From the IMG/VR virus record IMGVR_UViG_3300046504_000195, positions 1-54,933 of that record: a stretch of DNA of 54,933 nucleotides; one strand, written 5' to 3'. Made by a program: the position numbers and the translations under genes. Source of the DNA: a virus (Duplodnaviria > Caudoviricetes). Position 1 is the first letter of the stretch; each line of letters starts with the position of its first letter. This document shows, one piece after another, positions 1 to 54,933 of this stretch. The notes beneath the pieces are model-generated. The model was not told the DNA's origin, did no database searches, and saw only the letters and a program-made list of their open reading frames with translations.

Positions 1-2
1 GT

Positions 3-3000
3 GGTGGATCAACTCCACAACCAATTAATTTATCTCAATATCCAAGAATGGTTCAAGTAATGTCAATTTTCTTAAAAAGATTTTATATTCTTAGTCAATA
101 CGTTCTTCCAAATAGGTTTTATAATGATACTGCATATGCTAATCTTTTTTCTGAATCAGAGGCAATAAATTTAGTTGCTTCTATATCCAATCCAACATAT
201 GTAGAATTATTGACACAATTTGCTAAAGACTATCAAGGAAAACCTGATGCGTTTTATCAATGGATTAGTGTTAATATTCCTAATTTATATAATTTTCCTA
301 CAGGCAAATATGAATTTTTTGACATACTTGACGGTGCTAATATTAATTATAGTGGTCATACTTATAATCCTAATGGTGGCGATGCATATGTAAATAAGGA
401 TGATTTTTATTTTCGTGGATTTACTGTAAATGAAGGAACTTTGAGTGTTCAAGTGCCAACAAGTGGTAGCACAAATCCAATTCAAACATTTATAAGTGCC
501 AAAGCACAAAGTGGTTGGAATAAATTTTGGAAAGGACAGAAACTCGATGCATTTTTGAAATTCACAAATGAAAACGTATTTTTTGTCAAAGATAATAATT
601 CTAAAGACGGTGGAAATAATTTAGGTGTTAAAACAACAAGCCGTTTTCTTGCTCAGTTAGGATATGTTGGAGTTGTACCTATGAATAATCCACTTCAAAC
701 AGAAATGGAATATTCAACACAACCACAAGCAGAATATTACGGTCAATCATCGAGTAGTAGTGGAAGTGCATCAAAAAACCGAATTGATTTTATAAAAACA
801 GTTAATATAATTAATGCCGATGGAAAGCCTAATGGAAATACTGCTTTTATGAAATTAATTCCTCAAGCAGTTGGAAGTAATTCATATGATACTCTTAGTA
901 ATATTGTTGATGTTTGGACTGATCAATTAAGTCAGCATGATGAAGAAATTTATAAAGAAATAATAGATGCAAGTGGTCCACAATACAATCGAGATTTGAG
1001 TTCAGTAATTATTACATCGAATTTTGGCTATTCATTAAGTCCTTTTAGTATATATCCGACAAAATTGAATGAAACATTCTTCAAAATACCTGCAGCCATA
1101 GAAGTACCTTCATATTTGCCATATTATATGGGTTCTTTGGTAGGTATGAGTGCTGAAACAACAGATGTTAAATATCAGACACTATATAATTTTTTTGTTA
1201 CTGGTTCAGGTAAAGCATTAAATAGTTCAGGTGCATTCATTTTCGCAGATATTGCCGATATTAATGCTCAATTGGCATATCATGATAAGTTTATGATCGG
1301 AGAACTATATAACGGTGAATACATGAGTTCAGGTGGCATACATGATAAACTTATTAGTTATTTAAAAATCCTTTCTGGTCCGAATGGTATTGTACAAAAT
1401 GATCCTGAAGTAATTAAAGCAAAAGCCACAGGAGATAAATATAAAATTGCTACTGCAAAGGCTAAAGTATATAAAAAAGCATTTGATTCTAATGATGGCA
1501 ATAGTTCATTCAATACAATTCTTCAACCGTTGATGAATGAATTCAATATTATTAATTTTAGTGAATTGACATTTGGACGTGATATTAAATCCGACATACT
1601 TTATAGAAGTCTTAATGATCTAAACAATCAATTTATCAAATTTCCAAATAAAACTGTTAAGAAATTAAAAGATTCTAACGATAATTTCTTCAAAGTATTT
1701 TTTCAGAAATTAAATGATGGCATAACCACCAAACAAAAACAAATAAAAGATCAGAAAGCCGAAGATTCTAAATTAACTGGAGATGAAGATATTGTAGCAC
1801 AGACATATTATTCATTTAAAAACATCAATGATAAATGGCTCAGTGGACCTCAAAATAATGATCCAAATGCAGGATATCCAACATTTGAAAGAAGACAAAG
1901 TGGGTCAGCAACACCACATTTAATTGATTCATTTGTTTTTGTTGATAGAGCAATGAATCCGGTTGGAGATACTATTATAAATCCAGAAATCCTAACCAAT
2001 ATGTTGGATGATCAAGACATGTCAATATATACTGTATTAACACAATTATTATCACGAAACGGATTTGAATTCTTTCCATTACAGAACTTTATGAAATTTG
2101 ATAAACCAATGGATTGGCAGGATTCATTTAAAATTGATACTATTGGCAATGTTACTCAAGGACCTACATTTGTATGTATGTATATTGGCGGTGGATCAAG
2201 TTATCCAACAGGAATTCAGGCTTTTGGTCAATTTAAAGATGATGGTATTACCGATCTTCTTAGTGCAAACTTACCTGATTTTTCGAAAAGTAGTTGTGAT
2301 ATAGTTCCAAGTAATGACAATCAAGTAGCCACCAATCCTGACTTTCCATTTAGACAAGTACGTGCATTTAGAGTTAGATTTGGCGAACAAAATCAGTCAA
2401 TGTTTACTAATATAAGAATTGATAGTAAAGAATATCCTGAAACCAATGAAAGTATACAAATTATAGCAAGATTGGCTGGCGATAATAAATTACAAGCACC
2501 AACGCCTAAAGGACAGAATTTATACAACCTTTATGAAAACCGTGCATATCGTGCAACTGTAATTGGTTTGGGAAATGCAATGATACAACCAACACAATAT
2601 TTTCAATTGGAAAATGTACCATTATATAATGGTGCGTATCTTATTTTAAGTGTTGAGCATAATATCGAACCAAACAAAATGACAACAACATTCTCAGGTA
2701 CAAAAATATTAAAATATCCTGTACCAAGAGTATTGCAACCATCTGTAATTGTAGGATATCCGGGTGGAAACACCAACAATACTAATCCTGCTGCAGCAAG
2801 TCAGGATGGCTATCATCAAGGAACTGAAGTTGCAGGAATGACACCTGAAAGATTAAAAATGCTCGATTCGGTTTTGGGTGTTGATGTTTCACATTATCAG
2901 GGTAATATAAATTGGATACTTGCCAAAAATTCAGGAGTTAACTTTGCTATTGTAAAAGTTACCGAAGGTGATAAAACATATGAAGGCAATTCAAGAACAT

Positions 3001-3554
3001 ATAATTTGGTGAAAAATATCAGTGATGCACAAAATAATGGTATAAAAGTAAGTTATTATCATTTTGCAAGACCTGGAAATAATGTCGATCCTATAGTTGA
3101 TGCAACAACTGAAGCAAATTGGTTTGTAAGTCACGTAAAAACATTACCTGGAGTTAATTTACCACTTATATTAGATATTGAAGCATATTCAGATACGGTT
3201 CTTTGGACAGATAGAAAAGCAAGTATGCCGATATATGTCTCAACATTTATTGATGTACTGAAATCCAATGGATTTTCGACAATTATATATTCATATAAAT
3301 CATTTCTTGATGAAAATGGCATCACCAATTTTGGTAATAATAAATTGTGGATTGCAAATTATATGAGTTATCCGAAAACCAACCCCGAAAAAGACCTGCC
3401 TTCACTCCCAGTTGGATGGAAGGGAAAAGATTGGCTTGCTCATCAAAACGCACCTATGTGGCAATTTAGTTCACAGGGTCAAATCAATGGAATACAAGGT
3501 AATGTTGATATAAATGTTATGAAAAAAGATTTCTTTAGTAATTCATCCGCATAA
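3..3554 (+). CDS. Large virion (baseplate hub-like) protein with C-terminal GH25 muramidase; 5'-partial
   Basis: Frame is open from base 3. C-terminus has GH25 motifs (GVDVSHYQG, FAIVKVTEG, LDIE, WQFS, NVDIN). Before it is a hub-like segment (GNAMIQPTQYFQLENVP..GAYLILSVEH). Confidence 0.75.
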   Translation, partial: GGSTPQPINLSQYPRMVQVMSIFLKRFYILSQYVLPNRFYNDTAYANLFSESEAINLVASISNPTYVELLTQFAKDYQGKPDAFYQWISVNIPNLYNFPTGKYEFFDILDGANINYSGHTYNPNGGDAYVNKDDFYFRGFTVNEGTLSVQVPTSGSTNPIQTFISAKAQSGWNKFWKGQKLDAFLKFTNENVFFVKDNNSKDGGNNLGVKTTSRFLAQLGYVGVVPMNNPLQTEMEYSTQPQAEYYGQSSSSSGSASKNRIDFIKTVNIINADGKPNGNTAFMKLIPQAVGSNSYDTLSNIVDVWTDQLSQHDEEIYKEIIDASGPQYNRDLSSVIITSNFGYSLSPFSIYPTKLNETFFKIPAAIEVPSYLPYYMGSLVGMSAETTDVKYQTLYNFFVTGSGKALNSSGAFIFADIADINAQLAYHDKFMIGELYNGEYMSSGGIHDKLISYLKILSGPNGIVQNDPEVIKAKATGDKYKIATAKAKVYKKAFDSNDGNSSFNTILQPLMNEFNIINFSELTFGRDIKSDILYRSLNDLNNQFIKFPNKTVKKLKDSNDNFFKVFFQKLNDGITTKQKQIKDQKAEDSKLTGDEDIVAQTYYSFKNINDKWLSGPQNNDPNAGYPTFERRQSGSATPHLIDSFVFVDRAMNPVGDTIINPEILTNMLDDQDMSIYTVLTQLLSRNGFEFFPLQNFMKFDKPMDWQDSFKIDTIGNVTQGPTFVCMYIGGGSSYPTGIQAFGQFKDDGITDLLSANLPDFSKSSCDIVPSNDNQVATNPDFPFRQVRAFRVRFGEQNQSMFTNIRIDSKEYPETNESIQIIARLAGDNKLQAPTPKGQNLYNLYENRAYRATVIGLGNAMIQPTQYFQLENVPLYNGAYLILSVEHNIEPNKMTTTFSGTKILKYPVPRVLQPSVIVGYPGGNTNNTNPAAASQDGYHQGTEVAGMTPERLKMLDSVLGVDVSHYQGNINWILAKNSGVNFAIVKVTEGDKTYEGNSRTYNLVKNISDAQNNGIKVSYYHFARPGNNVDPIVDATTEANWFVSHVKTLPGVNLPLILDIEAYSDTVLWTDRKASMPIYVSTFIDVLKSNGFSTIIYSYKSFLDENGITNFGNNKLWIANYMSYPKTNPEKDLPSLPVGWKGKDWLAHQNAPMWQFSSQGQINGIQGNVDINVMKKDFFSNSSA

Positions 3555-3578
3555 AAAAAGGCATCTTTCGATGCCTTT
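3554..3578. terminator. Bidirectional intrinsic terminator
   Basis: AAAAAAAGGCATC-TTTC-GATGCCTTTT between convergent genes. Confidence 0.85.
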
Positions 3579-3585
3579 TAATATT

Positions 3586-4389
3586 TTAAGTAAGTAATTC
3601 TTTTTTAAATTCATGCAGACCAATTATATTATCATTAATAGTATTTTTACCATATTTCATTTCTTTTATCTTACGAATTGCGTTTGCAATTTTATTATTT
3701 TTTTCTTCAACACTGTCTTTAGGAATACCCTCTAAAATATTAAGATTGTCAGTTTTATATTCTTCAAGCAATTTTTCTTTTTCTGTATCACTCGAATTAA
3801 GAAGTCTTTTCAATAAATTTTTATCTCCTTCGTTCAAAGTATCATATTTTTCGTTAAATTTTTCAATAGCAATTTCAAGTACTTCTTCGTTAATTGGTTT
3901 AACATTAACATCTTCAATCAATATTGTTTTAGGGGTTTTTATGTGATCGAGAACTAAATTAAATGATTCATGTATTGCATCGACATCAATTTTATCGTAA
4001 TCATTAATTGATTCAGTTATTAGAGTATCAATTGCGTTATAAAGTTTGAGTTTTTGTTGTTCACTTACATCATAAAATGGTGGTAATTCTTCACCAACAA
4101 ATCCATTTAATTTCAAACGTTCCTTATCTATTTCACCAATAGTATATACTTCGAACAATTTTATATTGCTGTCGATATAACGTGTTGCTGCCAAGTCGTT
4201 TTCAATATGCTTATTTTCTAAATTATTGAAAACATTAAATTCCAATAGTAAGATTGGAGAACCTTTTATAACATCGAGGAAATCGGTTGTTAGTTTTTTG
4301 GATTCTTCAATCAAATTGTGGTTGAAATACGAATCTTTCAACTTTTTAGAAATTACTAAATTGGCTATTCCTATATTAGTGTTTTTCAT
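3586..4389 (-). CDS. Hypothetical portal-adjacent protein
   Basis: 267-aa ORF with late motif 19 nt upstream. Confidence 0.8.
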   Translation of the reverse strand: MKNTNIGIANLVISKKLKDSYFNHNLIEESKKLTTDFLDVIKGSPILLLEFNVFNNLENKHIENDLAATRYIDSNIKLFEVYTIGEIDKERLKLNGFVGEELPPFYDVSEQQKLKLYNAIDTLITESINDYDKIDVDAIHESFNLVLDHIKTPKTILIEDVNVKPINEEVLEIAIEKFNEKYDTLNEGDKNLLKRLLNSSDTEKEKLLEEYKTDNLNILEGIPKDSVEEKNNKIANAIRKIKEMKYGKNTINDNIIGLHEFKKELLT

Positions 4390-4408
4390 ATTATTTTATC
4401 CGATTTCT

Positions 4409-4417
4409 TATAAATAC
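4409..4417 (-). promoter_or_regulatory. Putative late promoter GTATTTATA
   Basis: Recurrent motif upstream of structural gene starts. Confidence 0.6.
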
Positions 4418-4456
4418 TAATAATTATTATAAAGACTTATTTTTATTATACTTAAA

Positions 4457-6502
4457 TCATTCCTGTACATCGAGGTTTTCGATATCATCAATTTCAATAT
4501 CTTCACCTTCAGTTATTTTTTGCTGTGTATTAATACTTTCACTTTCTTTTAGTAAAGCATCTATTTCACTTACCATGTTTAAAGCAGTAGTATTTAAATT
4601 ACCATTTTTCATATCATTTTCATATATGATTTCTTTCTGCCTTTCTTCCTTTTCATATTCCGGCTTTTGGCTACTACTACCATACACAATTCTTTCTACT
4701 TGCTGATCAAATTCTTTTTCAGTCAATACGTTTCTTCCACGAACACTATCACCAACTACTGGTGGAAGTTCTGCGGGTGTTTGATTTGGTAAACCGGGAA
4801 TTGGTGGTGGAACTTCTCCACCTGCGGGAGCACCGCCACCCATTGGGGGAGCACCTGCACCGCCACCCATAGGAGCACCACCGCCACCACCTGCAGGTGG
4901 CATACCGCCTGTAGTACCGCCAGTTGTAGGAGCACTTGCCAATGCACCTTCAGGTTCACCATATCTCTTATCAATATCTGCAAATAAACCGGACTTCTTA
5001 ATAATAACAGGAGAATCTTGAAGTTCTTGCATAATAACTTTCTCCATTTTCTGTTGTTTCAGGTCTTCAACAATTTCTCTATCACTCATATTGAATAATA
5101 CTCTTTTAGCAGTTGTATGTGACATTGCTGCAATACCACTTTCAGCACGTGTTAATTCAGTATATGTCTGTGCTTTATCACGTAGTAATTCTGACTTCAA
5201 CAATTCTTGTTGTGTTGAAGGATTTGTAAGAGTAAGGTTAAATTCTTTAAGATCATCACCATTATAACCTAATAAATACAAATGGATCATTGCCATTTTA
5301 TTAAGTTCTTGGATCATTGCCTGCTGAATACGATTTACTTTCTTAGAAAATCTAATATCGTACTGTGCCATGTTCTTACCTGCACCTGCAGCATCTTGAA
5401 AACTCAAAAATGGCTTTGGAATGCCTAATCCTGTAAAAAGATTGTCACGCAAGTACTCAATATCCTGAATTGCATCCAAATTACTTGCACCCGGAAGTGT
5501 TTCAATACCTGTTTGCGTATTTGCATTCCTTACAGGCAAGAAATAATCTTCATCATTACCCAAAATGTTGAAACGATAGTCAATTTGACCATCATTTGGC
5601 TGTACTTGTGCTGTTTTTTTGAATTTTGTTGCAACTTTATAGATATAATTCTCAATATCGTCTTCATCTATGTTTCCAACGTCAATTTTAAACACTTTTT
5701 TCTCACCTGCACGAACAATACGATAAGTTAACATGGCATCTTCTGCCATAACAAGTTGCCTGAATACTCTACGGACCTTATTAAGCACTGATGAACCATA
5801 AGGAAGGTACTTATCATCACCCAAAAGTCTAAAATGTGCAATTTCAAACACATTAAATTCATCACCTGTCATTCTTTCTTTGAATTTGACAAGAGGTTTG
5901 CCGTTTTGTATTCTTTCAAATCTTTCAATTTCGTAATTTACAAGTTGTTTTATGTGTGTAATGCCTTTTTTGCGTTCACCATAAAGTAAAACGAAATTAT
6001 CACCATATTTTACAGTATTTCTTACCCAAAATGGTAAATTAACGTTCACATTTACAATATCATAGAAGAATTCTTCCAATAAAAACTTAATGCGGTCTTT
6101 ATTTGAAAAAATATTTAACATTTTACCATTAAAACCAATGGTAGTTGCTTCTTCCATGAACAAATCCAATGCACTACTAATAATTGGATAGAACTCCATA
6201 CCCTCATAGTCAATATATGCGGGTAGTCTGGCTGCTTCATATTGTAATGCTTTTTGGAAACCTCTATCGGTTGTACGGAAAAACTTATTTTGAAGTTCTC
6301 TTTTTTGTTCTAACTCCAAACCTTTTCTGTGAATTTCCTCTGGAGTCATCCCCTTAATAATAACTCTGTCTTCTTTAGGCGGTGGTGCACTTACAGGTGC
6401 TTGTACAGTTGGTGCAGCATTTGCTAAACCCATACCATCTAAGTTCAAGAACTTATTAAGTTGTTGATATATCGTTAATTTATCTTTCTTTTCGTCAGCC
6501 AT
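4457..6502 (-). CDS. Portal protein (T4 gp20-like)
   Basis: EDAMLTYRIVRAGEKKVFKIDVGN, EDYFLP, T.IETLPG..NL..I.DIEY, DIRFSK; Gly/Pro-rich tail. Confidence 0.93.
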   Translation of the reverse strand: MADEKKDKLTIYQQLNKFLNLDGMGLANAAPTVQAPVSAPPPKEDRVIIKGMTPEEIHRKGLELEQKRELQNKFFRTTDRGFQKALQYEAARLPAYIDYEGMEFYPIISSALDLFMEEATTIGFNGKMLNIFSNKDRIKFLLEEFFYDIVNVNVNLPFWVRNTVKYGDNFVLLYGERKKGITHIKQLVNYEIERFERIQNGKPLVKFKERMTGDEFNVFEIAHFRLLGDDKYLPYGSSVLNKVRRVFRQLVMAEDAMLTYRIVRAGEKKVFKIDVGNIDEDDIENYIYKVATKFKKTAQVQPNDGQIDYRFNILGNDEDYFLPVRNANTQTGIETLPGASNLDAIQDIEYLRDNLFTGLGIPKPFLSFQDAAGAGKNMAQYDIRFSKKVNRIQQAMIQELNKMAMIHLYLLGYNGDDLKEFNLTLTNPSTQQELLKSELLRDKAQTYTELTRAESGIAAMSHTTAKRVLFNMSDREIVEDLKQQKMEKVIMQELQDSPVIIKKSGLFADIDKRYGEPEGALASAPTTGGTTGGMPPAGGGGGAPMGGGAGAPPMGGGAPAGGEVPPPIPGLPNQTPAELPPVVGDSVRGRNVLTEKEFDQQVERIVYGSSSQKPEYEKEERQKEIIYENDMKNGNLNTTALNMVSEIDALLKESESINTQQKITEGEDIEIDDIENLDVQE

Positions 6503-6524
6503 TTTATAATTTTTTATATTTTTT

Positions 6525-6533
6525 TATAAATAC
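6525..6533 (-). promoter_or_regulatory. Putative late promoter GTATTTATA (second copy 6560-6568)
   Basis: Upstream of portal ATG. Confidence 0.6.
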
Positions 6534-6571
6534 TTTGATTTTTTGCAAAAGTCATATATTATAAATACATT

Positions 6572-8695
6572 CTATCTTTTCTTTTTATCTTTTATTCCAT
6601 CAAATAACCATGCATTTACTCCATATGGATTCATTGGATTCACACTATCAGGCGAAATCATTGGTCTGTTCTTAACTGTAGTATCTCGGATAAAACGAGT
6701 ATTATTCTCTTTGATAGTATTTGTATTTGTATTACCAGTTTCCATTCTTTTTTTCATTTCATCTGCATCGTTGACCAATATCATTGCATTAAGCATTTTT
6801 TCAGTCAATGCTTTACTTTGTTTAAATCTTGCCATGTCAAAATTTAATACATATAGACCAATTGATAATCCCATAATTGAGTCATCATGAAAACTACGTT
6901 TATGATCTGCAACTCTGTTGCCAGGAACTGTAACAAATGTTTTTAATTCATTTAATAATCTAACTGAATGAATGATAACATCTTCCATATGAATTGCTCT
7001 TTGCATTTCCAATACGACAGATGCCCTATTACCACCAACAAAAAATCCGGGAATTAAATCAACAGTAACAACACTGCCATCTGACATTCTTTTCTGCCCT
7101 TTTTTAACATATCCTTGTAATCTATCTCTTGAAGGCTTATGTGATACTTCAGCATAATGAATATGTTCATCACTATATCCGTATTCAAATAATTTTTCTA
7201 TGCTCTGAACACCATAACCACCTGTTATATCGACTACACAATATGCAAAATTATATCTTTTGCCAAATTGCATTGCAACTTCAGCAAGTTGTTGTGGGGT
7301 TATCTTACCATAATATTCGGCAACTTGTTCAAGTCTATGTCTTTTAATTTTGACCTTTTTAGTACTACCATTTTTAGTAATTTCTCGTTCACTAATTTCT
7401 TCAATGGTTTTTAATAAATTAATTGTGGAATTATCTTCACCATGACCTGGCGAAGCATCCAATGCCATTATGTATTCTTCGGTTGGCAATGGGTCTTCCC
7501 AAATCCACATATTTTTATCAATGTATTCCTGACGAATTGGTGGAAGAACTTCATCTTCCTGAATTCTTTTAAGAAATTCTTCAGCAATAAAGTTATCACC
7601 AGAACCCAAAAATGAACACAAGAGTTCTTGTGCAATTTTACGCATATCACCATTTGCATCACGTACTTGTTCTTCAAACCACGGTGAACTTGCTTCCCAA
7701 CCTTCATCCATTAATTTGATACGTTCTTCATCATTAAATCCAGTATCTTCTTTACGTATTTCAGTTTCTTTGCCTTTATTTTTTAACCAACATAAATCTT
7801 TATTATAACGTGGATCATTAAACCACCATATTTCAACTGGTTCAAAACTATTTTCTCCCCTGCGTGCACCATCGAAATGCTTGTAGAAAACTGCATCCAA
7901 TCCTGATGGTGTTGAAACCATAATTGCATGACCACCAGTACCTAAAGTAGGCTTTGCTGCAGTCCAAAACTTATCACCTTTTTCTGTCCATGCTGTTTCA
8001 TCCCAAAAAATCAGTGTTGGTGTCATACCACGAAGACCTTTAGAACTAAAGGCTGCTAAACGTGAATTATTATCGTAAATTTTATCCTTTTGAGTATCTT
8101 TTAAATTTTTATCAGCAACTCTACCAGTTTTAGGTCTAAGCCATTCAGGGCAACCATCAATAAATAAAACAACATCACTCATAACTTCATCACGAGCAGT
8201 TTCAAGTTTATCGGCAACAATAGCAACCTGTCTGTTACGATTAAACATTATGTACCACGCAATATATCCGCAAGTTGTTGTTGTAATTCCTGCCTGACGA
8301 TATTTATTGGCAACAACGAAACGATTATCCATGTACGTTCGTATCAATTTCTTTTGAAAACCAAATAATCTAAATGGTACAATAAGACCATCTTTTCCTT
8401 GTGTTTGGTCGAAAATTGTTAGATAAGTTTCTATAAAATAAATTGGGTCTGTTTTGCAACGGACAATTTCATGCTCTTGTTCTTCAACAGTTAATTGACT
8501 TGCCTTTTTTGTAACACCATCTTTAGTAGTAATAACGGGTTCAATGACTCCCATTTTTTTTCTCAGTTCGTCTGCTAATTTTCTCAGACGTTCTTTTTCT
8601 TTCTCTCTGGTAAGATCATATGGAATAATCGGAACATGATCTGGAAATTCATCTTGATCATCTTTAATTTTGGTAACATCTATTTCATCACTCAT
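6572..8695 (-). CDS. terL: Terminase large subunit (T4 gp17-like)
   Basis: CKTDPIYF, KYRQAGITT (Walker A-like), LIFWDE (Walker B), VSTPSG, ALD and HDDSIM nuclease motifs; start moved to MSDEID. Confidence 0.93.
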   Translation of the reverse strand: MSDEIDVTKIKDDQDEFPDHVPIIPYDLTREKEKERLRKLADELRKKMGVIEPVITTKDGVTKKASQLTVEEQEHEIVRCKTDPIYFIETYLTIFDQTQGKDGLIVPFRLFGFQKKLIRTYMDNRFVVANKYRQAGITTTTCGYIAWYIMFNRNRQVAIVADKLETARDEVMSDVVLFIDGCPEWLRPKTGRVADKNLKDTQKDKIYDNNSRLAAFSSKGLRGMTPTLIFWDETAWTEKGDKFWTAAKPTLGTGGHAIMVSTPSGLDAVFYKHFDGARRGENSFEPVEIWWFNDPRYNKDLCWLKNKGKETEIRKEDTGFNDEERIKLMDEGWEASSPWFEEQVRDANGDMRKIAQELLCSFLGSGDNFIAEEFLKRIQEDEVLPPIRQEYIDKNMWIWEDPLPTEEYIMALDASPGHGEDNSTINLLKTIEEISEREITKNGSTKKVKIKRHRLEQVAEYYGKITPQQLAEVAMQFGKRYNFAYCVVDITGGYGVQSIEKLFEYGYSDEHIHYAEVSHKPSRDRLQGYVKKGQKRMSDGSVVTVDLIPGFFVGGNRASVVLEMQRAIHMEDVIIHSVRLLNELKTFVTVPGNRVADHKRSFHDDSIMGLSIGLYVLNFDMARFKQSKALTEKMLNAMILVNDADEMKKRMETGNTNTNTIKENNTRFIRDTTVKNRPMISPDSVNPMNPYGVNAWLFDGIKDKKKR

Positions 8696-8734
8696 TGTAT
8701 TGTAAATATTTACAAATAAATACTTACAGTATAT

Positions 8735-8877
8735 AAAAACCGCAAGGCACGGCAATAATCATGTATTGTCGTGCCTCGAAACCTTTTCTTCCGAATATGG
8801 TAAGATAGGCAAAATGCGATATATGTCTTGACATACCGCATTTCGATTTCCTTCACCCAAATGGAGTGATGAACTCC
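8735..8877 (-). ncRNA. Candidate structured late ncRNA / terL 5' leader
   Basis: Non-coding region after late motif 8880-8888 with several hairpins (GGAGT/ACTCC, AAATGCG/CGCATTT, AGGCACGACAATA/TATTGCCGTGCCT). Confidence 0.5.
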
Positions 8878-8887
8878 TATATAAATA

Positions 8888-9370
8888 CTACAGTTTTACT
8901 GAAGAACTCTCTACGAACTCTTTATCTCTTAAAATAATTTTTCTTGCATAAAGTAAATCCTTTACTCTTGCCAATGTCATACCATAATGAAATACTAATA
9001 ATGGCGTATCTTCTTCTTGCTTATCAAACATTTTATCGTATTGATCAAAACCACTATCATTAGGCTTATCTATTTCATACGCCAAGCAATGAATGGTGTG
9101 ATAACCATGCATATATTCCCTATCCACGGCTTCATGTAGGCAAAATAAATCAAACGTGCTTGTTTTTAGGCTAATAACAGCATTTACAAATTCCTCAGTT
9201 GGTGGTAATGCATTATCACAAGCAGGAACTAAATCCCAACACCAACCCTCAATATCTATATTGGTTTCATCATTCGAAAAAATGAATTCATACATGCCTT
9301 CATTTTTTGAATTGAAACCGATTTTAAGTACAAAAATCAACTTGAGTTTTTTTTCATCCACGGTTTCCAT
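8888..9370 (-). CDS. Hypothetical protein
   Basis: ORF; start METVDE follows late motif at 9384-9392. Confidence 0.75.
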   Translation of the reverse strand: METVDEKKLKLIFVLKIGFNSKNEGMYEFIFSNDETNIDIEGWCWDLVPACDNALPPTEEFVNAVISLKTSTFDLFCLHEAVDREYMHGYHTIHCLAYEIDKPNDSGFDQYDKMFDKQEEDTPLLVFHYGMTLARVKDLLYARKIILRDKEFVESSSVKL

Positions 9371-9429
9371 ACTGTGATTTTTCCATAAATACTTTGATAA
9401 AAAGAAAGCCACTTACGTGGCTTTAATTT

Positions 9430-9843
9430 TTATCTACCGAATTCAAATCCAGTTAATTTCTTGATCTCACCTAATGTGGTGCTTAAGCACATATTATAAT
9501 TTTTTAAAATATTCTGTATTTTTAATCCTAACCTAAAGGATATTATCCGGACAATAATTGATATTGTAATTATTGGAAAAAATATTACACTATTATTAAT
9601 AAATAAAATTCCCAAAATCAATATGGCAATACTAACGTAATCTGTTAATTCTTTCCATGAATCCAAGACATTCCAAACATCATCGAAATATTGCATTAAT
9701 ATTCTTCTGTACTCAAGCCAATCACATTCAGAATTATCATCTGCTTTGCCTTGTACTTTCGTAAAGATTCGCATTTCCTTCTGCTTTGAGCCACCAATAT
9801 AGGTTCTGCGATAATTTTTTTTATTAAATGTCCTGTTAATCAT
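9430..9843 (-). CDS. Hypothetical membrane protein
   Basis: Two hydrophobic segments. Confidence 0.65.
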   Translation of the reverse strand: MINRTFNKKNYRRTYIGGSKQKEMRIFTKVQGKADDNSECDWLEYRRILMQYFDDVWNVLDSWKELTDYVSIAILILGILFINNSVIFFPIITISIIVRIISFRLGLKIQNILKNYNMCLSTTLGEIKKLTGFEFGR

Positions 9844-9858
9844 AATATGTATTTGTTC

Positions 9859-9889
9859 ATTATACGTACAAAGATAGTAAATGTTACAA
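9859..9889 (-). promoter_or_regulatory. ECF-like promoter TTGTAACATTT-N10-TACGTATAAT
   Basis: Exact copies at 31283 and 46245; near copy at 23194. Confidence 0.7.
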
Positions 9890-9918
9890 AAAAACCCGAA
9901 TTTCTTCGGGTTCTTTTT
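9889..9918 (-). terminator. Intrinsic terminator (possibly bidirectional)
   Basis: AAAAAACCCGAA-TTTC-TTCGGGTTCTTTTT. Confidence 0.8.
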
Positions 9919-9930
9919 ATTTTTTATTGT

Positions 9931-12474
9931 TTAAATACCGGGTAATCCTGTGCTACCACCACCTTTTGGGGGAGCAATTCCCTGACTTTGTTGTTGTTTA
10001 GTTATATAAACTAATTTTCCGGTATTTTGATCTCTTCTTAAAGAACCGCCACCACCTTTAGCATATTGCTGAAGTAGTGCATATTTTTCTTGAGTAGTTG
10101 CTCTATTTGCTGCATCACCAATAACACTCATATAAGGATTCATCAGAATATTCTTAAATGCCTGTTGAAATAATTCCTTAACACCTGCTTCATCATTTGG
10201 ATCAAGTTTTGCTAATTTTTCTGCAACACTAAAACCTAAAATTTCATTTACTGCACCTTCGTTAACCTTTTTTTTGAGCACTACACCTTCAAACAATTTG
10301 AATTGGTTATCAATAACCACATCAAGTTTCTTCAAAGTTGGAGATTTTTTGCTTTCATTAAGACTTTCTTTTCTTACACCTGCCTTAACTTCAAGACGTT
10401 CACGAATATATTTTCTGAGTTTCTTTTCACCCTCAGACATTTGAATATTAACTGCCTTATCGGGAGTTATATTAACATCAACTGTTGTCATTGGAGCACT
10501 TTCAGGTTTAATAGTATCTACACCAAGATTTTGACTATCTGGACCGAATGCAAATTTAGGAGCACCTGCACCAATTCCTGGTTTTTCTTCGCCTGCGTCA
10601 TCCTTTACATCATCAAGATCAACTTCACCCTTTTCAATTTCTTCACCTTCTGGTTCGTCTTCTTCTTTCATTATTTTAACAGGTGCTTTTGTGCTAAGAG
10701 GTTTGCCTTTCTTTTCAGGAACTACTAATTCTTGGATTGCTTGTGGCTGTGGTGGTTGTGTTTCAACATTTGCAACATCCACATTTTCGGCAACTGCAGG
10801 ATTCAATCCTGCAACGCCAGCACCTTTACCAGTAACTTGTTGTGATACTGCTTTTAATATGTTTTTAACATCAATTGGTTGCTGACCTGCTTTAGTTAAT
10901 CTTGTATTTAATGCCTGAATTTGCTGACCTAAATTGGTTGCAATTCCTTGAAGTTTTTTCACTTCACCAGGAACTTCACCTGCATTATATGTTTGTTTAA
11001 TCGCCTGTCCTGCTTGACCAATCTTTTCTGCGCCTGCTTGTGCTACTTGACCAACTGCCTGTGCACCTCTTTGGACTGCGCCACCAACTGCTTGTGCACC
11101 TCTTCCAATTGCGCCACCAACTGCTTGTGCACCTTTTGCAATTCCTCTACCTGCAGCCTTACCTAAAGATTTTAATCCGCCAAAAAGTTCGTTAAGTTTT
11201 GCAACGCCTTCTTCTTGTGAACATTCATTCATTCCATTAACAACTGGTTCGAGTTTATTTGCATAATCTTCATGACCATAATCATTTTTCAATGTATTTA
11301 ATATTTCTGGATTAATAATTTTAATAATCATAGCAACATTATCAATGTCACCATCATTCTGTCCATCATTATGTGCATTTGCATATCCACTTACCATATT
11401 ACCAACTTCTTCTTCACCGCATTCCATAAGTGCTTCTGCACTATCAACGCCCCTTGACTTTGCATATTCAGTAAATGTACCGCATTCTGCGCACTGTGCT
11501 TCAGGAAGTCCAGATGGTCCAAGATCACCCTCTCCGGGTTTTTCCTGTGGTACACTATCTCCCAAATCTGCAACATCTTCAGGTGATACCACTTTAAGAA
11601 TCATATCGGCTACTTCATGTCTGTCTTCATCATCAATTTTTGCCATTTTATTTGCACTGGCATCTTCCTTTTCATCTTTATTTGGTAAAAATCCTTTAAC
11701 GAATGTTTTAAGTAACCAAGTTAATTCACTTGTATCTAAATCAGAACTTTTAATTTCACTTGCTATTTTGCCAACTTTGCTCTGCATGTCACTTAATTCT
11801 TCTTCACCTTCAGGTTTTTCTTCTGTATCTGTAGGTTTTTCTTCGGTATCACTTGCAGGTAGTTCTTCTGTACTATCTGCAGGTAGTTCTTCTGTACTAT
11901 CTGCAGGTAGTTCTGTTGCATCGCCTGCAGGTACTTCTGTTGCATCGCCTGCAGGTGTCTCAGGTCCTGCTTCAGGTCCTGTTGCTGGTTCTGTTTCTAA
12001 TCCTGCTGTCATTTCAGCACTACCTTCAGGTGCTGTTTTTTCTGCTGAAGTTGCTGCATCCAATTCAGGAACTTTACTTGTTGCCTGATCAATTTCTTCT
12101 TTAGCACCTTCGGTTATAACCATTTTAGTTTTAGTCTTATTAGGCTTCAATGTTTTTGCTTCACTGATATCATGAAAAATAAAATTTCTTTGTTTATCTG
12201 CTTCAGATAATGATTGATATTTATAATCCTTAATATTACCTAATCCACCAATGTAAGCAAAATCTGTAACATTAGGGTCTTTTTTAGTACCACCCTTTTT
12301 GATGAAATATTCATGGTTTTCTTTAACTATACCATATGCAACACCGTCTGGTGCTCTCTTATAATCAATAAGAGTGCCTAAGTTACGTATTTGAGATTCT
12401 TTAACTGAGGGTTTTACATCGGCTAACTTATTTAGTCTTTCATAAAATGCCTCTTTAGTTGTATGTTTTGCCAT
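9931..12474 (-). CDS. Large acidic, repeat-containing putative head/internal protein
   Basis: 847 aa with PAGDATE/PADSTEEL and GAQAVGG repeats; late motif at 12517-12525. Confidence 0.7.
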   Translation of the reverse strand: MAKHTTKEAFYERLNKLADVKPSVKESQIRNLGTLIDYKRAPDGVAYGIVKENHEYFIKKGGTKKDPNVTDFAYIGGLGNIKDYKYQSLSEADKQRNFIFHDISEAKTLKPNKTKTKMVITEGAKEEIDQATSKVPELDAATSAEKTAPEGSAEMTAGLETEPATGPEAGPETPAGDATEVPAGDATELPADSTEELPADSTEELPASDTEEKPTDTEEKPEGEEELSDMQSKVGKIASEIKSSDLDTSELTWLLKTFVKGFLPNKDEKEDASANKMAKIDDEDRHEVADMILKVVSPEDVADLGDSVPQEKPGEGDLGPSGLPEAQCAECGTFTEYAKSRGVDSAEALMECGEEEVGNMVSGYANAHNDGQNDGDIDNVAMIIKIINPEILNTLKNDYGHEDYANKLEPVVNGMNECSQEEGVAKLNELFGGLKSLGKAAGRGIAKGAQAVGGAIGRGAQAVGGAVQRGAQAVGQVAQAGAEKIGQAGQAIKQTYNAGEVPGEVKKLQGIATNLGQQIQALNTRLTKAGQQPIDVKNILKAVSQQVTGKGAGVAGLNPAVAENVDVANVETQPPQPQAIQELVVPEKKGKPLSTKAPVKIMKEEDEPEGEEIEKGEVDLDDVKDDAGEEKPGIGAGAPKFAFGPDSQNLGVDTIKPESAPMTTVDVNITPDKAVNIQMSEGEKKLRKYIRERLEVKAGVRKESLNESKKSPTLKKLDVVIDNQFKLFEGVVLKKKVNEGAVNEILGFSVAEKLAKLDPNDEAGVKELFQQAFKNILMNPYMSVIGDAANRATTQEKYALLQQYAKGGGGSLRRDQNTGKLVYITKQQQSQGIAPPKGGGSTGLPGI
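11049..11132 (-). repeat. 33-nt coding tandem repeat (GAQAVGGAxxR)
   Basis: GCGCCACCAACTGCTTGTGCACC repeated. Confidence 0.75.
11853..11955 (-). repeat. 24-nt coding tandem repeats (PADSTEEL / PAGDATEx)
   Basis: TGCAGGTAGTTCTTCTGTACTATC-like units. Confidence 0.8.
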
Positions 12475-12552
12475 TTGACTATATTTTTAAATTTAATTAT
12501 TTATTTTACACTTTTTTATAAATACTTTATTTGGATCGAAAAATTAAGAAAG

Positions 12553-12801
12553 TTAAATAATTTGACCCGTTTCATTAGTGATTTTATACTTTTGAAGCAT
12601 TTCAACCACTCTTTGATTAATTAGTTTTTTACTCATAAATCCATCAATAACAGATTGATTTGCCTTTTTATGTGAAACATCTTCCTTGAGAAACTTCTGA
12701 TTCTTATGGATTTGCTCCACTATATCATAGAATATCTTCTCGGCTTTTTTAATTTCTACGTATTCCACTAATTGTGCTTCTGTTAATATAAATTTTTTCA
12801 T
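12553..12801 (-). CDS. Hypothetical protein
   Basis: ORF starting MKKFILTEAQL. Confidence 0.7.
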   Translation of the reverse strand: MKKFILTEAQLVEYVEIKKAEKIFYDIVEQIHKNQKFLKEDVSHKKANQSVIDGFMSKKLINQRVVEMLQKYKITNETGQII

Positions 12802-12805
12802 GATC

Positions 12806-13615
12806 CTATGCATTATATTCGTCAAGACTTAATTCTTTAGTAAGAAAACTATTCTTCATATCAACCATTTTTTCTAAATACCCCGAATTTCGTAATATTT
12901 TAAATACTAAGTTTTCTGTAGAATATTCTCCTGCCGTATCAAGTCCGGTTTGTCTGTATTTTTTTATTTTATTTTTAAGTTTTTCATGCTTATTTATAAA
13001 ACTTTCGTCATCCCTATCCTTTTCCAGATCATCAATAGTATTCATTATGTCTGCAGATTTCAATTGTACGTCTGCCATGTCAATATTAACGATCTTTTTG
13101 GTTGGTTTTCTAATCCACTTATCTTTAACCAAAGAATATGTACCAGATGAATGATGTGGTTCTTGAGCATCTTGAAAATACATTTCAACGTCATGTCCTT
13201 TTACTTGAATAGGAAGTCTGTCTGCCCACAATTGTTTTTTTAATTTGAAGAAATCACCAACAAAGTCTTTATTTTCTGAAATTTGATTAAAATTTAATAC
13301 TACATGAACATCCAAGTCTGAATTTTCATTGTAATTGTAATTTGCGAGACTACCTGTCAATATAATATCATTATATTTAAGATTTTCCGCATCACAAAAC
13401 TGAATAAATCTTATGGCATTTTTTAACAACGTTTTTCTAACATCAGGTCTCATTTTTTCGTCTGATTCCCAGATCATTGGGCATAGAGTATCATTCATTT
13501 TAATAGTAGATACATCAACTGCTTCTGGTTCGATGACTTCTTTTAAAACGTCTGATATGTTGTTCTGTTTCCAATATTTAGAACTCCATCTTCTTGGATT
13601 GTCGTTAATATCCAT
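12806..13615 (-). CDS. Pol-beta-superfamily nucleotidyltransferase
   Basis: IILTGSLANYNY..SDLDVH (hGS..DxD motif). Confidence 0.8.
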   Translation of the reverse strand: MDINDNPRRWSSKYWKQNNISDVLKEVIEPEAVDVSTIKMNDTLCPMIWESDEKMRPDVRKTLLKNAIRFIQFCDAENLKYNDIILTGSLANYNYNENSDLDVHVVLNFNQISENKDFVGDFFKLKKQLWADRLPIQVKGHDVEMYFQDAQEPHHSSGTYSLVKDKWIRKPTKKIVNIDMADVQLKSADIMNTIDDLEKDRDDESFINKHEKLKNKIKKYRQTGLDTAGEYSTENLVFKILRNSGYLEKMVDMKNSFLTKELSLDEYNA

Positions 13616-13630
13616 TGCCCATTTATTTTA

Positions 13631-14032
13631 TTATGCCAAATTAGTCTGATTTGAAGTTTCTGGTGGTTTGACTCTTTTTACAACCAATCTATGTACGGTA
13701 TCAATATCCTCATAATCTTCATCAGCAAGGTATTTGTCAATTTCTACTTTTATTTCTTCTGCCTTTTTTCTTAGTTGTTCAACGTTTTCTGCAGGAATGA
13801 AAAAACCTTCATCAACACCTTCATCTTCAATGCCTTTTTTGAAACGTTTTGCTAATGCCTTGCGTGCAGGAGTACAGGTTGGTTTAGTCATTGGAGTACA
13901 ATAACCCTTATGTTCAGGATTAACGGCATTTTGAATCCATTTTTCATCGGCTTCTCTTAATTTGAAGTCGGGATTCAATTTTGCCATATTCTCCAAAAGC
14001 AATGACTTAGTATCTTTTAATACCTTTTTCAT
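13631..14032 (-). CDS. Hypothetical protein with shared N-terminal motif
   Basis: KDTKSLLLENMAKLNPDFK. Confidence 0.75.
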   Translation of the reverse strand: MKKVLKDTKSLLLENMAKLNPDFKLREADEKWIQNAVNPEHKGYCTPMTKPTCTPARKALAKRFKKGIEDEGVDEGFFIPAENVEQLRKKAEEIKVEIDKYLADEDYEDIDTVHRLVVKRVKPPETSNQTNLA

Positions 14033-14057
14033 GTCAATTGAATATGTAAAATAAAAA

Positions 14058-14570
14058 TTATTTACCTACTTTTGCAATTGGAGCAATTGGAATTTTCTTT
14101 CCGTCATTAGGCTTAGTTTCGTCTAATTCTTTCTTTTCCTTATGTTCCTTTTTTTCTTCAGCAGGAGTTTCAGATTCTTCGTGTTCCTTAGATTCTTTAT
14201 CTTCCTTTTTTTCGAAGTTCCATTTCTTGTCTCCGTCCTTTTTATCTTCCTTTTTGTCTTCTTTCTTATCTTCACCCTTTTTCTTATCGAAATTCCATTC
14301 GGTAAGTCCTTCAGGTGCTGTTTCACCAGTTTCTTCAGCAGGAACTTCTTCCTCTTCTTCACCGTGAAGCATAGCATAAAGTTCATCAACCTTTGCTGTT
14401 AATTCTTGAAGTTTTTCTTCAGGAGTTTTTTCTTTTGGTTCTTCAATTGGTGCTTCTGCGCCAGTTTCAGCAGGTAATTCTTCTTCAAATCCTTCATTTA
14501 ATTTAGGCTTGAATGTCTTATCGAGTCTACCCATAACTTCGAATAATCTTTGTTTGTCATTTCTCTTCAT
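14058..14570 (-). CDS. Highly charged hypothetical protein with shared N-terminal motif
   Basis: KQRLFEVMGRLDKTFKPKLNE; late motif at 14606-14614. Confidence 0.75.
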   Translation of the reverse strand: MKRNDKQRLFEVMGRLDKTFKPKLNEGFEEELPAETGAEAPIEEPKEKTPEEKLQELTAKVDELYAMLHGEEEEEVPAEETGETAPEGLTEWNFDKKKGEDKKEDKKEDKKDGDKKWNFEKKEDKESKEHEESETPAEEKKEHKEKKELDETKPNDGKKIPIAPIAKVGK

Positions 14571-14615
14571 ATTCTTGATTTTTATAATTTGTTTATTTTA
14601 TTTAACATAAATACT

Positions 14616-15740
14616 TTAATGGTATAGTAGAAATGTTCTCGCAACATCTTTTCTTTGGGCAGATATATCTCCCTCACCTTTTGGCATTACAATAACATTA
14701 ATTTTTTTCTCGTCTCCAACAGGTGTTTTTAACAATTCATCATAAGTTAATAATGTGTTAATATCCACGCCATATTTATCTGAAATTCTTTGCTTTAAGG
14801 TATTAATGCTATCTTTGCTTTTTGGTACTAATTTGCCTTTTTCATCAACGGCAAAATGTGCACGGTCTCTAACAAATAAATCACCAAATAAAGCAGAAGG
14901 TACAATTTCGGAAGTTTTGGCTTTTGATATATTTACTTTATTTCTTTCTTTCTCACTGGCATCTGTGGAAAAACTTAAAGTAATGTTTGGATCATTTAAA
15001 TTATAAACTTCACCCATTTTAGTATGTGCATAAGATTCAAAATCGTAACCTTCACCCTTTAATTCTTTTGTTATATTTACTGCAATTTCAAAATATTTCT
15101 TAGTAAAAAAATCACCTGCATCATTCCATCTAAAAATAACTTTTTTATTGTCATTTCTGATGGCTAATACTTCTATTTCATGTTTTAATAAATTCTTGAA
15201 TTTATCGGGATAATTAAGTAATAGATTTAATATTCTTGTTTGTTTAAGAAAAATATTTGGTTGAATAACATATCTTCCACGTCTTGCATAACATACTCTC
15301 GCACAAGCACCTGCGCCCGGACATGTATTTACAACATAAAATTCTTTATTTTCAATATCATAAACTAATCCACGTAAAGCAGGAATACCAATATTATATG
15401 TTGCAGAATTTTCAGACCCCGATTTTTCCATTTTGGTATTTTGTGAATAAATTTGTATCGGCATTTGCGTTATACTCTTAATAAATGTGTCAACATCAAT
15501 ATCGCCCTTTTCATCAAATGGAATTGCTTTATTATGTATCAATAAAGATGCCTTGATTCTTTTAGTATCAGGTAAATTGTAATTTGAAATCACATTATTC
15601 AAATAACTTTTTAATTCCTCAACATTAAGGCATTCTTTTGAAACGTCACTAAATTCACCTTCCCAATCAACTTCAGTCAATGGCATGCCACCGACCCTGT
15701 TCATCATTTCGAAAAGTCGTTGCGGAGTATATTTTGTCAT
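14616..15740 (-). CDS. Gp88-like Cys-cluster (radical-SAM-like) protein
   Basis: TCPGAGACARVCYARRG and FRWNDAGDFF motifs. Confidence 0.7.
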   Translation of the reverse strand: MTKYTPQRLFEMMNRVGGMPLTEVDWEGEFSDVSKECLNVEELKSYLNNVISNYNLPDTKRIKASLLIHNKAIPFDEKGDIDVDTFIKSITQMPIQIYSQNTKMEKSGSENSATYNIGIPALRGLVYDIENKEFYVVNTCPGAGACARVCYARRGRYVIQPNIFLKQTRILNLLLNYPDKFKNLLKHEIEVLAIRNDNKKVIFRWNDAGDFFTKKYFEIAVNITKELKGEGYDFESYAHTKMGEVYNLNDPNITLSFSTDASEKERNKVNISKAKTSEIVPSALFGDLFVRDRAHFAVDEKGKLVPKSKDSINTLKQRISDKYGVDINTLLTYDELLKTPVGDEKKINVIVMPKGEGDISAQRKDVARTFLLYH

Positions 15741-15758
15741 TGGAGAACAATATTTTTC

Positions 15759-15800
15759 TATAAATACAAAATTATTAATTAAAATCTAAGAGTATTTATT
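15759..15800. promoter_or_regulatory. Divergent pair of late motifs
   Basis: TATAAATAC at 15759-15767 (minus sense) and GTATTTATT at 15792-15800 (plus sense). Confidence 0.6.
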
Positions 15801-15817
15801 ATAAATTCTTGTACGAA

Positions 15818-17968
15818 ATGAATTTAGAATGCTTAAATGGTATAATCACCGACAACTTGGCTATTCAAATTGATCTAACTCAATTGAAGTCATGGGATTT
15901 AAATACTGATTTCACATCATATAGTTTGACCAAATGGACTGGAGCAGTTTCTGACAATATCAATTTAATTGATTTTGGTTTAACTGGTTTCGATAATGGC
16001 AGAACAAATAAAATGTGGAGTGGATATACATTAACTCCACAGGATAATATATTCTCAATGTATAGAATTGGTTATAATGTAGTTAAGAATCCAACAACAG
16101 GTGAAACAAGTGGTATGACAATAACTACAGAATTTGATCCTTATTATATAAGTGGTGTAACAACAGGTAATAGTGGAAATTATTTCGAACTTAATGGTGG
16201 TTACTTACAAGGATTTTTTAAACTACAGGGATACAATTATGAATTATTACCTGCAAGATATAATAATGGTATAACCGTTGAAACACTTGTTTATCTTAAC
16301 ACGGGTTCATCGGGAATATTTTATATGATGGGTGTGCGTGCGGAAGATAAATATAATCCGCACTTCAGTGGTGAATCAACATTAAATGGAGTTGTCAGTG
16401 GTGGAACAATTGTAGATGTTACTAAAATAAGTGGTGTAACTACAAGTGAAAACAATTATCTTGATGCCTATCAAGAAACTTTAGTAAACCGAGAGGCATT
16501 TATTGATTGGGGAGATAGAAAAAGAAAAGAATATTTCGAAGCACCACCAATTACAAATGTTACTGGCAATACTATTGCATTTTTCTTAACTGCAGATCGC
16601 AGATTAGGATATAAATATATTGATAACAAGGGTATAATTGTTCAGAACATATCACCACGTTCAATTTTGCATAATGCGACAGGATGGACCATGATTGATA
16701 TTGCATTTATTCCTAATGCAACAATTGATGATTCTATCTTAATTAGTACTTGGAACAATGGTTTATTTAGTTTAGGATACCCATATTCTTATAATTATCA
16801 AACATTAATTGACTGTGCACCACAAAGAATTGGTACATTAATATTCTACATTAATGGTAGATCAATGTGGACAATTAATGATTTTCCAGAGTATTTCTTT
16901 AAGGGATTAAAAAATCAAAGAGAAAAACAGATTGGCGTACCATTCTCAATTAGTTGGGGTGGCGGTTCATTTGGATTAAGATATTCATATCATTATGACT
17001 ATCAGAAATATGAACTATATGATGGTCAAAATACTGCATATATAAATCAAAAGTTTTGGGTTCAGAACAATCCATTACCTGATGAATGCGAACCACCTGC
17101 AAGTGATGATTATTTACCGGGATTATCATTAAGTGCAGATAGCAGTACATTCATGATTATTGATAAATGCGATCCACATGTTGAACATCCATATACTGTG
17201 ATGCGTGTTGAATTTACTGGAACAACTGGAATAACCGGAACTTCAGCAATGACATATTTTATTAAATTCAATCAACCAATATCCGTATTATCAAACAGAG
17301 ACTATGAAGTTGATTTATCGTTCTTTAATTCAGGATTCAGCACCAATTTACGAGCAAAATTATTAGTATATGGTACTGTAGATATAGATATTATAAATGA
17401 AACACAATATTCATATCCATTTAGTGCAGAAGATATAATAAGGTTGGAAGGTGCAGGAATATATCCTTTCCCCGACAGACAGGAATATCAATATATGAGA
17501 GATGGTATTATGTATTATGGTGCTACAGGTCTTCCTGTTTTACTTGAAGACGCACTTGTTTATGGTCTTATATCTGTTGAAGGTTTACCAGAAGGTAGTG
17601 TTGTAACAGGTTTAAATAGTTGGAAACCTCTGAAATTGGTTTTCAGAACTGCAGACAATTCAGGGCAACAACATGTATATTTAGGTTTATTGCTTGAAAG
17701 TTCAGAACCATTTAACGAAAATAGTCCAATATTCATAAACAACTTTACATATAAAGGTGCTGATATTTTGGTTAAAGACCCGAAGAAAAATGATTTATTG
17801 ATTCAAGAGAACTTTGATTCATCATTTATTGGCGGGATACAAAAACTTCGAGTATATAATAATGGTCTGACATCAGAAGAAATACTACATAATGCACTTA
17901 TTGAAGCAAAGAGCAATCCAAATTTAAAGTTTAAAGTAAATAAAGGCGGTAGGATAATTTACAGATAA
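15818..17968 (+). CDS. Putative virion structural protein (beta-rich, LamG-like segments)
   Basis: Thr/Gly/Asn rich; C-terminal FIGGIQKLRVYNNGLTSEEI. Confidence 0.6.
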   Translation: MNLECLNGIITDNLAIQIDLTQLKSWDLNTDFTSYSLTKWTGAVSDNINLIDFGLTGFDNGRTNKMWSGYTLTPQDNIFSMYRIGYNVVKNPTTGETSGMTITTEFDPYYISGVTTGNSGNYFELNGGYLQGFFKLQGYNYELLPARYNNGITVETLVYLNTGSSGIFYMMGVRAEDKYNPHFSGESTLNGVVSGGTIVDVTKISGVTTSENNYLDAYQETLVNREAFIDWGDRKRKEYFEAPPITNVTGNTIAFFLTADRRLGYKYIDNKGIIVQNISPRSILHNATGWTMIDIAFIPNATIDDSILISTWNNGLFSLGYPYSYNYQTLIDCAPQRIGTLIFYINGRSMWTINDFPEYFFKGLKNQREKQIGVPFSISWGGGSFGLRYSYHYDYQKYELYDGQNTAYINQKFWVQNNPLPDECEPPASDDYLPGLSLSADSSTFMIIDKCDPHVEHPYTVMRVEFTGTTGITGTSAMTYFIKFNQPISVLSNRDYEVDLSFFNSGFSTNLRAKLLVYGTVDIDIINETQYSYPFSAEDIIRLEGAGIYPFPDRQEYQYMRDGIMYYGATGLPVLLEDALVYGLISVEGLPEGSVVTGLNSWKPLKLVFRTADNSGQQHVYLGLLLESSEPFNENSPIFINNFTYKGADILVKDPKKNDLLIQENFDSSFIGGIQKLRVYNNGLTSEEILHNALIEAKSNPNLKFKVNKGGRIIYR

Positions 17969-17976
17969 ATTTTTAT

Positions 17977-18489
17977 ATGCAAAATCTTTATGAAATTATA
18001 TTAGATGAAATTGATAAAATGTCAGCAATTAATTTGCAATCTTATTATCAACAACATGCCAATAATAAAGAATGGCTTCGAATTCTATCCAAATTTCCAG
18101 AAGAATTACAACGTGAAATTATTGATGAAAGACCCGAAGGCAATAAAGAAGATATTGAAGAAATTAAACAATTAAAATTAATCTCACCACAACCAATAAC
18201 AGTTAACACCAAAGATGTTTTACAATCAACACTAAAAGTTGATAATTTTTTAAATAGAACACCACAAGAAGTTGTTGATGTAATTAATAAAAATTGGGGA
18301 ACTCAAGGAAAAACTGAAATTGTATATGACCAAAATCCCCAAAGATATTTTCAATATGCAAAAATGTCATCATCAACAGCAAAACCAAGTATTATGGTAA
18401 ATAATGTTATTGAATGGGGTATTGGTAGATTTATTGCAACATTAATTCGTGGTGATAAAACAATAAATGTTTGGAATATGAAAAGATAG
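17977..18489 (+). CDS. Hypothetical protein
   Basis: 170-aa ORF; N-terminal IILDEI motif. Confidence 0.7.
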   Translation: MQNLYEIILDEIDKMSAINLQSYYQQHANNKEWLRILSKFPEELQREIIDERPEGNKEDIEEIKQLKLISPQPITVNTKDVLQSTLKVDNFLNRTPQEVVDVINKNWGTQGKTEIVYDQNPQRYFQYAKMSSSTAKPSIMVNNVIEWGIGRFIATLIRGDKTINVWNMKR

Positions 18490-18490
18490 T

Positions 18491-18697
18491 ATGAGTCAGT
18501 TAAGTGAAATTTTGGAAGGTTGGACAAATCTCACATTCCCCTTAAGTCCAAAAATAAAAGAATTGGCAAAAAAAAGAATCGAAATTTGTGTTAATTGCGA
18601 TAAATTAAATAAAAGGAATTTTTGTAAAGTATGTGGTTGTTATATGCCAGCAAAGGTCCGAAGTCGTAGATCAAAATGTTTAAAGAATTTGTGGTAA
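18491..18697 (+). CDS. Small Cys-rich protein
   Basis: RIEICVNC..CKVCGC..K..C...W. Confidence 0.75.
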   Translation: MSQLSEILEGWTNLTFPLSPKIKELAKKRIEICVNCDKLNKRNFCKVCGCYMPAKVRSRRSKCLKNLW

Positions 18698-18706
18698 TTA
18701 TATTGA

Positions 18707-19327
18707 TTAACAATATGGTACACTTCGCACAGTATCCCTCATTTCAGGAGTACGAATATCTAAATTAGTATAATTCATGATAAAATCCTGACAAAATTCC
18801 CTAATGAATAATATCTGAATTTTTGGTGGTGCTTTTTCAAATGCAATAAATTTGATTTCATCACCATCAGGAGTATATAAATCAACATTAATGTCACGCC
18901 AATCAAATCTATCAAACCATGCTTCACCTGATGGTTCTCTGTCAGTTTCAGGAGTACCCCCAACATGTCCTCTATCTTGCCATCCGGTTTTGCCAACATC
19001 TACTTTATCTGCATAAAAATTCAAATCAAATTTAATTGGTTCTTTACTTTGATCATATTTATATTCTATTTTTAAGAAGTACTCAATACTCATACGGTCT
19101 GTATCATCAAAATTATCCTCTTCCCAATTGCCACCAATACGAGAATCATAAACATCGGTTTTAAGATTTTTCTTATTTATTAATGAATCACAAATAAATT
19201 GTTTCTGTAAATCTTCGTTTTTTAATAGATCGACATTCTCTTCTTCCTTGAGATATTCATCGTTACCCAAAAAATCGAATTCTGAAATTACTTCATTTAT
19301 TGTTCTTATTAATTCCTTTTTTTTCAT
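18707..19327 (-). CDS. Hypothetical protein
   Basis: ORF with late motif at 19343-19351. Confidence 0.75.
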   Translation of the reverse strand: MKKKELIRTINEVISEFDFLGNDEYLKEEENVDLLKNEDLQKQFICDSLINKKNLKTDVYDSRIGGNWEEDNFDDTDRMSIEYFLKIEYKYDQSKEPIKFDLNFYADKVDVGKTGWQDRGHVGGTPETDREPSGEAWFDRFDWRDINVDLYTPDGDEIKFIAFEKAPPKIQILFIREFCQDFIMNYTNLDIRTPEMRDTVRSVPYC

Positions 19328-19402
19328 CAAATTTAATTTACTAATAAATACTATTATTTTTACATAAATTTTAAATCATATGACACGATGTGAGTATTTA
19401 TA

Positions 19403-19560
19403 GGAAAGTCATTGCTTAATTGAAGAATTAAGTTACGTCTGAAAAATCAGAAATGATTCTTTAAATTTTATTGCCAGTTAGTGGTTATGTAAAATTTAAG
19501 ACCTAACTAATTAATTTTTAAAAGGATAGTTGCACCCAAATCATTGGGTGCAATTTTTTT
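19403..19560 (+). ncRNA. Candidate late-expressed structured ncRNA
   Basis: Late motif at 19394-19402, no ORF, several hairpins, possible pseudoknot, terminator at 19528-19560. Confidence 0.5.
19528..19560 (+). terminator. Intrinsic terminator
   Basis: AGTTGCACCCAA-ATCA-TTGGGTGCAATT-TTTTT. Confidence 0.85.
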
Positions 19561-20764
19561 ATAGTGGATATGAATATTCTTCACCAAGATAATTAATCAA
19601 TATAATTTCATTTTTCCTGATTTCTTTTACATAATTAGGCAAAAGTGGAATTTTACCACCACCGCCAGGAGCATCAATAACAAATTGTGGTACTGCATAT
19701 CCACTGGTAAAACCACGAAGTCCTTTGATTATATCTAATCCAACTTGTATGTCAGTACGGAAATGTTCAGAACCGGGAATTGGATCACATTGGTATATAT
19801 AATATGGTCTGACTCTGATCTTCAACAAACCTTTATTAAGTGCTCTGAATATTTCGACACTATCGTTAATTCCTTTTAATAATACACTCTGAGACCCCAA
19901 CGGAATACCAGCATCAGCCAACATATTACATGCTAATTGCACTTCAGGAGTAAGTTCGTCAGGGTGAGTAAAATGTATACTCATGAATAACGGATGATAT
20001 TTCTTTAATATATCTGTTAATTCCTTGGTGATACGCATTGGTAATACTACGGGTATTTTTGTTCCAATACGTATAATCTCTACATGTTCTATACTACGCA
20101 ATCTACAGAGAATGTATTCAATTTGATCATCACGTAATGTCAGAGGATCACCGCCAGAAACAATAACGTCTCGGATTTCAGGATGATCTTTAATGTACTG
20201 AAAACCTGCTTCCCATTCTTTTGTTGAAATATTTATTGATGTTCGTTTAGAAGTCATATGACTTCTTGTGCAATAACGACAATATAATGAGCAAAATCCC
20301 GTAACCAAAAATAATGCACGATCTGGATATCTGTGAACAATATTTGGAACAGGTGAAAACTTCTCCTCATCAAGAGGGTCTTCTTTCTCACCCTCAATTG
20401 AATTTAGTTCATTGACTGTTGGTATAATTGTCTTATATAGAGGATGATCACTTGATAATGTGTCCAATAAGTACACAAAATATGGTGTTATTCTGAAAGG
20501 TAAATGATTTTTTGGCATGTTAATAATAGTACCATTTTTCTTTTTACCCAATACCGTAAGTAATTTTTCAGTATCCGTTATACTATTTTTTATCTGCCAC
20601 TTCCAATCATACCATTCTTCAAGAGTTGTTCTTCTAAAATTTTCGTCAATAAAGAGTTTTAATTTAATTTTTTCGAGCAAGGTATCGTTGTCCTTGCGTT
20701 TCGCAGGATAATCATCACTGCATTCTGTTTCATTTTGAGACTGTTGTGAAATTTGTTCGTTCAT
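19559..20764 (-). CDS. kamA: KamA-family radical SAM aminomutase (lysine 2,3-aminomutase-like)
   Basis: HRYPDR, CSLYCRYCTR, SGGDPL, SQSVLLKGIND, RPYY, DAPGGGGKIP. Confidence 0.9.
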   Translation of the reverse strand: MNEQISQQSQNETECSDDYPAKRKDNDTLLEKIKLKLFIDENFRRTTLEEWYDWKWQIKNSITDTEKLLTVLGKKKNGTIINMPKNHLPFRITPYFVYLLDTLSSDHPLYKTIIPTVNELNSIEGEKEDPLDEEKFSPVPNIVHRYPDRALFLVTGFCSLYCRYCTRSHMTSKRTSINISTKEWEAGFQYIKDHPEIRDVIVSGGDPLTLRDDQIEYILCRLRSIEHVEIIRIGTKIPVVLPMRITKELTDILKKYHPLFMSIHFTHPDELTPEVQLACNMLADAGIPLGSQSVLLKGINDSVEIFRALNKGLLKIRVRPYYIYQCDPIPGSEHFRTDIQVGLDIIKGLRGFTSGYAVPQFVIDAPGGGGKIPLLPNYVKEIRKNEIILINYLGEEYSYPL

Positions 20765-20913
20765 CTATTTTTGGTTTTGTATAAATATGTAGAATACATA
20801 AAAAAGTCGGGCAAAATTACAATTTTTTTAATAAAAAACAACAATAAAAAATAATTATTTTAAACACATTCAAACATACGTTATTATGGAAGTATTTATA
20901 GGAAATTAAAATT

Positions 20914-21240
20914 ATGAAGGCAAAAAAAGATACAAAACAATTACTTTTTGAAAACATGGAGAAACTCAATCCAACTTTTAAAATTCAAGAAGTAGCACCC
21001 ATTGCTGCCACAAGTACTGCAACACAACAATATGGTCAACAACCTGACGTTACATATGCCGATAGCACATATAAAACAATTGCACCTGCATTAAAACAGA
21101 TCAATACTCCTGAAAAATTTGCTGGAGCATTCAAAGGTTGGTTTCAATACTTGGGATATTCACCACAAGCAGGTAACATGAGCATTCAAAGAGCCAGAAT
21201 GGATGTTGAAAATGCTTTGAAAGGATTGGGTTATAAATAA
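20914..21240 (+). CDS. Hypothetical protein with shared N-terminal motif
   Basis: MKAKKDTKQLLFENMEKLNPTFK; late motif at 20892-20900. Confidence 0.75.
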   Translation: MKAKKDTKQLLFENMEKLNPTFKIQEVAPIAATSTATQQYGQQPDVTYADSTYKTIAPALKQINTPEKFAGAFKGWFQYLGYSPQAGNMSIQRARMDVENALKGLGYK

Positions 21241-21275
21241 AAAATTAAGTTTTTTGAAAAATAATTTGCATTTTG

Positions 21276-21306
21276 TTTGTATTTATAATTTTAATGCATA
21301 TATTTG
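21276..21306 (+). promoter_or_regulatory. Bacteroidota-type sigmaA promoter, tRNA array 1
   Basis: TTTG-N19-TATATTTG. Confidence 0.75.
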
Positions 21307-21338
21307 CACCGTGTAGTTAAACATTTTTAAAGTAGAAG

Positions 21339-21413
21339 ATGATGAAAAATTTCTTACATATCCAGCCCCAACCACAACATCCGCAAGATGCTGAATGGGA
21401 AAGATATGCTTGA
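21339..21413 (+). CDS. Leader peptide 1 (MMKNFLHIQPQPQHPQDAEWERYA)
   Basis: 9 of codons 7-16 are His/Gln/Pro; lies between promoter and terminator upstream of Pro/His/Gln tRNAs. Confidence 0.8.
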   Translation: MMKNFLHIQPQPQHPQDAEWERYA

Positions 21414-21451
21414 AACTTTCATCGAAGTTGGAAAGAATTAAGTTAAACATG

Positions 21452-21479
21452 AACCCCATTCGCAAGAGTGGGGTTTTTT
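21452..21479 (+). terminator. Attenuator terminator 1
   Basis: AACCCCATTC-GCAA-GAGTGGGGTT-TTTT; 5' arm also pairs with GAATGGG at 21393-21399. Confidence 0.85.
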
Positions 21480-21494
21480 CGTTCTTTAATATAT

Positions 21495-21589
21495 CAGGGG
21501 TTGATCGAGTTGGTTGAAGATGCTGGTCTTGGAAGCCAGTGACGGCACAAAGGTAGTGTCGTCCGTGGGTTCGAACCCCACACCCCTGA
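21495..21589 (+). tRNA. tRNA-Pro(TGG) with long variable arm
   Basis: CAGGGGT/ACCCCTG-A; loop CTTGGAA; ~25-nt extra arm. Confidence 0.85.
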
Positions 21590-21595
21590 CAATAA

Positions 21596-21670
21596 CTGGG
21601 TGTTCCGCAGATGGCTATACGGGCGTGTTCCGGAGACACGTGTTCGCAGGTTCAAATCCTGCCATCCAGA
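21596..21670 (+). tRNA. tRNA-Pro(CGG), C33
   Basis: CTGGGTG/CATCCAG; loop TCCGGAG. Confidence 0.85.
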
Positions 21671-21676
21671 CAACAT

Positions 21677-21752
21677 GGTGAAGGTAGTTCAATGGTAGAA
21701 TTCCAGATTGTGGTTCTGGTAGTTGCGGGTTCGAGTCCCGTCCTTCACCCCA
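21677..21752 (+). tRNA. tRNA-His(GTG)
   Basis: G-1, 8-bp acceptor stem, loop TTGTGGT, CCA. Confidence 0.93.
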
Positions 21753-21838
21753 AAATATCGTCAGAAAATACGATAATTTGAAAATATCGTGTGTAGATAG
21801 CATAAACAGTATTTATGCATTAAAAGCACGATAAATTT

Positions 21839-21914
21839 CGGGATGTGGTGTAGTTGGTAACATGCGTGCTTTGGGAGCATGAGACCGTGGGTTCGAGTCC
21901 CGCCATCCCGACCA
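21839..21914 (+). tRNA. tRNA-Pro(TGG)
   Basis: CGGGATG/CATCCCG-ACCA; loop TTTGGGA. Confidence 0.95.
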
Positions 21915-21917
21915 TAT

Positions 21918-21993
21918 GGTGATTGTAGAGGAATTGGTAGACTCTCCTGACTGTGAATCAGGAATCTTGCGGGTTCGAGTCCCGTCTTTCACC
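21918..21993 (+). tRNA. tRNA-His(GTG), second copy
   Basis: Loop CTGTGAA; two acceptor-stem mismatches. Confidence 0.8.
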
Positions 21994-22007
21994 CAAATAT
22001 TGACGTT

Positions 22008-22148
22008 ATGAGAAAAGGTAACAAACAAAATGCTTTCCTTAATGGCGAATGGGCAGCACACATGCGTAAATGGGGTAAATTTTTCACCGCCAAGGCACGT
22101 AGAACTGTCGATAAAAAAGTTATCAGGGAAGAACTTAAAAATGCATGA
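22008..22148 (+). CDS. Small basic hypothetical protein (46 aa)
   Basis: MRKGNKQNAFLNGEWAAHMRKWGK... between tRNAs. Confidence 0.55.
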   Translation: MRKGNKQNAFLNGEWAAHMRKWGKFFTAKARRTVDKKVIREELKNA

Positions 22149-22192
22149 TAAAATAATGTGATATTTTAAATTATCACGCATTTAAGTGATAT

Positions 22193-22265
22193 TGTCTTAT
22201 GGTGTAATTGGCAACACGTTTGACTCTGAATCAAAAGAGTGGGGGTTCGAAACCCTCTAAGACAA
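22193..22265 (+). tRNA. tRNA-Gln(CTG)
   Basis: TGTCTTA/TAAGACA; loop CTCTGAA. Confidence 0.9.
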
Positions 22266-22316
22266 CAATAGATTTTTTGCAATAAGTACTGAAAAACGGT
22301 CCTTTGCGCAAAATAT

Positions 22317-22399
22317 TGCCCTCTGGCAGAATGGTTATTGCATCGGTCTTTGAAGCCGACACTCATCAGGGTTTGTGGGTTCGAGTCCCACGGGGGCGA
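22317..22399 (+). tRNA. tRNA-Gln(TTG) with long variable arm
   Basis: Loop CTTTGAA; ~15-nt extra arm. Confidence 0.8.
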
Positions 22400-22414
22400 C
22401 AATGAAATTTATAT

Positions 22415-22488
22415 TGTCCTTTGGTGTAATTGGTTAACACATCTGATTTTGATTCAGGCGAGTGTAGGTTCGAGTCCTACAAGGACAA
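22415..22488 (+). tRNA. tRNA-Gln(TTG)
   Basis: TGTCCTT/AAGGACA; loop TTTTGAT. Confidence 0.9.
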
Positions 22489-23175
22489 CTAATTTATAAT
22501 TTTGATTCTTTGAGGATCAAAAACCATTCTAACTGTTGATTTGGTCACACCACCTTGATAACTATCAAGAACTCCAAGTACATCTACAATATCATAACCC
22601 AATTGTTGTGCAATTACTGCCAGATCATCTGTTGTAAGTTTAGTTCCATTTCCGGTGATTGTATCTTGAAACATTTGTAAATATTTATCAATTGTACCAT
22701 CATCAATACCATCATCATTCAATGCTTTTCTCACAGCATCAATACGAATTCCTCTGAATTTTTCACCATGCGCAGGAACTTGTAGTATTTTACCACTATC
22801 ATCTATATTGACTTTGATTGTGTTTGGAATTGATTCCTGATAATCAAATGCTCTTTTATCGTTTGCATATGTATTTGCAACACCATAATTGTCTGTAAAA
22901 AATATTGGTTTTTTAAACGGCATTCTACCATGCAGAGTTCCGGCATCTTTTAAAAGTTCAAAATATAATTTTTCGTCACCTGCTTCTCTTGCTTTCTGCA
23001 TTCCTGCCTGCAATTCGTTCCATTTTTGAGGATCAGTAATATAAGTTGCAGTACTGGTCCTTGGAACAAAATTACCTGCCTTTTTAACATCTCTGATATC
23101 AGGAGTACCATGATACCAAACCTTGTTTTGGACCACTTCAGCAATTACCTCATTTATAATATTGACAATATTCAT
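22489..23175 (-). CDS. Possible ADP-ribosyltransferase-like protein
   Basis: WYHGT, IFFTDN..VA.TYA, GYD, VFDPQRIK resemble phage ART-like domains. Confidence 0.5.
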   Translation of the reverse strand: MNIVNIINEVIAEVVQNKVWYHGTPDIRDVKKAGNFVPRTSTATYITDPQKWNELQAGMQKAREAGDEKLYFELLKDAGTLHGRMPFKKPIFFTDNYGVANTYANDKRAFDYQESIPNTIKVNIDDSGKILQVPAHGEKFRGIRIDAVRKALNDDGIDDGTIDKYLQMFQDTITGNGTKLTTDDLAVIAQQLGYDIVDVLGVLDSYQGGVTKSTVRMVFDPQRIKIIN

Positions 23176-23193
23176 ATAAATAAATACTAAAAT

Positions 23194-23224
23194 TTGTAAC
23201 ATATTGTATTTATTTTCGTATAAT
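23194..23224 (+). promoter_or_regulatory. ECF-like promoter (2 mismatches)
   Basis: TTGTAACATAT-N10-TTCGTATAAT. Confidence 0.6.
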
Positions 23225-23242
23225 TGCACAAACAAATTAACA

Positions 23243-23626
23243 ATGGGATACAAATTATTTCTTGACGATTTCCGTGAGCCACGTGATGCATTCTTTTATA
23301 AAGGGTTTCCAATATATAATGAGGATGATTGGACTGTCGTGCGTAATTATTCGGAATTCGTTAAAGTAATTGAAGAACTTGGAATTCCTGAAGCAGTTAG
23401 TTTTGACCATGATTTGGCAGATGTTCATTATGAAAAATCGTCATTCAATTATGACGATGAAAATTTGGAAAAGACCGGATATCATTGTGCCAAATGGTTG
23501 ATCTATTATTGTATTGACAACAAAAAAGAACTTCCTGCAATCATTTTAGTTCATTCAATGAATACTGCAGGAAGTCAGAATATTTGGTCATTATTTAATA
23601 GTTATTGGAAATCACTTAAAATGTAA
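23243..23626 (+). CDS. Cyclic-phosphate-processing receiver-like domain protein
   Basis: LFLDD.R.P, VRNY.EF, SFDHDL, TGY.CAKWL, VHSMN. Confidence 0.75.
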   Translation: MGYKLFLDDFREPRDAFFYKGFPIYNEDDWTVVRNYSEFVKVIEELGIPEAVSFDHDLADVHYEKSSFNYDDENLEKTGYHCAKWLIYYCIDNKKELPAIILVHSMNTAGSQNIWSLFNSYWKSLKM

Positions 23627-23629
23627 TTA

Positions 23630-24103
23630 TTATGAGATGGGTTTATCATTAATAATATCTTTATTTTCCAAAATATTGGGTTTTTTATTTTCTAAGTCTT
23701 TGAGTCTCTGATCTTCTAAATCTCTAAGTCTCTGATCATGATCCAAAAGTTTCTTATGAATTATAATTAACTCCAAACTAATGCTTTTTACTTCTAATTT
23801 TAATTCCTTGATTTCAACTTTTGTTTCTTTCATTTCAATTCGTAATTCTTTAATGTCTCTCTTGATTTCCAAAATGGCTTCCATAACAGCATCCATTTTA
23901 AGATGAAAAGAGGCATTATTATCAATAAGAATTTCAGCCAAGAAACGTTGATTTTCACTGAGTTTATCCTTTAAATAACCAATAACACCATCAAATTCTC
24001 TTTTAATAAACTGACGATCTCCGCCAGTAAGTGTTATACCCGACATGCCCTTTTCTGACATAGTTGGTTGCTCAATTAATTCTTGTACTGTCTTTTTTGC
24101 CAT
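23630..24103 (-). CDS. Coiled-coil hypothetical protein
   Basis: Heptad-rich C-terminal half. Confidence 0.7.
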   Translation of the reverse strand: MAKKTVQELIEQPTMSEKGMSGITLTGGDRQFIKREFDGVIGYLKDKLSENQRFLAEILIDNNASFHLKMDAVMEAILEIKRDIKELRIEMKETKVEIKELKLEVKSISLELIIIHKKLLDHDQRLRDLEDQRLKDLENKKPNILENKDIINDKPIS

Positions 24104-24157
24104 TTTGTTTAATTACTTTAATGTTGTAGATATGCTTTATACTATCTACTGATGGTA

Positions 24158-24529
24158 TTATTTGTTGTTTTTTTTTAATTCTTCAATAAAATTATCTAAA
24201 TCTTGTTTTGTTGCTAATCTATTGTTTCTAATAAAATTAGTTACAGCATTTGTAAGATTTTCCTGGCTTCTTTGCACTTGATTTACTTTACCTTCAAGTA
24301 CTGCCAAGCCATTTAATTTCAACAGTATTGAATCTCTGATAACTCTGTCTTGCTGTTGATTCTGAATTACAGTCTCAACTTTATCCTTGACAATAACTGC
24401 ACTGCTATCTTTCTTGGTAAAGTAAGCACTTACAAGCCAAATACTTGCAGCAAAACCAAAGACTGCAGAAAAAGTCACCATGACTTTAAATGCTTTTTTA
24501 AATGTACCATTTGTTGTACCTGTTGTCAT
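24158..24529 (-). CDS. Membrane-anchored coiled-coil protein
   Basis: N-terminal TM helix. Confidence 0.65.
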   Translation of the reverse strand: MTTGTTNGTFKKAFKVMVTFSAVFGFAASIWLVSAYFTKKDSSAVIVKDKVETVIQNQQQDRVIRDSILLKLNGLAVLEGKVNQVQRSQENLTNAVTNFIRNNRLATKQDLDNFIEELKKNNK

Positions 24530-24628
24530 TTTGAAATTTTATGTTAAACTATTCAATAATAAATAGTCAAATATTTCATAAAATAACACAAATTTTAGTG
24601 ATTATTATCATAACATAAAATTACTCAA

Positions 24629-25720
24629 TTATCTTCTTGTACCTGAAGTTCTTGAAGAACTTGAACCACCAGAATTTGAACCACTACCCGAACTTCTGTT
24701 GGCACTACCGGAATTATATGAACCACTTGAATAGTTAGAACTTCTATTAACATTGCCAGAATTATAACTTCTTGATGGCTGTGAATATGTTGAACTTCTT
24801 GAAGGTACAGAATAATTGCGTGATTGAGTACTTCTTTGATTATTTGATTGAATATAAGTACGTCTTTCCGTATTTGCCTGAGTACGTGATTGAGTATTTA
24901 CTTGAGACCTTCTATTCAATATGTTATTATCAATACGTGAATTATTATATTGAGGTCTTGTATTCATACGTGGATTATTGTAGGAAGGTTGATATGACCT
25001 TCTGTTTGCTTGATACGTTGCTTTTGTTTGTGGTTGGACCACACGTCTATTAATATTTGATGAACTTTCTTGACGAATATGTGCATATCCATGATTACTA
25101 TTATATCCATTACCACCATTATTCCAATTATGATTGTGAGTATACCAATTATGATTGCCGGACCAATTATGATTATGTCTCCAAGGACTCCAATTAGAAT
25201 ACCACCAATTATTGAATCCGAAACCAAAACCGAAATCATTATAATACCAAGGATTCCAGAATGAACTTCCCATGAATCCATATTCCCAATTCCAATTATC
25301 CATCATCCAATAGTTATTATAAAACCAAGGGTCTGAATACATCCAATAATTAAAACCGCCATGATAGAACCTTCCAATATTATATGAGTATAAAAAAGGG
25401 TCGTATTCATAATAATTAACATTGATATTAGGATTTTCTTTTACGAGTGTATCTACGATTGCTCTTAACGTGTCTTCAGTATTAACTCTTTTGTGTTTTT
25501 TGATTTTTTGAGCATCTTTATTTGGTTGATAATACAAATCATCATATTCAGGTTTTACTGAAGTAATTTGATTTTCTGTTGCATTATTACTTGAAGTCAT
25601 TTGACTTTTTGTAATCGAGTCTTCCCTGGCTTGCCAATATTTTTCATAATTGGATATTTTCTGTGCTGATAATGTGAACGTTAAAAGCACAAGTACGATT
25701 GATAATAGTAGTTTTTTCAT
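24629..25720 (-). CDS. Secreted Bacteroidota-like low-complexity protein
   Basis: Signal peptide MKKLLLSIVLVLLTFTLSAQ, YDDLYY motif, W/Y/G-rich middle, S/R/N-rich tail. Confidence 0.7.
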   Translation of the reverse strand: MKKLLLSIVLVLLTFTLSAQKISNYEKYWQAREDSITKSQMTSSNNATENQITSVKPEYDDLYYQPNKDAQKIKKHKRVNTEDTLRAIVDTLVKENPNINVNYYEYDPFLYSYNIGRFYHGGFNYWMYSDPWFYNNYWMMDNWNWEYGFMGSSFWNPWYYNDFGFGFGFNNWWYSNWSPWRHNHNWSGNHNWYTHNHNWNNGGNGYNSNHGYAHIRQESSSNINRRVVQPQTKATYQANRRSYQPSYNNPRMNTRPQYNNSRIDNNILNRRSQVNTQSRTQANTERRTYIQSNNQRSTQSRNYSVPSRSSTYSQPSRSYNSGNVNRSSNYSSGSYNSGSANRSSGSGSNSGGSSSSRTSGTRR

Positions 25721-25806
25721 TTTTATATATATTATATGTATATAAATAGCAATATTCATACCAAAGTTTTTCTATCTTTAAGGTGTATTTATAAGAAATT
25801 CAAATT

Positions 25807-26739
25807 ATGAAGGCAAAAAAAGATACTAAGCAATTGTTATTTGAAAACATGGCTAAATTAAACCCAACCTTTAAGCCAAAATTAAATGAAGATATGGGTT
25901 ATAGTTATGAACCACCAATGTTAAAATCACAACCAAATGATTCTTACAAAAAAATAATGAGTGATTTTCCTGGTCATGCTAAAAGTGCTAATCCAATTGA
26001 TTCTCCACAATATAAATGGTATCAACGTGTATCGAAGTTTATTCAAGGTAATAATAATGTAAATGAAAAGGCAGAATTAGTTAAATTTTTTCAAAACAAT
26101 TTTTTGGGTATGGATTATGACATACTTCAAACACCTGCAGAAACTGTGAGTTGGTGGTTATCTCCCGAACAACAAGAATTTATAAAAGATGAAATGAATA
26201 CTCCAAAAGACAGTAATGATGATTTAAACGAAGATAGTGAATTTCAAGAAAAAATTAAAAATGGTGATGTTTGGTTAGATTACTATGCACCTTCAGATAG
26301 TGAAGAATATACCGATGGACAATTTTGGTATAATAGAAGTGGTCAGGCAATGAGAGACCCTGAAGAATATAATCCACATAGTGATGGATATACACCATTT
26401 GGTGATGAAAGTGTGGTTAAGGAATCTCCTATGTTTGGTGGAGAAAAGGTATCGCAGGATCAATATGATGAACTTCAATACGATAAAGCCAATATGGAAA
26501 AAGCAATGGGTGATGCATTCAAAACACCTGAAGGTTATCAAATGAAACATCCTGCAAATCCTGGTGAAACCATTCAATTAAAAGATGGTGATAATGTATT
26601 AGTGAAAAGTATAGATCAAGCAACTGGAAATATTAACGTGAGATTATTTTTTAATGATAAAGATGCAATAAAATTCTCACCAAAAGGATATGCTGATGTT
26701 AGTTGGAGTCCGGTACAATTCGATACAATTGTTGGTTAG
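25807..26739 (+). CDS. Hypothetical protein with shared N-terminal motif
   Basis: MKAKKDTKQLLFENMAKLNPTFKPKLNE; late motif at 25785-25793. Confidence 0.75.
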   Translation: MKAKKDTKQLLFENMAKLNPTFKPKLNEDMGYSYEPPMLKSQPNDSYKKIMSDFPGHAKSANPIDSPQYKWYQRVSKFIQGNNNVNEKAELVKFFQNNFLGMDYDILQTPAETVSWWLSPEQQEFIKDEMNTPKDSNDDLNEDSEFQEKIKNGDVWLDYYAPSDSEEYTDGQFWYNRSGQAMRDPEEYNPHSDGYTPFGDESVVKESPMFGGEKVSQDQYDELQYDKANMEKAMGDAFKTPEGYQMKHPANPGETIQLKDGDNVLVKSIDQATGNINVRLFFNDKDAIKFSPKGYADVSWSPVQFDTIVG

Positions 26740-26785
26740 ATTTATTTAGAATCCGTATAAATAATATTACAATACTTTTTGACTT

Positions 26786-27064
26786 ATGAAAAAAGATAGT
26801 AGAGAAAGACTTTTCGAAGTCATGCAAAGGGTTGATAAAACATTCAAACCTAAATTGAATGAAGACTTCGGTGAAGAAAAAGAACTTGTTGTTTCGGAAG
26901 ATATAAATATTGATGTAGAAGTGGGTGACACTATTATGATGGGCAGATTTAAAAATTCGCCAACAGTAGTAAAGTCAATAGGAAAAGACGAACATGGTAT
27001 GCCAATTATTAACGGTAAGAAAGTAGTAACATTTAGAAAGGCTACTGAAAAAAATAAAAAATAA
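26786..27064 (+). CDS. Hypothetical protein with shared N-terminal motif
   Basis: RERLFEVMQRVDKTFKPKLNE. Confidence 0.75.
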   Translation: MKKDSRERLFEVMQRVDKTFKPKLNEDFGEEKELVVSEDINIDVEVGDTIMMGRFKNSPTVVKSIGKDEHGMPIINGKKVVTFRKATEKNKK

Positions 27065-27096
27065 TTTAAATTTTTTTAAAAATAATTGAAAAAATA

Positions 27097-27126
27097 TTTG
27101 GAATTAAGAAAACTTTATTATCTTTG
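27097..27126 (+). promoter_or_regulatory. Bacteroidota-type promoter, tRNA array 2
   Basis: TTTG-N18-TATCTTTG. Confidence 0.75.
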
Positions 27127-27170
27127 CCGAGTATTTAATTGAAAGAAACAACGAATTTAATAACAAAACA

Positions 27171-27263
27171 ATGAAAAGGTTATTCGACATATTGGTAGCA
27201 GTCCTCATGGTGGATGTCCTATTATGGGCAGCCGAAGAGGATAAGTTATGCACTGTCGGGTAA
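27171..27263 (+). CDS. Leader peptide 2 (MKRLFDILVAVLMVDVLLWAAEEDKLCTVG)
   Basis: 17 of codons 6-24 are D/E/L/V/A/W. Confidence 0.8.
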   Translation: MKRLFDILVAVLMVDVLLWAAEEDKLCTVG

Positions 27264-27295
27264 TACTTGAATATTACACTCCTTTCTTTTACAAG

Positions 27296-27332
27296 AAAAA
27301 AACCCGACTACTCATAACAGTCGGGTTTTTTT
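27296..27332 (+). terminator. Attenuator terminator 2
   Basis: AACCCGACT...AGTCGGGTT-TTTTT; 5' arm also pairs with GTCGGGT at 27255-27261. Confidence 0.85.
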
Positions 27333-27348
27333 ATGCAAGAAAGGAGAG

Positions 27349-27360
27349 GTTCTTTGACAT
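27349..27360 (+). promoter_or_regulatory. boxA-like element
   Basis: GTTCTTTGACAT just before the first tRNA. Confidence 0.55.
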
Positions 27361-27372
27361 GTTGGAAATTTC

Positions 27373-27442
27373 GAGGTCGTAGTTTAATGGTTAGAATATC
27401 GCACTGTCTATGCGAGGAAGGGGTTCGAATCCCACGGCTTCG
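27373..27442 (+). tRNA. tRNA-Asp(GTC)
   Basis: GAGGTCG/CGGCTTC-G; loop CTGTCTA. Confidence 0.85.
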
Positions 27443-27504
27443 GCATACTTGTTTATTTGATATTTATTTATTATTTTTGTCGAACACTAAGTATTTATAT
27501 TTAA

Positions 27505-28155
27505 ATGACAGACATGAATAAAATAATATTGGAAAAAACAATAAAAGAATCTATATCATTTTCTGACGTATCGAGAAAGATATATGGAAATAATTTATGT
27601 GGTAATAGACAAACAATAAAAAAATATGTGAAACAATATAATATAGATATTTCACATTTCATTCAAATACCGCAAAAACATAATTTTCGTTCTAAAAGAG
27701 AACTTTCCGAAATATTGGTGGAGCATTCGATTTTTGATACAACAAATTTAAAAAATCGTTTATATTATGAAGGATTAAAAAAACGAATTTGTGAAAAATG
27801 TGGACAAGACGAAAATTGGCACGGTGAACACATAAGTTTAATTCTTGATCATATTAATGGTATAAATGATGATTTAAGAATAGAAAATTTAAGAATACTT
27901 TGTCCTAATTGTAACGCAACATTACCCACACATGGTGGCAAAAACGTAAAGCATAAATCAAAAGAAAAAATAAATAAACTTAGAAATTCTCAAAAAGTAT
28001 CTATGTCTCAACGAAAAGTAATGCGTCCACCACATGAACAACTTCAAAACGAAATAAATGAATTAGGATTTACAGGAACTGGAAAAAAATATGGTGTAAG
28101 TGATAATGCAATAAGAAAATGGATTAAATTTTATAATAAACATACACTCTCGTAG
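27505..28155 (+). CDS. HNH endonuclease (free-standing, homing-type)
   Basis: CEKC..LILDHINGINDDLRIENLRILCPNC; C-terminal HTH. Confidence 0.88.
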   Translation: MTDMNKIILEKTIKESISFSDVSRKIYGNNLCGNRQTIKKYVKQYNIDISHFIQIPQKHNFRSKRELSEILVEHSIFDTTNLKNRLYYEGLKKRICEKCGQDENWHGEHISLILDHINGINDDLRIENLRILCPNCNATLPTHGGKNVKHKSKEKINKLRNSQKVSMSQRKVMRPPHEQLQNEINELGFTGTGKKYGVSDNAIRKWIKFYNKHTLS

Positions 28156-28220
28156 GCTTCTTGGTGAAGAACTTGGCTGTCACCCATGTAAAACAGACGG
28201 ATCGTAACCGTTCGGGAGTG
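28146..28220 (+). tRNA. tRNA-Asp(GTC), atypical T loop
   Basis: ACTCTCG/CGGGAGT-G; loop CTGTCAC; T loop ATCGTAA. Confidence 0.7.
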
Positions 28221-28227
28221 CAAAAAT

Positions 28228-28299
28228 GCTCGGTTCTTCTAATGGTCCGGAAAGTAGACTCTCAATCTACGAATAGCAGTTCGATTCTGCTACCGAGTA
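28228..28299 (+). tRNA. tRNA-Glu(CTC)
   Basis: GCTCGGT/ACCGAGT; loop CTCTCAA. Confidence 0.9.
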
Positions 28300-28307
28300 C
28301 AAAAAAT

Positions 28308-28390
28308 GCTGCGTTATACAAGTCCGGTTAAAGTAGGCAGACCTTCAAACTGTCCCGAAAGGTTCGTGGGTTCGAATCCCACACGCAGTA
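28308..28390 (+). tRNA. tRNA-Glu(TTC), long variable arm, C33
   Basis: GCTGCGT/ACGCAGT; loop CCTTCAA; arm CCCGAAAGG. Confidence 0.75.
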
Positions 28391-28395
28391 CAAAA

Positions 28396-28493
28396 TGAAT
28401 CGAAACAACGGCAAGGTACAGCCAAGAGTACAGGATGGTAATGCTTGAAGATATACGAAAACCGCCTTCAAGTTCGAGTGTTTCGATTCACCA
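28396..28493 (+). ncRNA. Structured ncRNA candidate ending in CCA
   Basis: 12-bp TGAATCGAAACA/TGTTTCGATTCA stem followed by CCA; inner CTTGAAG/CTTCAAG hairpin. Confidence 0.5.
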
Positions 28494-28495
28494 AT

Positions 28496-28567
28496 GCTCG
28501 GTTCGTATAAAGGTTAGTACCTAAGACCTTCAATCTTAGTATACGGGTTCGACTCCCGTACCGAGTA
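28496..28567 (+). tRNA. tRNA-Glu(TTC), C33
   Basis: GCTCGGT/ACCGAGT; loop CCTTCAA. Confidence 0.88.
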
Positions 28568-28637
28568 CAAAAAATGTTGCTTTTATTAATCATTATCGTT
28601 ATATTTGCCCAATAATGATTATTAAATCCATCAAATT

Positions 28638-29321
28638 ATGAAAATACTTATTTTAGGTGACGGACTATTGGGATCAGAAATAGTCAAACAAATGGGTTGG
28701 GATTATCTCTCAGTCAACAAAGACGGAATTGATGTCTTAAATGATTTTGGCGGATTTGTGAGTAAGGTATATGAATTTCATCCAACAGTAATAATAAATT
28801 GCATTGGATATACAAAGACATACGATACTGAAAGGCAACATCATTGGGATTTAAACTATGGATTTGTAGTAAAACTTGTAGATATGTGCAATGATTTCGG
28901 ATATAAATTAGTGCATATTTCAACAGATTACATTTACGCCAATAGTAAAAATAAAAAATCTGAAAAAGATATTCCTGTTCATCAGGAAACTTGGTACTCA
29001 TATTGCAAATTAATTTCAGATGCATACGTGCAATTAAAAGCAAGAGATTATCTGATGTTCAGATGTTCATTTAAACCTAAACCCTTTCCATATGAAAAAG
29101 CATTTGTAAATATCATGGGAAATTTTGATTATGTCGATGTTTTGGCAAAACAAATGATTGCCTTAATTATTGAAGAAAGAACAGGCGTTTGGAATATCGG
29201 TACAGAATTTAAATCAGTATATGAATTGGCAATTCAAACACGACAAGTAGTAGATTTTTCTTATTCAAATCAATTGCCAATCATTGAAATGGACCTCAGT
29301 AAATTCAATAATAGAGTATGA
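28638..29321 (+). CDS. RmlD-like NAD(P)-dependent sugar-nucleotide reductase
   Basis: ILILGDGLLG, IINCIG, VHISTDYIY, YSYCK; TATATTTG promoter at 28600. Confidence 0.8.
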   Translation: MKILILGDGLLGSEIVKQMGWDYLSVNKDGIDVLNDFGGFVSKVYEFHPTVIINCIGYTKTYDTERQHHWDLNYGFVVKLVDMCNDFGYKLVHISTDYIYANSKNKKSEKDIPVHQETWYSYCKLISDAYVQLKARDYLMFRCSFKPKPFPYEKAFVNIMGNFDYVDVLAKQMIALIIEERTGVWNIGTEFKSVYELAIQTRQVVDFSYSNQLPIIEMDLSKFNNRV

Positions 29322-29728
29322 GAGAAATTAAACGAAGAAGAAACTGTAAAAATTGTGATAAAAAATTAATTAGAACCGACAACATTTATTGTAATATCGG
29401 ATGCTATCAGGAATATCAATTTAAAAACAAATATCTTCCATTATTTTATCTTGGAGAAATAAGAGAAAATAAAACATTAAGAAAAATACTTATATATCTC
29501 TATGGTAATAAATGTTCTGAGTGCCCTTGTGAGTCTATTTGGAATGGAAAGCCATTAGTTATGCAAGTAGATCATAAGGATGGCAATTCCGATAATAACA
29601 TGCCAGAAAATGTAAGATTGCTCTGTCCCAATTGTCACACTCAAACTCCAACGTTTTGTGCTGGTGACAATAAACAAACAAGAAGAAATAAATATCTTAG
29701 AAAATATAAAAATAGTATGCTCCTTTAG
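29318..29728 (+). CDS. HNH endonuclease
   Basis: MQVDHKDGNSDNNMPENVRLLCPNCH. Confidence 0.88.
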   Translation: MREIKRRRNCKNCDKKLIRTDNIYCNIGCYQEYQFKNKYLPLFYLGEIRENKTLRKILIYLYGNKCSECPCESIWNGKPLVMQVDHKDGNSDNNMPENVRLLCPNCHTQTPTFCAGDNKQTRRNKYLRKYKNSMLL

Positions 29729-29796
29729 TTCAGTTGGTTCAGAATATCTGCCTTACAAGCAGAGGGTCATTGGTTCGAATCCAATAGGGAGCACCA
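29719..29796 (+). tRNA. tRNA-Val(TAC)
   Basis: GCTCCTT/AGGGAGC-ACCA; loop CTTACAA. Confidence 0.93.
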
Positions 29797-29800
29797 AAAT

Positions 29801-29886
29801 GGGAAGATAGTGTAACTGGATAAACATCCCACTCCTACAAAGTGGAGACGAGAAGTATAATCAGGGTTCGAGTCCCTGTCATCCCA
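29801..29886 (+). tRNA. tRNA-Val(TAC), long variable region, C33
   Basis: Stem CCACT/AGTGG; loop CCTACAA; 16-nt extra region. Confidence 0.75.
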
Positions 29887-29889
29887 CAA

Positions 29890-29966
29890 TGGGTCGTAAG
29901 TTGTGTTGGTTAATTGCCAAATCGGTGTTATAACCGATAAAACGCCAATATCGGCTCTACGACCTA
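29890..29966 (+). ncRNA. Structured spacer RNA candidate
   Basis: TGGGTCGTA/TACGACCTA, GTGTTGG/CCAATAT, ATCGGT/ACCGAT. Confidence 0.4.
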
Positions 29967-29974
29967 TAATTTAA

Positions 29975-30056
29975 CCTCAAGTGGTGGAATTGGTAGACAC
30001 GTGCGTTTAAGAGGCGCATGCCGAAAGGTTTGCGAGTTCGATTCTCGCCTTGAGGA
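29975..30056 (+). tRNA. tRNA-Leu(AAG)
   Basis: CCTCAAG/CTTGAGG; stem TGCGT/GCGCA; loop TTAAGAG; long arm. Confidence 0.85.
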
Positions 30057-30061
30057 CAATT

Positions 30062-30145
30062 GCGGATGTGGCTAATAGAGAATGGCAGATCGTCCTGGCT
30101 TAGAACCAGGAAACCTTGTAGGTTCGAGTCCTATCATCCGCACCA
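30062..30145 (+). tRNA. tRNA-Leu(TAG), short variable arm, odd D arm
   Basis: GCGGATG/CATCCGC-ACCA; loop CTTAGAA. Confidence 0.8.
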
Positions 30146-30146
30146 T

Positions 30147-30221
30147 GTGGACATGCCGGAACTGGTATACGGGTTGGTCTCAGACACCAATTTTTTGTGG
30201 GTTCGACTCCCATTGTCCACA
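30147..30221 (+). tRNA. tRNA-Leu(CAG), short variable arm
   Basis: GTGGACA/TGTCCAC; loop CTCAGAC. Confidence 0.85.
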
Positions 30222-30262
30222 CAAAGGTGAATGTTGTTACTTTTTGCAGGAGTAGCACCACC

Positions 30263-30358
30263 TGTGCCGAATAACTTGTAGAGGGAGAAGTAGTACTTTC
30301 AAATACATCATGTATCTGCAACATCTGATGATGGTTGAGTTATTAAAAAGGCACACCA
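30263..30358 (+). ncRNA. Structured ncRNA candidate ending in CCA
   Basis: Nested stems TGTGCC/GGCACA-CCA, AATAACTT/GAGTTATT, TTGTAGA/TCTGCAA. Confidence 0.45.
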
Positions 30359-30359
30359 C

Positions 30360-30433
30360 GGGGTCGTGGCATAATTGGCTATTGCACCTGCCTTGCACGC
30401 AGGGGACTGAGGGTTCGAGTCCCTTCGACTCCA
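30360..30433 (+). tRNA. tRNA-Ala(TGC)
   Basis: GGGGTCG/CGACTCC with G3:U70; loop CTTGCAC. Confidence 0.93.
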
Positions 30434-30513
30434 CAAAAAATACTCCATATGGTTTGAAAGTCCATTCAAGGGTATCAGTTATAATATTCACTGACTGCTA
30501 TCTGGGAGAACAC

Positions 30514-30586
30514 GGGGCAGTGGTGACAAAGGCTAACACGGCAGACCTGCAATCTGTAGATGAGGGTTCGATTCCCTTCTGCTCCA
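30514..30586 (+). tRNA. tRNA-Ala(TGC), C33
   Basis: GGGGCAG/CTGCTCC with G3:U70; loop CCTGCAA. Confidence 0.9.
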
Positions 30587-30670
30587 CGAGAATTTGGTTT
30601 TGGTTATTTCCGTCAACCTTGCAATAAGAACGTCAAAAACTACGGTATAAATTCTTTCCAAATTCATCAT

Positions 30671-30744
30671 GGCACTGTACTCCAATCGGCAGAGGGGACA
30701 GACTTAAAACCTGTAAAGTGTGGGTTCGAATCCCACCAGTGCTA
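30671..30744 (+). tRNA. tRNA-Leu(TAA), short variable arm
   Basis: GGCACTG/CAGTGCT; loop CTTAAAA. Confidence 0.85.
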
Positions 30745-30752
30745 CAAAATAT

Positions 30753-30835
30753 ACGTCAGTGACCGAGTGGCTGAAGGTGATGGTCTCCAAAACCATTTGC
30801 GAAAGCACACGTGGGTTCGAATCCTACCTGGCGTG
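30753..30835 (+). tRNA. tRNA-Trp(CCA) with long variable arm
   Basis: ACGTCAG/CTGGCGT-G; loop CTCCAAA; arm TGCGAAAGCA. Confidence 0.85.
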
Positions 30836-30840
30836 CAAAA

Positions 30841-30972
30841 TGAAGTGATAGTAAAAATCGCAGGTATGTACTGCAGGTTGGCGTTCAGTCCAAATGAACT
30901 AAGTGTACAACGACCACTGAGGGCAGAAATGTTCCCAAGAGCAATATCAGTTAGCAGTACACTACCACTTCA
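30841..30972 (+). ncRNA. Multibranched structured ncRNA candidate
   Basis: TGAAGTG/CACTTCA, TGTACTGC/GCAGTACA, GTTCA/TGAAC, ACTGA/TCAGT, TGTTC/GAGCA. Confidence 0.5.
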
Positions 30973-31022
30973 GAAAGTTCCTAATATTTCCAAATTATTA
31001 CTAATTTAGGAATAATTAGTAA

Positions 31023-31280
31023 TTGTTAGTATTAACTTTAATAAGAAAGGAGTACATCTTCAAAATCAAATTCAGGTATCGCAGAACATTGTGGTGGAAA
31101 TTCGTACATTACAATTACTTCCACAAGAAACTCTTCAAAGAATATTATATTCAAAGGAGAAGAAAACCATTTAGTGACAGAGAAATCCAAAAATACGAAC
31201 TCTATAAGAAACTTGATGATTTGATTACATTAAGACGTGTTGATTGGTTACGAGAATTTATTTGGAGATTAGAACCATAA
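31023..31280 (+). CDS. Hypothetical basic protein
   Basis: ORF only; start uncertain. Confidence 0.4.
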   Translation: MLVLTLIRKEYIFKIKFRYRRTLWWKFVHYNYFHKKLFKEYYIQRRRKPFSDREIQKYELYKKLDDLITLRRVDWLREFIWRLEP

Positions 31281-31282
31281 AT

Positions 31283-31313
31283 TTGTAACATTTCCGGAAT
31301 TCATACGTATAAT
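31283..31313 (+). promoter_or_regulatory. ECF-like promoter
   Basis: TTGTAACATTT-N10-TACGTATAAT. Confidence 0.7.
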
Positions 31314-31338
31314 ATGTATTTATTGTAAATTTATAAAT

Positions 31339-31764
31339 ATGAAAAAGACATTTATTGTAATTATTATGTTGTTAATTTCTGCAATATCTTATTCGCAGAA
31401 ACCACATGAAAAGTATTATCAAAATATTGCTGCTGAACGCATGCATGGTCGAACTGAAGTTGTATTGGAAGATAGGTCTCGTGCAGATATTGTAACCGAT
31501 ACATTTGCGATTGAAGTTGAATTTGCTCATAAATGGGCAGAAAGCATTGGACAGTCAGAATTTTATTCATTAGAACTTCACAAGAAAGCAGGTATTGTAT
31601 TAATTACTGATGGAATGAAAGATGATAAATATGTTCAGAGATTAATGAAAGTTGCAACAAAACTTAAAATTACTGTTTGGGTAATATTTACCACTGACAA
31701 TAGTTGGGGAATTGTTGATAGCATTCCAAAAAAAGATGGAGAGCACATGAAATATATTTATTAA
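31339..31764 (+). CDS. Signal-peptide protein with PD-(D/E)XK-like motif
   Basis: MKKTFIVIIMLLISAISYSQ; RADIVTDTFAIEVEFAHKWAESIGQ. Confidence 0.6.
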   Translation: MKKTFIVIIMLLISAISYSQKPHEKYYQNIAAERMHGRTEVVLEDRSRADIVTDTFAIEVEFAHKWAESIGQSEFYSLELHKKAGIVLITDGMKDDKYVQRLMKVATKLKITVWVIFTTDNSWGIVDSIPKKDGEHMKYIY

Positions 31765-31805
31765 AACTTGTTAATCTCCCGATAAAAAGTTAATTTTGAT
31801 CCGTT

Positions 31806-32549
31806 ATGTATATCATTGCAAAGAAAAAAGATTATTATGATGGTGTTGCTGGTACAAGTGGCATCGACAAAACTATTGTTTATGAACGTGATACTATTGA
31901 AGTCGAAGACAAGGATGTGCCGGATTTTTTTCGGAAAACAACATTCTTTAATCATTTCAGGGGAAGAGAAGATAATCCCTTTTACAAATTAGGCAACTCT
32001 CATATGGATAATAAATATTGGGAAATATATCCATATCATTCATATTTTATTATTGGATTTTGTGGAAAACTCTATGTTGGCTTCAAACTCTATAGCATTG
32101 ATAAAAACACCAATGATTATAATAATGTTATCACAAGAATCACATATGATCGGGATTTAATGATAAAACTTTTTGAGAAAAAAACATATTGGGGACATTT
32201 TCAGGATAATCTTAATCACGTACTTCAATATGATGCAATGGATTGGTTTAGAAATATGAATACACCTTGTTTTGCATATGATCAAAGTTATGGTGGTATG
32301 AATCATATTGATTTGAAACATGGTAGAGAAAATTACGATTCAAAATTTATTATAAATCCATTACTAAAAGACTACGAATTTTATAAAGTATTTGACACAG
32401 TTCAGGCATTTCAGGAAATTCAGATGTTTATAGGTGGAGTACTTGGAAACAAAGAAAAGGAAATTGTAAATGTTGCAGATAAATATAAAATCGAACAACA
32501 CGGATTTGATAAGTGGAGTTTTAGAAAAATGCCGGAAGATAAAAAATGA
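31806..32549 (+). CDS. Hypothetical phage protein
   Basis: KDYYD..FCGKLY..AFQEI..HGFDK. Confidence 0.75.
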   Translation: MYIIAKKKDYYDGVAGTSGIDKTIVYERDTIEVEDKDVPDFFRKTTFFNHFRGREDNPFYKLGNSHMDNKYWEIYPYHSYFIIGFCGKLYVGFKLYSIDKNTNDYNNVITRITYDRDLMIKLFEKKTYWGHFQDNLNHVLQYDAMDWFRNMNTPCFAYDQSYGGMNHIDLKHGRENYDSKFIINPLLKDYEFYKVFDTVQAFQEIQMFIGGVLGNKEKEIVNVADKYKIEQHGFDKWSFRKMPEDKK

Positions 32550-32749
32550 AAAAGAAAAAATCTTTGGGTATAATGTCATTAATGTCAACAGGAAAATTGA
32601 CAATACCAACAAAAGAAGAATTGGAACGGGAATTTGGCAGACCATATAGACCAAATGATCCAATAATAATGGGTTCAATAGAGTTCATTGAAAAGTTTAA
32701 TAAGGCAATTGAAGAATACGATAAAACGCATGGAACAAAAACTACATAA
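32546..32749 (+). CDS. Hypothetical protein
   Basis: Start overlaps upstream stop. Confidence 0.55.
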   Translation: MKKKKSLGIMSLMSTGKLTIPTKEELEREFGRPYRPNDPIIMGSIEFIEKFNKAIEEYDKTHGTKTT

Positions 32750-32999
32750 AATACAAATACTTCCTGCTAAGTTCGTTGAAAAAAGACCTGATGGCAGATA
32801 TGTTGTGGGCATTTTAATTGCAGATGATCGTATTGACAACATGATATTTGATTCATTTTCACTTGAAGGTATGGTAAATCCAAAGTATTTACTGATAGGT
32901 ATAATGACAGGTGCAGGTTTTTCTCAGATAACATTTGTTGATGCAAATGATCTGGAAAAAACATTTAAAAAGAAATGGAAAGAATTAATTGATTATTGA
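32730..32999 (+). CDS. Hypothetical protein
   Basis: ORF from MEQKLH. Confidence 0.6.
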   Translation: MEQKLHKIQILPAKFVEKRPDGRYVVGILIADDRIDNMIFDSFSLEGMVNPKYLLIGIMTGAGFSQITFVDANDLEKTFKKKWKELIDY

Positions 33000-33000
33000 T

Positions 33001-33195
33001 ATGGAAGATTTTGACAAAGTAGTAGGAGAAATAATATCGCAATTAGCAAGTATTGAATATTGTGGTGATATGTCAGATATTGGAAATGAAATCGGAATTG
33101 CAATTGGTAATCAATTCGATAAAGATAATACAATTGAAGACTTTATAATGGGTCTGAGACACGGAGTATCTTTGGCAGATGGTACACATGGATAG
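33001..33195 (+). CDS. Hypothetical protein
   Basis: ORF from MEDFDK. Confidence 0.6.
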   Translation: MEDFDKVVGEIISQLASIEYCGDMSDIGNEIGIAIGNQFDKDNTIEDFIMGLRHGVSLADGTHG

Positions 33196-33209
33196 TTCTT
33201 TAAAATATT

Positions 33210-33561
33210 GGGGATGACTTGGTTTTGACAGCAGGATCGAGTAGTATTGTAAGCAAGTAGTAGTTGAATCAGACTACTTAAAAAAGGTTCAAAACAACAA
33301 ACGCAGAAGACATAATGTCTATTCCAACTTCTCTCACGAGAGGTAAAGCAGTTTTTGCAAGAAATACTGAACTTGCATTAGCAGCATAGGAAACAGCAAA
33401 AATCAGTAAAGAACCTTCCAACTTGAGGAAGTAATAATCAAGACGACTTGTAATTGTGTCGATGTACAATTAATATTTTGTTGGTTAAGAAAAACCAAAT
33501 AAACTTGTAGAAATCATATTAGTCACTTGACTGGACCGGGGTTCGACACCCCGCATCTCCA
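33210..33561 (+). ncRNA. ssrA: tmRNA; tag ORF 33303-33389 (AEDIMSIPTSLTRGKAVFARNTELALAA)
   Basis: GGGGATGA..TTGACAG 5' end; GGACCGGGGTTCGACACCCCGCATCTCCA 3' end; G3:U70; tag ends LALAA*. Confidence 0.93.
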
Positions 33562-33598
33562 CAAATTACTTAAATATTAAGTAGTTATTTGAAAATTT

Positions 33599-33684
33599 GG
33601 CAAAGTGGTGGAATTGGTAGACACGCAGGACTTAAAATCCTGTGGGCAGTGTTGCCTGTGTGGGTTCGACTCCCATCTTTGCTA
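33599..33684 (+). tRNA. tRNA-Leu(TAA), long arm
   Basis: GGCAAAG/CTTTGCT; loop CTTAAAA. Confidence 0.93.
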
Positions 33685-33728
33685 CAAAATTAAATGAAAT
33701 GAGATTTACTAATAAAATAAATGAAAAA

Positions 33729-34109
33729 ATGGCAACAAATCCAAAATTATTTGAAATTGCAGATACTTTAACTAAGTTGACAGTATTAGAAGCAAAACAA
33801 TTGATCGATATTCTCGAAAACGATTATGGAATCAAAGGAGCACAGAGCATCGTTCAGAAACCCGTGACAACTGAAGATAATATTGCCGTGGTTGAACAAA
33901 CTGAATTTAATGTGTATTTAAAGGAAATTGGTAATCAAAAATTACAGGTTATCAAAAAAGTAAAAGAAATACAGAATTTAGGACTTAAAGAAGCAAAAGA
34001 TTTGGTTGATTCTGCACCATGTTTATTGCGTGAAAAGGTTTCAAAAGCAGATGCAGAAATAATAAGAACTGAATTGCAGAATTTATTTGCTGTGGTTGAA
34101 ATAAAATAG
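33729..34109 (+). CDS. rplL: Ribosomal protein bL12 (L7/L12)
   Basis: LTVLEA..L, EQTEFNVYL, KLQVIKKVKE..NLGLKEAKDLVDSAP, VSKADAE, VEIK. Confidence 0.93.
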   Translation: MATNPKLFEIADTLTKLTVLEAKQLIDILENDYGIKGAQSIVQKPVTTEDNIAVVEQTEFNVYLKEIGNQKLQVIKKVKEIQNLGLKEAKDLVDSAPCLLREKVSKADAEIIRTELQNLFAVVEIK

Positions 34110-34257
34110 TAATTATGATAACAACTTATTATCAGTCAATACCAATAAACTATACGCCAATCATTGTGCCAATTGGTAGTCAATTCGATTTTCCAAATAT
34201 GGTTATGTGTAGTGGTGGCTTTTTAGTTTATTGCATGCCGTCAAAACCATTATTTCA

Positions 34258-34524
34258 ATGAAAAAACCAAATATTCCCATTGACATTCTATATGAAGAAT
34301 GTATTGTAGCAGTCAAGAAAGAAATCGCAAAGCAATATCATGCAGAGGCAAAAGAAATTATTCGATTGGCTTCAAGAGAAGATCGTCAAGAATTCTTAAA
34401 ATATTTCAGAGAAGATAAAGGCAATATTTGTTGTTTGGTCCTTGATAGAATAAAACGTGATTTGATAGCAAAGAAAAAATGGATAATGGAAAACATGGAT
34501 GATTTTGGTAAACCTTTGATATAA
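34258..34524 (+). CDS. Hypothetical protein
   Basis: ORF from MKKPN. Confidence 0.6.
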   Translation: MKKPNIPIDILYEECIVAVKKEIAKQYHAEAKEIIRLASREDRQEFLKYFREDKGNICCLVLDRIKRDLIAKKKWIMENMDDFGKPLI

Positions 34525-34715
34525 TGTTACCTTATGGAAAAAGTGCAAAAATGAGGTACAACTACACCGATTGTCATCCAAAAAGATTGAGTAAATTGTG
34601 GGGTGGAAAATGGGTAAATTGGTGGGAAGCAGAACTTGGTGGTATCGATAAGGGTGCTGAAAGGCAACGTATTAAAAGTGAGATAAAAAAAGAAATAAAT
34701 GGGATTACTATTTAG
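34524..34715 (+). CDS. Hypothetical protein
   Basis: Start overlaps upstream stop. Confidence 0.6.
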   Translation: MLPYGKSAKMRYNYTDCHPKRLSKLWGGKWVNWWEAELGGIDKGAERQRIKSEIKKEINGITI

Positions 34716-34899
34716 AAATTGGTTAGAAGAAGGTTATTATGAAGAAGACAGTTGGGGTGATTTAACACGAATTGAAGACTCTGCTGATATTCTTCGGGCA
34801 CAAAAAGAAGGTAAATTATACCAAAATGATGGTATGGCAACCACCAAAGTAGGTGAAGACGAAAAACTTGATTTAAGTCATGGCAAATACAAAGATTAA
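34699..34899 (+). CDS. Hypothetical protein
   Basis: ORF. Confidence 0.55.
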   Translation: MGLLFRNWLEEGYYEEDSWGDLTRIEDSADILRAQKEGKLYQNDGMATTKVGEDEKLDLSHGKYKD

Positions 34900-34983
34900 A
34901 AGGGAAAATGATTGTCATTGCGGAAAACCATTAAAAATTAATGATCCAAAGAGAAGAATTATTCGTAAAGTACCAAAGAAAAA

Positions 34984-35151
34984 ATGAAAAAACTTCCCAA
35001 AAAAGTAGATTTGCGGAAACATCTTAAAAATATTCCGGTTTACGACCAAAGTGAACTTGGTTCTTCTGTTGCATGTGCACTTGCTGTATCATTTGCACTT
35101 GAACATGCGAAGAAAAGTAACGTAAATTTTATTTATTACAACTCCAAGTGA
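34984..35151 (+). pseudogene. 55-aa fragment homologous to C1A peptidase N-terminus (catalytic Cys to Ser)
   Basis: LPKKVDLR..PVYDQSELGSSVACALA..FIYYN vs PPLVDL..PVYDQGDLGSCTANALA..FIYYN at 39463. Confidence 0.7.
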
Positions 35152-35223
35152 TGGAATTGGTAGTCAAGCATGCCTCAAAAGCATGTGCCGAAAGGCGTGT
35201 CGGTTCGAGTCCGACCTTGGAGA
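35142..35223 (+). tRNA. tRNA-Leu(CAA)
   Basis: CTCCAAG/CTTGGAG; loop CTCAAAA; long arm. Confidence 0.9.
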
Positions 35224-35228
35224 CAAAT

Positions 35229-35312
35229 GGCAAGGTTAATAGTACCAATGGGGTACAAACATAGCAAATGACTATGGAAAGAAAAAAGGTGGTTCGAATC
35301 CCGCCTTTGCCA
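35229..35312 (+). pseudogene. Aberrant tRNA-like element (loop CAAATGA)
   Basis: GGCAAGG/CTTTGCC acceptor and GGTTCGAATCC T loop, but A33 and irregular D/variable regions. Confidence 0.55.
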
Positions 35313-35335
35313 CAAATTAGGGAGTATTTATATGT

Positions 35336-35560
35336 ATGAATCATATAAGGATATTTGAGAAGTTAAATGAACAAAAAGGTAGAGCATTGGGTAAGAAAAT
35401 GGATGAAATTGATGAACTACTTAAACCACATACAATAATTTTGGAGAATGGTATGGAAGAAGTAACTATACCCGATGCTGAAACGGCTTTCAAATATGAA
35501 AAACTCATGAAAGAATTTCATGAAATTGTAGAAGAAATAAGACTTATAGATCAAAACTAA
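35336..35560 (+). CDS. Hypothetical protein
   Basis: ORF; late motif at 35324. Confidence 0.65.
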   Translation: MNHIRIFEKLNEQKGRALGKKMDEIDELLKPHTIILENGMEEVTIPDAETAFKYEKLMKEFHEIVEEIRLIDQN

Positions 35561-35615
35561 TGATTATGAAAAGAAATTGGGGATTCTTGTAACGCACTAA
35601 GGCGTATACGAGAAA

Positions 35616-35939
35616 ATGAAAAGCAAAACAATTAGTAAAACAACCACTAATCGTGGTGAATTTAATCGTGCCTACAAGTTTTATCTTGAACAATCAGGTA
35701 AACTTCGTTGTTCCTATTGTGGTTATCACCGTAATGAAAATTCTGATAAAAAATGGTATGGTGGATATGTTTACGATGACATGGAAAATTGTCGTGGTAA
35801 AAGAAAAGGAACAAATACCAGACATCCAAATTGGAAATTAGTTTCTAAAAAGCCAAAACAATGGATGAAAAAACCCATCAAATTTAATATAAGATATTAC
35901 GGTGGGTATCAACACATTTATATCGACATTATTTGGTAG
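35616..35939 (+). CDS. Hypothetical basic protein (CxxC)
   Basis: CSYCGYH..NWKLVSK..KQW. Confidence 0.65.
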   Translation: MKSKTISKTTTNRGEFNRAYKFYLEQSGKLRCSYCGYHRNENSDKKWYGGYVYDDMENCRGKRKGTNTRHPNWKLVSKKPKQWMKKPIKFNIRYYGGYQHIYIDIIW

Positions 35940-35951
35940 TGTCGATTTTAT

Positions 35952-36024
35952 ACCGCCATCTGTCCAATGGTTAAGACGGCTCTTTCATACGGAGTAGATC
36001 GTGGTTCGATTCCACGTGGCGGTA
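35952..36024 (+). tRNA. tRNA-Met or Ile2 (CAT)
   Basis: ACCGCCA/TGGCGGT; loop TTCATAC. Confidence 0.85.
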
Positions 36025-36025
36025 C

Positions 36026-36053
36026 AAAAAACCCATCGAATTCGATGGGTTTA
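36026..36053. terminator. Terminator between convergent units
   Basis: AAAAACCCATCGAATTCGATGGGTTT. Confidence 0.75.
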
Positions 36054-36068
36054 AATTTCCAACATATG

Positions 36069-36383
36069 TTATGCTGTAGGAGTTGTAGGCGGTGCTTTTT
36101 TAAACAATATTTGTATACCAAGTCCTTGAATAAGAACATAGTATAAAATCATCGCAATCAACCATACTTTCAAGACTAATGCAAGAACAACATCTTTATC
36201 TGCTTTAAGTTTCCAATATGCAAATAATATAACAAGAAAGTTTACTATTTCTTTCCAATTTTTCTTTATCCATGCAAGTTCCTGACCCAAGAACCAAGTC
36301 TTGAATTTTAACCATAATCCTTTTAACCAAGGTAACACAACTGCTTTCAGCCATGCTACGAATTTCTGCCATAAATTTTTCAT
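36069..36383 (-). CDS. Membrane protein (holin-like candidate)
   Basis: Amphipathic W/K N-terminus plus two TM helices; late motif at 36400. Confidence 0.6.
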   Translation of the reverse strand: MKNLWQKFVAWLKAVVLPWLKGLWLKFKTWFLGQELAWIKKNWKEIVNFLVILFAYWKLKADKDVVLALVLKVWLIAMILYYVLIQGLGIQILFKKAPPTTPTA

Positions 36384-36415
36384 TACTTTAATTTTTATAT
36401 ATAAATACTATTATT

Positions 36416-37261
36416 TTAACTTATTTCTATAGTTTCCCAATCACTTGGATTGCCAGGAAGTTCCACCTCACTTATCTGTGCAGGCACGCCCTTCTTCAAT
36501 TTTACACTTTTAATAATTTTATCATTAAGAAGTTGTTCAAGCAAATTATCAGATAATCTCGAATATGAAAAACCTCTTCTAAAACTTCTTAATATTCTTT
36601 TACCAATTAATTCGGGATTTTTTGATTCAATTGCAGTTATTTCAACATTTCTAACTAATCCACGATTAAGTGCTCTTTCATAATAAGTAAGAAGAAAATC
36701 AAAATCATTGTTATAAACATTTGGCGTTGTAACACTAAGAAAATATTCACCGTCAACATCATAAACTATAGCAATTAATGTCTTAGCATTTGCTTTTATT
36801 TCATCAGATACCTGAATTTCTTCATTATTTTTATGCGTTATATCATAACCGAGACCCATACCGTTAATTCTATAGGCTTCTTTGTCAAAACTCCAACCAT
36901 GACTACCATTTTGTCCAGTAACAATCTGTTTCACGTGGATCATTTCATGTGCTAAAGTATTTTTAAATTGGCGATAATTAGTCTTATAAAATACCGACAT
37001 ACCCAAGTTAACAACTTTCATTTCACCCGTAAATCTGTTACGTGCTGCAGTAACTACACCTAACCTTCTTTTACTATTATCCCATTTTAAAGGAACTATT
37101 GGTAATGTGCCGTCAAAAAGTTGTTGATTTAATTTATTATATTCAAATTGTAAATCAATATTTTGCCTTCCAACAATTTCATCATCAGTATGATCAACTG
37201 CCTCATTAAGAAATTTAGCAACTTCTTCTTGAATCAAAGATTTTAAATTTTTGCCAAGCAT
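36416..37261 (-). CDS. SprT-like zinc metalloprotease
   Basis: YNKLNQQLFDG.LP, TLAHEMIH, HGWSF. Confidence 0.82.
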   Translation of the reverse strand: MLGKNLKSLIQEEVAKFLNEAVDHTDDEIVGRQNIDLQFEYNKLNQQLFDGTLPIVPLKWDNSKRRLGVVTAARNRFTGEMKVVNLGMSVFYKTNYRQFKNTLAHEMIHVKQIVTGQNGSHGWSFDKEAYRINGMGLGYDITHKNNEEIQVSDEIKANAKTLIAIVYDVDGEYFLSVTTPNVYNNDFDFLLTYYERALNRGLVRNVEITAIESKNPELIGKRILRSFRRGFSYSRLSDNLLEQLLNDKIIKSVKLKKGVPAQISEVELPGNPSDWETIEIS

Positions 37262-37266
37262 ATGAT

Positions 37267-37713
37267 TTACATAAAAGTGAGTTTACATACATTATCTTTA
37301 AAGTCGAATTCCAAATCTTTTACATTTAATGGTTTACCTAATTCAAGAACTACATCATCCTGAACAATAAATTTCCATTGATTATCTTGAATATTTTTTT
37401 GTACTTGTTGTTTTAATTCGAATGAATGCTGATCATATAATTCTATGGTATAAGGACCTTCGACTTTTTGACCCTCTATAATAAATTTCTGAATGCCTTG
37501 ACTATTGGTCCAAAATGAAACCTGCCAGGTAACAACAATATTACTTTCTCGTACATCTACATCATACTCAGTTGAAAAACTACTATAATTATAAAAAAAT
37601 ACTTTTGGTACTTGTTGTATAAAATGAAAATCATCACCAGTTACAATACGTGATCTTTCACCCGCAAATTTTTGAACCTCTTCTTTAATAATGTCATTCA
37701 TTGAAATTTTCAT
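37267..37713 (-). CDS. Hypothetical protein
   Basis: N-terminal IIKEEV; late motif at 37730. Confidence 0.7.
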   Translation of the reverse strand: MKISMNDIIKEEVQKFAGERSRIVTGDDFHFIQQVPKVFFYNYSSFSTEYDVDVRESNIVVTWQVSFWTNSQGIQKFIIEGQKVEGPYTIELYDQHSFELKQQVQKNIQDNQWKFIVQDDVVLELGKPLNVKDLEFDFKDNVCKLTFM

Positions 37714-37776
37714 TAAGATGTTGATTTTTTATAAATACTTTGTAAACGTTTAAAATTTTAATATATTTGTACTTTA

Positions 37777-38295
37777 ATGAAATGCATGATACAGGAATAT
37801 ACAGGTGCAAGAACATCAATAAAACAAGTTCCGGCAGGATTTAAAATAGTTGACAAACACTTTGGTTGGCAGGCAAATACTGTCAATTTAGACATCGGTG
37901 GTGGAAAATATGACCTGATGACTGAAAAATTATTGAAGAAAAATGTAACAAATTTGGTATTTGATCCGTATAATAGGAGTTTGGAACATAATTTAAAGGT
38001 TGTTTACAGAATTTATGATAATGATGTTGATACTGTAACAATATTTAATGTACTGAATGTTATTAAGGAGTATAAAATACAATTACGACTATTAAGATTG
38101 GCTCGCAGTGCATTAAAAGTCGGTGGGATGCTCTACGTTAGGTCAACATATAAGAACCCCGCAAAACAATCGGGAGTGACCAAATCAGGAACGTTCCAAC
38201 ATTATAAAACACAAGAAGAATATCTTGAAATAGTAAAAAAGATTTTTCCCAAAGCAGAATTGAAATTCGGTATTATTTATGCAAAGAAAGGATAA
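37777..38295 (+). CDS. Class I SAM-dependent methyltransferase-like protein
   Basis: NLDIGGGKYD, FDPYNR, NVLNVI, LKVGG. Confidence 0.72.
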   Translation: MKCMIQEYTGARTSIKQVPAGFKIVDKHFGWQANTVNLDIGGGKYDLMTEKLLKKNVTNLVFDPYNRSLEHNLKVVYRIYDNDVDTVTIFNVLNVIKEYKIQLRLLRLARSALKVGGMLYVRSTYKNPAKQSGVTKSGTFQHYKTQEEYLEIVKKIFPKAELKFGIIYAKKG

Positions 38296-38297
38296 TT

Positions 38298-39407
38298 ATG
38301 GAATTATTATTAAAAGTTGATTGGAATGTTTTAAACGATTACATCGACAACAACCTTATCGTAGCAAACAAGCACCCAGAATATGATATCTGGATTCTTA
38401 ACTATTCTCCAAAGACTCAGGCAAAGAAATTTTGGGATGCATATACTATGTCATGTCGTGGACTTGTTGTTGATGCAGAAGGAAATATCCTTGCACGTCC
38501 ATTTCAGAAATTTAAGAACTATGAAGAACATGATCCATCAGAAATTGATATGTCACAAGCATTCGAAATCTATGAAAAAATGGATGGTTCACTTATCATA
38601 TTGTTTTACTATGAACCACGTATGGAATGGATAATTGCATCAAGAGGTTCTTTCATTTCAGAACAAATGATAGAAGCACAAAAATTATTTAATGCCGCAG
38701 TATATGATGCATTGAGTGTGCATTTGACATATCTGTTTGAAATTATATATCCAGAAAACCGTATTGTAGTTGATTATGGTAATAGAAAAGAACTCGTATT
38801 ACTTGCTGTGATCGAAACCGCAAGTGGTTTTGAAGTACAATACGAAAAAGTATTTGCCACGTATTCAAAATACTTTACTGTTGTTAAGCAATATAAAATC
38901 AAGAATATCAAAGACCTTAACGACTTGAAGAAACTTGAAGAAGACAACCGAGAAGGTTTTGTGGTAAAATTTCCGGATAAAAGGGTTAAAGTTAAGTTCA
39001 GTGAATATGTCAGATTACATGGTATCTTAACAAATGTTTCAAACTTAACTGTTTGGGAACACTTGATGAATAACTATGATTTTGATGCATTACTTGACAG
39101 AGTTCCAGATGAATTTTATACATGGTTACAAAATGTGGTTGCTAAATTACAATCAGGTTTTAATGACATCGAAAGAGAATCATTGAAAGAATTCACGAGA
39201 ATTTCACACATTAATGAAATTATTGGACGTAAAGAGTTTGCTGCAGAAGCAATAAAATCTCCATATCGTGCAATCTTATTCAAGATGTGTGATAAGAAAC
39301 CATACAGTGATTTGATTTGGAAAATGATCAAACCAACGTTCAGTAAACCATTCAAGGATGGTCATGAAATTACTGATTCGGATTACTTTGAACAAAAAGT
39401 AAATTAA
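38298..39407 (+). CDS. T4 Rnl1-type RNA ligase
   Basis: CRGLV, ARPFQKFKN, YEKMDGS, ASRGSF, FEII, EGFVV, VKVKF..Y. Confidence 0.88.
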   Translation: MELLLKVDWNVLNDYIDNNLIVANKHPEYDIWILNYSPKTQAKKFWDAYTMSCRGLVVDAEGNILARPFQKFKNYEEHDPSEIDMSQAFEIYEKMDGSLIILFYYEPRMEWIIASRGSFISEQMIEAQKLFNAAVYDALSVHLTYLFEIIYPENRIVVDYGNRKELVLLAVIETASGFEVQYEKVFATYSKYFTVVKQYKIKNIKDLNDLKKLEEDNREGFVVKFPDKRVKVKFSEYVRLHGILTNVSNLTVWEHLMNNYDFDALLDRVPDEFYTWLQNVVAKLQSGFNDIERESLKEFTRISHINEIIGRKEFAAEAIKSPYRAILFKMCDKKPYSDLIWKMIKPTFSKPFKDGHEITDSDYFEQKVN

Positions 39408-39408
39408 A

Positions 39409-39436
39409 GAAACGAAGAGAAGTCTTCGTTTTTTTT
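39409..39436 (+). terminator. Intrinsic terminator
   Basis: AAACGAAGA-GAAG-TCTTCGTTT-TTTTT. Confidence 0.8.
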
Positions 39437-39462
39437 ATGTATTTATAGTAAACTTATTTACT

Positions 39463-40263
39463 ATGAATATACTTACTTTAGTTACCAGGAACTTCGAACA
39501 AGAAGTAAAACCAATAGAAAGAAAATTTGGTTGGAAACGAGATTTACATGATCAAAATGACTTTAAATTTAAAGTAATTGCACCAGTACCAACACCACCG
39601 TTGGTAGACCTAACACCTTTCTGTCCACCAGTTTATGATCAAGGTGATCTTGGCAGTTGTACTGCAAATGCTCTTGCTGCAGCATATGAATTTGAAAAAA
39701 TGAAACAAAAACAATCGTACTTTATGCCCTCAAGACTTTTCATATATTATAATGAAAGAGTAATAGAAAATACTATAAAATCAGATGCTGGCGCAGCATT
39801 AAGAGACGGTATTAAATCATTAAATACTCAAGGTGTTTGTCCTGAAGATATGTGGGGATATAATATTAAAAAATTTGCATCAAAACCATCTTGCAGATGT
39901 TATTCAACAGCAAAGAAAAATGAAATAAAAGAATATCTTGCAGTTAATCACACATCAATAGATGATATAAGACAATGTTTTGCACAAGGTTATCCAATTG
40001 CATTTGGTATTAGTGTATATTCATCATTTATGTCAGACGAAGTTGCCAGAACAGGTATTGTACCTATGCCAAAACCAGACGAATCACTTGAAGGTGGTCA
40101 TGCAATATTAGGAGTAGGATATAATGACACCAAAAGAGTGGTAATCGTTAGAAATAGTTGGGGAACTGATTGGGGACTTAAAGGATATTTCTTATTACCA
40201 TATGAATACATTACTTCTGCTCAATTAGCATCAGACTTTTGGACAATCAGATTGGTTGCATAA
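39463..40263 (+). CDS. Papain-like C1A cysteine peptidase
   Basis: DQGDLGSCTANA, GGHAILGVGY, RNSWGTDWG; late motif at 39439. Confidence 0.92.
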   Translation: MNILTLVTRNFEQEVKPIERKFGWKRDLHDQNDFKFKVIAPVPTPPLVDLTPFCPPVYDQGDLGSCTANALAAAYEFEKMKQKQSYFMPSRLFIYYNERVIENTIKSDAGAALRDGIKSLNTQGVCPEDMWGYNIKKFASKPSCRCYSTAKKNEIKEYLAVNHTSIDDIRQCFAQGYPIAFGISVYSSFMSDEVARTGIVPMPKPDESLEGGHAILGVGYNDTKRVVIVRNSWGTDWGLKGYFLLPYEYITSAQLASDFWTIRLVA

Positions 40264-40264
40264 A

Positions 40265-40786
40265 ATGAAAAGTATTGTTGACATCATAAAAGAAGAAATT
40301 GCAAGTGTAATGGTCGAAGACTATAACCATGCCAATTATTTAAAGTGGAAAAGACAAAACGTAACACTCAGAGGTTTACGTGATAATAATAATTCTGCGG
40401 AGAATGGTGGTATGGCTAAATATGGACAAGGTTTATATACTGCATTCTTAGGAAATAAGGAAATGGCAAAACAATATGGTAAGGTATATTTTGTTGTTAA
40501 TGCTATTCCAAAACATCCTAAGATTGTATATAGTACAAATGATGCAGAAATTTTCGAACAAGAAATGGTTACAAATTATTGTAAAATGCATGGCGTACCA
40601 AGAAGTAACGAATTTTTTAGTAAGAATACAACAATTGCAGATGAAATGCAAAGACTTGGATACGATGGTTTAGTCATAAGAGGCAGAGAAATGGTTAACT
40701 ACACTCCACCCGATAACGTGCTGTATTTCAATACTGAACAACAATTAATAAATTATTATGATGTCGTAATCGAAAAAAAATCATAA
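40265..40786 (+). CDS. Hypothetical protein, possibly ART-like
   Basis: TLRG..YGQGLY..AKQYG.V..GYDGLVI; N-terminal IIKEEI. Confidence 0.5.
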   Translation: MKSIVDIIKEEIASVMVEDYNHANYLKWKRQNVTLRGLRDNNNSAENGGMAKYGQGLYTAFLGNKEMAKQYGKVYFVVNAIPKHPKIVYSTNDAEIFEQEMVTNYCKMHGVPRSNEFFSKNTTIADEMQRLGYDGLVIRGREMVNYTPPDNVLYFNTEQQLINYYDVVIEKKS

Positions 40787-40802
40787 AATAGTTACGATTT
40801 TG

Positions 40803-40834
40803 TTTGGTGGTCTCGTATTTATATTATATTTTTG
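40803..40834 (+). promoter_or_regulatory. Bacteroidota-type promoter, tRNA array 3
   Basis: TTTG-N20-TATTTTTG. Confidence 0.7.
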
Positions 40835-40873
40835 TCACCTGATATTTTAAACAAACAGATAAAGAATAAAGCA

Positions 40874-40966
40874 ATGATTACATTTGGAACATATTATTTC
40901 GGTAAAAAATCTTATAAAAAGTACTTTATAAGAATCGGGAAATTTATGTCCATTTGTGAAAAATAA
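40874..40966 (+). CDS. Leader peptide 3 (MITFGTYYFGKKSYKKYFIRIGKFMSICEK)
   Basis: 8 of codons 7-17 are Lys/Tyr. Confidence 0.8.
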   Translation: MITFGTYYFGKKSYKKYFIRIGKFMSICEK

Positions 40967-40997
40967 GCAATAATTTTACAGACAATGGATTCTAAGC

Positions 40998-41026
40998 AAA
41001 CCCGATTCAAATGAGTCGGGTTTTTT
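40998..41026 (+). terminator. Attenuator terminator 3
   Basis: AAACCCGATTCA-AA-TGAGTCGGGTTT-TTT; 5' arm also pairs with GAATCGGG at 40932-40939. Confidence 0.85.
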
Positions 41027-41034
41027 ATTTGCAT

Positions 41035-41158
41035 AAAAACACATATTGTTGCATAAAAACTCTTAGAATATGTAAAATAGGTAGAAAAACACATATTTTG
41101 TGAAAAACAGTTATTTGTTATGAAAAACGTTTAAAAACATGGGGTTTTTATGAAAAAC
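41035..41158. repeat. Phased AAAAAC repeats
   Basis: Seven copies ending at 41040, 41060, 41090, 41108, 41128, 41138, 41158. Confidence 0.7.
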
Positions 41159-41164
41159 AGGTTT

Positions 41165-41236
41165 GTGCTCGTAGCAAAGTTGGTTTAGCCTCGGACTTTT
41201 AATCCGAAGACGTGGGTTCGAGTCCCACCGGGCACA
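41165..41236 (+). tRNA. tRNA-Lys(TTT)
   Basis: GTGCTCG/CGGGCAC; loop CTTTTAA. Confidence 0.9.
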
Positions 41237-41306
41237 CATGACAGGGTAGAACATTTTAGGATTTTTCGATGAACTGAGTAAAGGTATTCATGAGAAAAAT
41301 TCATTT

Positions 41307-41378
41307 GCACTCGTAGCAAAGAGGCAATGCTACTGCCCTTTAAGCAGACGAACGTGGGTTCGACTCCCACCGAGTGCA
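41307..41378 (+). tRNA. tRNA-Lys(TTT), C33
   Basis: GCACTCG/CGAGTGC; loop CCTTTAA. Confidence 0.85.
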
Positions 41379-41420
41379 CAATAAATTTGGTGATGGCATT
41401 AATGTCGTGAGCAAATAAGT

Positions 41421-41533
41421 GAGAATGTGGCTGAACGGAAAGTGCAGACTGAATTGGTACACTGCTTGGGTTTACAACCTTAACAAGCAGAAGAGGTCTG
41501 ATAAGTAAGCAGGTTCGAGTCCTGCCATCCTCA
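41421..41533 (+). tRNA. tRNA-like gene with ~40-nt insertion in the anticodon loop (identity uncertain)
   Basis: GAGAATG/CATCCTC; T arm GCAGGTTCGAGTCCTGC; CAGAC/GTCTG stem encloses CTGCTTG/CAAGCAG hairpin. Confidence 0.65.
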
Positions 41534-41539
41534 CAAATT

Positions 41540-41608
41540 GGGATTGATTCTTTGGAGAAACCGGGTCTGTAAAACCCCACATAGTAGGTTCGATGCCTAC
41601 CAGTCCCA
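41540..41608 (+). tRNA. tRNA-Tyr(GTA), compact, no long arm
   Basis: GGGATTG/CAGTCCC; loop CTGTAAA. Confidence 0.75.
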
Positions 41609-41614
41609 CAAAAT

Positions 41615-41686
41615 GAATCTGTGGCAGAATGGCTATGCTCTTGACTCTTAATCAAGATGATGAGGGTTCGACTCCCTTCGGGTTCA
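41615..41686 (+). tRNA. tRNA-Lys(CTT)
   Basis: GAATCTG/CGGGTTC; loop CTCTTAA. Confidence 0.9.
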
Positions 41687-41694
41687 CTAAAATT

Positions 41695-41937
41695 ATGATT
41701 ATGGAAAATATTACGACAATCGTAAAAGGAACAAATGCAAGTTTAAGCCATGTATGTAATGGCAAAGCATGCTATAAAATTATGACAGCAAATCATTCAT
41801 ATCAACTTGAAATAAATTTGATGGATGCTGAATGGAAGGATGTTTATGTATTTCCAGAATACAAGGCAATAACTTTGATGCGTTGGATCAGGAAAGGCAT
41901 TGAAAGTCAAGATGATTCATTCATAATGTTGAAATAA
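41695..41937 (+). CDS. Hypothetical protein
   Basis: KAITLMRWIRK motif; sits between tRNAs. Confidence 0.7.
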   Translation: MIMENITTIVKGTNASLSHVCNGKACYKIMTANHSYQLEINLMDAEWKDVYVFPEYKAITLMRWIRKGIESQDDSFIMLK

Positions 41938-41938
41938 T

Positions 41939-42019
41939 GAGTAGGTGGGTGAGTGGTTAAAACCGCCTGACTGTAGATCAGGTCCTTCGGGTTCGGGGGT
42001 TCGAATCCCTCTCTGCTCA
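41939..42019 (+). tRNA. tRNA-Tyr(GTA), long arm
   Basis: GAGTAGG/TCTGCTC; loop CTGTAGA. Confidence 0.9.
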
Positions 42020-42020
42020 C

Positions 42021-42049
42021 AACCCGTCAAGCAATTGACGGGTTTTTTT
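42021..42049 (+). terminator. Terminator ending tRNA array 3
   Basis: AACCCGTCAA-GCAA-TTGACGGGTT-TTTTT. Confidence 0.9.
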
Positions 42050-42171
42050 ATTTGCAGTATTTATAAGTCCAAATAATTTTTATTTAGTCTAATTAAAAAT
42101 AATCTTGCATTTCTGAAAGAAATGCATTATATTTGGGAAAAATAATTTTATTTTAATGCTTATGTATAAAA

Positions 42172-42963
42172 ATGGCTAAAAAGAAAAAAGTAACTACAAC
42201 AGTTACAACAACCGTTACGGAAGAAGTTATAAGTACTCCGACTAACGAGAAAACACACATTATCTGTATCTTGGACCGCAGTGGATCAATGGCAAGTATT
42301 ATGTCAGATTCCATTGGTGGATTTAACACTTTTTTAAAGAAACAAAAAGAACTTCCTGATGAAGCAACAATAACTGTTGCATTATTCGATGACAAGTATG
42401 AACTGCTTTATGATAATGTTGATATTAAAAAAGCAGAAGAACTTACAAACAAAATTTGGTATCCACGTGGCACAACTGCATTATATGATGCACTTGGCAA
42501 AACCATAAACACCGACAGGGCAAAACTTAGAAGCCTTGGAAATGAAGCACCTGCAAAAGTATTGGTAGTTATAGTAACCGATGGTTTAGAAAATGCAAGT
42601 GTTGAATACAAAGGTGATCCTGGCAGAGAAAGAATCAAAAGTCTTATCAAAGAATGCGAAAATGATGATTGGAACTTCATTTATCTTGCTGCAAATCAAA
42701 ATGCTTTCGCAGTTGGTACATCATTTGGCGTAAGTTATGCTAACACCCATACATATACTGCCAATTCTGTAGGCGTTGCAGGTATGTCAGTAACAATGAG
42801 TAATGCAAGTACTATGTATAGAAGCATGAGTTCAACAAGTCATGATTTCAAAACCAAATCAAAATCATTGATAAATGATCCAAATGATGATAAAAAAGAA
42901 CCTGAAGACAATGGTCCTATAACTACTAATAATACAACGGGAAGTTTCACCGTAAATAATTAA
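42172..42963 (+). CDS. vWA-domain protein
   Basis: ILDRSGSM MIDAS, GTTALYDA, VTDGLENAS. Confidence 0.9.
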   Translation: MAKKKKVTTTVTTTVTEEVISTPTNEKTHIICILDRSGSMASIMSDSIGGFNTFLKKQKELPDEATITVALFDDKYELLYDNVDIKKAEELTNKIWYPRGTTALYDALGKTINTDRAKLRSLGNEAPAKVLVVIVTDGLENASVEYKGDPGRERIKSLIKECENDDWNFIYLAANQNAFAVGTSFGVSYANTHTYTANSVGVAGMSVTMSNASTMYRSMSSTSHDFKTKSKSLINDPNDDKKEPEDNGPITTNNTTGSFTVNN

Positions 42964-43000
42964 TATTTTTTTCTGTTTTTGTATCTATTTCGTTTTTTTT

Positions 43001-43027
43001 AAGAGTGCTTTCGGGCACTCTTTTTTT
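43001..43027 (+). terminator. Intrinsic terminator
   Basis: AAGAGTGCT-TTCG-GGCACTCTT-TTTTT. Confidence 0.88.
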
Positions 43028-43170
43028 GTTAAAAGTTTAATGCTGAACTGATTGAAAAATATCGAAAAAATATTTTAATTTTTATAAGAAAAACTGCATC
43101 AACACTTGTATTTATGGATGCCATTCCATATATTTGTAACCATAAAAATTTATAAAAAATTATTATTCTC

Positions 43171-45738
43171 ATGATAGAAAAAAATCAAAAAAGTTTTACA
43201 AAATTAGAAATCCAAAAAGCAACATTACAGTATTTTAAAGGCGATGACTTAGCCACCGATGTATGGATGAAAAAATACTGCTTAAAAGACGAAAAAAATT
43301 ATTACGAACTGACCCCCGATGACATGCATCATAGAATTGCCAAAGAATTGGCAAGGATTGAAGCAAAATATGAAAATCCTCTCACAGAAGAACAGATTTA
43401 CGAAACCCTGAAAGGCTTTAAAAGAATTGTACCACAAGGCTCGCCAATGGCAGGTATTGGTAATGATTATCAGGTAGTCAGTCTTTCTAATTGTTTTGTT
43501 ATTGGAAATAAAGGCGAAGGTGATAGTTATGGTGGTATATTGAAAATCGATCAGGAACAAATTCAACTAATGAAACGCAGAGGCGGTGTTGGACATGATT
43601 TATCACATATTCGTCCTTCAGGAAGTCCTGTGAAGAATTCCGCAATTACTTCAACAGGTATTGTTCCGTTTATGGAAAGATATTCAAACAGTACAAAAGA
43701 AGTAGCACAAGATGGTCGCAGGGGCGCACTGATGTTAAGTATATCGATTAAACATCCTGATAGTGAAGGATTTATTGATGCTAAACTTGAACAAGGAAAA
43801 GTCACCAATGCAAATGTGTCTGTGAAAATTCACAATGATTTTATGGAAGCAGCAACACAGGGAACTACATATCAACAGAAATTTCCAATTAATGCAATAG
43901 AACCAAAATATACAAAAGAAATTGATGCACAAAAACTTTGGAAGAAAATAATTCATAATGCTTGGAAGTCCGCAGAACCGGGAATTCTATTTTGGGATAA
44001 AATCATTGAAGAAAGTATTCCTGATTGTTATGCTGATGAAGGTTTCACAACTGTAAGTACCAATCCGTGCGGTGAAATACCACTATGTCCGTATGATAGT
44101 TGCAGATTATTATGTATTAATTTATATGGTTATGTTGATGAACCATTTACAAAAAATGCAATGTTTCGTTGGGAATTTTATAAACATGATGTTCAAATTG
44201 CCATGCGTTACATGGATGATATTATTGATCTGGAAGTAGAAAAAATAGATGCAATACTTGCCAAAATTGAATCCGATCCTGAAGATGAATTACTTAAATT
44301 ATATGAAATAAATCTTTGGAAAAATATTAAAGATATGACACTAAAAGGTCGTAGGACCGGATTAGGCGTTACTGCTGAAGGTGATATGCTTGCTGCACTT
44401 GGATTACGTTATGGCACAAAGGAAGCAACAAATTTCAGTGAAGAGGTTCATAAAACTTTGAAGTTAAATGCGTATAAGTCAAGTGCTATTATGGCAAAAG
44501 AACGTGGTGCATTTCCTGTTTTTGATTTCGAAAAAGAAAAAGGCAATCCATTTATTGAAAGAATTAAACAAGAAGATTTCGAAACTTGGGTATTGATGCA
44601 ATATCATGGCAGAAGAAATATTGCATTACTTACAATCGCACCAACCGGAACAGCAAGTCTCATGACACAAACGACATCAGGCATTGAACCAGTATTCTTA
44701 CCTGTATATAAAAGACGTAGAAAAGTTAATTCACAAGAAAAAGATGCACGTATCGATTTTGTAGATGATGAAGGCGTTGCATGGCAAGAGTATCCAGTAT
44801 TTCATCATAAGTTCGAAACATGGTTGGAAGCCAATGGTTATGATGTAAGTATTGTTAAAACAATGAGTACCGCACAAGTAGATGAAATTGTTAAACAATC
44901 ACCTTATTATAAAGCAACATCAAACGATGTTGATTGGATTGAAAAAGTTGAAATGCAAGGCAGAATTCAAAAACATGTAGATCATAGTATTTCTGTAACA
45001 GTTAATCTTCCAAGTGATGCTACCGAAGAAACCGTTGCTAAAGTATATGAAACAGGTTGGAAATCGGGTTGTAAGGGCATTACTGTTTATCGTGATGGCA
45101 GTCGTAGTGGTGTTTTGATTCAAGACAATGATAAAAAAGACTCAGAATTTCACGAAACCCATGCGCCTAAACGTCCTAAAAGATTAAAAGGTGAGATTCA
45201 TAGATTCCAAAACAATTTGGAAAAGTGGATCGCAGTTGTTGGACTAAGAGACGGTAGACCTTATGAAATATTTACAGGTAAACATGAAAATGGATTAGCA
45301 TATTTACCAAATAATCTAAAAGATTGCGAAGTAGTTAAGCAAATCTTTGAAGTTGAAGAACTTGATGAAACTGGAAAAATGATTAAGGTCAGAAAGAAAA
45401 GATATGACATTGAATATATTGATAATGACGGTGAGAAACAAGTTCATACCGGACTAAATCAAGCATTTAATCCCGAATTTTGGAACTATGCAAAATTTAT
45501 ATCTGCTGTTTTAAGACATGGAATGCCACTCGTTTATACATATGAATTAATTGATTCGATGACTTTTAAAGAAAATAATATTAACACATGGAAAAATGGT
45601 GTTGAACGTACAATTAAAAAATATATAAAAGACGGTGAAAAAGGTAAGGGCAGATGTTTAGAGTGCGGTAGTGAAAATCTTCAATTTGATGAAGGATGTC
45701 TTGTTTGTAAAGGTTGTGGAAGTTCAAAATGCGGGTAA
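43171..45738 (+). CDS. nrdJ: Class II (adenosylcobalamin) ribonucleotide reductase
   Basis: LSNCFV, TNPCGEIPL, TIAPTGT, GCKGITVYRDGSR, C-terminal CLECG..CKGCGSSKC. Confidence 0.93.
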   Translation: MIEKNQKSFTKLEIQKATLQYFKGDDLATDVWMKKYCLKDEKNYYELTPDDMHHRIAKELARIEAKYENPLTEEQIYETLKGFKRIVPQGSPMAGIGNDYQVVSLSNCFVIGNKGEGDSYGGILKIDQEQIQLMKRRGGVGHDLSHIRPSGSPVKNSAITSTGIVPFMERYSNSTKEVAQDGRRGALMLSISIKHPDSEGFIDAKLEQGKVTNANVSVKIHNDFMEAATQGTTYQQKFPINAIEPKYTKEIDAQKLWKKIIHNAWKSAEPGILFWDKIIEESIPDCYADEGFTTVSTNPCGEIPLCPYDSCRLLCINLYGYVDEPFTKNAMFRWEFYKHDVQIAMRYMDDIIDLEVEKIDAILAKIESDPEDELLKLYEINLWKNIKDMTLKGRRTGLGVTAEGDMLAALGLRYGTKEATNFSEEVHKTLKLNAYKSSAIMAKERGAFPVFDFEKEKGNPFIERIKQEDFETWVLMQYHGRRNIALLTIAPTGTASLMTQTTSGIEPVFLPVYKRRRKVNSQEKDARIDFVDDEGVAWQEYPVFHHKFETWLEANGYDVSIVKTMSTAQVDEIVKQSPYYKATSNDVDWIEKVEMQGRIQKHVDHSISVTVNLPSDATEETVAKVYETGWKSGCKGITVYRDGSRSGVLIQDNDKKDSEFHETHAPKRPKRLKGEIHRFQNNLEKWIAVVGLRDGRPYEIFTGKHENGLAYLPNNLKDCEVVKQIFEVEELDETGKMIKVRKKRYDIEYIDNDGEKQVHTGLNQAFNPEFWNYAKFISAVLRHGMPLVYTYELIDSMTFKENNINTWKNGVERTIKKYIKDGEKGKGRCLECGSENLQFDEGCLVCKGCGSSKCG

Positions 45739-45977
45739 AACATAGTCATAAGTATTTTAAAAATATTGATTGTAAATATTTTCCTTGCCATGAAATAAAA
45801 AATGATGGTTTTTTTAATTGTTTATTCTGTTTTTGCCCATTATTTTCAGACAAAAACTGTGGTGGTAAGTATTTATTAGTGAATGAAAAAAAGGATTGTA
45901 GTCAATGTACAATAGTGCATGATAAACCTGGATATAAATATATTCAGAAAAAACTACAAAAGTTCTTTGAAATATGA
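45729..45977 (+). CDS. Cys-rich small-domain protein
   Basis: CKYFPCH..NCLFCFCPL..KDCSQC..H. Confidence 0.8.
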   Translation: MRVKHSHKYFKNIDCKYFPCHEIKNDGFFNCLFCFCPLFSDKNCGGKYLLVNEKKDCSQCTIVHDKPGYKYIQKKLQKFFEI

Positions 45978-46013
45978 AATAATTGTAATACATTTGCTTC
46001 TTAAACTATTTCT

Positions 46014-46229
46014 ATGATCATTTTAGAAAGTAAACTCGTCAAAAGAGATTCACCTGCACATAGTGAATACTTAAATTATGAATATGTCGATGGATATTTT
46101 TTAACGATTGACGATTTACAAAGACTCGTAAGAGATTTTCAAGCAGATTGTCATGATGGATTCGTCTCAAATGATAATTCTTATCTTGAAGCATGGTTGA
46201 AGAAGCATGATCAAATTGTAAAGAAATAA
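46014..46229 (+). CDS. Hypothetical protein
   Basis: ORF. Confidence 0.6.
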   Translation: MIILESKLVKRDSPAHSEYLNYEYVDGYFLTIDDLQRLVRDFQADCHDGFVSNDNSYLEAWLKKHDQIVKK

Positions 46230-46244
46230 AATAATTGCATTTTA

Positions 46245-46275
46245 TTGTAACATTTAAGATATTGTTACGTATAAT
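46245..46275 (+). promoter_or_regulatory. ECF-like promoter
   Basis: TTGTAACATTT-N10-TACGTATAAT. Confidence 0.7.
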
Positions 46276-46317
46276 GCAAGGTGTAGTAATAAATAACTGT
46301 AATATAAATTAAATTGT

Positions 46318-48582
46318 ATGAAAAAAAATGTAAAACTTGTTGAAAACTATTATCTCACTACACAGGAAGTTAATAGTACAGTGACTGTAGAAGTCGCAAA
46401 AAAAACAAACCACATCTTCGTGGTTGACGTATCAGGCTCAATGTCTTGGGAACTCCCGAAAATCCGTACACAACTAAAGAACAAACTCTCCAACATCATG
46501 AAGGAAGGTGATACTATTTCTATAGTATGGTTCTCCGGTAATCGTGACTCAGGAATTCTTAAAGAAGAAGTTGAGGTAAAATCACTCAAAACACTTACAG
46601 ACCTGCATGGTGCTATCGACAGATGGCTTGTTCCAATTGGTCTTACTGCATTTCTGAAACCATTACAATTGGTTAAAGAACTTGTTGCAAGAATTAAGAA
46701 AAACAGACCTGATTCAGTGTATTCCCTGATTTTCCTTTCAGATGGTTATAATAACGACTGTCCGTGGAATGAAGTAATCAAGGCACTTAAAGACCTTGAA
46801 ACAGACATAGCATCTTCAACATTCGTTGAATACGGATACTATGCTGACACACAAAAACTCACCCAAATGGCATCTATTTTGGGCGGTGAAAAAATCAGTT
46901 GCAATGGTTTTGATGATTTTGAACCTATTTTCGAAAACAAAATTTCGAAGAGTGCCAAAGGTGGAAAGAAAACCGTTGTGCCAATCACCGACAAATATCT
47001 TTATGATTTTGTATTCAGTGTTGATGGCGGTAGTGTACTTCTGTACAATATCGTTGACGGCAAAGTATTGGTTGGTTCAGATGTAAAAGAAATTTATTTC
47101 TTCTCACCTACAGCCGTTGGTGTTGACGCAGGTAATAACACAACTGATGCTTCTTTGTATGCAGCAATTTATGTGCTTGCAGACAAACTTATGAATGATG
47201 ATGCAGAGAAAATTTTCTATGCTCTTGGTGACAACTATTATTACAAGGTATTAGCCAATGCATTTGGAAAACAGAAACTCAATGCATTCAAAAATGCAAT
47301 CAAAGAATGTGTTGGTGACGCATCAAAAAGATTTCTTGAAGGTGGTCGTTCAGCAATTAAACCCGTTAGTGATAACGCATATTGCTTGATGAACCTTATT
47401 AACGATTTGGGCGGTTTGGAAGGTTGTTTATTCTTCCCAAGTCATCCTGAATTCCAATACAACAGGATTGGTAGAAAGAAAGTTGCAGTTGGAAGTACTC
47501 TTACCGATGCCGACAAGAAAAGACTTGCAGAAGCAAAAAATCTTGACGAAGTGAATAAAATCACCGCAGAACTTGCTGAAAAGAAAGTTGATATTAAATT
47601 TGTCAGCACCGATCCGGATAAAGGTTATCCTCTTACTGATTTGGTATGGAATGAAGAACGTGCCAATTTAAGTGTTCGTATTTTTATTAATGGTGAAGTA
47701 CAACTTCCTACGAACAAATTCAAGATCGAAAAGGTTGCCTCTTTCAAATATAACACCTTTACCCTTGTAAAAGACGGTATTGTGAATGTCGAAAAACTTC
47801 CGGTATTATATTCTGATGAATTAAGTGATCTTTTGTCAAAAAATGGTGTCAAATTCGAACTTGAAGGTTCAAAACTCTCACCGAATGATATGAGGATCAT
47901 CATTGATCTTAACAGTCTTCCTATTGTCAACAGGGGTATGGTTAAAGCAGTTTCAGCAATGCAACTTGCAAAACAAGAATGGGAACTCATTAAGATACAA
48001 GGTGAGAAGAAAGTTTACGATTATTACAAAAAATCATTGTTTCCAAAAACCAGTAAGTCATTCTTGGAATTAGGTTTTACACAGGAAGCAGTCGATTGGC
48101 TGAAAGAAGTCGGTGTCACGGACTTCAACGGCTTTGCTCCAAAGGTAACAAGTGCCGAAGCAACAGACTTCTATATGTCAGTTGTACTTGCTACAAAGAT
48201 CAAAGGTCTGTCAAGTCTTCCAAAGGTCGAAGATGTTGTTGCCAAGATCAAAGCAAAGGGTTCATTGAAATTGAATGAATGGGTTATGGCAGATGCAATC
48301 AAGAAATATCTTGCTCAGACAGAAACTGACATGTATCAAACATTGAATGATGATCAGAAAAAAGGTGTGCTTGAAGTGTATCTCAATACCAAATCAAGTA
48401 TGCTGAATAAAAAGAGAAGGAGTATCCTGCAGGAAATCGCACAGATTAAATTCTCATTGATCCTTTCAAAGAAATGGTTCACTGAATTCAAGAGTTTTGA
48501 TGAAAATAAACTCGCAGTGAACTTTGATGGTCAGGACTTGGACTTTACTTTCGATTTAAGTGAAAAAGAAGAAAAAATCTAA
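46318..48582 (+). CDS. Large vWA-domain protein
   Basis: VVDVSGSM, GLTAF, FLSDGYNN. Confidence 0.85.
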   Translation: MKKNVKLVENYYLTTQEVNSTVTVEVAKKTNHIFVVDVSGSMSWELPKIRTQLKNKLSNIMKEGDTISIVWFSGNRDSGILKEEVEVKSLKTLTDLHGAIDRWLVPIGLTAFLKPLQLVKELVARIKKNRPDSVYSLIFLSDGYNNDCPWNEVIKALKDLETDIASSTFVEYGYYADTQKLTQMASILGGEKISCNGFDDFEPIFENKISKSAKGGKKTVVPITDKYLYDFVFSVDGGSVLLYNIVDGKVLVGSDVKEIYFFSPTAVGVDAGNNTTDASLYAAIYVLADKLMNDDAEKIFYALGDNYYYKVLANAFGKQKLNAFKNAIKECVGDASKRFLEGGRSAIKPVSDNAYCLMNLINDLGGLEGCLFFPSHPEFQYNRIGRKKVAVGSTLTDADKKRLAEAKNLDEVNKITAELAEKKVDIKFVSTDPDKGYPLTDLVWNEERANLSVRIFINGEVQLPTNKFKIEKVASFKYNTFTLVKDGIVNVEKLPVLYSDELSDLLSKNGVKFELEGSKLSPNDMRIIIDLNSLPIVNRGMVKAVSAMQLAKQEWELIKIQGEKKVYDYYKKSLFPKTSKSFLELGFTQEAVDWLKEVGVTDFNGFAPKVTSAEATDFYMSVVLATKIKGLSSLPKVEDVVAKIKAKGSLKLNEWVMADAIKKYLAQTETDMYQTLNDDQKKGVLEVYLNTKSSMLNKKRRSILQEIAQIKFSLILSKKWFTEFKSFDENKLAVNFDGQDLDFTFDLSEKEEKI

Positions 48583-48606
48583 AACTCTTCAAATCAGATA
48601 TTTAAG

Positions 48607-48636
48607 AACCTCAGAAAATTTTCTGAGGTTTTTTTT
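48607..48636 (+). terminator. Intrinsic terminator
   Basis: AACCTCAGAAAATTTTCTGAGGTT-TTTTTT. Confidence 0.88.
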
Positions 48637-48656
48637 GTAAAATAATTGAAAAAAAG

Positions 48657-48687
48657 TTTGGTGGTAATGAAACATTTTATATCTTTG
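48657..48687 (+). promoter_or_regulatory. Bacteroidota-type promoter, tRNA array 4
   Basis: TTTG-N19-TATCTTTG. Confidence 0.78.
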
Positions 48688-48754
48688 CCACGTATTTAAT
48701 AGAAAACGAACTTATAATAGTTTTAATTAAGAGATCACAATTAATAAATAAATA

Positions 48755-48886
48755 ATGAAAACGTACAGGCACATATCAGCAATCATTACATCGACCTCAA
48801 GTCGCAACGGGATATCTATATTCTGTTCAGACTTTACAGGCAGAAATAATGGAATTGATACGGGTTATGGTTTTCTTATGAGATAA
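48755..48886 (+). CDS. Leader peptide 4 (MKTYRHISAIITSTSSRNGISIFCSDFTGRNNGIDTGYGFLMR)
   Basis: 26 of codons 7-34 are T/S/I/R/N/G/F/C. Confidence 0.8.
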   Translation: MKTYRHISAIITSTSSRNGISIFCSDFTGRNNGIDTGYGFLMR

Positions 48887-48907
48887 ACTTAAAAGTTTTA
48901 GTAAACC

Positions 48908-48939
48908 AAAAACCCGAATCGCAAGTTTCGGGTTTTTTT
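48908..48939 (+). terminator. Attenuator terminator 4
   Basis: AAAAACCCGAA..GCAA..TTCGGGTTTTTTT; 5' arm also pairs with GATACGGGTT at 48857-48866. Confidence 0.85.
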
Positions 48940-48956
48940 GTTGTTCTTTCAGATAT

Positions 48957-49027
48957 GCCGAGATAGTCCAAAGGTAGAACTTCTGTGTGGTATTCAGAGG
49001 ATACGAGTTCGAGTCTCGTTCTTGGCT
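48957..49027 (+). tRNA. tRNA-Thr(GGT)
   Basis: GCCGAGA/TCTTGGC; loop GTGGTAT. Confidence 0.8.
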
Positions 49028-49035
49028 CAAATAAA

Positions 49036-49137
49036 ATAAGGTTATAACCTTATATCTTATGAATATAAGATTATTGCCTTAATAAAATATAACTCTTACA
49101 GGTTATAAACACAATTAATAACCCAAGCAGGTTATTA
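49036..49137. repeat. Cluster of ATAACC/GGTTAT palindromes
   Basis: Perfect palindrome ATAAGGTTATAACCTTAT plus three related inverted repeats. Confidence 0.6.
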
Positions 49138-49147
49138 TCTGTAAGAC

Positions 49148-49159
49148 GATCTTTGACAT
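49148..49159 (+). promoter_or_regulatory. boxA-like element
   Basis: GATCTTTGACAT. Confidence 0.55.
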
Positions 49160-49171
49160 GCTGGTAATTTT

Positions 49172-49256
49172 GTCGGGATGCCTGAGTGGTTGAAGGGGAC
49201 GGTCTGCAAAACCGTTTGCTACGCACGCATGGGTTCGAATCCCATTCCCGACTCCA
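49172..49256 (+). tRNA. tRNA-Cys(GCA) with long variable arm
   Basis: GTCGGGA/TCCCGAC-TCCA; loop CTGCAAA. Confidence 0.88.
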
Positions 49257-49258
49257 AT

Positions 49259-49334
49259 GTTCCTGTCGTACTATAACTGGTAAGACCGCACCCTGTTAAG
49301 GTGAACAATGTAGGTTCGAATCCTACCGGGAACG
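49259..49334 (+). tRNA. tRNA-Asn(GTT)
   Basis: GTTCCTG/CGGGAAC-G; loop CTGTTAA. Confidence 0.82.
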
Positions 49335-49339
49335 CAAAT

Positions 49340-49412
49340 TGTCTCGTAACTCAGTTGGTAGAGTATCACACTGATAATGTGGAAGTCGTCAGTTCAAGTC
49401 TGACCGAGACAA
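49340..49412 (+). tRNA. tRNA-Ile(GAT)
   Basis: TGTCTCG/CGAGACA; loop CTGATAA. Confidence 0.92.
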
Positions 49413-49422
49413 CTAATAATAT

Positions 49423-49503
49423 AGTGAGGTGGATGAATGGTTTAGTCACCTGTCTGATACACAGGGTCGCAAGACGATGTGGGTTCGAGTCCCATCTTCA
49501 CTA
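49423..49503 (+). tRNA. tRNA-Ile(GAT) with long variable arm
   Basis: AGTGAGG/CTTCACT; loop CTGATAC; arm GTCGCAAGAC. Confidence 0.85.
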
Positions 49504-49532
49504 CAACCTGACGAGGTTCTTGTTGCAACATG

Positions 49533-49619
49533 AGCAACTGAAAGTTTATAGCATAGTGGCAATGCTGCCCATTGAAAAGGGTGAAGATTGGTTCGAATCC
49601 AATTAAACAATCGGTTGCT
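49533..49619 (+). ncRNA. tRNA-like RNA with extended acceptor stem and 8-nt anticodon loop
   Basis: AGCAACTGA-AA-GTTTA / TAAAC-AA-TCGGTTGCT; normal D and T arms; loop ATTGAAAA. Confidence 0.6.
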
Positions 49620-49624
49620 ATTTT

Positions 49625-49711
49625 GGAGAGTTGTCTGAGTGGTCTATAGAGGCGGTCTTGAAAACCGTTGGGCGTTCGTTCGCCCCGTGGGTTCGAATCC
49701 TACACTCTCCG
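49625..49711 (+). tRNA. tRNA-Ser(TGA)
   Basis: GGAGAGT/ACTCTCC-G; loop CTTGAAA; long arm. Confidence 0.93.
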
Positions 49712-49784
49712 CAAAGTCAAGTGCAATGGATTACATCACTTGACCTAAACATTGAAAAGGAAGTCATGAGCCAATTCAGTGTAA

Positions 49785-49938
49785 TAGTTCTGGGTTGCAT
49801 AAGAGGCTGCCCTAATGTTCAGTAGAAAATTTTGTGCACGCATTTGGCAATGCGGTTATGTGCATTATCGACTCCGAGACATTTATGATAGTTGTAATAC
49901 TAACGGGAAACGTGAGTAGAAGGCTCACACCAGAACTT
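49785..49938 (+). ncRNA. Structured ncRNA candidate
   Basis: Closing stem AGTTCTGG/CCAGAACT; inner TGCAC..CGCATT/AATGCG..GTGCA and GTGAGT/GCTCAC. Confidence 0.45.
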
Positions 49939-49942
49939 AAAC

Positions 49943-50015
49943 GGAGCAGTAGCAAAGGTGGTCTATGCACCGGACTGAAAATCCGGCTATGTTGGTTCGA
50001 CTCCAACCTGCTCCA
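49943..50015 (+). tRNA. tRNA-Phe(GAA)
   Basis: GGAGCAG/CTGCTCC; loop CTGAAAA. Confidence 0.92.
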
Positions 50016-50024
50016 CCGATTTTT

Positions 50025-50143
50025 CGATTTTTAGGCAAATCATCCTTCCTTCTTTTAGGACTATCCACGTCCTATGGGTTGCACGAATGCAAAATTCCCC
50101 CTGCCTCAGAGCAGGTGAATCCAAGAGGTTCAGCAAAAAGTCG
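50025..50143 (+). ncRNA. Four-hairpin structured ncRNA candidate
   Basis: CGATTTTT/AAAAGTCG closes TAGGAC/GTCCTA, TTGCA/TGCAA, CCTGC/GCAGG, TGAATC/GGTTCA. Confidence 0.5.
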
Positions 50144-50149
50144 TGGCAC

Positions 50150-50221
50150 GCAGGTGTAGCACAAAGGTTAGTGTGTCAGACTTCCAATCTGATGATGTGG
50201 GTTCGATTCCCATCACCTGCT
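50150..50221 (+). tRNA. tRNA-Gly(TCC)
   Basis: GCAGGTG/CACCTGC-T; loop CTTCCAA. Confidence 0.93.
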
Positions 50222-50275
50222 CAAAAAAGGTCTGAGGGAGTCCTTTAAAGGTATAAATAACCTGTCCCTCTCCAT

Positions 50276-50348
50276 AGTGGTGTGGCGCAATGGTTGGCGC
50301 AGGACTCTTATAAGGTCAAGGTTGGGGGTTCAAGTCCCTTCACCACTA
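50276..50348 (+). tRNA. tRNA-Ile(TAT)
   Basis: AGTGGTG/CACCACT; loop CTTATAA. Confidence 0.85.
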
Positions 50349-50353
50349 CAAAT

Positions 50354-50427
50354 GCATCGGTGGCTCAGTTGGTCAGAGCAATTGACTGTTAATCAATGGG
50401 TCGCAGGTTCGAATCCTGCCCGGTGCG
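50354..50427 (+). tRNA. tRNA-Asn(GTT)
   Basis: GCATCGG/CCGGTGC-G; loop CTGTTAA. Confidence 0.93.
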
Positions 50428-50499
50428 CAAAAATAATTTATTAAGTATTGATTTTGTAATCTATTTTGTTTACTTTTGAAGTTTACTTTATTTAATTAA

Positions 50500-50685
50500 A
50501 TGGAAGTTAATCTTGAAAAACTAAAAGATGAGAATATCAAATTGATTAAAAAAATCAAAAATTCTCGATTCACTAACGGTCATAGATACAAACAATGCTA
50601 TTTTGAACCGGATAAAAAAGTACCAAACAACTATAATTGTTGTTTACCTTGTGATATTTATTGTCCAAATAGAATAAAAAATTAA
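50500..50685 (+). CDS. Small Cys-rich hypothetical protein
   Basis: ORF. Confidence 0.5.
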   Translation: MEVNLEKLKDENIKLIKKIKNSRFTNGHRYKQCYFEPDKKVPNNYNCCLPCDIYCPNRIKN

Positions 50686-51035
50686 TGAAGAAATACTTAT
50701 TTGTAGGCGAAAGAAGAAGTCCAACTGCAATACGAATGAATGTCACATGGGTTGACAAACGCCTTTGTGCCGGACACCTTTCAAAAGCCGTAGAAAACCT
50801 TGGAATTGATTGGAATGAATGTGCCTTTTTAAATGTGTTTGAAGATGATATACGGGACATCAGAGTATTTAAAGGTGTAGTTATAGCAATGGGAAGAAAC
50901 GTTGAGAAAGTGCTTAAAAAAGAACAAATCAGGCATGAATTCATTTATCATCCTGCAACACGTGGAGCAGTAAGAAATATACAAAAATACAAGGATCACG
51001 TAAAAGAAAGAATAGGACACATAGTATTGTCATGA
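50685..51035 (+). CDS. Hypothetical protein, possible UDG-like fold
   Basis: LFVGE..FLNV..VIAMGR..IYHPA. Confidence 0.55.
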   Translation: MKKYLFVGERRSPTAIRMNVTWVDKRLCAGHLSKAVENLGIDWNECAFLNVFEDDIRDIRVFKGVVIAMGRNVEKVLKKEQIRHEFIYHPATRGAVRNIQKYKDHVKERIGHIVLS

Positions 51036-51226
51036 CAAATAAAAAAAAGAAAAAACAATATGACAGAAAACGTTATCTTGAAAAGAAACAATATTTCAAC
51101 GATAAAAGTAAAAAGTGGGCAGATGCTCATAAAGAATTTCTACAAGAATATCAAAAGGAATGGAATGAAAATCATAAAGACTATCAAAAAAACTATTATT
51201 TGGAACACAAGAAATTGCCGGAATAA
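51032..51226 (+). CDS. Basic helical protein (resembles an HNH N-terminal region)
   Basis: K/Y/W periodic repeats; overlaps tRNA-Thr. Confidence 0.5.
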   Translation: MTNKKKKKQYDRKRYLEKKQYFNDKSKKWADAHKEFLQEYQKEWNENHKDYQKNYYLEHKKLPE

Positions 51227-51289
51227 CTCAATTGGTAGAGTATCTGATTCGTATTCAGAATGTTGCAGATTCGAGTTCTGCTTCTGGCT
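51217..51289 (+). tRNA. tRNA-Thr(CGT)
   Basis: GCCGGAA/TTCTGGC; loop TTCGTAT. Confidence 0.85.
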
Positions 51290-51302
51290 CAAAAATAAAA
51301 AT

Positions 51303-51758
51303 ATGAGAAAACCGAATACGTGTTGCTCTGATTGTGGTAAACCATTATATCGTAGACCATGCGAACTTATTAAGTGGAAAAAGGTTTATTGTAAAAATTG
51401 TCAGAAACTACATATGAATGATGCAGCAAAAGTGAAAAATGATAGTCTCTATGTTGCATATATTGCAAAATGGAAAGCAGGTTTGGTTGATGGAATGAAA
51501 GGCGAATATCAAATATCTCGACATTTAATAAGGTATTTATTTGAAAAATTTGGTAATAAATGTAGCAAATGTGGTTGGAATGAAGTAAATCCATTTACTA
51601 AAAAAATACCTTTAGAAACTGAACACATTGATGGCGATTATAGAAATAACAAAGAAGAAAATTTGGATTTATTATGTCCTAATTGTCATAGTTTAACACC
51701 AACATATAAAGGTGCAAACAGAGGTAAAGGAAGAAAAGAAAGAAAAAAGTATGCCTGA
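51303..51758 (+). CDS. HNH endonuclease
   Basis: LETEHIDGDYRNNKEENLDLLCPNCH; start moved to MRKPN. Confidence 0.88.
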   Translation: MRKPNTCCSDCGKPLYRRPCELIKWKKVYCKNCQKLHMNDAAKVKNDSLYVAYIAKWKAGLVDGMKGEYQISRHLIRYLFEKFGNKCSKCGWNEVNPFTKKIPLETEHIDGDYRNNKEENLDLLCPNCHSLTPTYKGANRGKGRKERKKYA

Positions 51759-51826
51759 TTAACTTTAATTGGTAGAGTGCCACACTTGTAATGTGGAAGT
51801 TGGGGGTTCGAGTCCCTCATTAGGCT
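51753..51826 (+). tRNA. tRNA-Thr(TGT)
   Basis: GCCTGAT/ATTAGGC; loop CTTGTAA. Confidence 0.92.
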
Positions 51827-51837
51827 CAATAAATAAT

Positions 51838-51920
51838 GCCGATATGGTTCAGTGGCGACAACACCAGTTTTGTAAACTGGCACTTAATAGACATCGGGGG
51901 TTCGAATCCCTCTATCGGCT
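51838..51920 (+). tRNA. tRNA-Thr(TGT), long variable region
   Basis: GCCGATA/TATCGGC; loop TTTGTAA; 15-nt extra region. Confidence 0.82.
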
Positions 51921-51935
51921 CAAATACAATTAGTT

Positions 51936-52160
51936 ATGGAAAGACTACCAAGTGAAAATCATGAAGAAAAATTCTTGAAGAAATTACAATCAAGATTTAA
52001 AGAGTATGTTGATCTGACACCATACTTAGTAAAGGTTGCAATTGTAACAGTAATAATATTTATTGCATCTTCATTAATTTGGTATAGTTTTTTTCGTATT
52101 GACAAAAATAAGCCAATATATAAAAACATTATCGAGCAATTTGAATCAAAGAAAAAATGA
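51936..52160 (+). CDS. Small membrane protein
   Basis: One TM helix. Confidence 0.6.
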   Translation: MERLPSENHEEKFLKKLQSRFKEYVDLTPYLVKVAIVTVIIFIASSLIWYSFFRIDKNKPIYKNIIEQFESKKK

Positions 52161-52405
52161 AATTATTGATAAAATTTCCAGATCAATCAACATCATTTAC
52201 ATATGGTGTTGAATTTGGCAGGCTTTTGGAAAAAATTGAAAGAGGGGATGATGTCATAATGAATAATGGTTTTCCTGTAAGAATAGAAAATGTCAATTTA
52301 TTGAAAGAAACATGTCAGAAATTCGGATATATTCCTATCTTTGGCAAAAAATATTTTAATGAATGGATTGAATTTGTAGGCATTAAACAATCAAATAAGA
52401 ATTAA
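52157..52405 (+). CDS. Hypothetical protein
   Basis: Start overlaps upstream stop. Confidence 0.65.
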   Translation: MKLLIKFPDQSTSFTYGVEFGRLLEKIERGDDVIMNNGFPVRIENVNLLKETCQKFGYIPIFGKKYFNEWIEFVGIKQSNKN

Positions 52406-52406
52406 A

Positions 52407-52955
52407 ATGGGCAAAAAGGAAATCCGTAAAAACAAAATCCCGCATCAATACTTTGTGACCAAAGGATTCGGAGTTGATCCTTTTGAGAAACATGCAGGTG
52501 CATATCACATGGCATTGTATGATGCAGGGATAGCAAATTTTAATATTCAAACATATAGTTCAGTACTTTCACCACACTCTGAATTGGTTACTCTTGATGA
52601 AATTGATTTGGATGAATATGGCAGTGAAATGAAATGCATAATGTCTTGTGAATTCGGTGAATTTGGTGAATACATCAGTGCCGGAATAGCATACGCATGG
52701 ATGTACAAAGATCAGGAGTTCGATAAAAAGTTTGGTGGAATAGTTTGCGAGGTCCACGGAAAATTTTCAATTGACAGTCTTGAAGAAAGACTTTATATGG
52801 TTTTAAATAATTTGTATGAAAAAACATATAAAGATAAAGGTCTGTTTCTTGGTGAACCTCAAGTAATAACACAAGGTGGTTCAGTACCTAATAATATAAG
52901 GTATGGTTGTGCATTGGTTTCACTTTGTTTTGTAAATTATATAATTGTAGAATGA
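52407..52955 (+). CDS. pdaD: Pyruvoyl-dependent arginine decarboxylase
   Basis: IP.QYFVTKG.G, ALYDAGIANFNIQTYSSVL (SS self-cleavage site), ISAGIAYA, GIVCE. Confidence 0.82.
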   Translation: MGKKEIRKNKIPHQYFVTKGFGVDPFEKHAGAYHMALYDAGIANFNIQTYSSVLSPHSELVTLDEIDLDEYGSEMKCIMSCEFGEFGEYISAGIAYAWMYKDQEFDKKFGGIVCEVHGKFSIDSLEERLYMVLNNLYEKTYKDKGLFLGEPQVITQGGSVPNNIRYGCALVSLCFVNYIIVE

Positions 52956-53374
52956 AAACTATAATTTGTAAGAACTGTAATAATCCAATTGGTTTTAAAA
53001 ATTGGAGAAAACAACAATTTTGTAATAAAAAATGCGAAGGTGAATATAAATCTAAGATGAAATATCTGGATTATTTAAATAATAATGAAAAATATTGTAA
53101 AGCATCATATGCACTTAGAGCCATAAAACCACATATATTAAAAGAACAAAATAATAAGTGTGCAATTTGTAATAATGAAAATATTTGGAATAATAAATTT
53201 TTGGTATTCATTATGGATCATATTGATGGTAACGCATCTAACAATAAACGTGAAAATGTCAGATTAATTTGTCCTAACTGTGATAGCCAATTAGATACAT
53301 ATAAATCAAAAAATAAAAATTCGGCAAGAAAAGAAAGATATTTACAATCAAAAAATCATGCACCCGTAGCATAA
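52952..53374 (+). CDS. HNH endonuclease
   Basis: IMDHIDGNASNNKRENVRLICPNC. Confidence 0.88.
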   Translation: MKTIICKNCNNPIGFKNWRKQQFCNKKCEGEYKSKMKYLDYLNNNEKYCKASYALRAIKPHILKEQNNKCAICNNENIWNNKFLVFIMDHIDGNASNNKRENVRLICPNCDSQLDTYKSKNKNSARKERYLQSKNHAPVA

Positions 53375-53433
53375 CTGGACAATGCATCACTCTTCTAAAG
53401 TGGTGATTGTGGGTTCGAGTCCCACCGGGTGTA
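53360..53433 (+). tRNA. tRNA-Arg(TCT)
   Basis: GCACCCG/CGGGTGT; loop CTTCTAA. Confidence 0.92.
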
Positions 53434-53449
53434 CAAATAAATTTTGAAT

Positions 53450-53593
53450 ATGGCAACAGCAATTTGTCCTAAGTGTGGAAAAGTAATTTATGTACCTGAT
53501 AGTCCGGTACAATTGGAAAAAGATTTTGTAATTTGTTGTGATGAAGTAATATACATACCAAGTGAAGTACAAGATAGTAAAGATGAAGCATAA
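53450..53593 (+). CDS. Small Zn-ribbon-like protein (47 aa)
   Basis: MATAICPKCGK..ICCDE. Confidence 0.55.
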   Translation: MATAICPKCGKVIYVPDSPVQLEKDFVICCDEVIYIPSEVQDSKDEA

Positions 53594-53774
53594 ATTGGAA
53601 TACACTGATAATAAGGTGTTTATTTCATTAAATGGTTATGCTTTTATTGATGAAGGCGGTCAGACAATAATAATTGTGTACGGAGAAGGTCGCAGAGACG
53701 ATATGTCGAAGTATTTAAATGAAAATGGTGACAGAATAGGAATAAAGTATAAGATAATTAATTTGCTCTCATAG
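53583..53774 (+). CDS. Hypothetical protein
   Basis: ORF. Confidence 0.5.
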   Translation: MKHKLEYTDNKVFISLNGYAFIDEGGQTIIIVYGEGRRDDMSKYLNENGDRIGIKYKIINLLS

Positions 53775-53836
53775 TTTAATGGATAGAATTGGGGTTTCCT
53801 AAACCTTAGATTCGGGTTCGATTCCCGGTGAGAGTA
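53765..53836 (+). tRNA. tRNA-Arg(CCT)
   Basis: GCTCTCA/TGAGAGT; loop TTCCTAA. Confidence 0.9.
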
Positions 53837-53852
53837 CTAAAACAACACTTTT

Positions 53853-54050
53853 ATGAGAACAAGTGAAGTAAATAAAAAGATGAGAGAACTTAAAAAAGTT
53901 GGTTTGCTTGATAATTTTACAAGAGTGCAAAAAAAACTTTTAAAACAATTAATAGAAAACCAACAAGATTTTATCATCATGGAGAATGACCGGAAAGAAA
54001 CCGAAAAATCTCTTTTTAAAGCAAAAGGTTTGGAATTACATTTAAAATAA
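53853..54050 (+). CDS. Hypothetical protein
   Basis: ORF. Confidence 0.55.
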   Translation: MRTSEVNKKMRELKKVGLLDNFTRVQKKLLKQLIENQQDFIIMENDRKETEKSLFKAKGLELHLK

Positions 54051-54063
54051 ATTTATACAACAA

Positions 54064-54291
54064 ATGGAAATAATACTTAATATCGAAATTTCTGACTCTG
54101 AAATAATTCTTCTCAAAAGTTTTAAAGAGCATGAACGAAAAATATTTAATGAATATCATTCCATCGCATGGGAACTCGAATATAAAGGAATATTGTTATC
54201 GACAACTCTTAATGAACAAGGCAAAGAAACAAATAATCGATACTTTCTACTTTCAGGACTTGGTAAAGAAATTATAAAAGAAATTATATGA
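54064..54291 (+). CDS. Hypothetical protein (winged-helix-like)
   Basis: LEYKGIL..YFLLSGLGKE. Confidence 0.55.
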   Translation: MEIILNIEISDSEIILLKSFKEHERKIFNEYHSIAWELEYKGILLSTTLNEQGKETNNRYFLLSGLGKEIIKEII

Positions 54292-54299
54292 ACAAGAAT

Positions 54300-54372
54300 G
54301 CCTCTGTAGTTCAATGGATAGAACGTGAGTCCTCGGAACTCACTGTTGGGGGTTCGAGTCCCTCCAGGGGTA
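54300..54372 (+). tRNA. tRNA-Arg(TCG), C33
   Basis: GCCTCTG/CAGGGGT; loop CCTCGGA. Confidence 0.87.
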
Positions 54373-54375
54373 CAA

Positions 54376-54669
54376 ATGAAAACAACTGAATTAATACCAG
54401 TGTTTGTTGACCAATTGCCTCTTGAAGTCGAAGAAGGTAAGATGTATATTACAGATAAATATGGTATATCTGTCCATCTTTGTGCTTGTGGTTGTGGTGA
54501 AAAAACTTTTCTACCGTTCAGACATATAATTGAGGGTCAAGAGCATGGATGGGTTCATTCAATTCAAGACGGTAAAGTTTCTACAACACCGTCAATAGGT
54601 AATTGGTTGTGGGAGAATCCTTATCATGCACATTATTTTATAGTGAATAACAAAATAGTTTGGTGTTAA
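54376..54669 (+). CDS. DUF6527-like protein
   Basis: HLCACGCGEK..PSIGNW..HYFI..I.W. Confidence 0.7.
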   Translation: MKTTELIPVFVDQLPLEVEEGKMYITDKYGISVHLCACGCGEKTFLPFRHIIEGQEHGWVHSIQDGKVSTTPSIGNWLWENPYHAHYFIVNNKIVWC

Positions 54670-54672
54670 TAT

Positions 54673-54747
54673 GCACCCGTAGCATAATTGGATTAGTGCA
54701 TTGGTCTACGAAACCAAAGGTTGTGAGTTCGAATCTCACCGGGTGTA
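54673..54747 (+). tRNA. tRNA-Arg(ACG)
   Basis: GCACCCG/CGGGTGT; loop CTACGAA. Confidence 0.92.
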
Positions 54748-54789
54748 CAAAACAAAACTCAAACGTATTTATATTAAAGGTTTGAAACG

Positions 54790-54933
54790 ATGATTGAATA
54801 TAATGAAAATAAATTACGTCAAGTAGTTGCGGAATGTAATACGTATAGGGATGTTTTGCATAAATTTGAAAGAAATGAATCGGGTGCATCATATAAGACA
54901 CTACATAGACGTTTAAATGAATGGAAGATTGAT
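54790..54933 (+). CDS. Probable HNH endonuclease, N-terminus only (3'-partial)
   Basis: MIEYNENKLRQVVAECNTYRDVL..YKTL..WKID resembles the N-terminus of the 27505 HNH. Confidence 0.55.
   Translation, partial: MIEYNENKLRQVVAECNTYRDVLHKFERNESGASYKTLHRRLNEWKID

What the first reader, a model, noticed from the sequence alone, without database searches (positions are those of the whole stretch)
48755..48939. Attenuator 4: longest leader for the most diverse array
33 of 43 residues (26 of codons 7-34) are T/S/I/R/N/G/F/C, the eight identities found downstream. One Cys matches one tRNA-Cys. All three Ile codons are used, including ATA x3 for tRNA-Ile(UAU). ACG/ACA/ACC match Thr CGT/TGT/GGT, and AGG/CGC/AGA match Arg CCT/ACG/TCT. 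Antiterminator: GATACGGGTT/AACCCGAATC (9 of 10). Promoter flanks (AAAATAATTGAAAAAA..TTTGG; TATCTTTGCC..GTATTTAAT) are near-identical to cassette 2, suggesting duplication and retuning of one cassette.
Basis: partly seen in the sequence, partly recalled or inferred. Interest (0 to 1): 0.87.

Follow-up and report, generated by a model that had tools for sequence, protein, structure and literature searches.

The report
Leader-peptide switch for phage tRNA genes
A giant phage puts a 43-codon test reading frame and a transcription stop signal in front of a block of tRNA genes, built so that the tRNAs are probably made only when ribosomes run short of exactly those tRNAs, a textbook bacterial control device used here in an undescribed way.

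Summary
Window 48755-48939 holds a 43-codon ORF, then an intrinsic terminator 17 nt before the first of at least 16 tRNA genes (Thr, Cys, Ile, Ser, Phe, Gly, Asn, Arg). 33 of 42 post-initiator residues belong to those eight identities (expected 17.4, p=1e-6). Three other cassettes in the window repeat the design: a Pro/His/Gln leader, an Asp/Glu/Val/Leu/Ala/Trp leader and a Lys/Tyr leader, each before the matching array. The window is a fragment of a roughly 320-365 kb uncultured phage with Bacteroidota-type promoters.

All 18 distinct homologous leaders analysed keep the frame, the amino-acid set (79% in frame, 31-60% in other frames), the terminator and an in-ORF segment complementary to the terminator's 5' arm. 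That segment covaries with the arm (p=5e-5). Leader codons are unusually diverse and track the isoacceptors present downstream. Eight arrays in three unrelated phages show nothing similar.

Best reading (0.8): ribosome-mediated attenuation that gives on-demand, self-limiting tRNA synthesis. Seven literature searches found no description of leader-peptide attenuators for tRNA genes. Open points are missing RNA data, an unresolved no-translation state, and an unexplained conserved box after the terminator.

The parts
48604..48637 (+). Terminator-like hairpin plus T run ending the upstream VWA-domain gene (46318-48582). It isolates the cassette as its own transcription unit.
   Evidence: Inverted repeat and T run are read. 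Self-match on the opposite strand. Only sub-threshold terminator-type Rfam hits.
48639..48687 (+). Promoter: an A-rich upstream element (AAAATAATTGAAAAAA), TTTG at 48657-48660 and TATCTTTG at 48680-48687. This fits the Bacteroidota-type -33/-7 layout; that consensus is recalled, not tested.
   Evidence: Strict pattern match at 48657-48687. The same pattern marks all four cassettes and no site inside the arrays. The layout is conserved in relatives. 80% identical to the cassette-2 promoter.
48755..48886 (+). Leader ORF of 43 codons plus stop. It is the sensor, carrying 33 codons for the eight amino acids whose tRNAs lie downstream.
48756..48780 (+). Region 1: the 5' part of the ORF, predicted to pair with the region-2 neighbourhood (48850-48876) and enclose the sensor codons.
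   Evidence: own versus swapped partners -11.7 versus -10.1 kcal/mol, p=0.004. One search does not confirm that this pairing dominates in the absence of translation.
48856..48867 (+). Region 2: the antiterminator 5' strand inside the ORF (codons 34-38), complementary to the terminator's 5' arm.
   Evidence: Conserved position in 18 of 18 homologs. Covariation p=5e-5.
48908..48939 (+). Intrinsic terminator (regions 3 and 4): an 11-pair stem followed by 7 T.
   Evidence: -14.4 kcal/mol here; -14.0 to -19.8 kcal/mol in 18 of 18 homologs.
48957..54748 (+). Regulated tRNA array: Thr(GGT), Cys, Ile x2, an odd tRNA-like gene, Ser, Phe, Gly, Ile(TAT), Asn, Thr x3, Arg x4. HNH endonuclease ORFs and an arginine decarboxylase ORF are interspersed. 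The array is probably cut by the window end, because relatives continue with Gly(GCC) and Ser(GCT).
   Evidence: The first tRNA starts 17 nt after the T run, which leaves no room for a separate promoter.
49148..49164 (+). Conserved box GATCTTTGACATGCTGG ending 7 nt before tRNA-Cys. Function unknown.
21272..21482 (+). Cassette 1: promoter, leader ORF 21339-21413 (MMKNFLHIQPQPQHPQDAEWERYA) and terminator 21451-21482, followed by a Pro/His/Gln array (21495-22489).
27079..27336 (+). Cassette 2: promoter, leader ORF 27171-27263 (MKRLFDILVAVLMVDVLLWAAEEDKLCTVG) and terminator about 27300-27336, followed by an Asp/Glu/Val/Leu/Ala/Trp array (27372-30836).
40803..41027 (+). Cassette 3: promoter, leader ORF 40874-40966 (MITFGTYYFGKKSYKKYFIRIGKFMSICEK) and terminator 40998-41027, followed by a Lys x3/Tyr array (41165-42020), which ends at its own terminator 42021-42044.

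Best explanation
This is a ribosome-mediated (leader-peptide) transcription attenuator that controls a phage tRNA gene array.

Proposed sequence of events:
- Transcription starts at the Bacteroidota-type promoter (48639-48687), and a ribosome begins to translate the 43-codon leader.
- If all aminoacyl-tRNAs for Thr, Ser, Ile, Arg, Asn, Gly, Phe and Cys codons are plentiful, the ribosome runs over region 2 (48856-48867) to the stop codon. The terminator (48908-48939) then folds, and RNA polymerase stops 17 nt before the first tRNA gene.
- If any of these tRNAs is scarce, the ribosome stalls inside the sensor stretch (roughly codons 7-25). Region 2 stays free and pairs with the terminator's 5' arm as soon as that arm is made. 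The terminator cannot form, and the array is transcribed.
- The products are the very tRNAs that were limiting, so the circuit limits itself. It acts as an OR gate over eight amino acids and at least a dozen isoacceptors.

Three sister cassettes do the same for Pro/His/Gln, for Asp/Glu/Val/Leu/Ala/Trp and for Lys/Tyr. Together the four leaders watch 19 of the 20 amino-acid classes.

Shown: the anatomy, its conservation, the covariation and the codon matching. Inferred: leader translation, stalling, readthrough and the feedback.
For: 1. Four independent leader-array matches in one window. Own-set residues are 9/23, 21/29, 10/29 and 33/42, with p=1.2e-4, 7.8e-5, 3e-3 and 1e-6. The true pairing scores 73 and is the best of 24 permutations (next best 56). 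The leaders rank 2, 1, 2 and 3 of 348 small ORFs.

2. Every array identity is represented in its own leader: 3/3, 6/6, 2/2 and 8/8.

3. Conservation. VWA-gene relatives gave 27 loci, of which 25 were examined.
- 19 carry the cassette-4 leader just upstream of the same array; these are 17 distinct sequences plus 2 duplicates.
- Two more contigs yielded the leader in a pattern scan.
- Three deeper relatives lack both leader and array.
- In-set residues are 597/751 in frame, against 0.31-0.60 in the five other frames, with 0 stops against 5-71.
- Replacement residue types stay in the set 75/124 times against 50.7 expected, p=8e-6.

4. Terminators of -14.0 to -19.8 kcal/mol are present in 18/18.

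5. The antiterminator lies at ORF nt about 95-140 in 18/18. Own duplexes average -13.4 against -11.2 kcal/mol for swapped partners, permutation p=5e-5. 17/18 are reached by at most 7 of 200 shuffles. Compensatory variants occur in L014 and L068.

6. Five complete 321-365 kb relatives keep the same four-block order. Leaders for cassettes 1, 2 and 4 are present in 6/6 genomes (window included), and for cassette 3 in 5/6. Cassettes 1-3 carry the same in-ORF antiterminator; 15/17 are reached by at most 5 of 200 shuffles.

7. Codon level.
- 32/42 leader codons are readable by the window's own array.
- 22 distinct codons occur among the 33 in-set codons, against 17.0+-1.7 expected, P=0.0026. Rare codons are over-used, P=0.0025.
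- 12/14 array anticodons have a Watson-Crick codon in the leader, against 8.6 expected, P=0.02. Over 20 cassettes the count is 132 against 102.8+-4.6, reached by 0/5000 resamplings.
- Among variable isoacceptors, presence of the tRNA goes with presence of its codon: odds ratio 3.0, Fisher p=3e-4, with the genomes not phylogenetically independent.

8. The first tRNA starts 17 nt after the T run. Strict promoter-pattern matches mark the four cassettes, and none lies inside the arrays.

9. Folding.
- The free RNA gives terminator probability 1.0.
- A ribosome modelled at codons 10 and 20-24 gives antiterminator probability 0.87-0.94.
- On transcripts cut before the 3' arm, the 5' arm pairs with the ORF in 18/18 homologs.

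10. Controls. In 8 arrays from three unrelated tRNA-bearing phages, the best upstream small ORF has p=0.16-1. The same scanner recovers three of the four leaders here. It misses cassette 2 because that cassette's first tRNA stands alone under the scanner's gap rule.
Against: - No RNA or ribosome data exist for this element. The leader has no Shine-Dalgarno sequence. From recall, that is normal for Bacteroidota, but it means translation is only inferred from conservation.
- Specificity is imperfect. 10 of 43 residues are off-set. The Lys/Tyr leader also holds 17/29 residues of the cassette-4 set. Trp and Cys occur in more than one leader.
- Arg(TCG) and Cys(GCA) have no Watson-Crick codon in this leader.
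- In genome G005 the arrays hold Phe and Pro tRNAs that their leaders do not mirror.
- Codon coverage is not above resampling in G002 and G004 cassette 4, with P=0.76 and 0.32.
- Equilibrium folding keeps the terminator favoured at every modelled stall position in 9/18 homologs, so the switch must be kinetic.
- Truncated-transcript folding gives the antiterminator even without a ribosome (0.66-0.91). A trp-like 'no translation means termination' state is therefore not supported.
- In that same model the zero value for a ribosome at the stop codon follows from how the model was built.
- One homolog, L012, has an antiterminator duplex no better than shuffles: 131 of 200 shuffles reach it.
- A conserved box sits between terminator and array at Asp and Cys. 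If it is a promoter, it would bypass the attenuator.
- Whether one transcript spans the array of at least 5.8 kb, with its HNH ORFs, is unknown.
- The statistics on homologs are not fully corrected for shared ancestry.
Confidence: 0.8

Rival explanations
1. The attenuator is real, but it governs only part of the output. The conserved GTTCTTTGACATGYTGG box, or other unrecognised phage promoters inside the array, drives most tRNA synthesis, and the leader only trims early or basal expression of the proximal genes.
For: The box ends 6-7 nt before tRNA-Asp and tRNA-Cys. In the five complete relatives, the matches with 0-1 mismatches lie only at those two places. Short variants precede tRNA-Pro, tRNA-Thr and the tmRNA, and the tmRNA has no leader or recognisable promoter. 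The array is at least 5.8 kb long with inserted HNH genes.
Against: The box does not fit the TTTG/TAnnTTTG layout, and no strict promoter match lies inside the arrays. The leader carries Arg codons (AGG, CGC, AGA), and the matching tRNAs lie 4.4-5.9 kb downstream at the far end of the array. That makes sense only if the leader controls them too. The box is not used elsewhere in the genomes as a general promoter would be.
Confidence: 0.07
2. The element is an RNA-only sensor. The structured leader RNA binds uncharged tRNAs directly through codon-like triplets, as a T-box does, and the open frame is a by-product.
For: The core of the leader is conserved at the nucleotide level with fixed codons: AGT 18/18, ATA 15/15, AGA 16/16, GGC 16/16. 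The ORF region folds into conserved hairpins, with z=-3.5 for the whole leader.
Against: The amino-acid set is frame-specific, 0.79 against 0.31-0.60. Start and stop codons are kept in 18/18. Synonymous changes occur (CGC/CGT, AAC/AAT, GGA/GGG/GGT, four Thr codons), and replacements stay within the set. No T-box or other Rfam family reaches threshold. A single RNA reading 8 identities and about 14 anticodons has no precedent, whereas a ribosome does this naturally.
Confidence: 0.05
3. The terminator is a constitutive, partly leaky one that only sets the level or insulates the array. The small ORF is translated without any sensing role, and its composition match reflects shared history or sequence bias.
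For: No expression data exist. Equilibrium folding keeps the terminator favoured in 9/18 homologs whatever the stall position.
Against: It does not explain four independent set matches. It does not explain set-preserving substitutions, antiterminator covariation or codon and isoacceptor tracking. It also does not explain the absence of such ORFs before 8 arrays in other phages.
Confidence: 0.04
4. The small ORFs encode micro-proteins with their own function, for example a membrane or regulatory peptide, and merely sit upstream of the tRNA arrays.
For: The peptide core (..SRNGNGIFCS..GRN..) is conserved. The cassette-2 leader is hydrophobic.
Against: The four peptides are unrelated to each other in sequence but share the promoter-ORF-antiterminator-terminator skeleton. 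Their compositions are exactly what the downstream tRNAs predict. The C-terminal parts vary freely in length and sequence.
Confidence: 0.03

Closest known systems
Leader-peptide transcription attenuators of amino-acid biosynthetic operons in Enterobacteria (trpL, hisL, thrL, ilvL/ivbL, leuL, pheL). The description is recalled; Thr_leader and His_leader are in the Rfam copy searched.
   Same: Both have a promoter-proximal short ORF packed with control codons, an intrinsic terminator, and an alternative pairing between an ORF-proximal segment and the terminator's 5' arm. In both, ribosome position decides the outcome. Multi-amino-acid leaders exist there too (thr: Thr and Ile; ilv: Ile, Leu and Val).
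   Different: Here the regulated genes are tRNA genes, not enzymes, so the output is the sensed molecule itself. One leader samples 8 amino acids with 22 different codons. Four cassettes divide 19 amino acids among them. The element belongs to a phage and uses Bacteroidota-type signals. There is no sequence or Rfam membership: Thr_leader scores 16.5 bits against a gathering score of 55, and His_leader 20 against 49, the latter hit lying on the upstream gene's terminator. The behaviour without translation may also differ.
The pheM leader of the E. coli pheST operon, attenuation of an aminoacyl-tRNA synthetase operon (recalled, not checked here).
   Same: A leader-peptide attenuator that controls a component of the translation apparatus in response to the supply of charged tRNA.
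   Different: It senses one amino acid and regulates protein genes of a cell. It does not regulate tRNA genes and is not in a phage.
T-box riboswitches (recalled).
   Same: They sense tRNA status and act through a terminator/antiterminator choice upstream of translation-related genes.
   Different: A T-box binds one uncharged tRNA directly through a specifier codon and a conserved T-box sequence, with no translation involved. Neither feature was found here. Frame-specific conservation points to a ribosome.
Phage tRNA arrays as codon compensation or as replacement for host tRNAs lost to tRNA-targeting defences. Sources: PMC10264068 (search listing with the start of the abstract, plus a term search of the text) and PMC11555353 (search listing with the start of the abstract only).
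   Same: Large phage-borne sets of tRNA genes, thought to keep translation going when host tRNAs are unsuitable or destroyed.
   Different: Those works, as far as seen, concern what the tRNAs do, not how their synthesis is controlled. 'Attenuat', 'leader peptide', 'terminator' and 'promoter' each occur 0 times in the text of PMC10264068. The present element adds a demand sensor in front of the arrays.

Membership tests
Ribosome-mediated (leader-peptide) transcription attenuator | A short ORF in the 5' leader, between the promoter and the regulated genes, kept open in relatives | tested here: met
   The 43-codon ORF is 48755-48886. Open ORFs of 39-48 codons lie at the same place in 18/18 distinct homologs, against 5-71 stops in other frames. 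Translation itself was not shown.
Ribosome-mediated (leader-peptide) transcription attenuator | Control codons: enrichment of codons whose charged tRNA reports on the regulated function | tested here: met
   33/42 in-set residues, p=1e-6. The four cassettes each match their own array. Ranks are 1-3 of 348 small ORFs.
Ribosome-mediated (leader-peptide) transcription attenuator | An intrinsic terminator between the leader ORF and the first regulated gene | tested here: met
   Stem 48908-48937 plus T run. Present in 18/18 homologs at -14.0 to -19.8 kcal/mol. The first tRNA starts 17 nt after the T run.
Ribosome-mediated (leader-peptide) transcription attenuator | An antiterminator: a segment at or near the ORF end that pairs with the terminator's 5' arm, mutually exclusive with the terminator | tested here: met
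   9/10 complementarity here. Conserved position in 18/18. Own versus swapped partners p=5e-5. Compensatory variants occur in L014 and L068. The same feature is in cassettes 1-3.
Ribosome-mediated (leader-peptide) transcription attenuator | An anti-antiterminator (1:2 pairing) that gives termination when the leader is not translated | tested here: inconclusive
   A 5'-ORF to region-2 pairing is predicted and weakly covaries (p=0.004). However, truncated-transcript folding favours the antiterminator even without a ribosome (0.66-0.91).
Ribosome-mediated (leader-peptide) transcription attenuator | Readthrough rises when the cognate charged tRNA is limiting | not testable with these tools
   No RNA-holding sequencing run was listed. 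This needs a reporter, Term-seq or cell-free assays.
Rfam amino-acid operon leader families (Thr_leader, His_leader and the like) | A match to the family covariance model at its gathering score | tested here: not met
   The gathering-threshold scan of the whole window gave only tRNA and tmRNA. The relaxed scan of 48600-48960 gave Thr_leader 16.5 bits (55 needed) and His_leader 20 bits (49 needed), both terminator-only likeness.
T-box riboswitch | Stem I with a specifier codon plus the conserved T-box antiterminator sequence | tested here: not met
   No T-box hit at the gathering threshold, nor at E<=10 in 48600-48960.
Phage tRNA array (tRNA island of a large phage) | Clustered tRNA genes in a virus genome | tested here: met
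   45 tRNA genes plus a tmRNA lie on one strand within 33 kb. T4-type portal and terminase are present. The window is an IMG/VR virus record estimated 17% complete. Relatives are 321-365 kb complete genomes.

The most novel reading that the evidence does not exclude
A family of uncultured jumbo phages of about 320-365 kb carries a four-channel tRNA homeostat. Four leader peptides together monitor decoding of 19 amino-acid classes at the resolution of individual isoacceptors. Each switches on only the tRNA array that can repair the shortage it detects. The phage would then sense in real time the depletion of host tRNAs, whether caused by its own takeover or by anticodon-nuclease defences, and answer with a matched replacement set. 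The Lys/Tyr channel sits next to an Rnl1-type RNA ligase, which fits such a counter-defence role. The design may also be modular: a duplicated skeleton with the codon insert rewritten when tRNAs move between arrays. One relative lost the Lys/Tyr leader, and its neighbouring leader gained Tyr codons.
Probability: 0.45. Interest if true: 0.93.

Novelty: new variant of a known kind. Interest (0 to 1): 0.88.

Why it matters
Why phages carry tRNA genes has been argued for about fifty years, according to the abstract start of PMC10264068 (seen in the listing). The main ideas are codon compensation, replacement of degraded host tRNAs, and escape from tRNA-cleaving defences. A demand sensor wired directly to the arrays says something new: these phages treat tRNA supply as a variable to be measured and corrected, class by class.

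It also makes the question testable. The leaders predict which shortages induce which arrays.

For gene regulation, this would be the first leader-peptide attenuator found here's searches whose output is the sensed molecule itself. It is also the most multiplexed one: eight amino acids and 22 codons in a single leader.

For engineering, the cassettes are compact (about 300 nt), apparently modular reporters of codon-specific decoding capacity, and they use Bacteroidota-type signals.

Tried and rejected
- Close relatives among deposited phages. Megablast of 46000-54933 and blastn of the leader region found nothing. tblastn with the VWA protein gave at best 33% identity. There is no cultured or annotated relative to consult.
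- Expression. No RNA holder was listed for 46300-52300. The holders were DNA contigs, mostly labelled peat metagenomes, and only one held at least half of the sampled words.
- Rfam. The gathering scan and the relaxed scan gave no family for the leader.
- Alignment. The MAFFT alignment A1 mis-registers the terminator arms, so it was not used for pair counting. Covariation was instead tested by own-versus-swapped duplex energies. For cassettes 1-3 the own-versus-swapped differences are small (0.5-0.9 kcal/mol, n=5-6) and were not tested for significance.
- Folding. Equilibrium folding with a modelled stalled ribosome was inconclusive: a terminator-disfavouring stall window of several codons appears in 8/18 homologs, a single stall codon in 1/18 (L016), and none in 9/18.
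- Pattern scan of viral contigs. It returned 24 stretches. 17 not seen before were analysed, and 3 of these (L062, L066, L076) were chance matches without leader, terminator or tRNAs.
- A fifth leader before the tmRNA/Leu/Leu/Met block was looked for and not found. The 1-mismatch copy of the promoter 16-mer at 33714 lies at the start of a bL12 gene.
- The conserved box after the terminators was examined as a possible promoter and left unexplained.
- Outgroups. The Prevotella phage Lak-A1 region, Stenotrophomonas phage RAS14 and phage RB51 gave no leader-like ORFs. This covers three phages only and does not show the design is absent elsewhere.
- Literature. Seven searches and two text look-ups found nothing on leader-peptide attenuation of tRNA genes. 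The library lacks most subscription journals, and supplements were closed, so prior description cannot be excluded.
- Slips. One search translated from 48756 (one base off) and one search used wrong start coordinates for cassettes 1-3. Both were corrected.
Full report
**What is there.** The window is one IMG/VR virus record, estimated 17% complete. It encodes a T4-type portal and large terminase, a ribonucleotide reductase and an Rnl1-type RNA ligase. From 21495 to 54748 it carries 45 tRNA genes and a tmRNA, all on the + strand (ARAGORN; Rfam).

The finding's interval 48755-48939 runs from the ATG of a 43-codon ORF (48755-48886) to the last T of an intrinsic terminator (stem 48908-48937 with 11 pairs, then a T run). 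The first tRNA gene, Thr(GGT), starts at 48957, 17 nt after the T run.

Upstream, the VWA-domain gene (46318-48582) ends with its own hairpin and T run (48604-48637). Next comes a promoter-like region: an A-rich 16-mer, TTTG at 48657 and TATCTTTG at 48680. That layout matches the Bacteroidota -33/-7 consensus as I recall it. The whole leader folds well below shuffled controls (-47.7 kcal/mol, z=-3.5, 0 of 200 shuffles as good).

**Check of the observation.**
- 33 of 43 residues are T/S/I/R/N/G/F/C, and 26 of the 28 codons 7-34 are in the set.
- There is a single Cys codon.
- Ile codons are ATA x3, ATC and ATT x2. Thr codons are ACG, ACA and ACC. Arg codons are AGG, CGC and AGA.
- GATACGGGTT is complementary to AACCCGAATC at 9 of 10 positions.
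- An exact 16-mer is shared with cassette 2, and the two promoter regions are 80% identical over 75 nt.

Against the amino-acid composition of the window's long ORFs, 33 of 42 post-initiator residues compare with 17.4 expected (p=1e-6). Among all 348 ATG ORFs of 20-60 aa in the window, the leader ranks third for this set. The two above it are out-of-frame ORFs elsewhere in the window, not upstream of any tRNA array.

**The same design four times.** Upstream of each tRNA block there is a promoter of the same type, a short ORF, a terminator and then the array.

| Cassette | Leader peptide | Array downstream | Own-set residues | p |
|---|---|---|---|---|
| 1 | MMKNFLHIQPQPQHPQDAEWERYA | Pro/His/Gln | 9/23 | 1.2e-4 |
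| 2 | MKRLFDILVAVLMVDVLLWAAEEDKLCTVG | Asp/Glu/Val/Leu/Ala/Trp | 21/29 | 7.8e-5 |
| 3 | MITFGTYYFGKKSYKKYFIRIGKFMSICEK | Lys/Tyr | 10/29 | 3e-3 |
| 4 | the finding | eight identities | 33/42 | 1e-6 |

The true leader-array pairing scores 73 and is the best of the 24 possible assignments; the next best scores 56. The four leaders rank 2, 1, 2 and 3 of 348 small ORFs for their own sets. Every identity in an array occurs in its own leader.

The tmRNA/Leu/Leu/Met block in the middle has no leader. Specificity is not perfect. The Lys/Tyr leader also holds 17/29 residues of the cassette-4 set, and Trp and Cys appear in more than one leader.

**Relatives.** The neighbouring VWA protein retrieved 27 loci from viral contigs at 56-78% identity, on contigs up to 365 kb. 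I examined 25 of them; L022 and L023 were truncated matches and were left out.
- 19 carry a cassette-4-type leader directly upstream of a Thr/Cys/Ile/Ser/Phe/Gly/Asn/Arg array. These are 17 distinct sequences plus 2 duplicates, L013 and L026.
- L004 and L009 end before any tRNA, and the first search missed L011. The contigs of L004 and L011 gave the leader in a later pattern scan.
- L018, L025 and L027, the most distant relatives, have only a lone tRNA-Leu after the gene and no leader.

The pattern scan added further contigs with the leader. Three of the 17 new stretches analysed were chance matches.

In the 18 distinct sequences analysed (window included):
- the ORF is open (39-48 codons);
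- in-set residues are 597/751 (0.79) in frame, against 0.31-0.60 in the other five frames, which carry 5-71 stops;
- at columns whose majority residue is in the set, 75 of 124 minority residue types are also in the set, against 50.7 expected from single-base neighbours (p=8e-6).

The core (..SRNGNGIFCS..GRN..) is also conserved at the codon level, with synonymous variation at some positions (CGC/CGT, AAC/AAT, GGA/GGG/GGT, four Thr codons).

**Terminator and antiterminator.** All 18 sequences have a strong terminator (-14.0 to -19.8 kcal/mol). In all 18, the best duplex between the terminator's 5' arm and the ORF falls in the last quarter of the ORF, 0-26 nt before the stop codon. 17 of 18 duplexes are reached by at most 7 of 200 shuffled ORFs. 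L012 is the exception, with 131 of 200.

Pairing each arm with its own ORF gives -13.4 kcal/mol on average, against -11.2 with other genomes' ORFs (permutation p=5e-5). This is covariation. Explicit compensatory versions occur in L014 (GACTCG with CGAGTC) and L068 (CCCGACAC with GTGTCGGG). Cassettes 1-3 have the same arrangement in the window and in five complete relatives. In 15 of these 17 cassettes the duplex is reached by at most 5 of 200 shuffles.

The region-2 neighbourhood is also predicted to pair with the first 40 nt or so of the ORF, often including the AUG. Own-versus-swapped energies are -11.7 against -10.1 (p=0.004).

**Five complete genomes.** G001-G005 (321-365 kb, CheckV 100%) keep the same block order. 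That order is [Pro His Gln], [Asp Glu Val Leu Ala Trp], [tmRNA Leu Leu Met], [Lys Tyr], [Thr Cys Asn Ile Ser Phe Gly Arg ... Gly Ser], followed in G001-G004 by an amber-suppressor tRNA.

Leaders for cassettes 1, 2 and 4 are present in 6/6 genomes (window included). The cassette-3 leader is present in 5/6 and in most of the other loci. G005 has lost the Lys tRNAs and the cassette-3 leader. It keeps a lone tRNA-Tyr, and its cassette-2 leader alone has gained two Tyr codons. This is a single but suggestive case of retuning.

**Codons.**
- 32 of 42 leader codons can be read by tRNAs of the window's own array. The two codons with no reader in the window (AGT, GGC) correspond to Ser(GCT) and Gly(GCC). 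In complete relatives those tRNAs lie further down the same array, beyond the window's end.
- The 33 in-set codons use 22 different codons, against 17.0+-1.7 expected from the window's codon usage (P=0.0026). They lean to rare ones such as ACG, GGG, CGC, AGG and TCG (P=0.0025).
- 12 of 14 distinct anticodons in the array have a Watson-Crick codon in the leader, against 8.6+-1.5 under synonymous resampling (P=0.02). Over 20 cassettes in five genomes the total is 132 against 102.8+-4.6, reached by 0 of 5000 resamplings.
- G002 and G004 cassette 4 are not above expectation (P=0.76 and 0.32). The window's codon usage was applied to all genomes.
- For isoacceptors that vary among genomes, presence of the tRNA goes with presence of its codon in the leader (odds ratio 3.0, Fisher p=3e-4). 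The genomes are not independent, and there are counter-examples such as CCC and GTC.

**How it most likely works.** The parts and their geometry are those of a classical ribosome-mediated attenuator. A ribosome that reads the leader without delay covers region 2 and sits at the stop codon while the terminator is made, so transcription ends before the tRNAs. A ribosome held up at a control codon in the body of the ORF leaves region 2 free to pair with the terminator's 5' arm, and the array is transcribed.

Folding models agree in part.
- For the window, the free RNA gives the terminator with probability 1.0.
- A ribosome modelled at codons 10 and 20-24 gives the antiterminator with probability 0.87-0.94.
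- At codons 5, 15 and 26 or later the terminator returns.
- Across homologs, the equilibrium model flips at several stall positions in 8/18, at one position in 1/18 and nowhere in 9/18. As in known attenuators, the choice must be kinetic.
- On transcripts cut before the terminator's 3' arm, the 5' arm pairs with the ORF in 18/18.
- The same calculation gives the antiterminator without any ribosome as well (0.66-0.91). I therefore cannot say that untranslated leaders terminate, as they do in trp.
- The zero value for a ribosome at the stop codon follows from how the model was built.

Because the products are the tRNAs whose shortage is sensed, the circuit should limit itself. That step, like translation, stalling and readthrough, is inferred.

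**What speaks for one transcription unit.** The first tRNA follows the terminator by 17 nt (13-34 nt in cassettes 1 and 2). The strict promoter pattern has ten matches in the window, all on the + strand. Four of them are the cassette promoters, and none lies inside an array. The leader contains Arg codons whose tRNAs lie 4.4-5.9 kb downstream.

A caveat is the conserved box GTTCTTTGACATGYTGGAAWTTT, which ends 6-7 nt before tRNA-Asp and tRNA-Cys. In the five complete genomes, the matches with 0-1 mismatches lie only at those two places. Short variants precede tRNA-Pro, tRNA-Thr and the tmRNA. Its role is open: a processing signal, a pause site or a second start site.

**Controls outside the family.** The same unbiased scanner takes the array identities and scores the best small ORF in the 400 nt upstream. 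In the window it recovers the leaders of cassettes 1, 3 and 4 (p=1.2e-4, 2.9e-3, 4.5e-5) and finds nothing before internal sub-blocks. It misses cassette 2 because that cassette's first tRNA stands alone under the scanner's gap rule.

In eight arrays from a Prevotella Lak phage region, Stenotrophomonas phage RAS14 and the T4-like phage RB51, the best p-values are 0.16-1. The small annotated CDSs in front of RAS14 tRNAs are not enriched in the cognate residue.

**Comparison with what is known.** The element works like the amino-acid operon attenuators of enterobacteria and like the pheST leader (both recalled). It is not a member of any Rfam leader family or of the T-box family.

The differences are the target (tRNA genes), the degree of multiplexing, the partition of the amino acids among four cassettes, and the phage setting. 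Seven full-text searches returned nothing on leader-peptide attenuation of tRNA genes. The eLife paper on phage tRNAs and tRNA-targeting defences (PMC10264068) does not contain the words attenuat-, leader peptide, terminator or promoter. The one co-occurrence of 'tRNA operon' with leader peptides (PMC3082878) is unrelated. The library lacks most subscription journals, so priority cannot be guaranteed.

**Verdict.** I rate it a new variant of a known kind of regulator. Confidence in the mechanism is 0.8 and interest is 0.88.

Noticed in passing
window 49148-49164 and 27349-27365; short variants at 21482-21494, 48944-48956 and 33195-33211: A conserved box GTTCTTTGACATGYTGG(AAWTTT) ends 6-7 nt before tRNA-Cys and tRNA-Asp. 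In five complete relatives, the matches with 0-1 mismatches lie only at those two places. Shorter GTTCTTT-N6-7 forms abut tRNA-Pro, tRNA-Thr(GGT) and the tmRNA. The 5' part of the cassette-2 leader (27179-27195) resembles the box. Function unknown.
   Followed up: partly
window 33729-34109 (+): A phage-encoded ribosomal protein bL12 (Pfam Ribosomal_L12 1.3e-23 plus the dimerisation domain) lies inside the tRNA island, next to a tmRNA (33210-33564; Rfam 104.6 bits).
   Followed up: partly
window 38298-39407 (+): An Rnl1-type RNA ligase (PF09511, 3.1e-19) lies 1.5 kb upstream of the Lys/Tyr cassette. From recall, T4 Rnl1 repairs tRNA-Lys cut by an anticodon nuclease, so the neighbourhood hints at tRNA repair and replacement.
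   Followed up: no
window 52407-52955 (+): A pyruvoyl-dependent arginine decarboxylase gene (PF01862, 1.5e-26) sits inside the array, just before the four tRNA-Arg genes.
   Followed up: no
window 19559-20764 (-): A radical-SAM protein with a lysine-2,3-aminomutase C-terminal domain lies next to the Pro/His/Gln cassette. From recall, this domain pair also occurs in the EF-P modifying enzyme EpmB.
   Followed up: no
window 27505-28155, 29318-29728, 51060-51758 (+); G002 about 103957-104103: HNH homing-endonuclease genes are inserted inside the tRNA arrays. In one relative, one lies between the cassette-1 terminator and its first tRNA.
   Followed up: partly
window 49542-49612; relatives G001 253714, G003 203185, G004 151233, L081: ARAGORN reports tRNA-like genes with four-base anticodons: (tgaa) here; (gcgc), (taag), (cgaa) and (aaga) in relatives. 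Rfam scores the window copy at 34.3 bits. They could be pseudogenes, intron-bearing genes or quadruplet decoders; this was not examined.
   Followed up: no
G001 282907, G002 148036, G003 237313, G004 159544 (beyond the window's end): An amber-suppressor tRNA (anticodon CTA) closes the cassette-4 region in four complete relatives. This may point to TAG recoding in part of the genome.
   Followed up: no
G005 27971-28400 and 36721-36831 (minus strand): One relative lost the Lys tRNAs and the Lys/Tyr leader and keeps a lone tRNA-Tyr behind a hairpin. Its Asp/Glu/Val/Leu/Ala/Trp leader is the only one with two Tyr codons.
   Followed up: partly
window 41028-41164: The spacer between the cassette-3 terminator and the first tRNA-Lys is long (138 nt). 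It carries four to five copies of a TGAAAAAC-like repeat, unlike the other cassettes.
   Followed up: no
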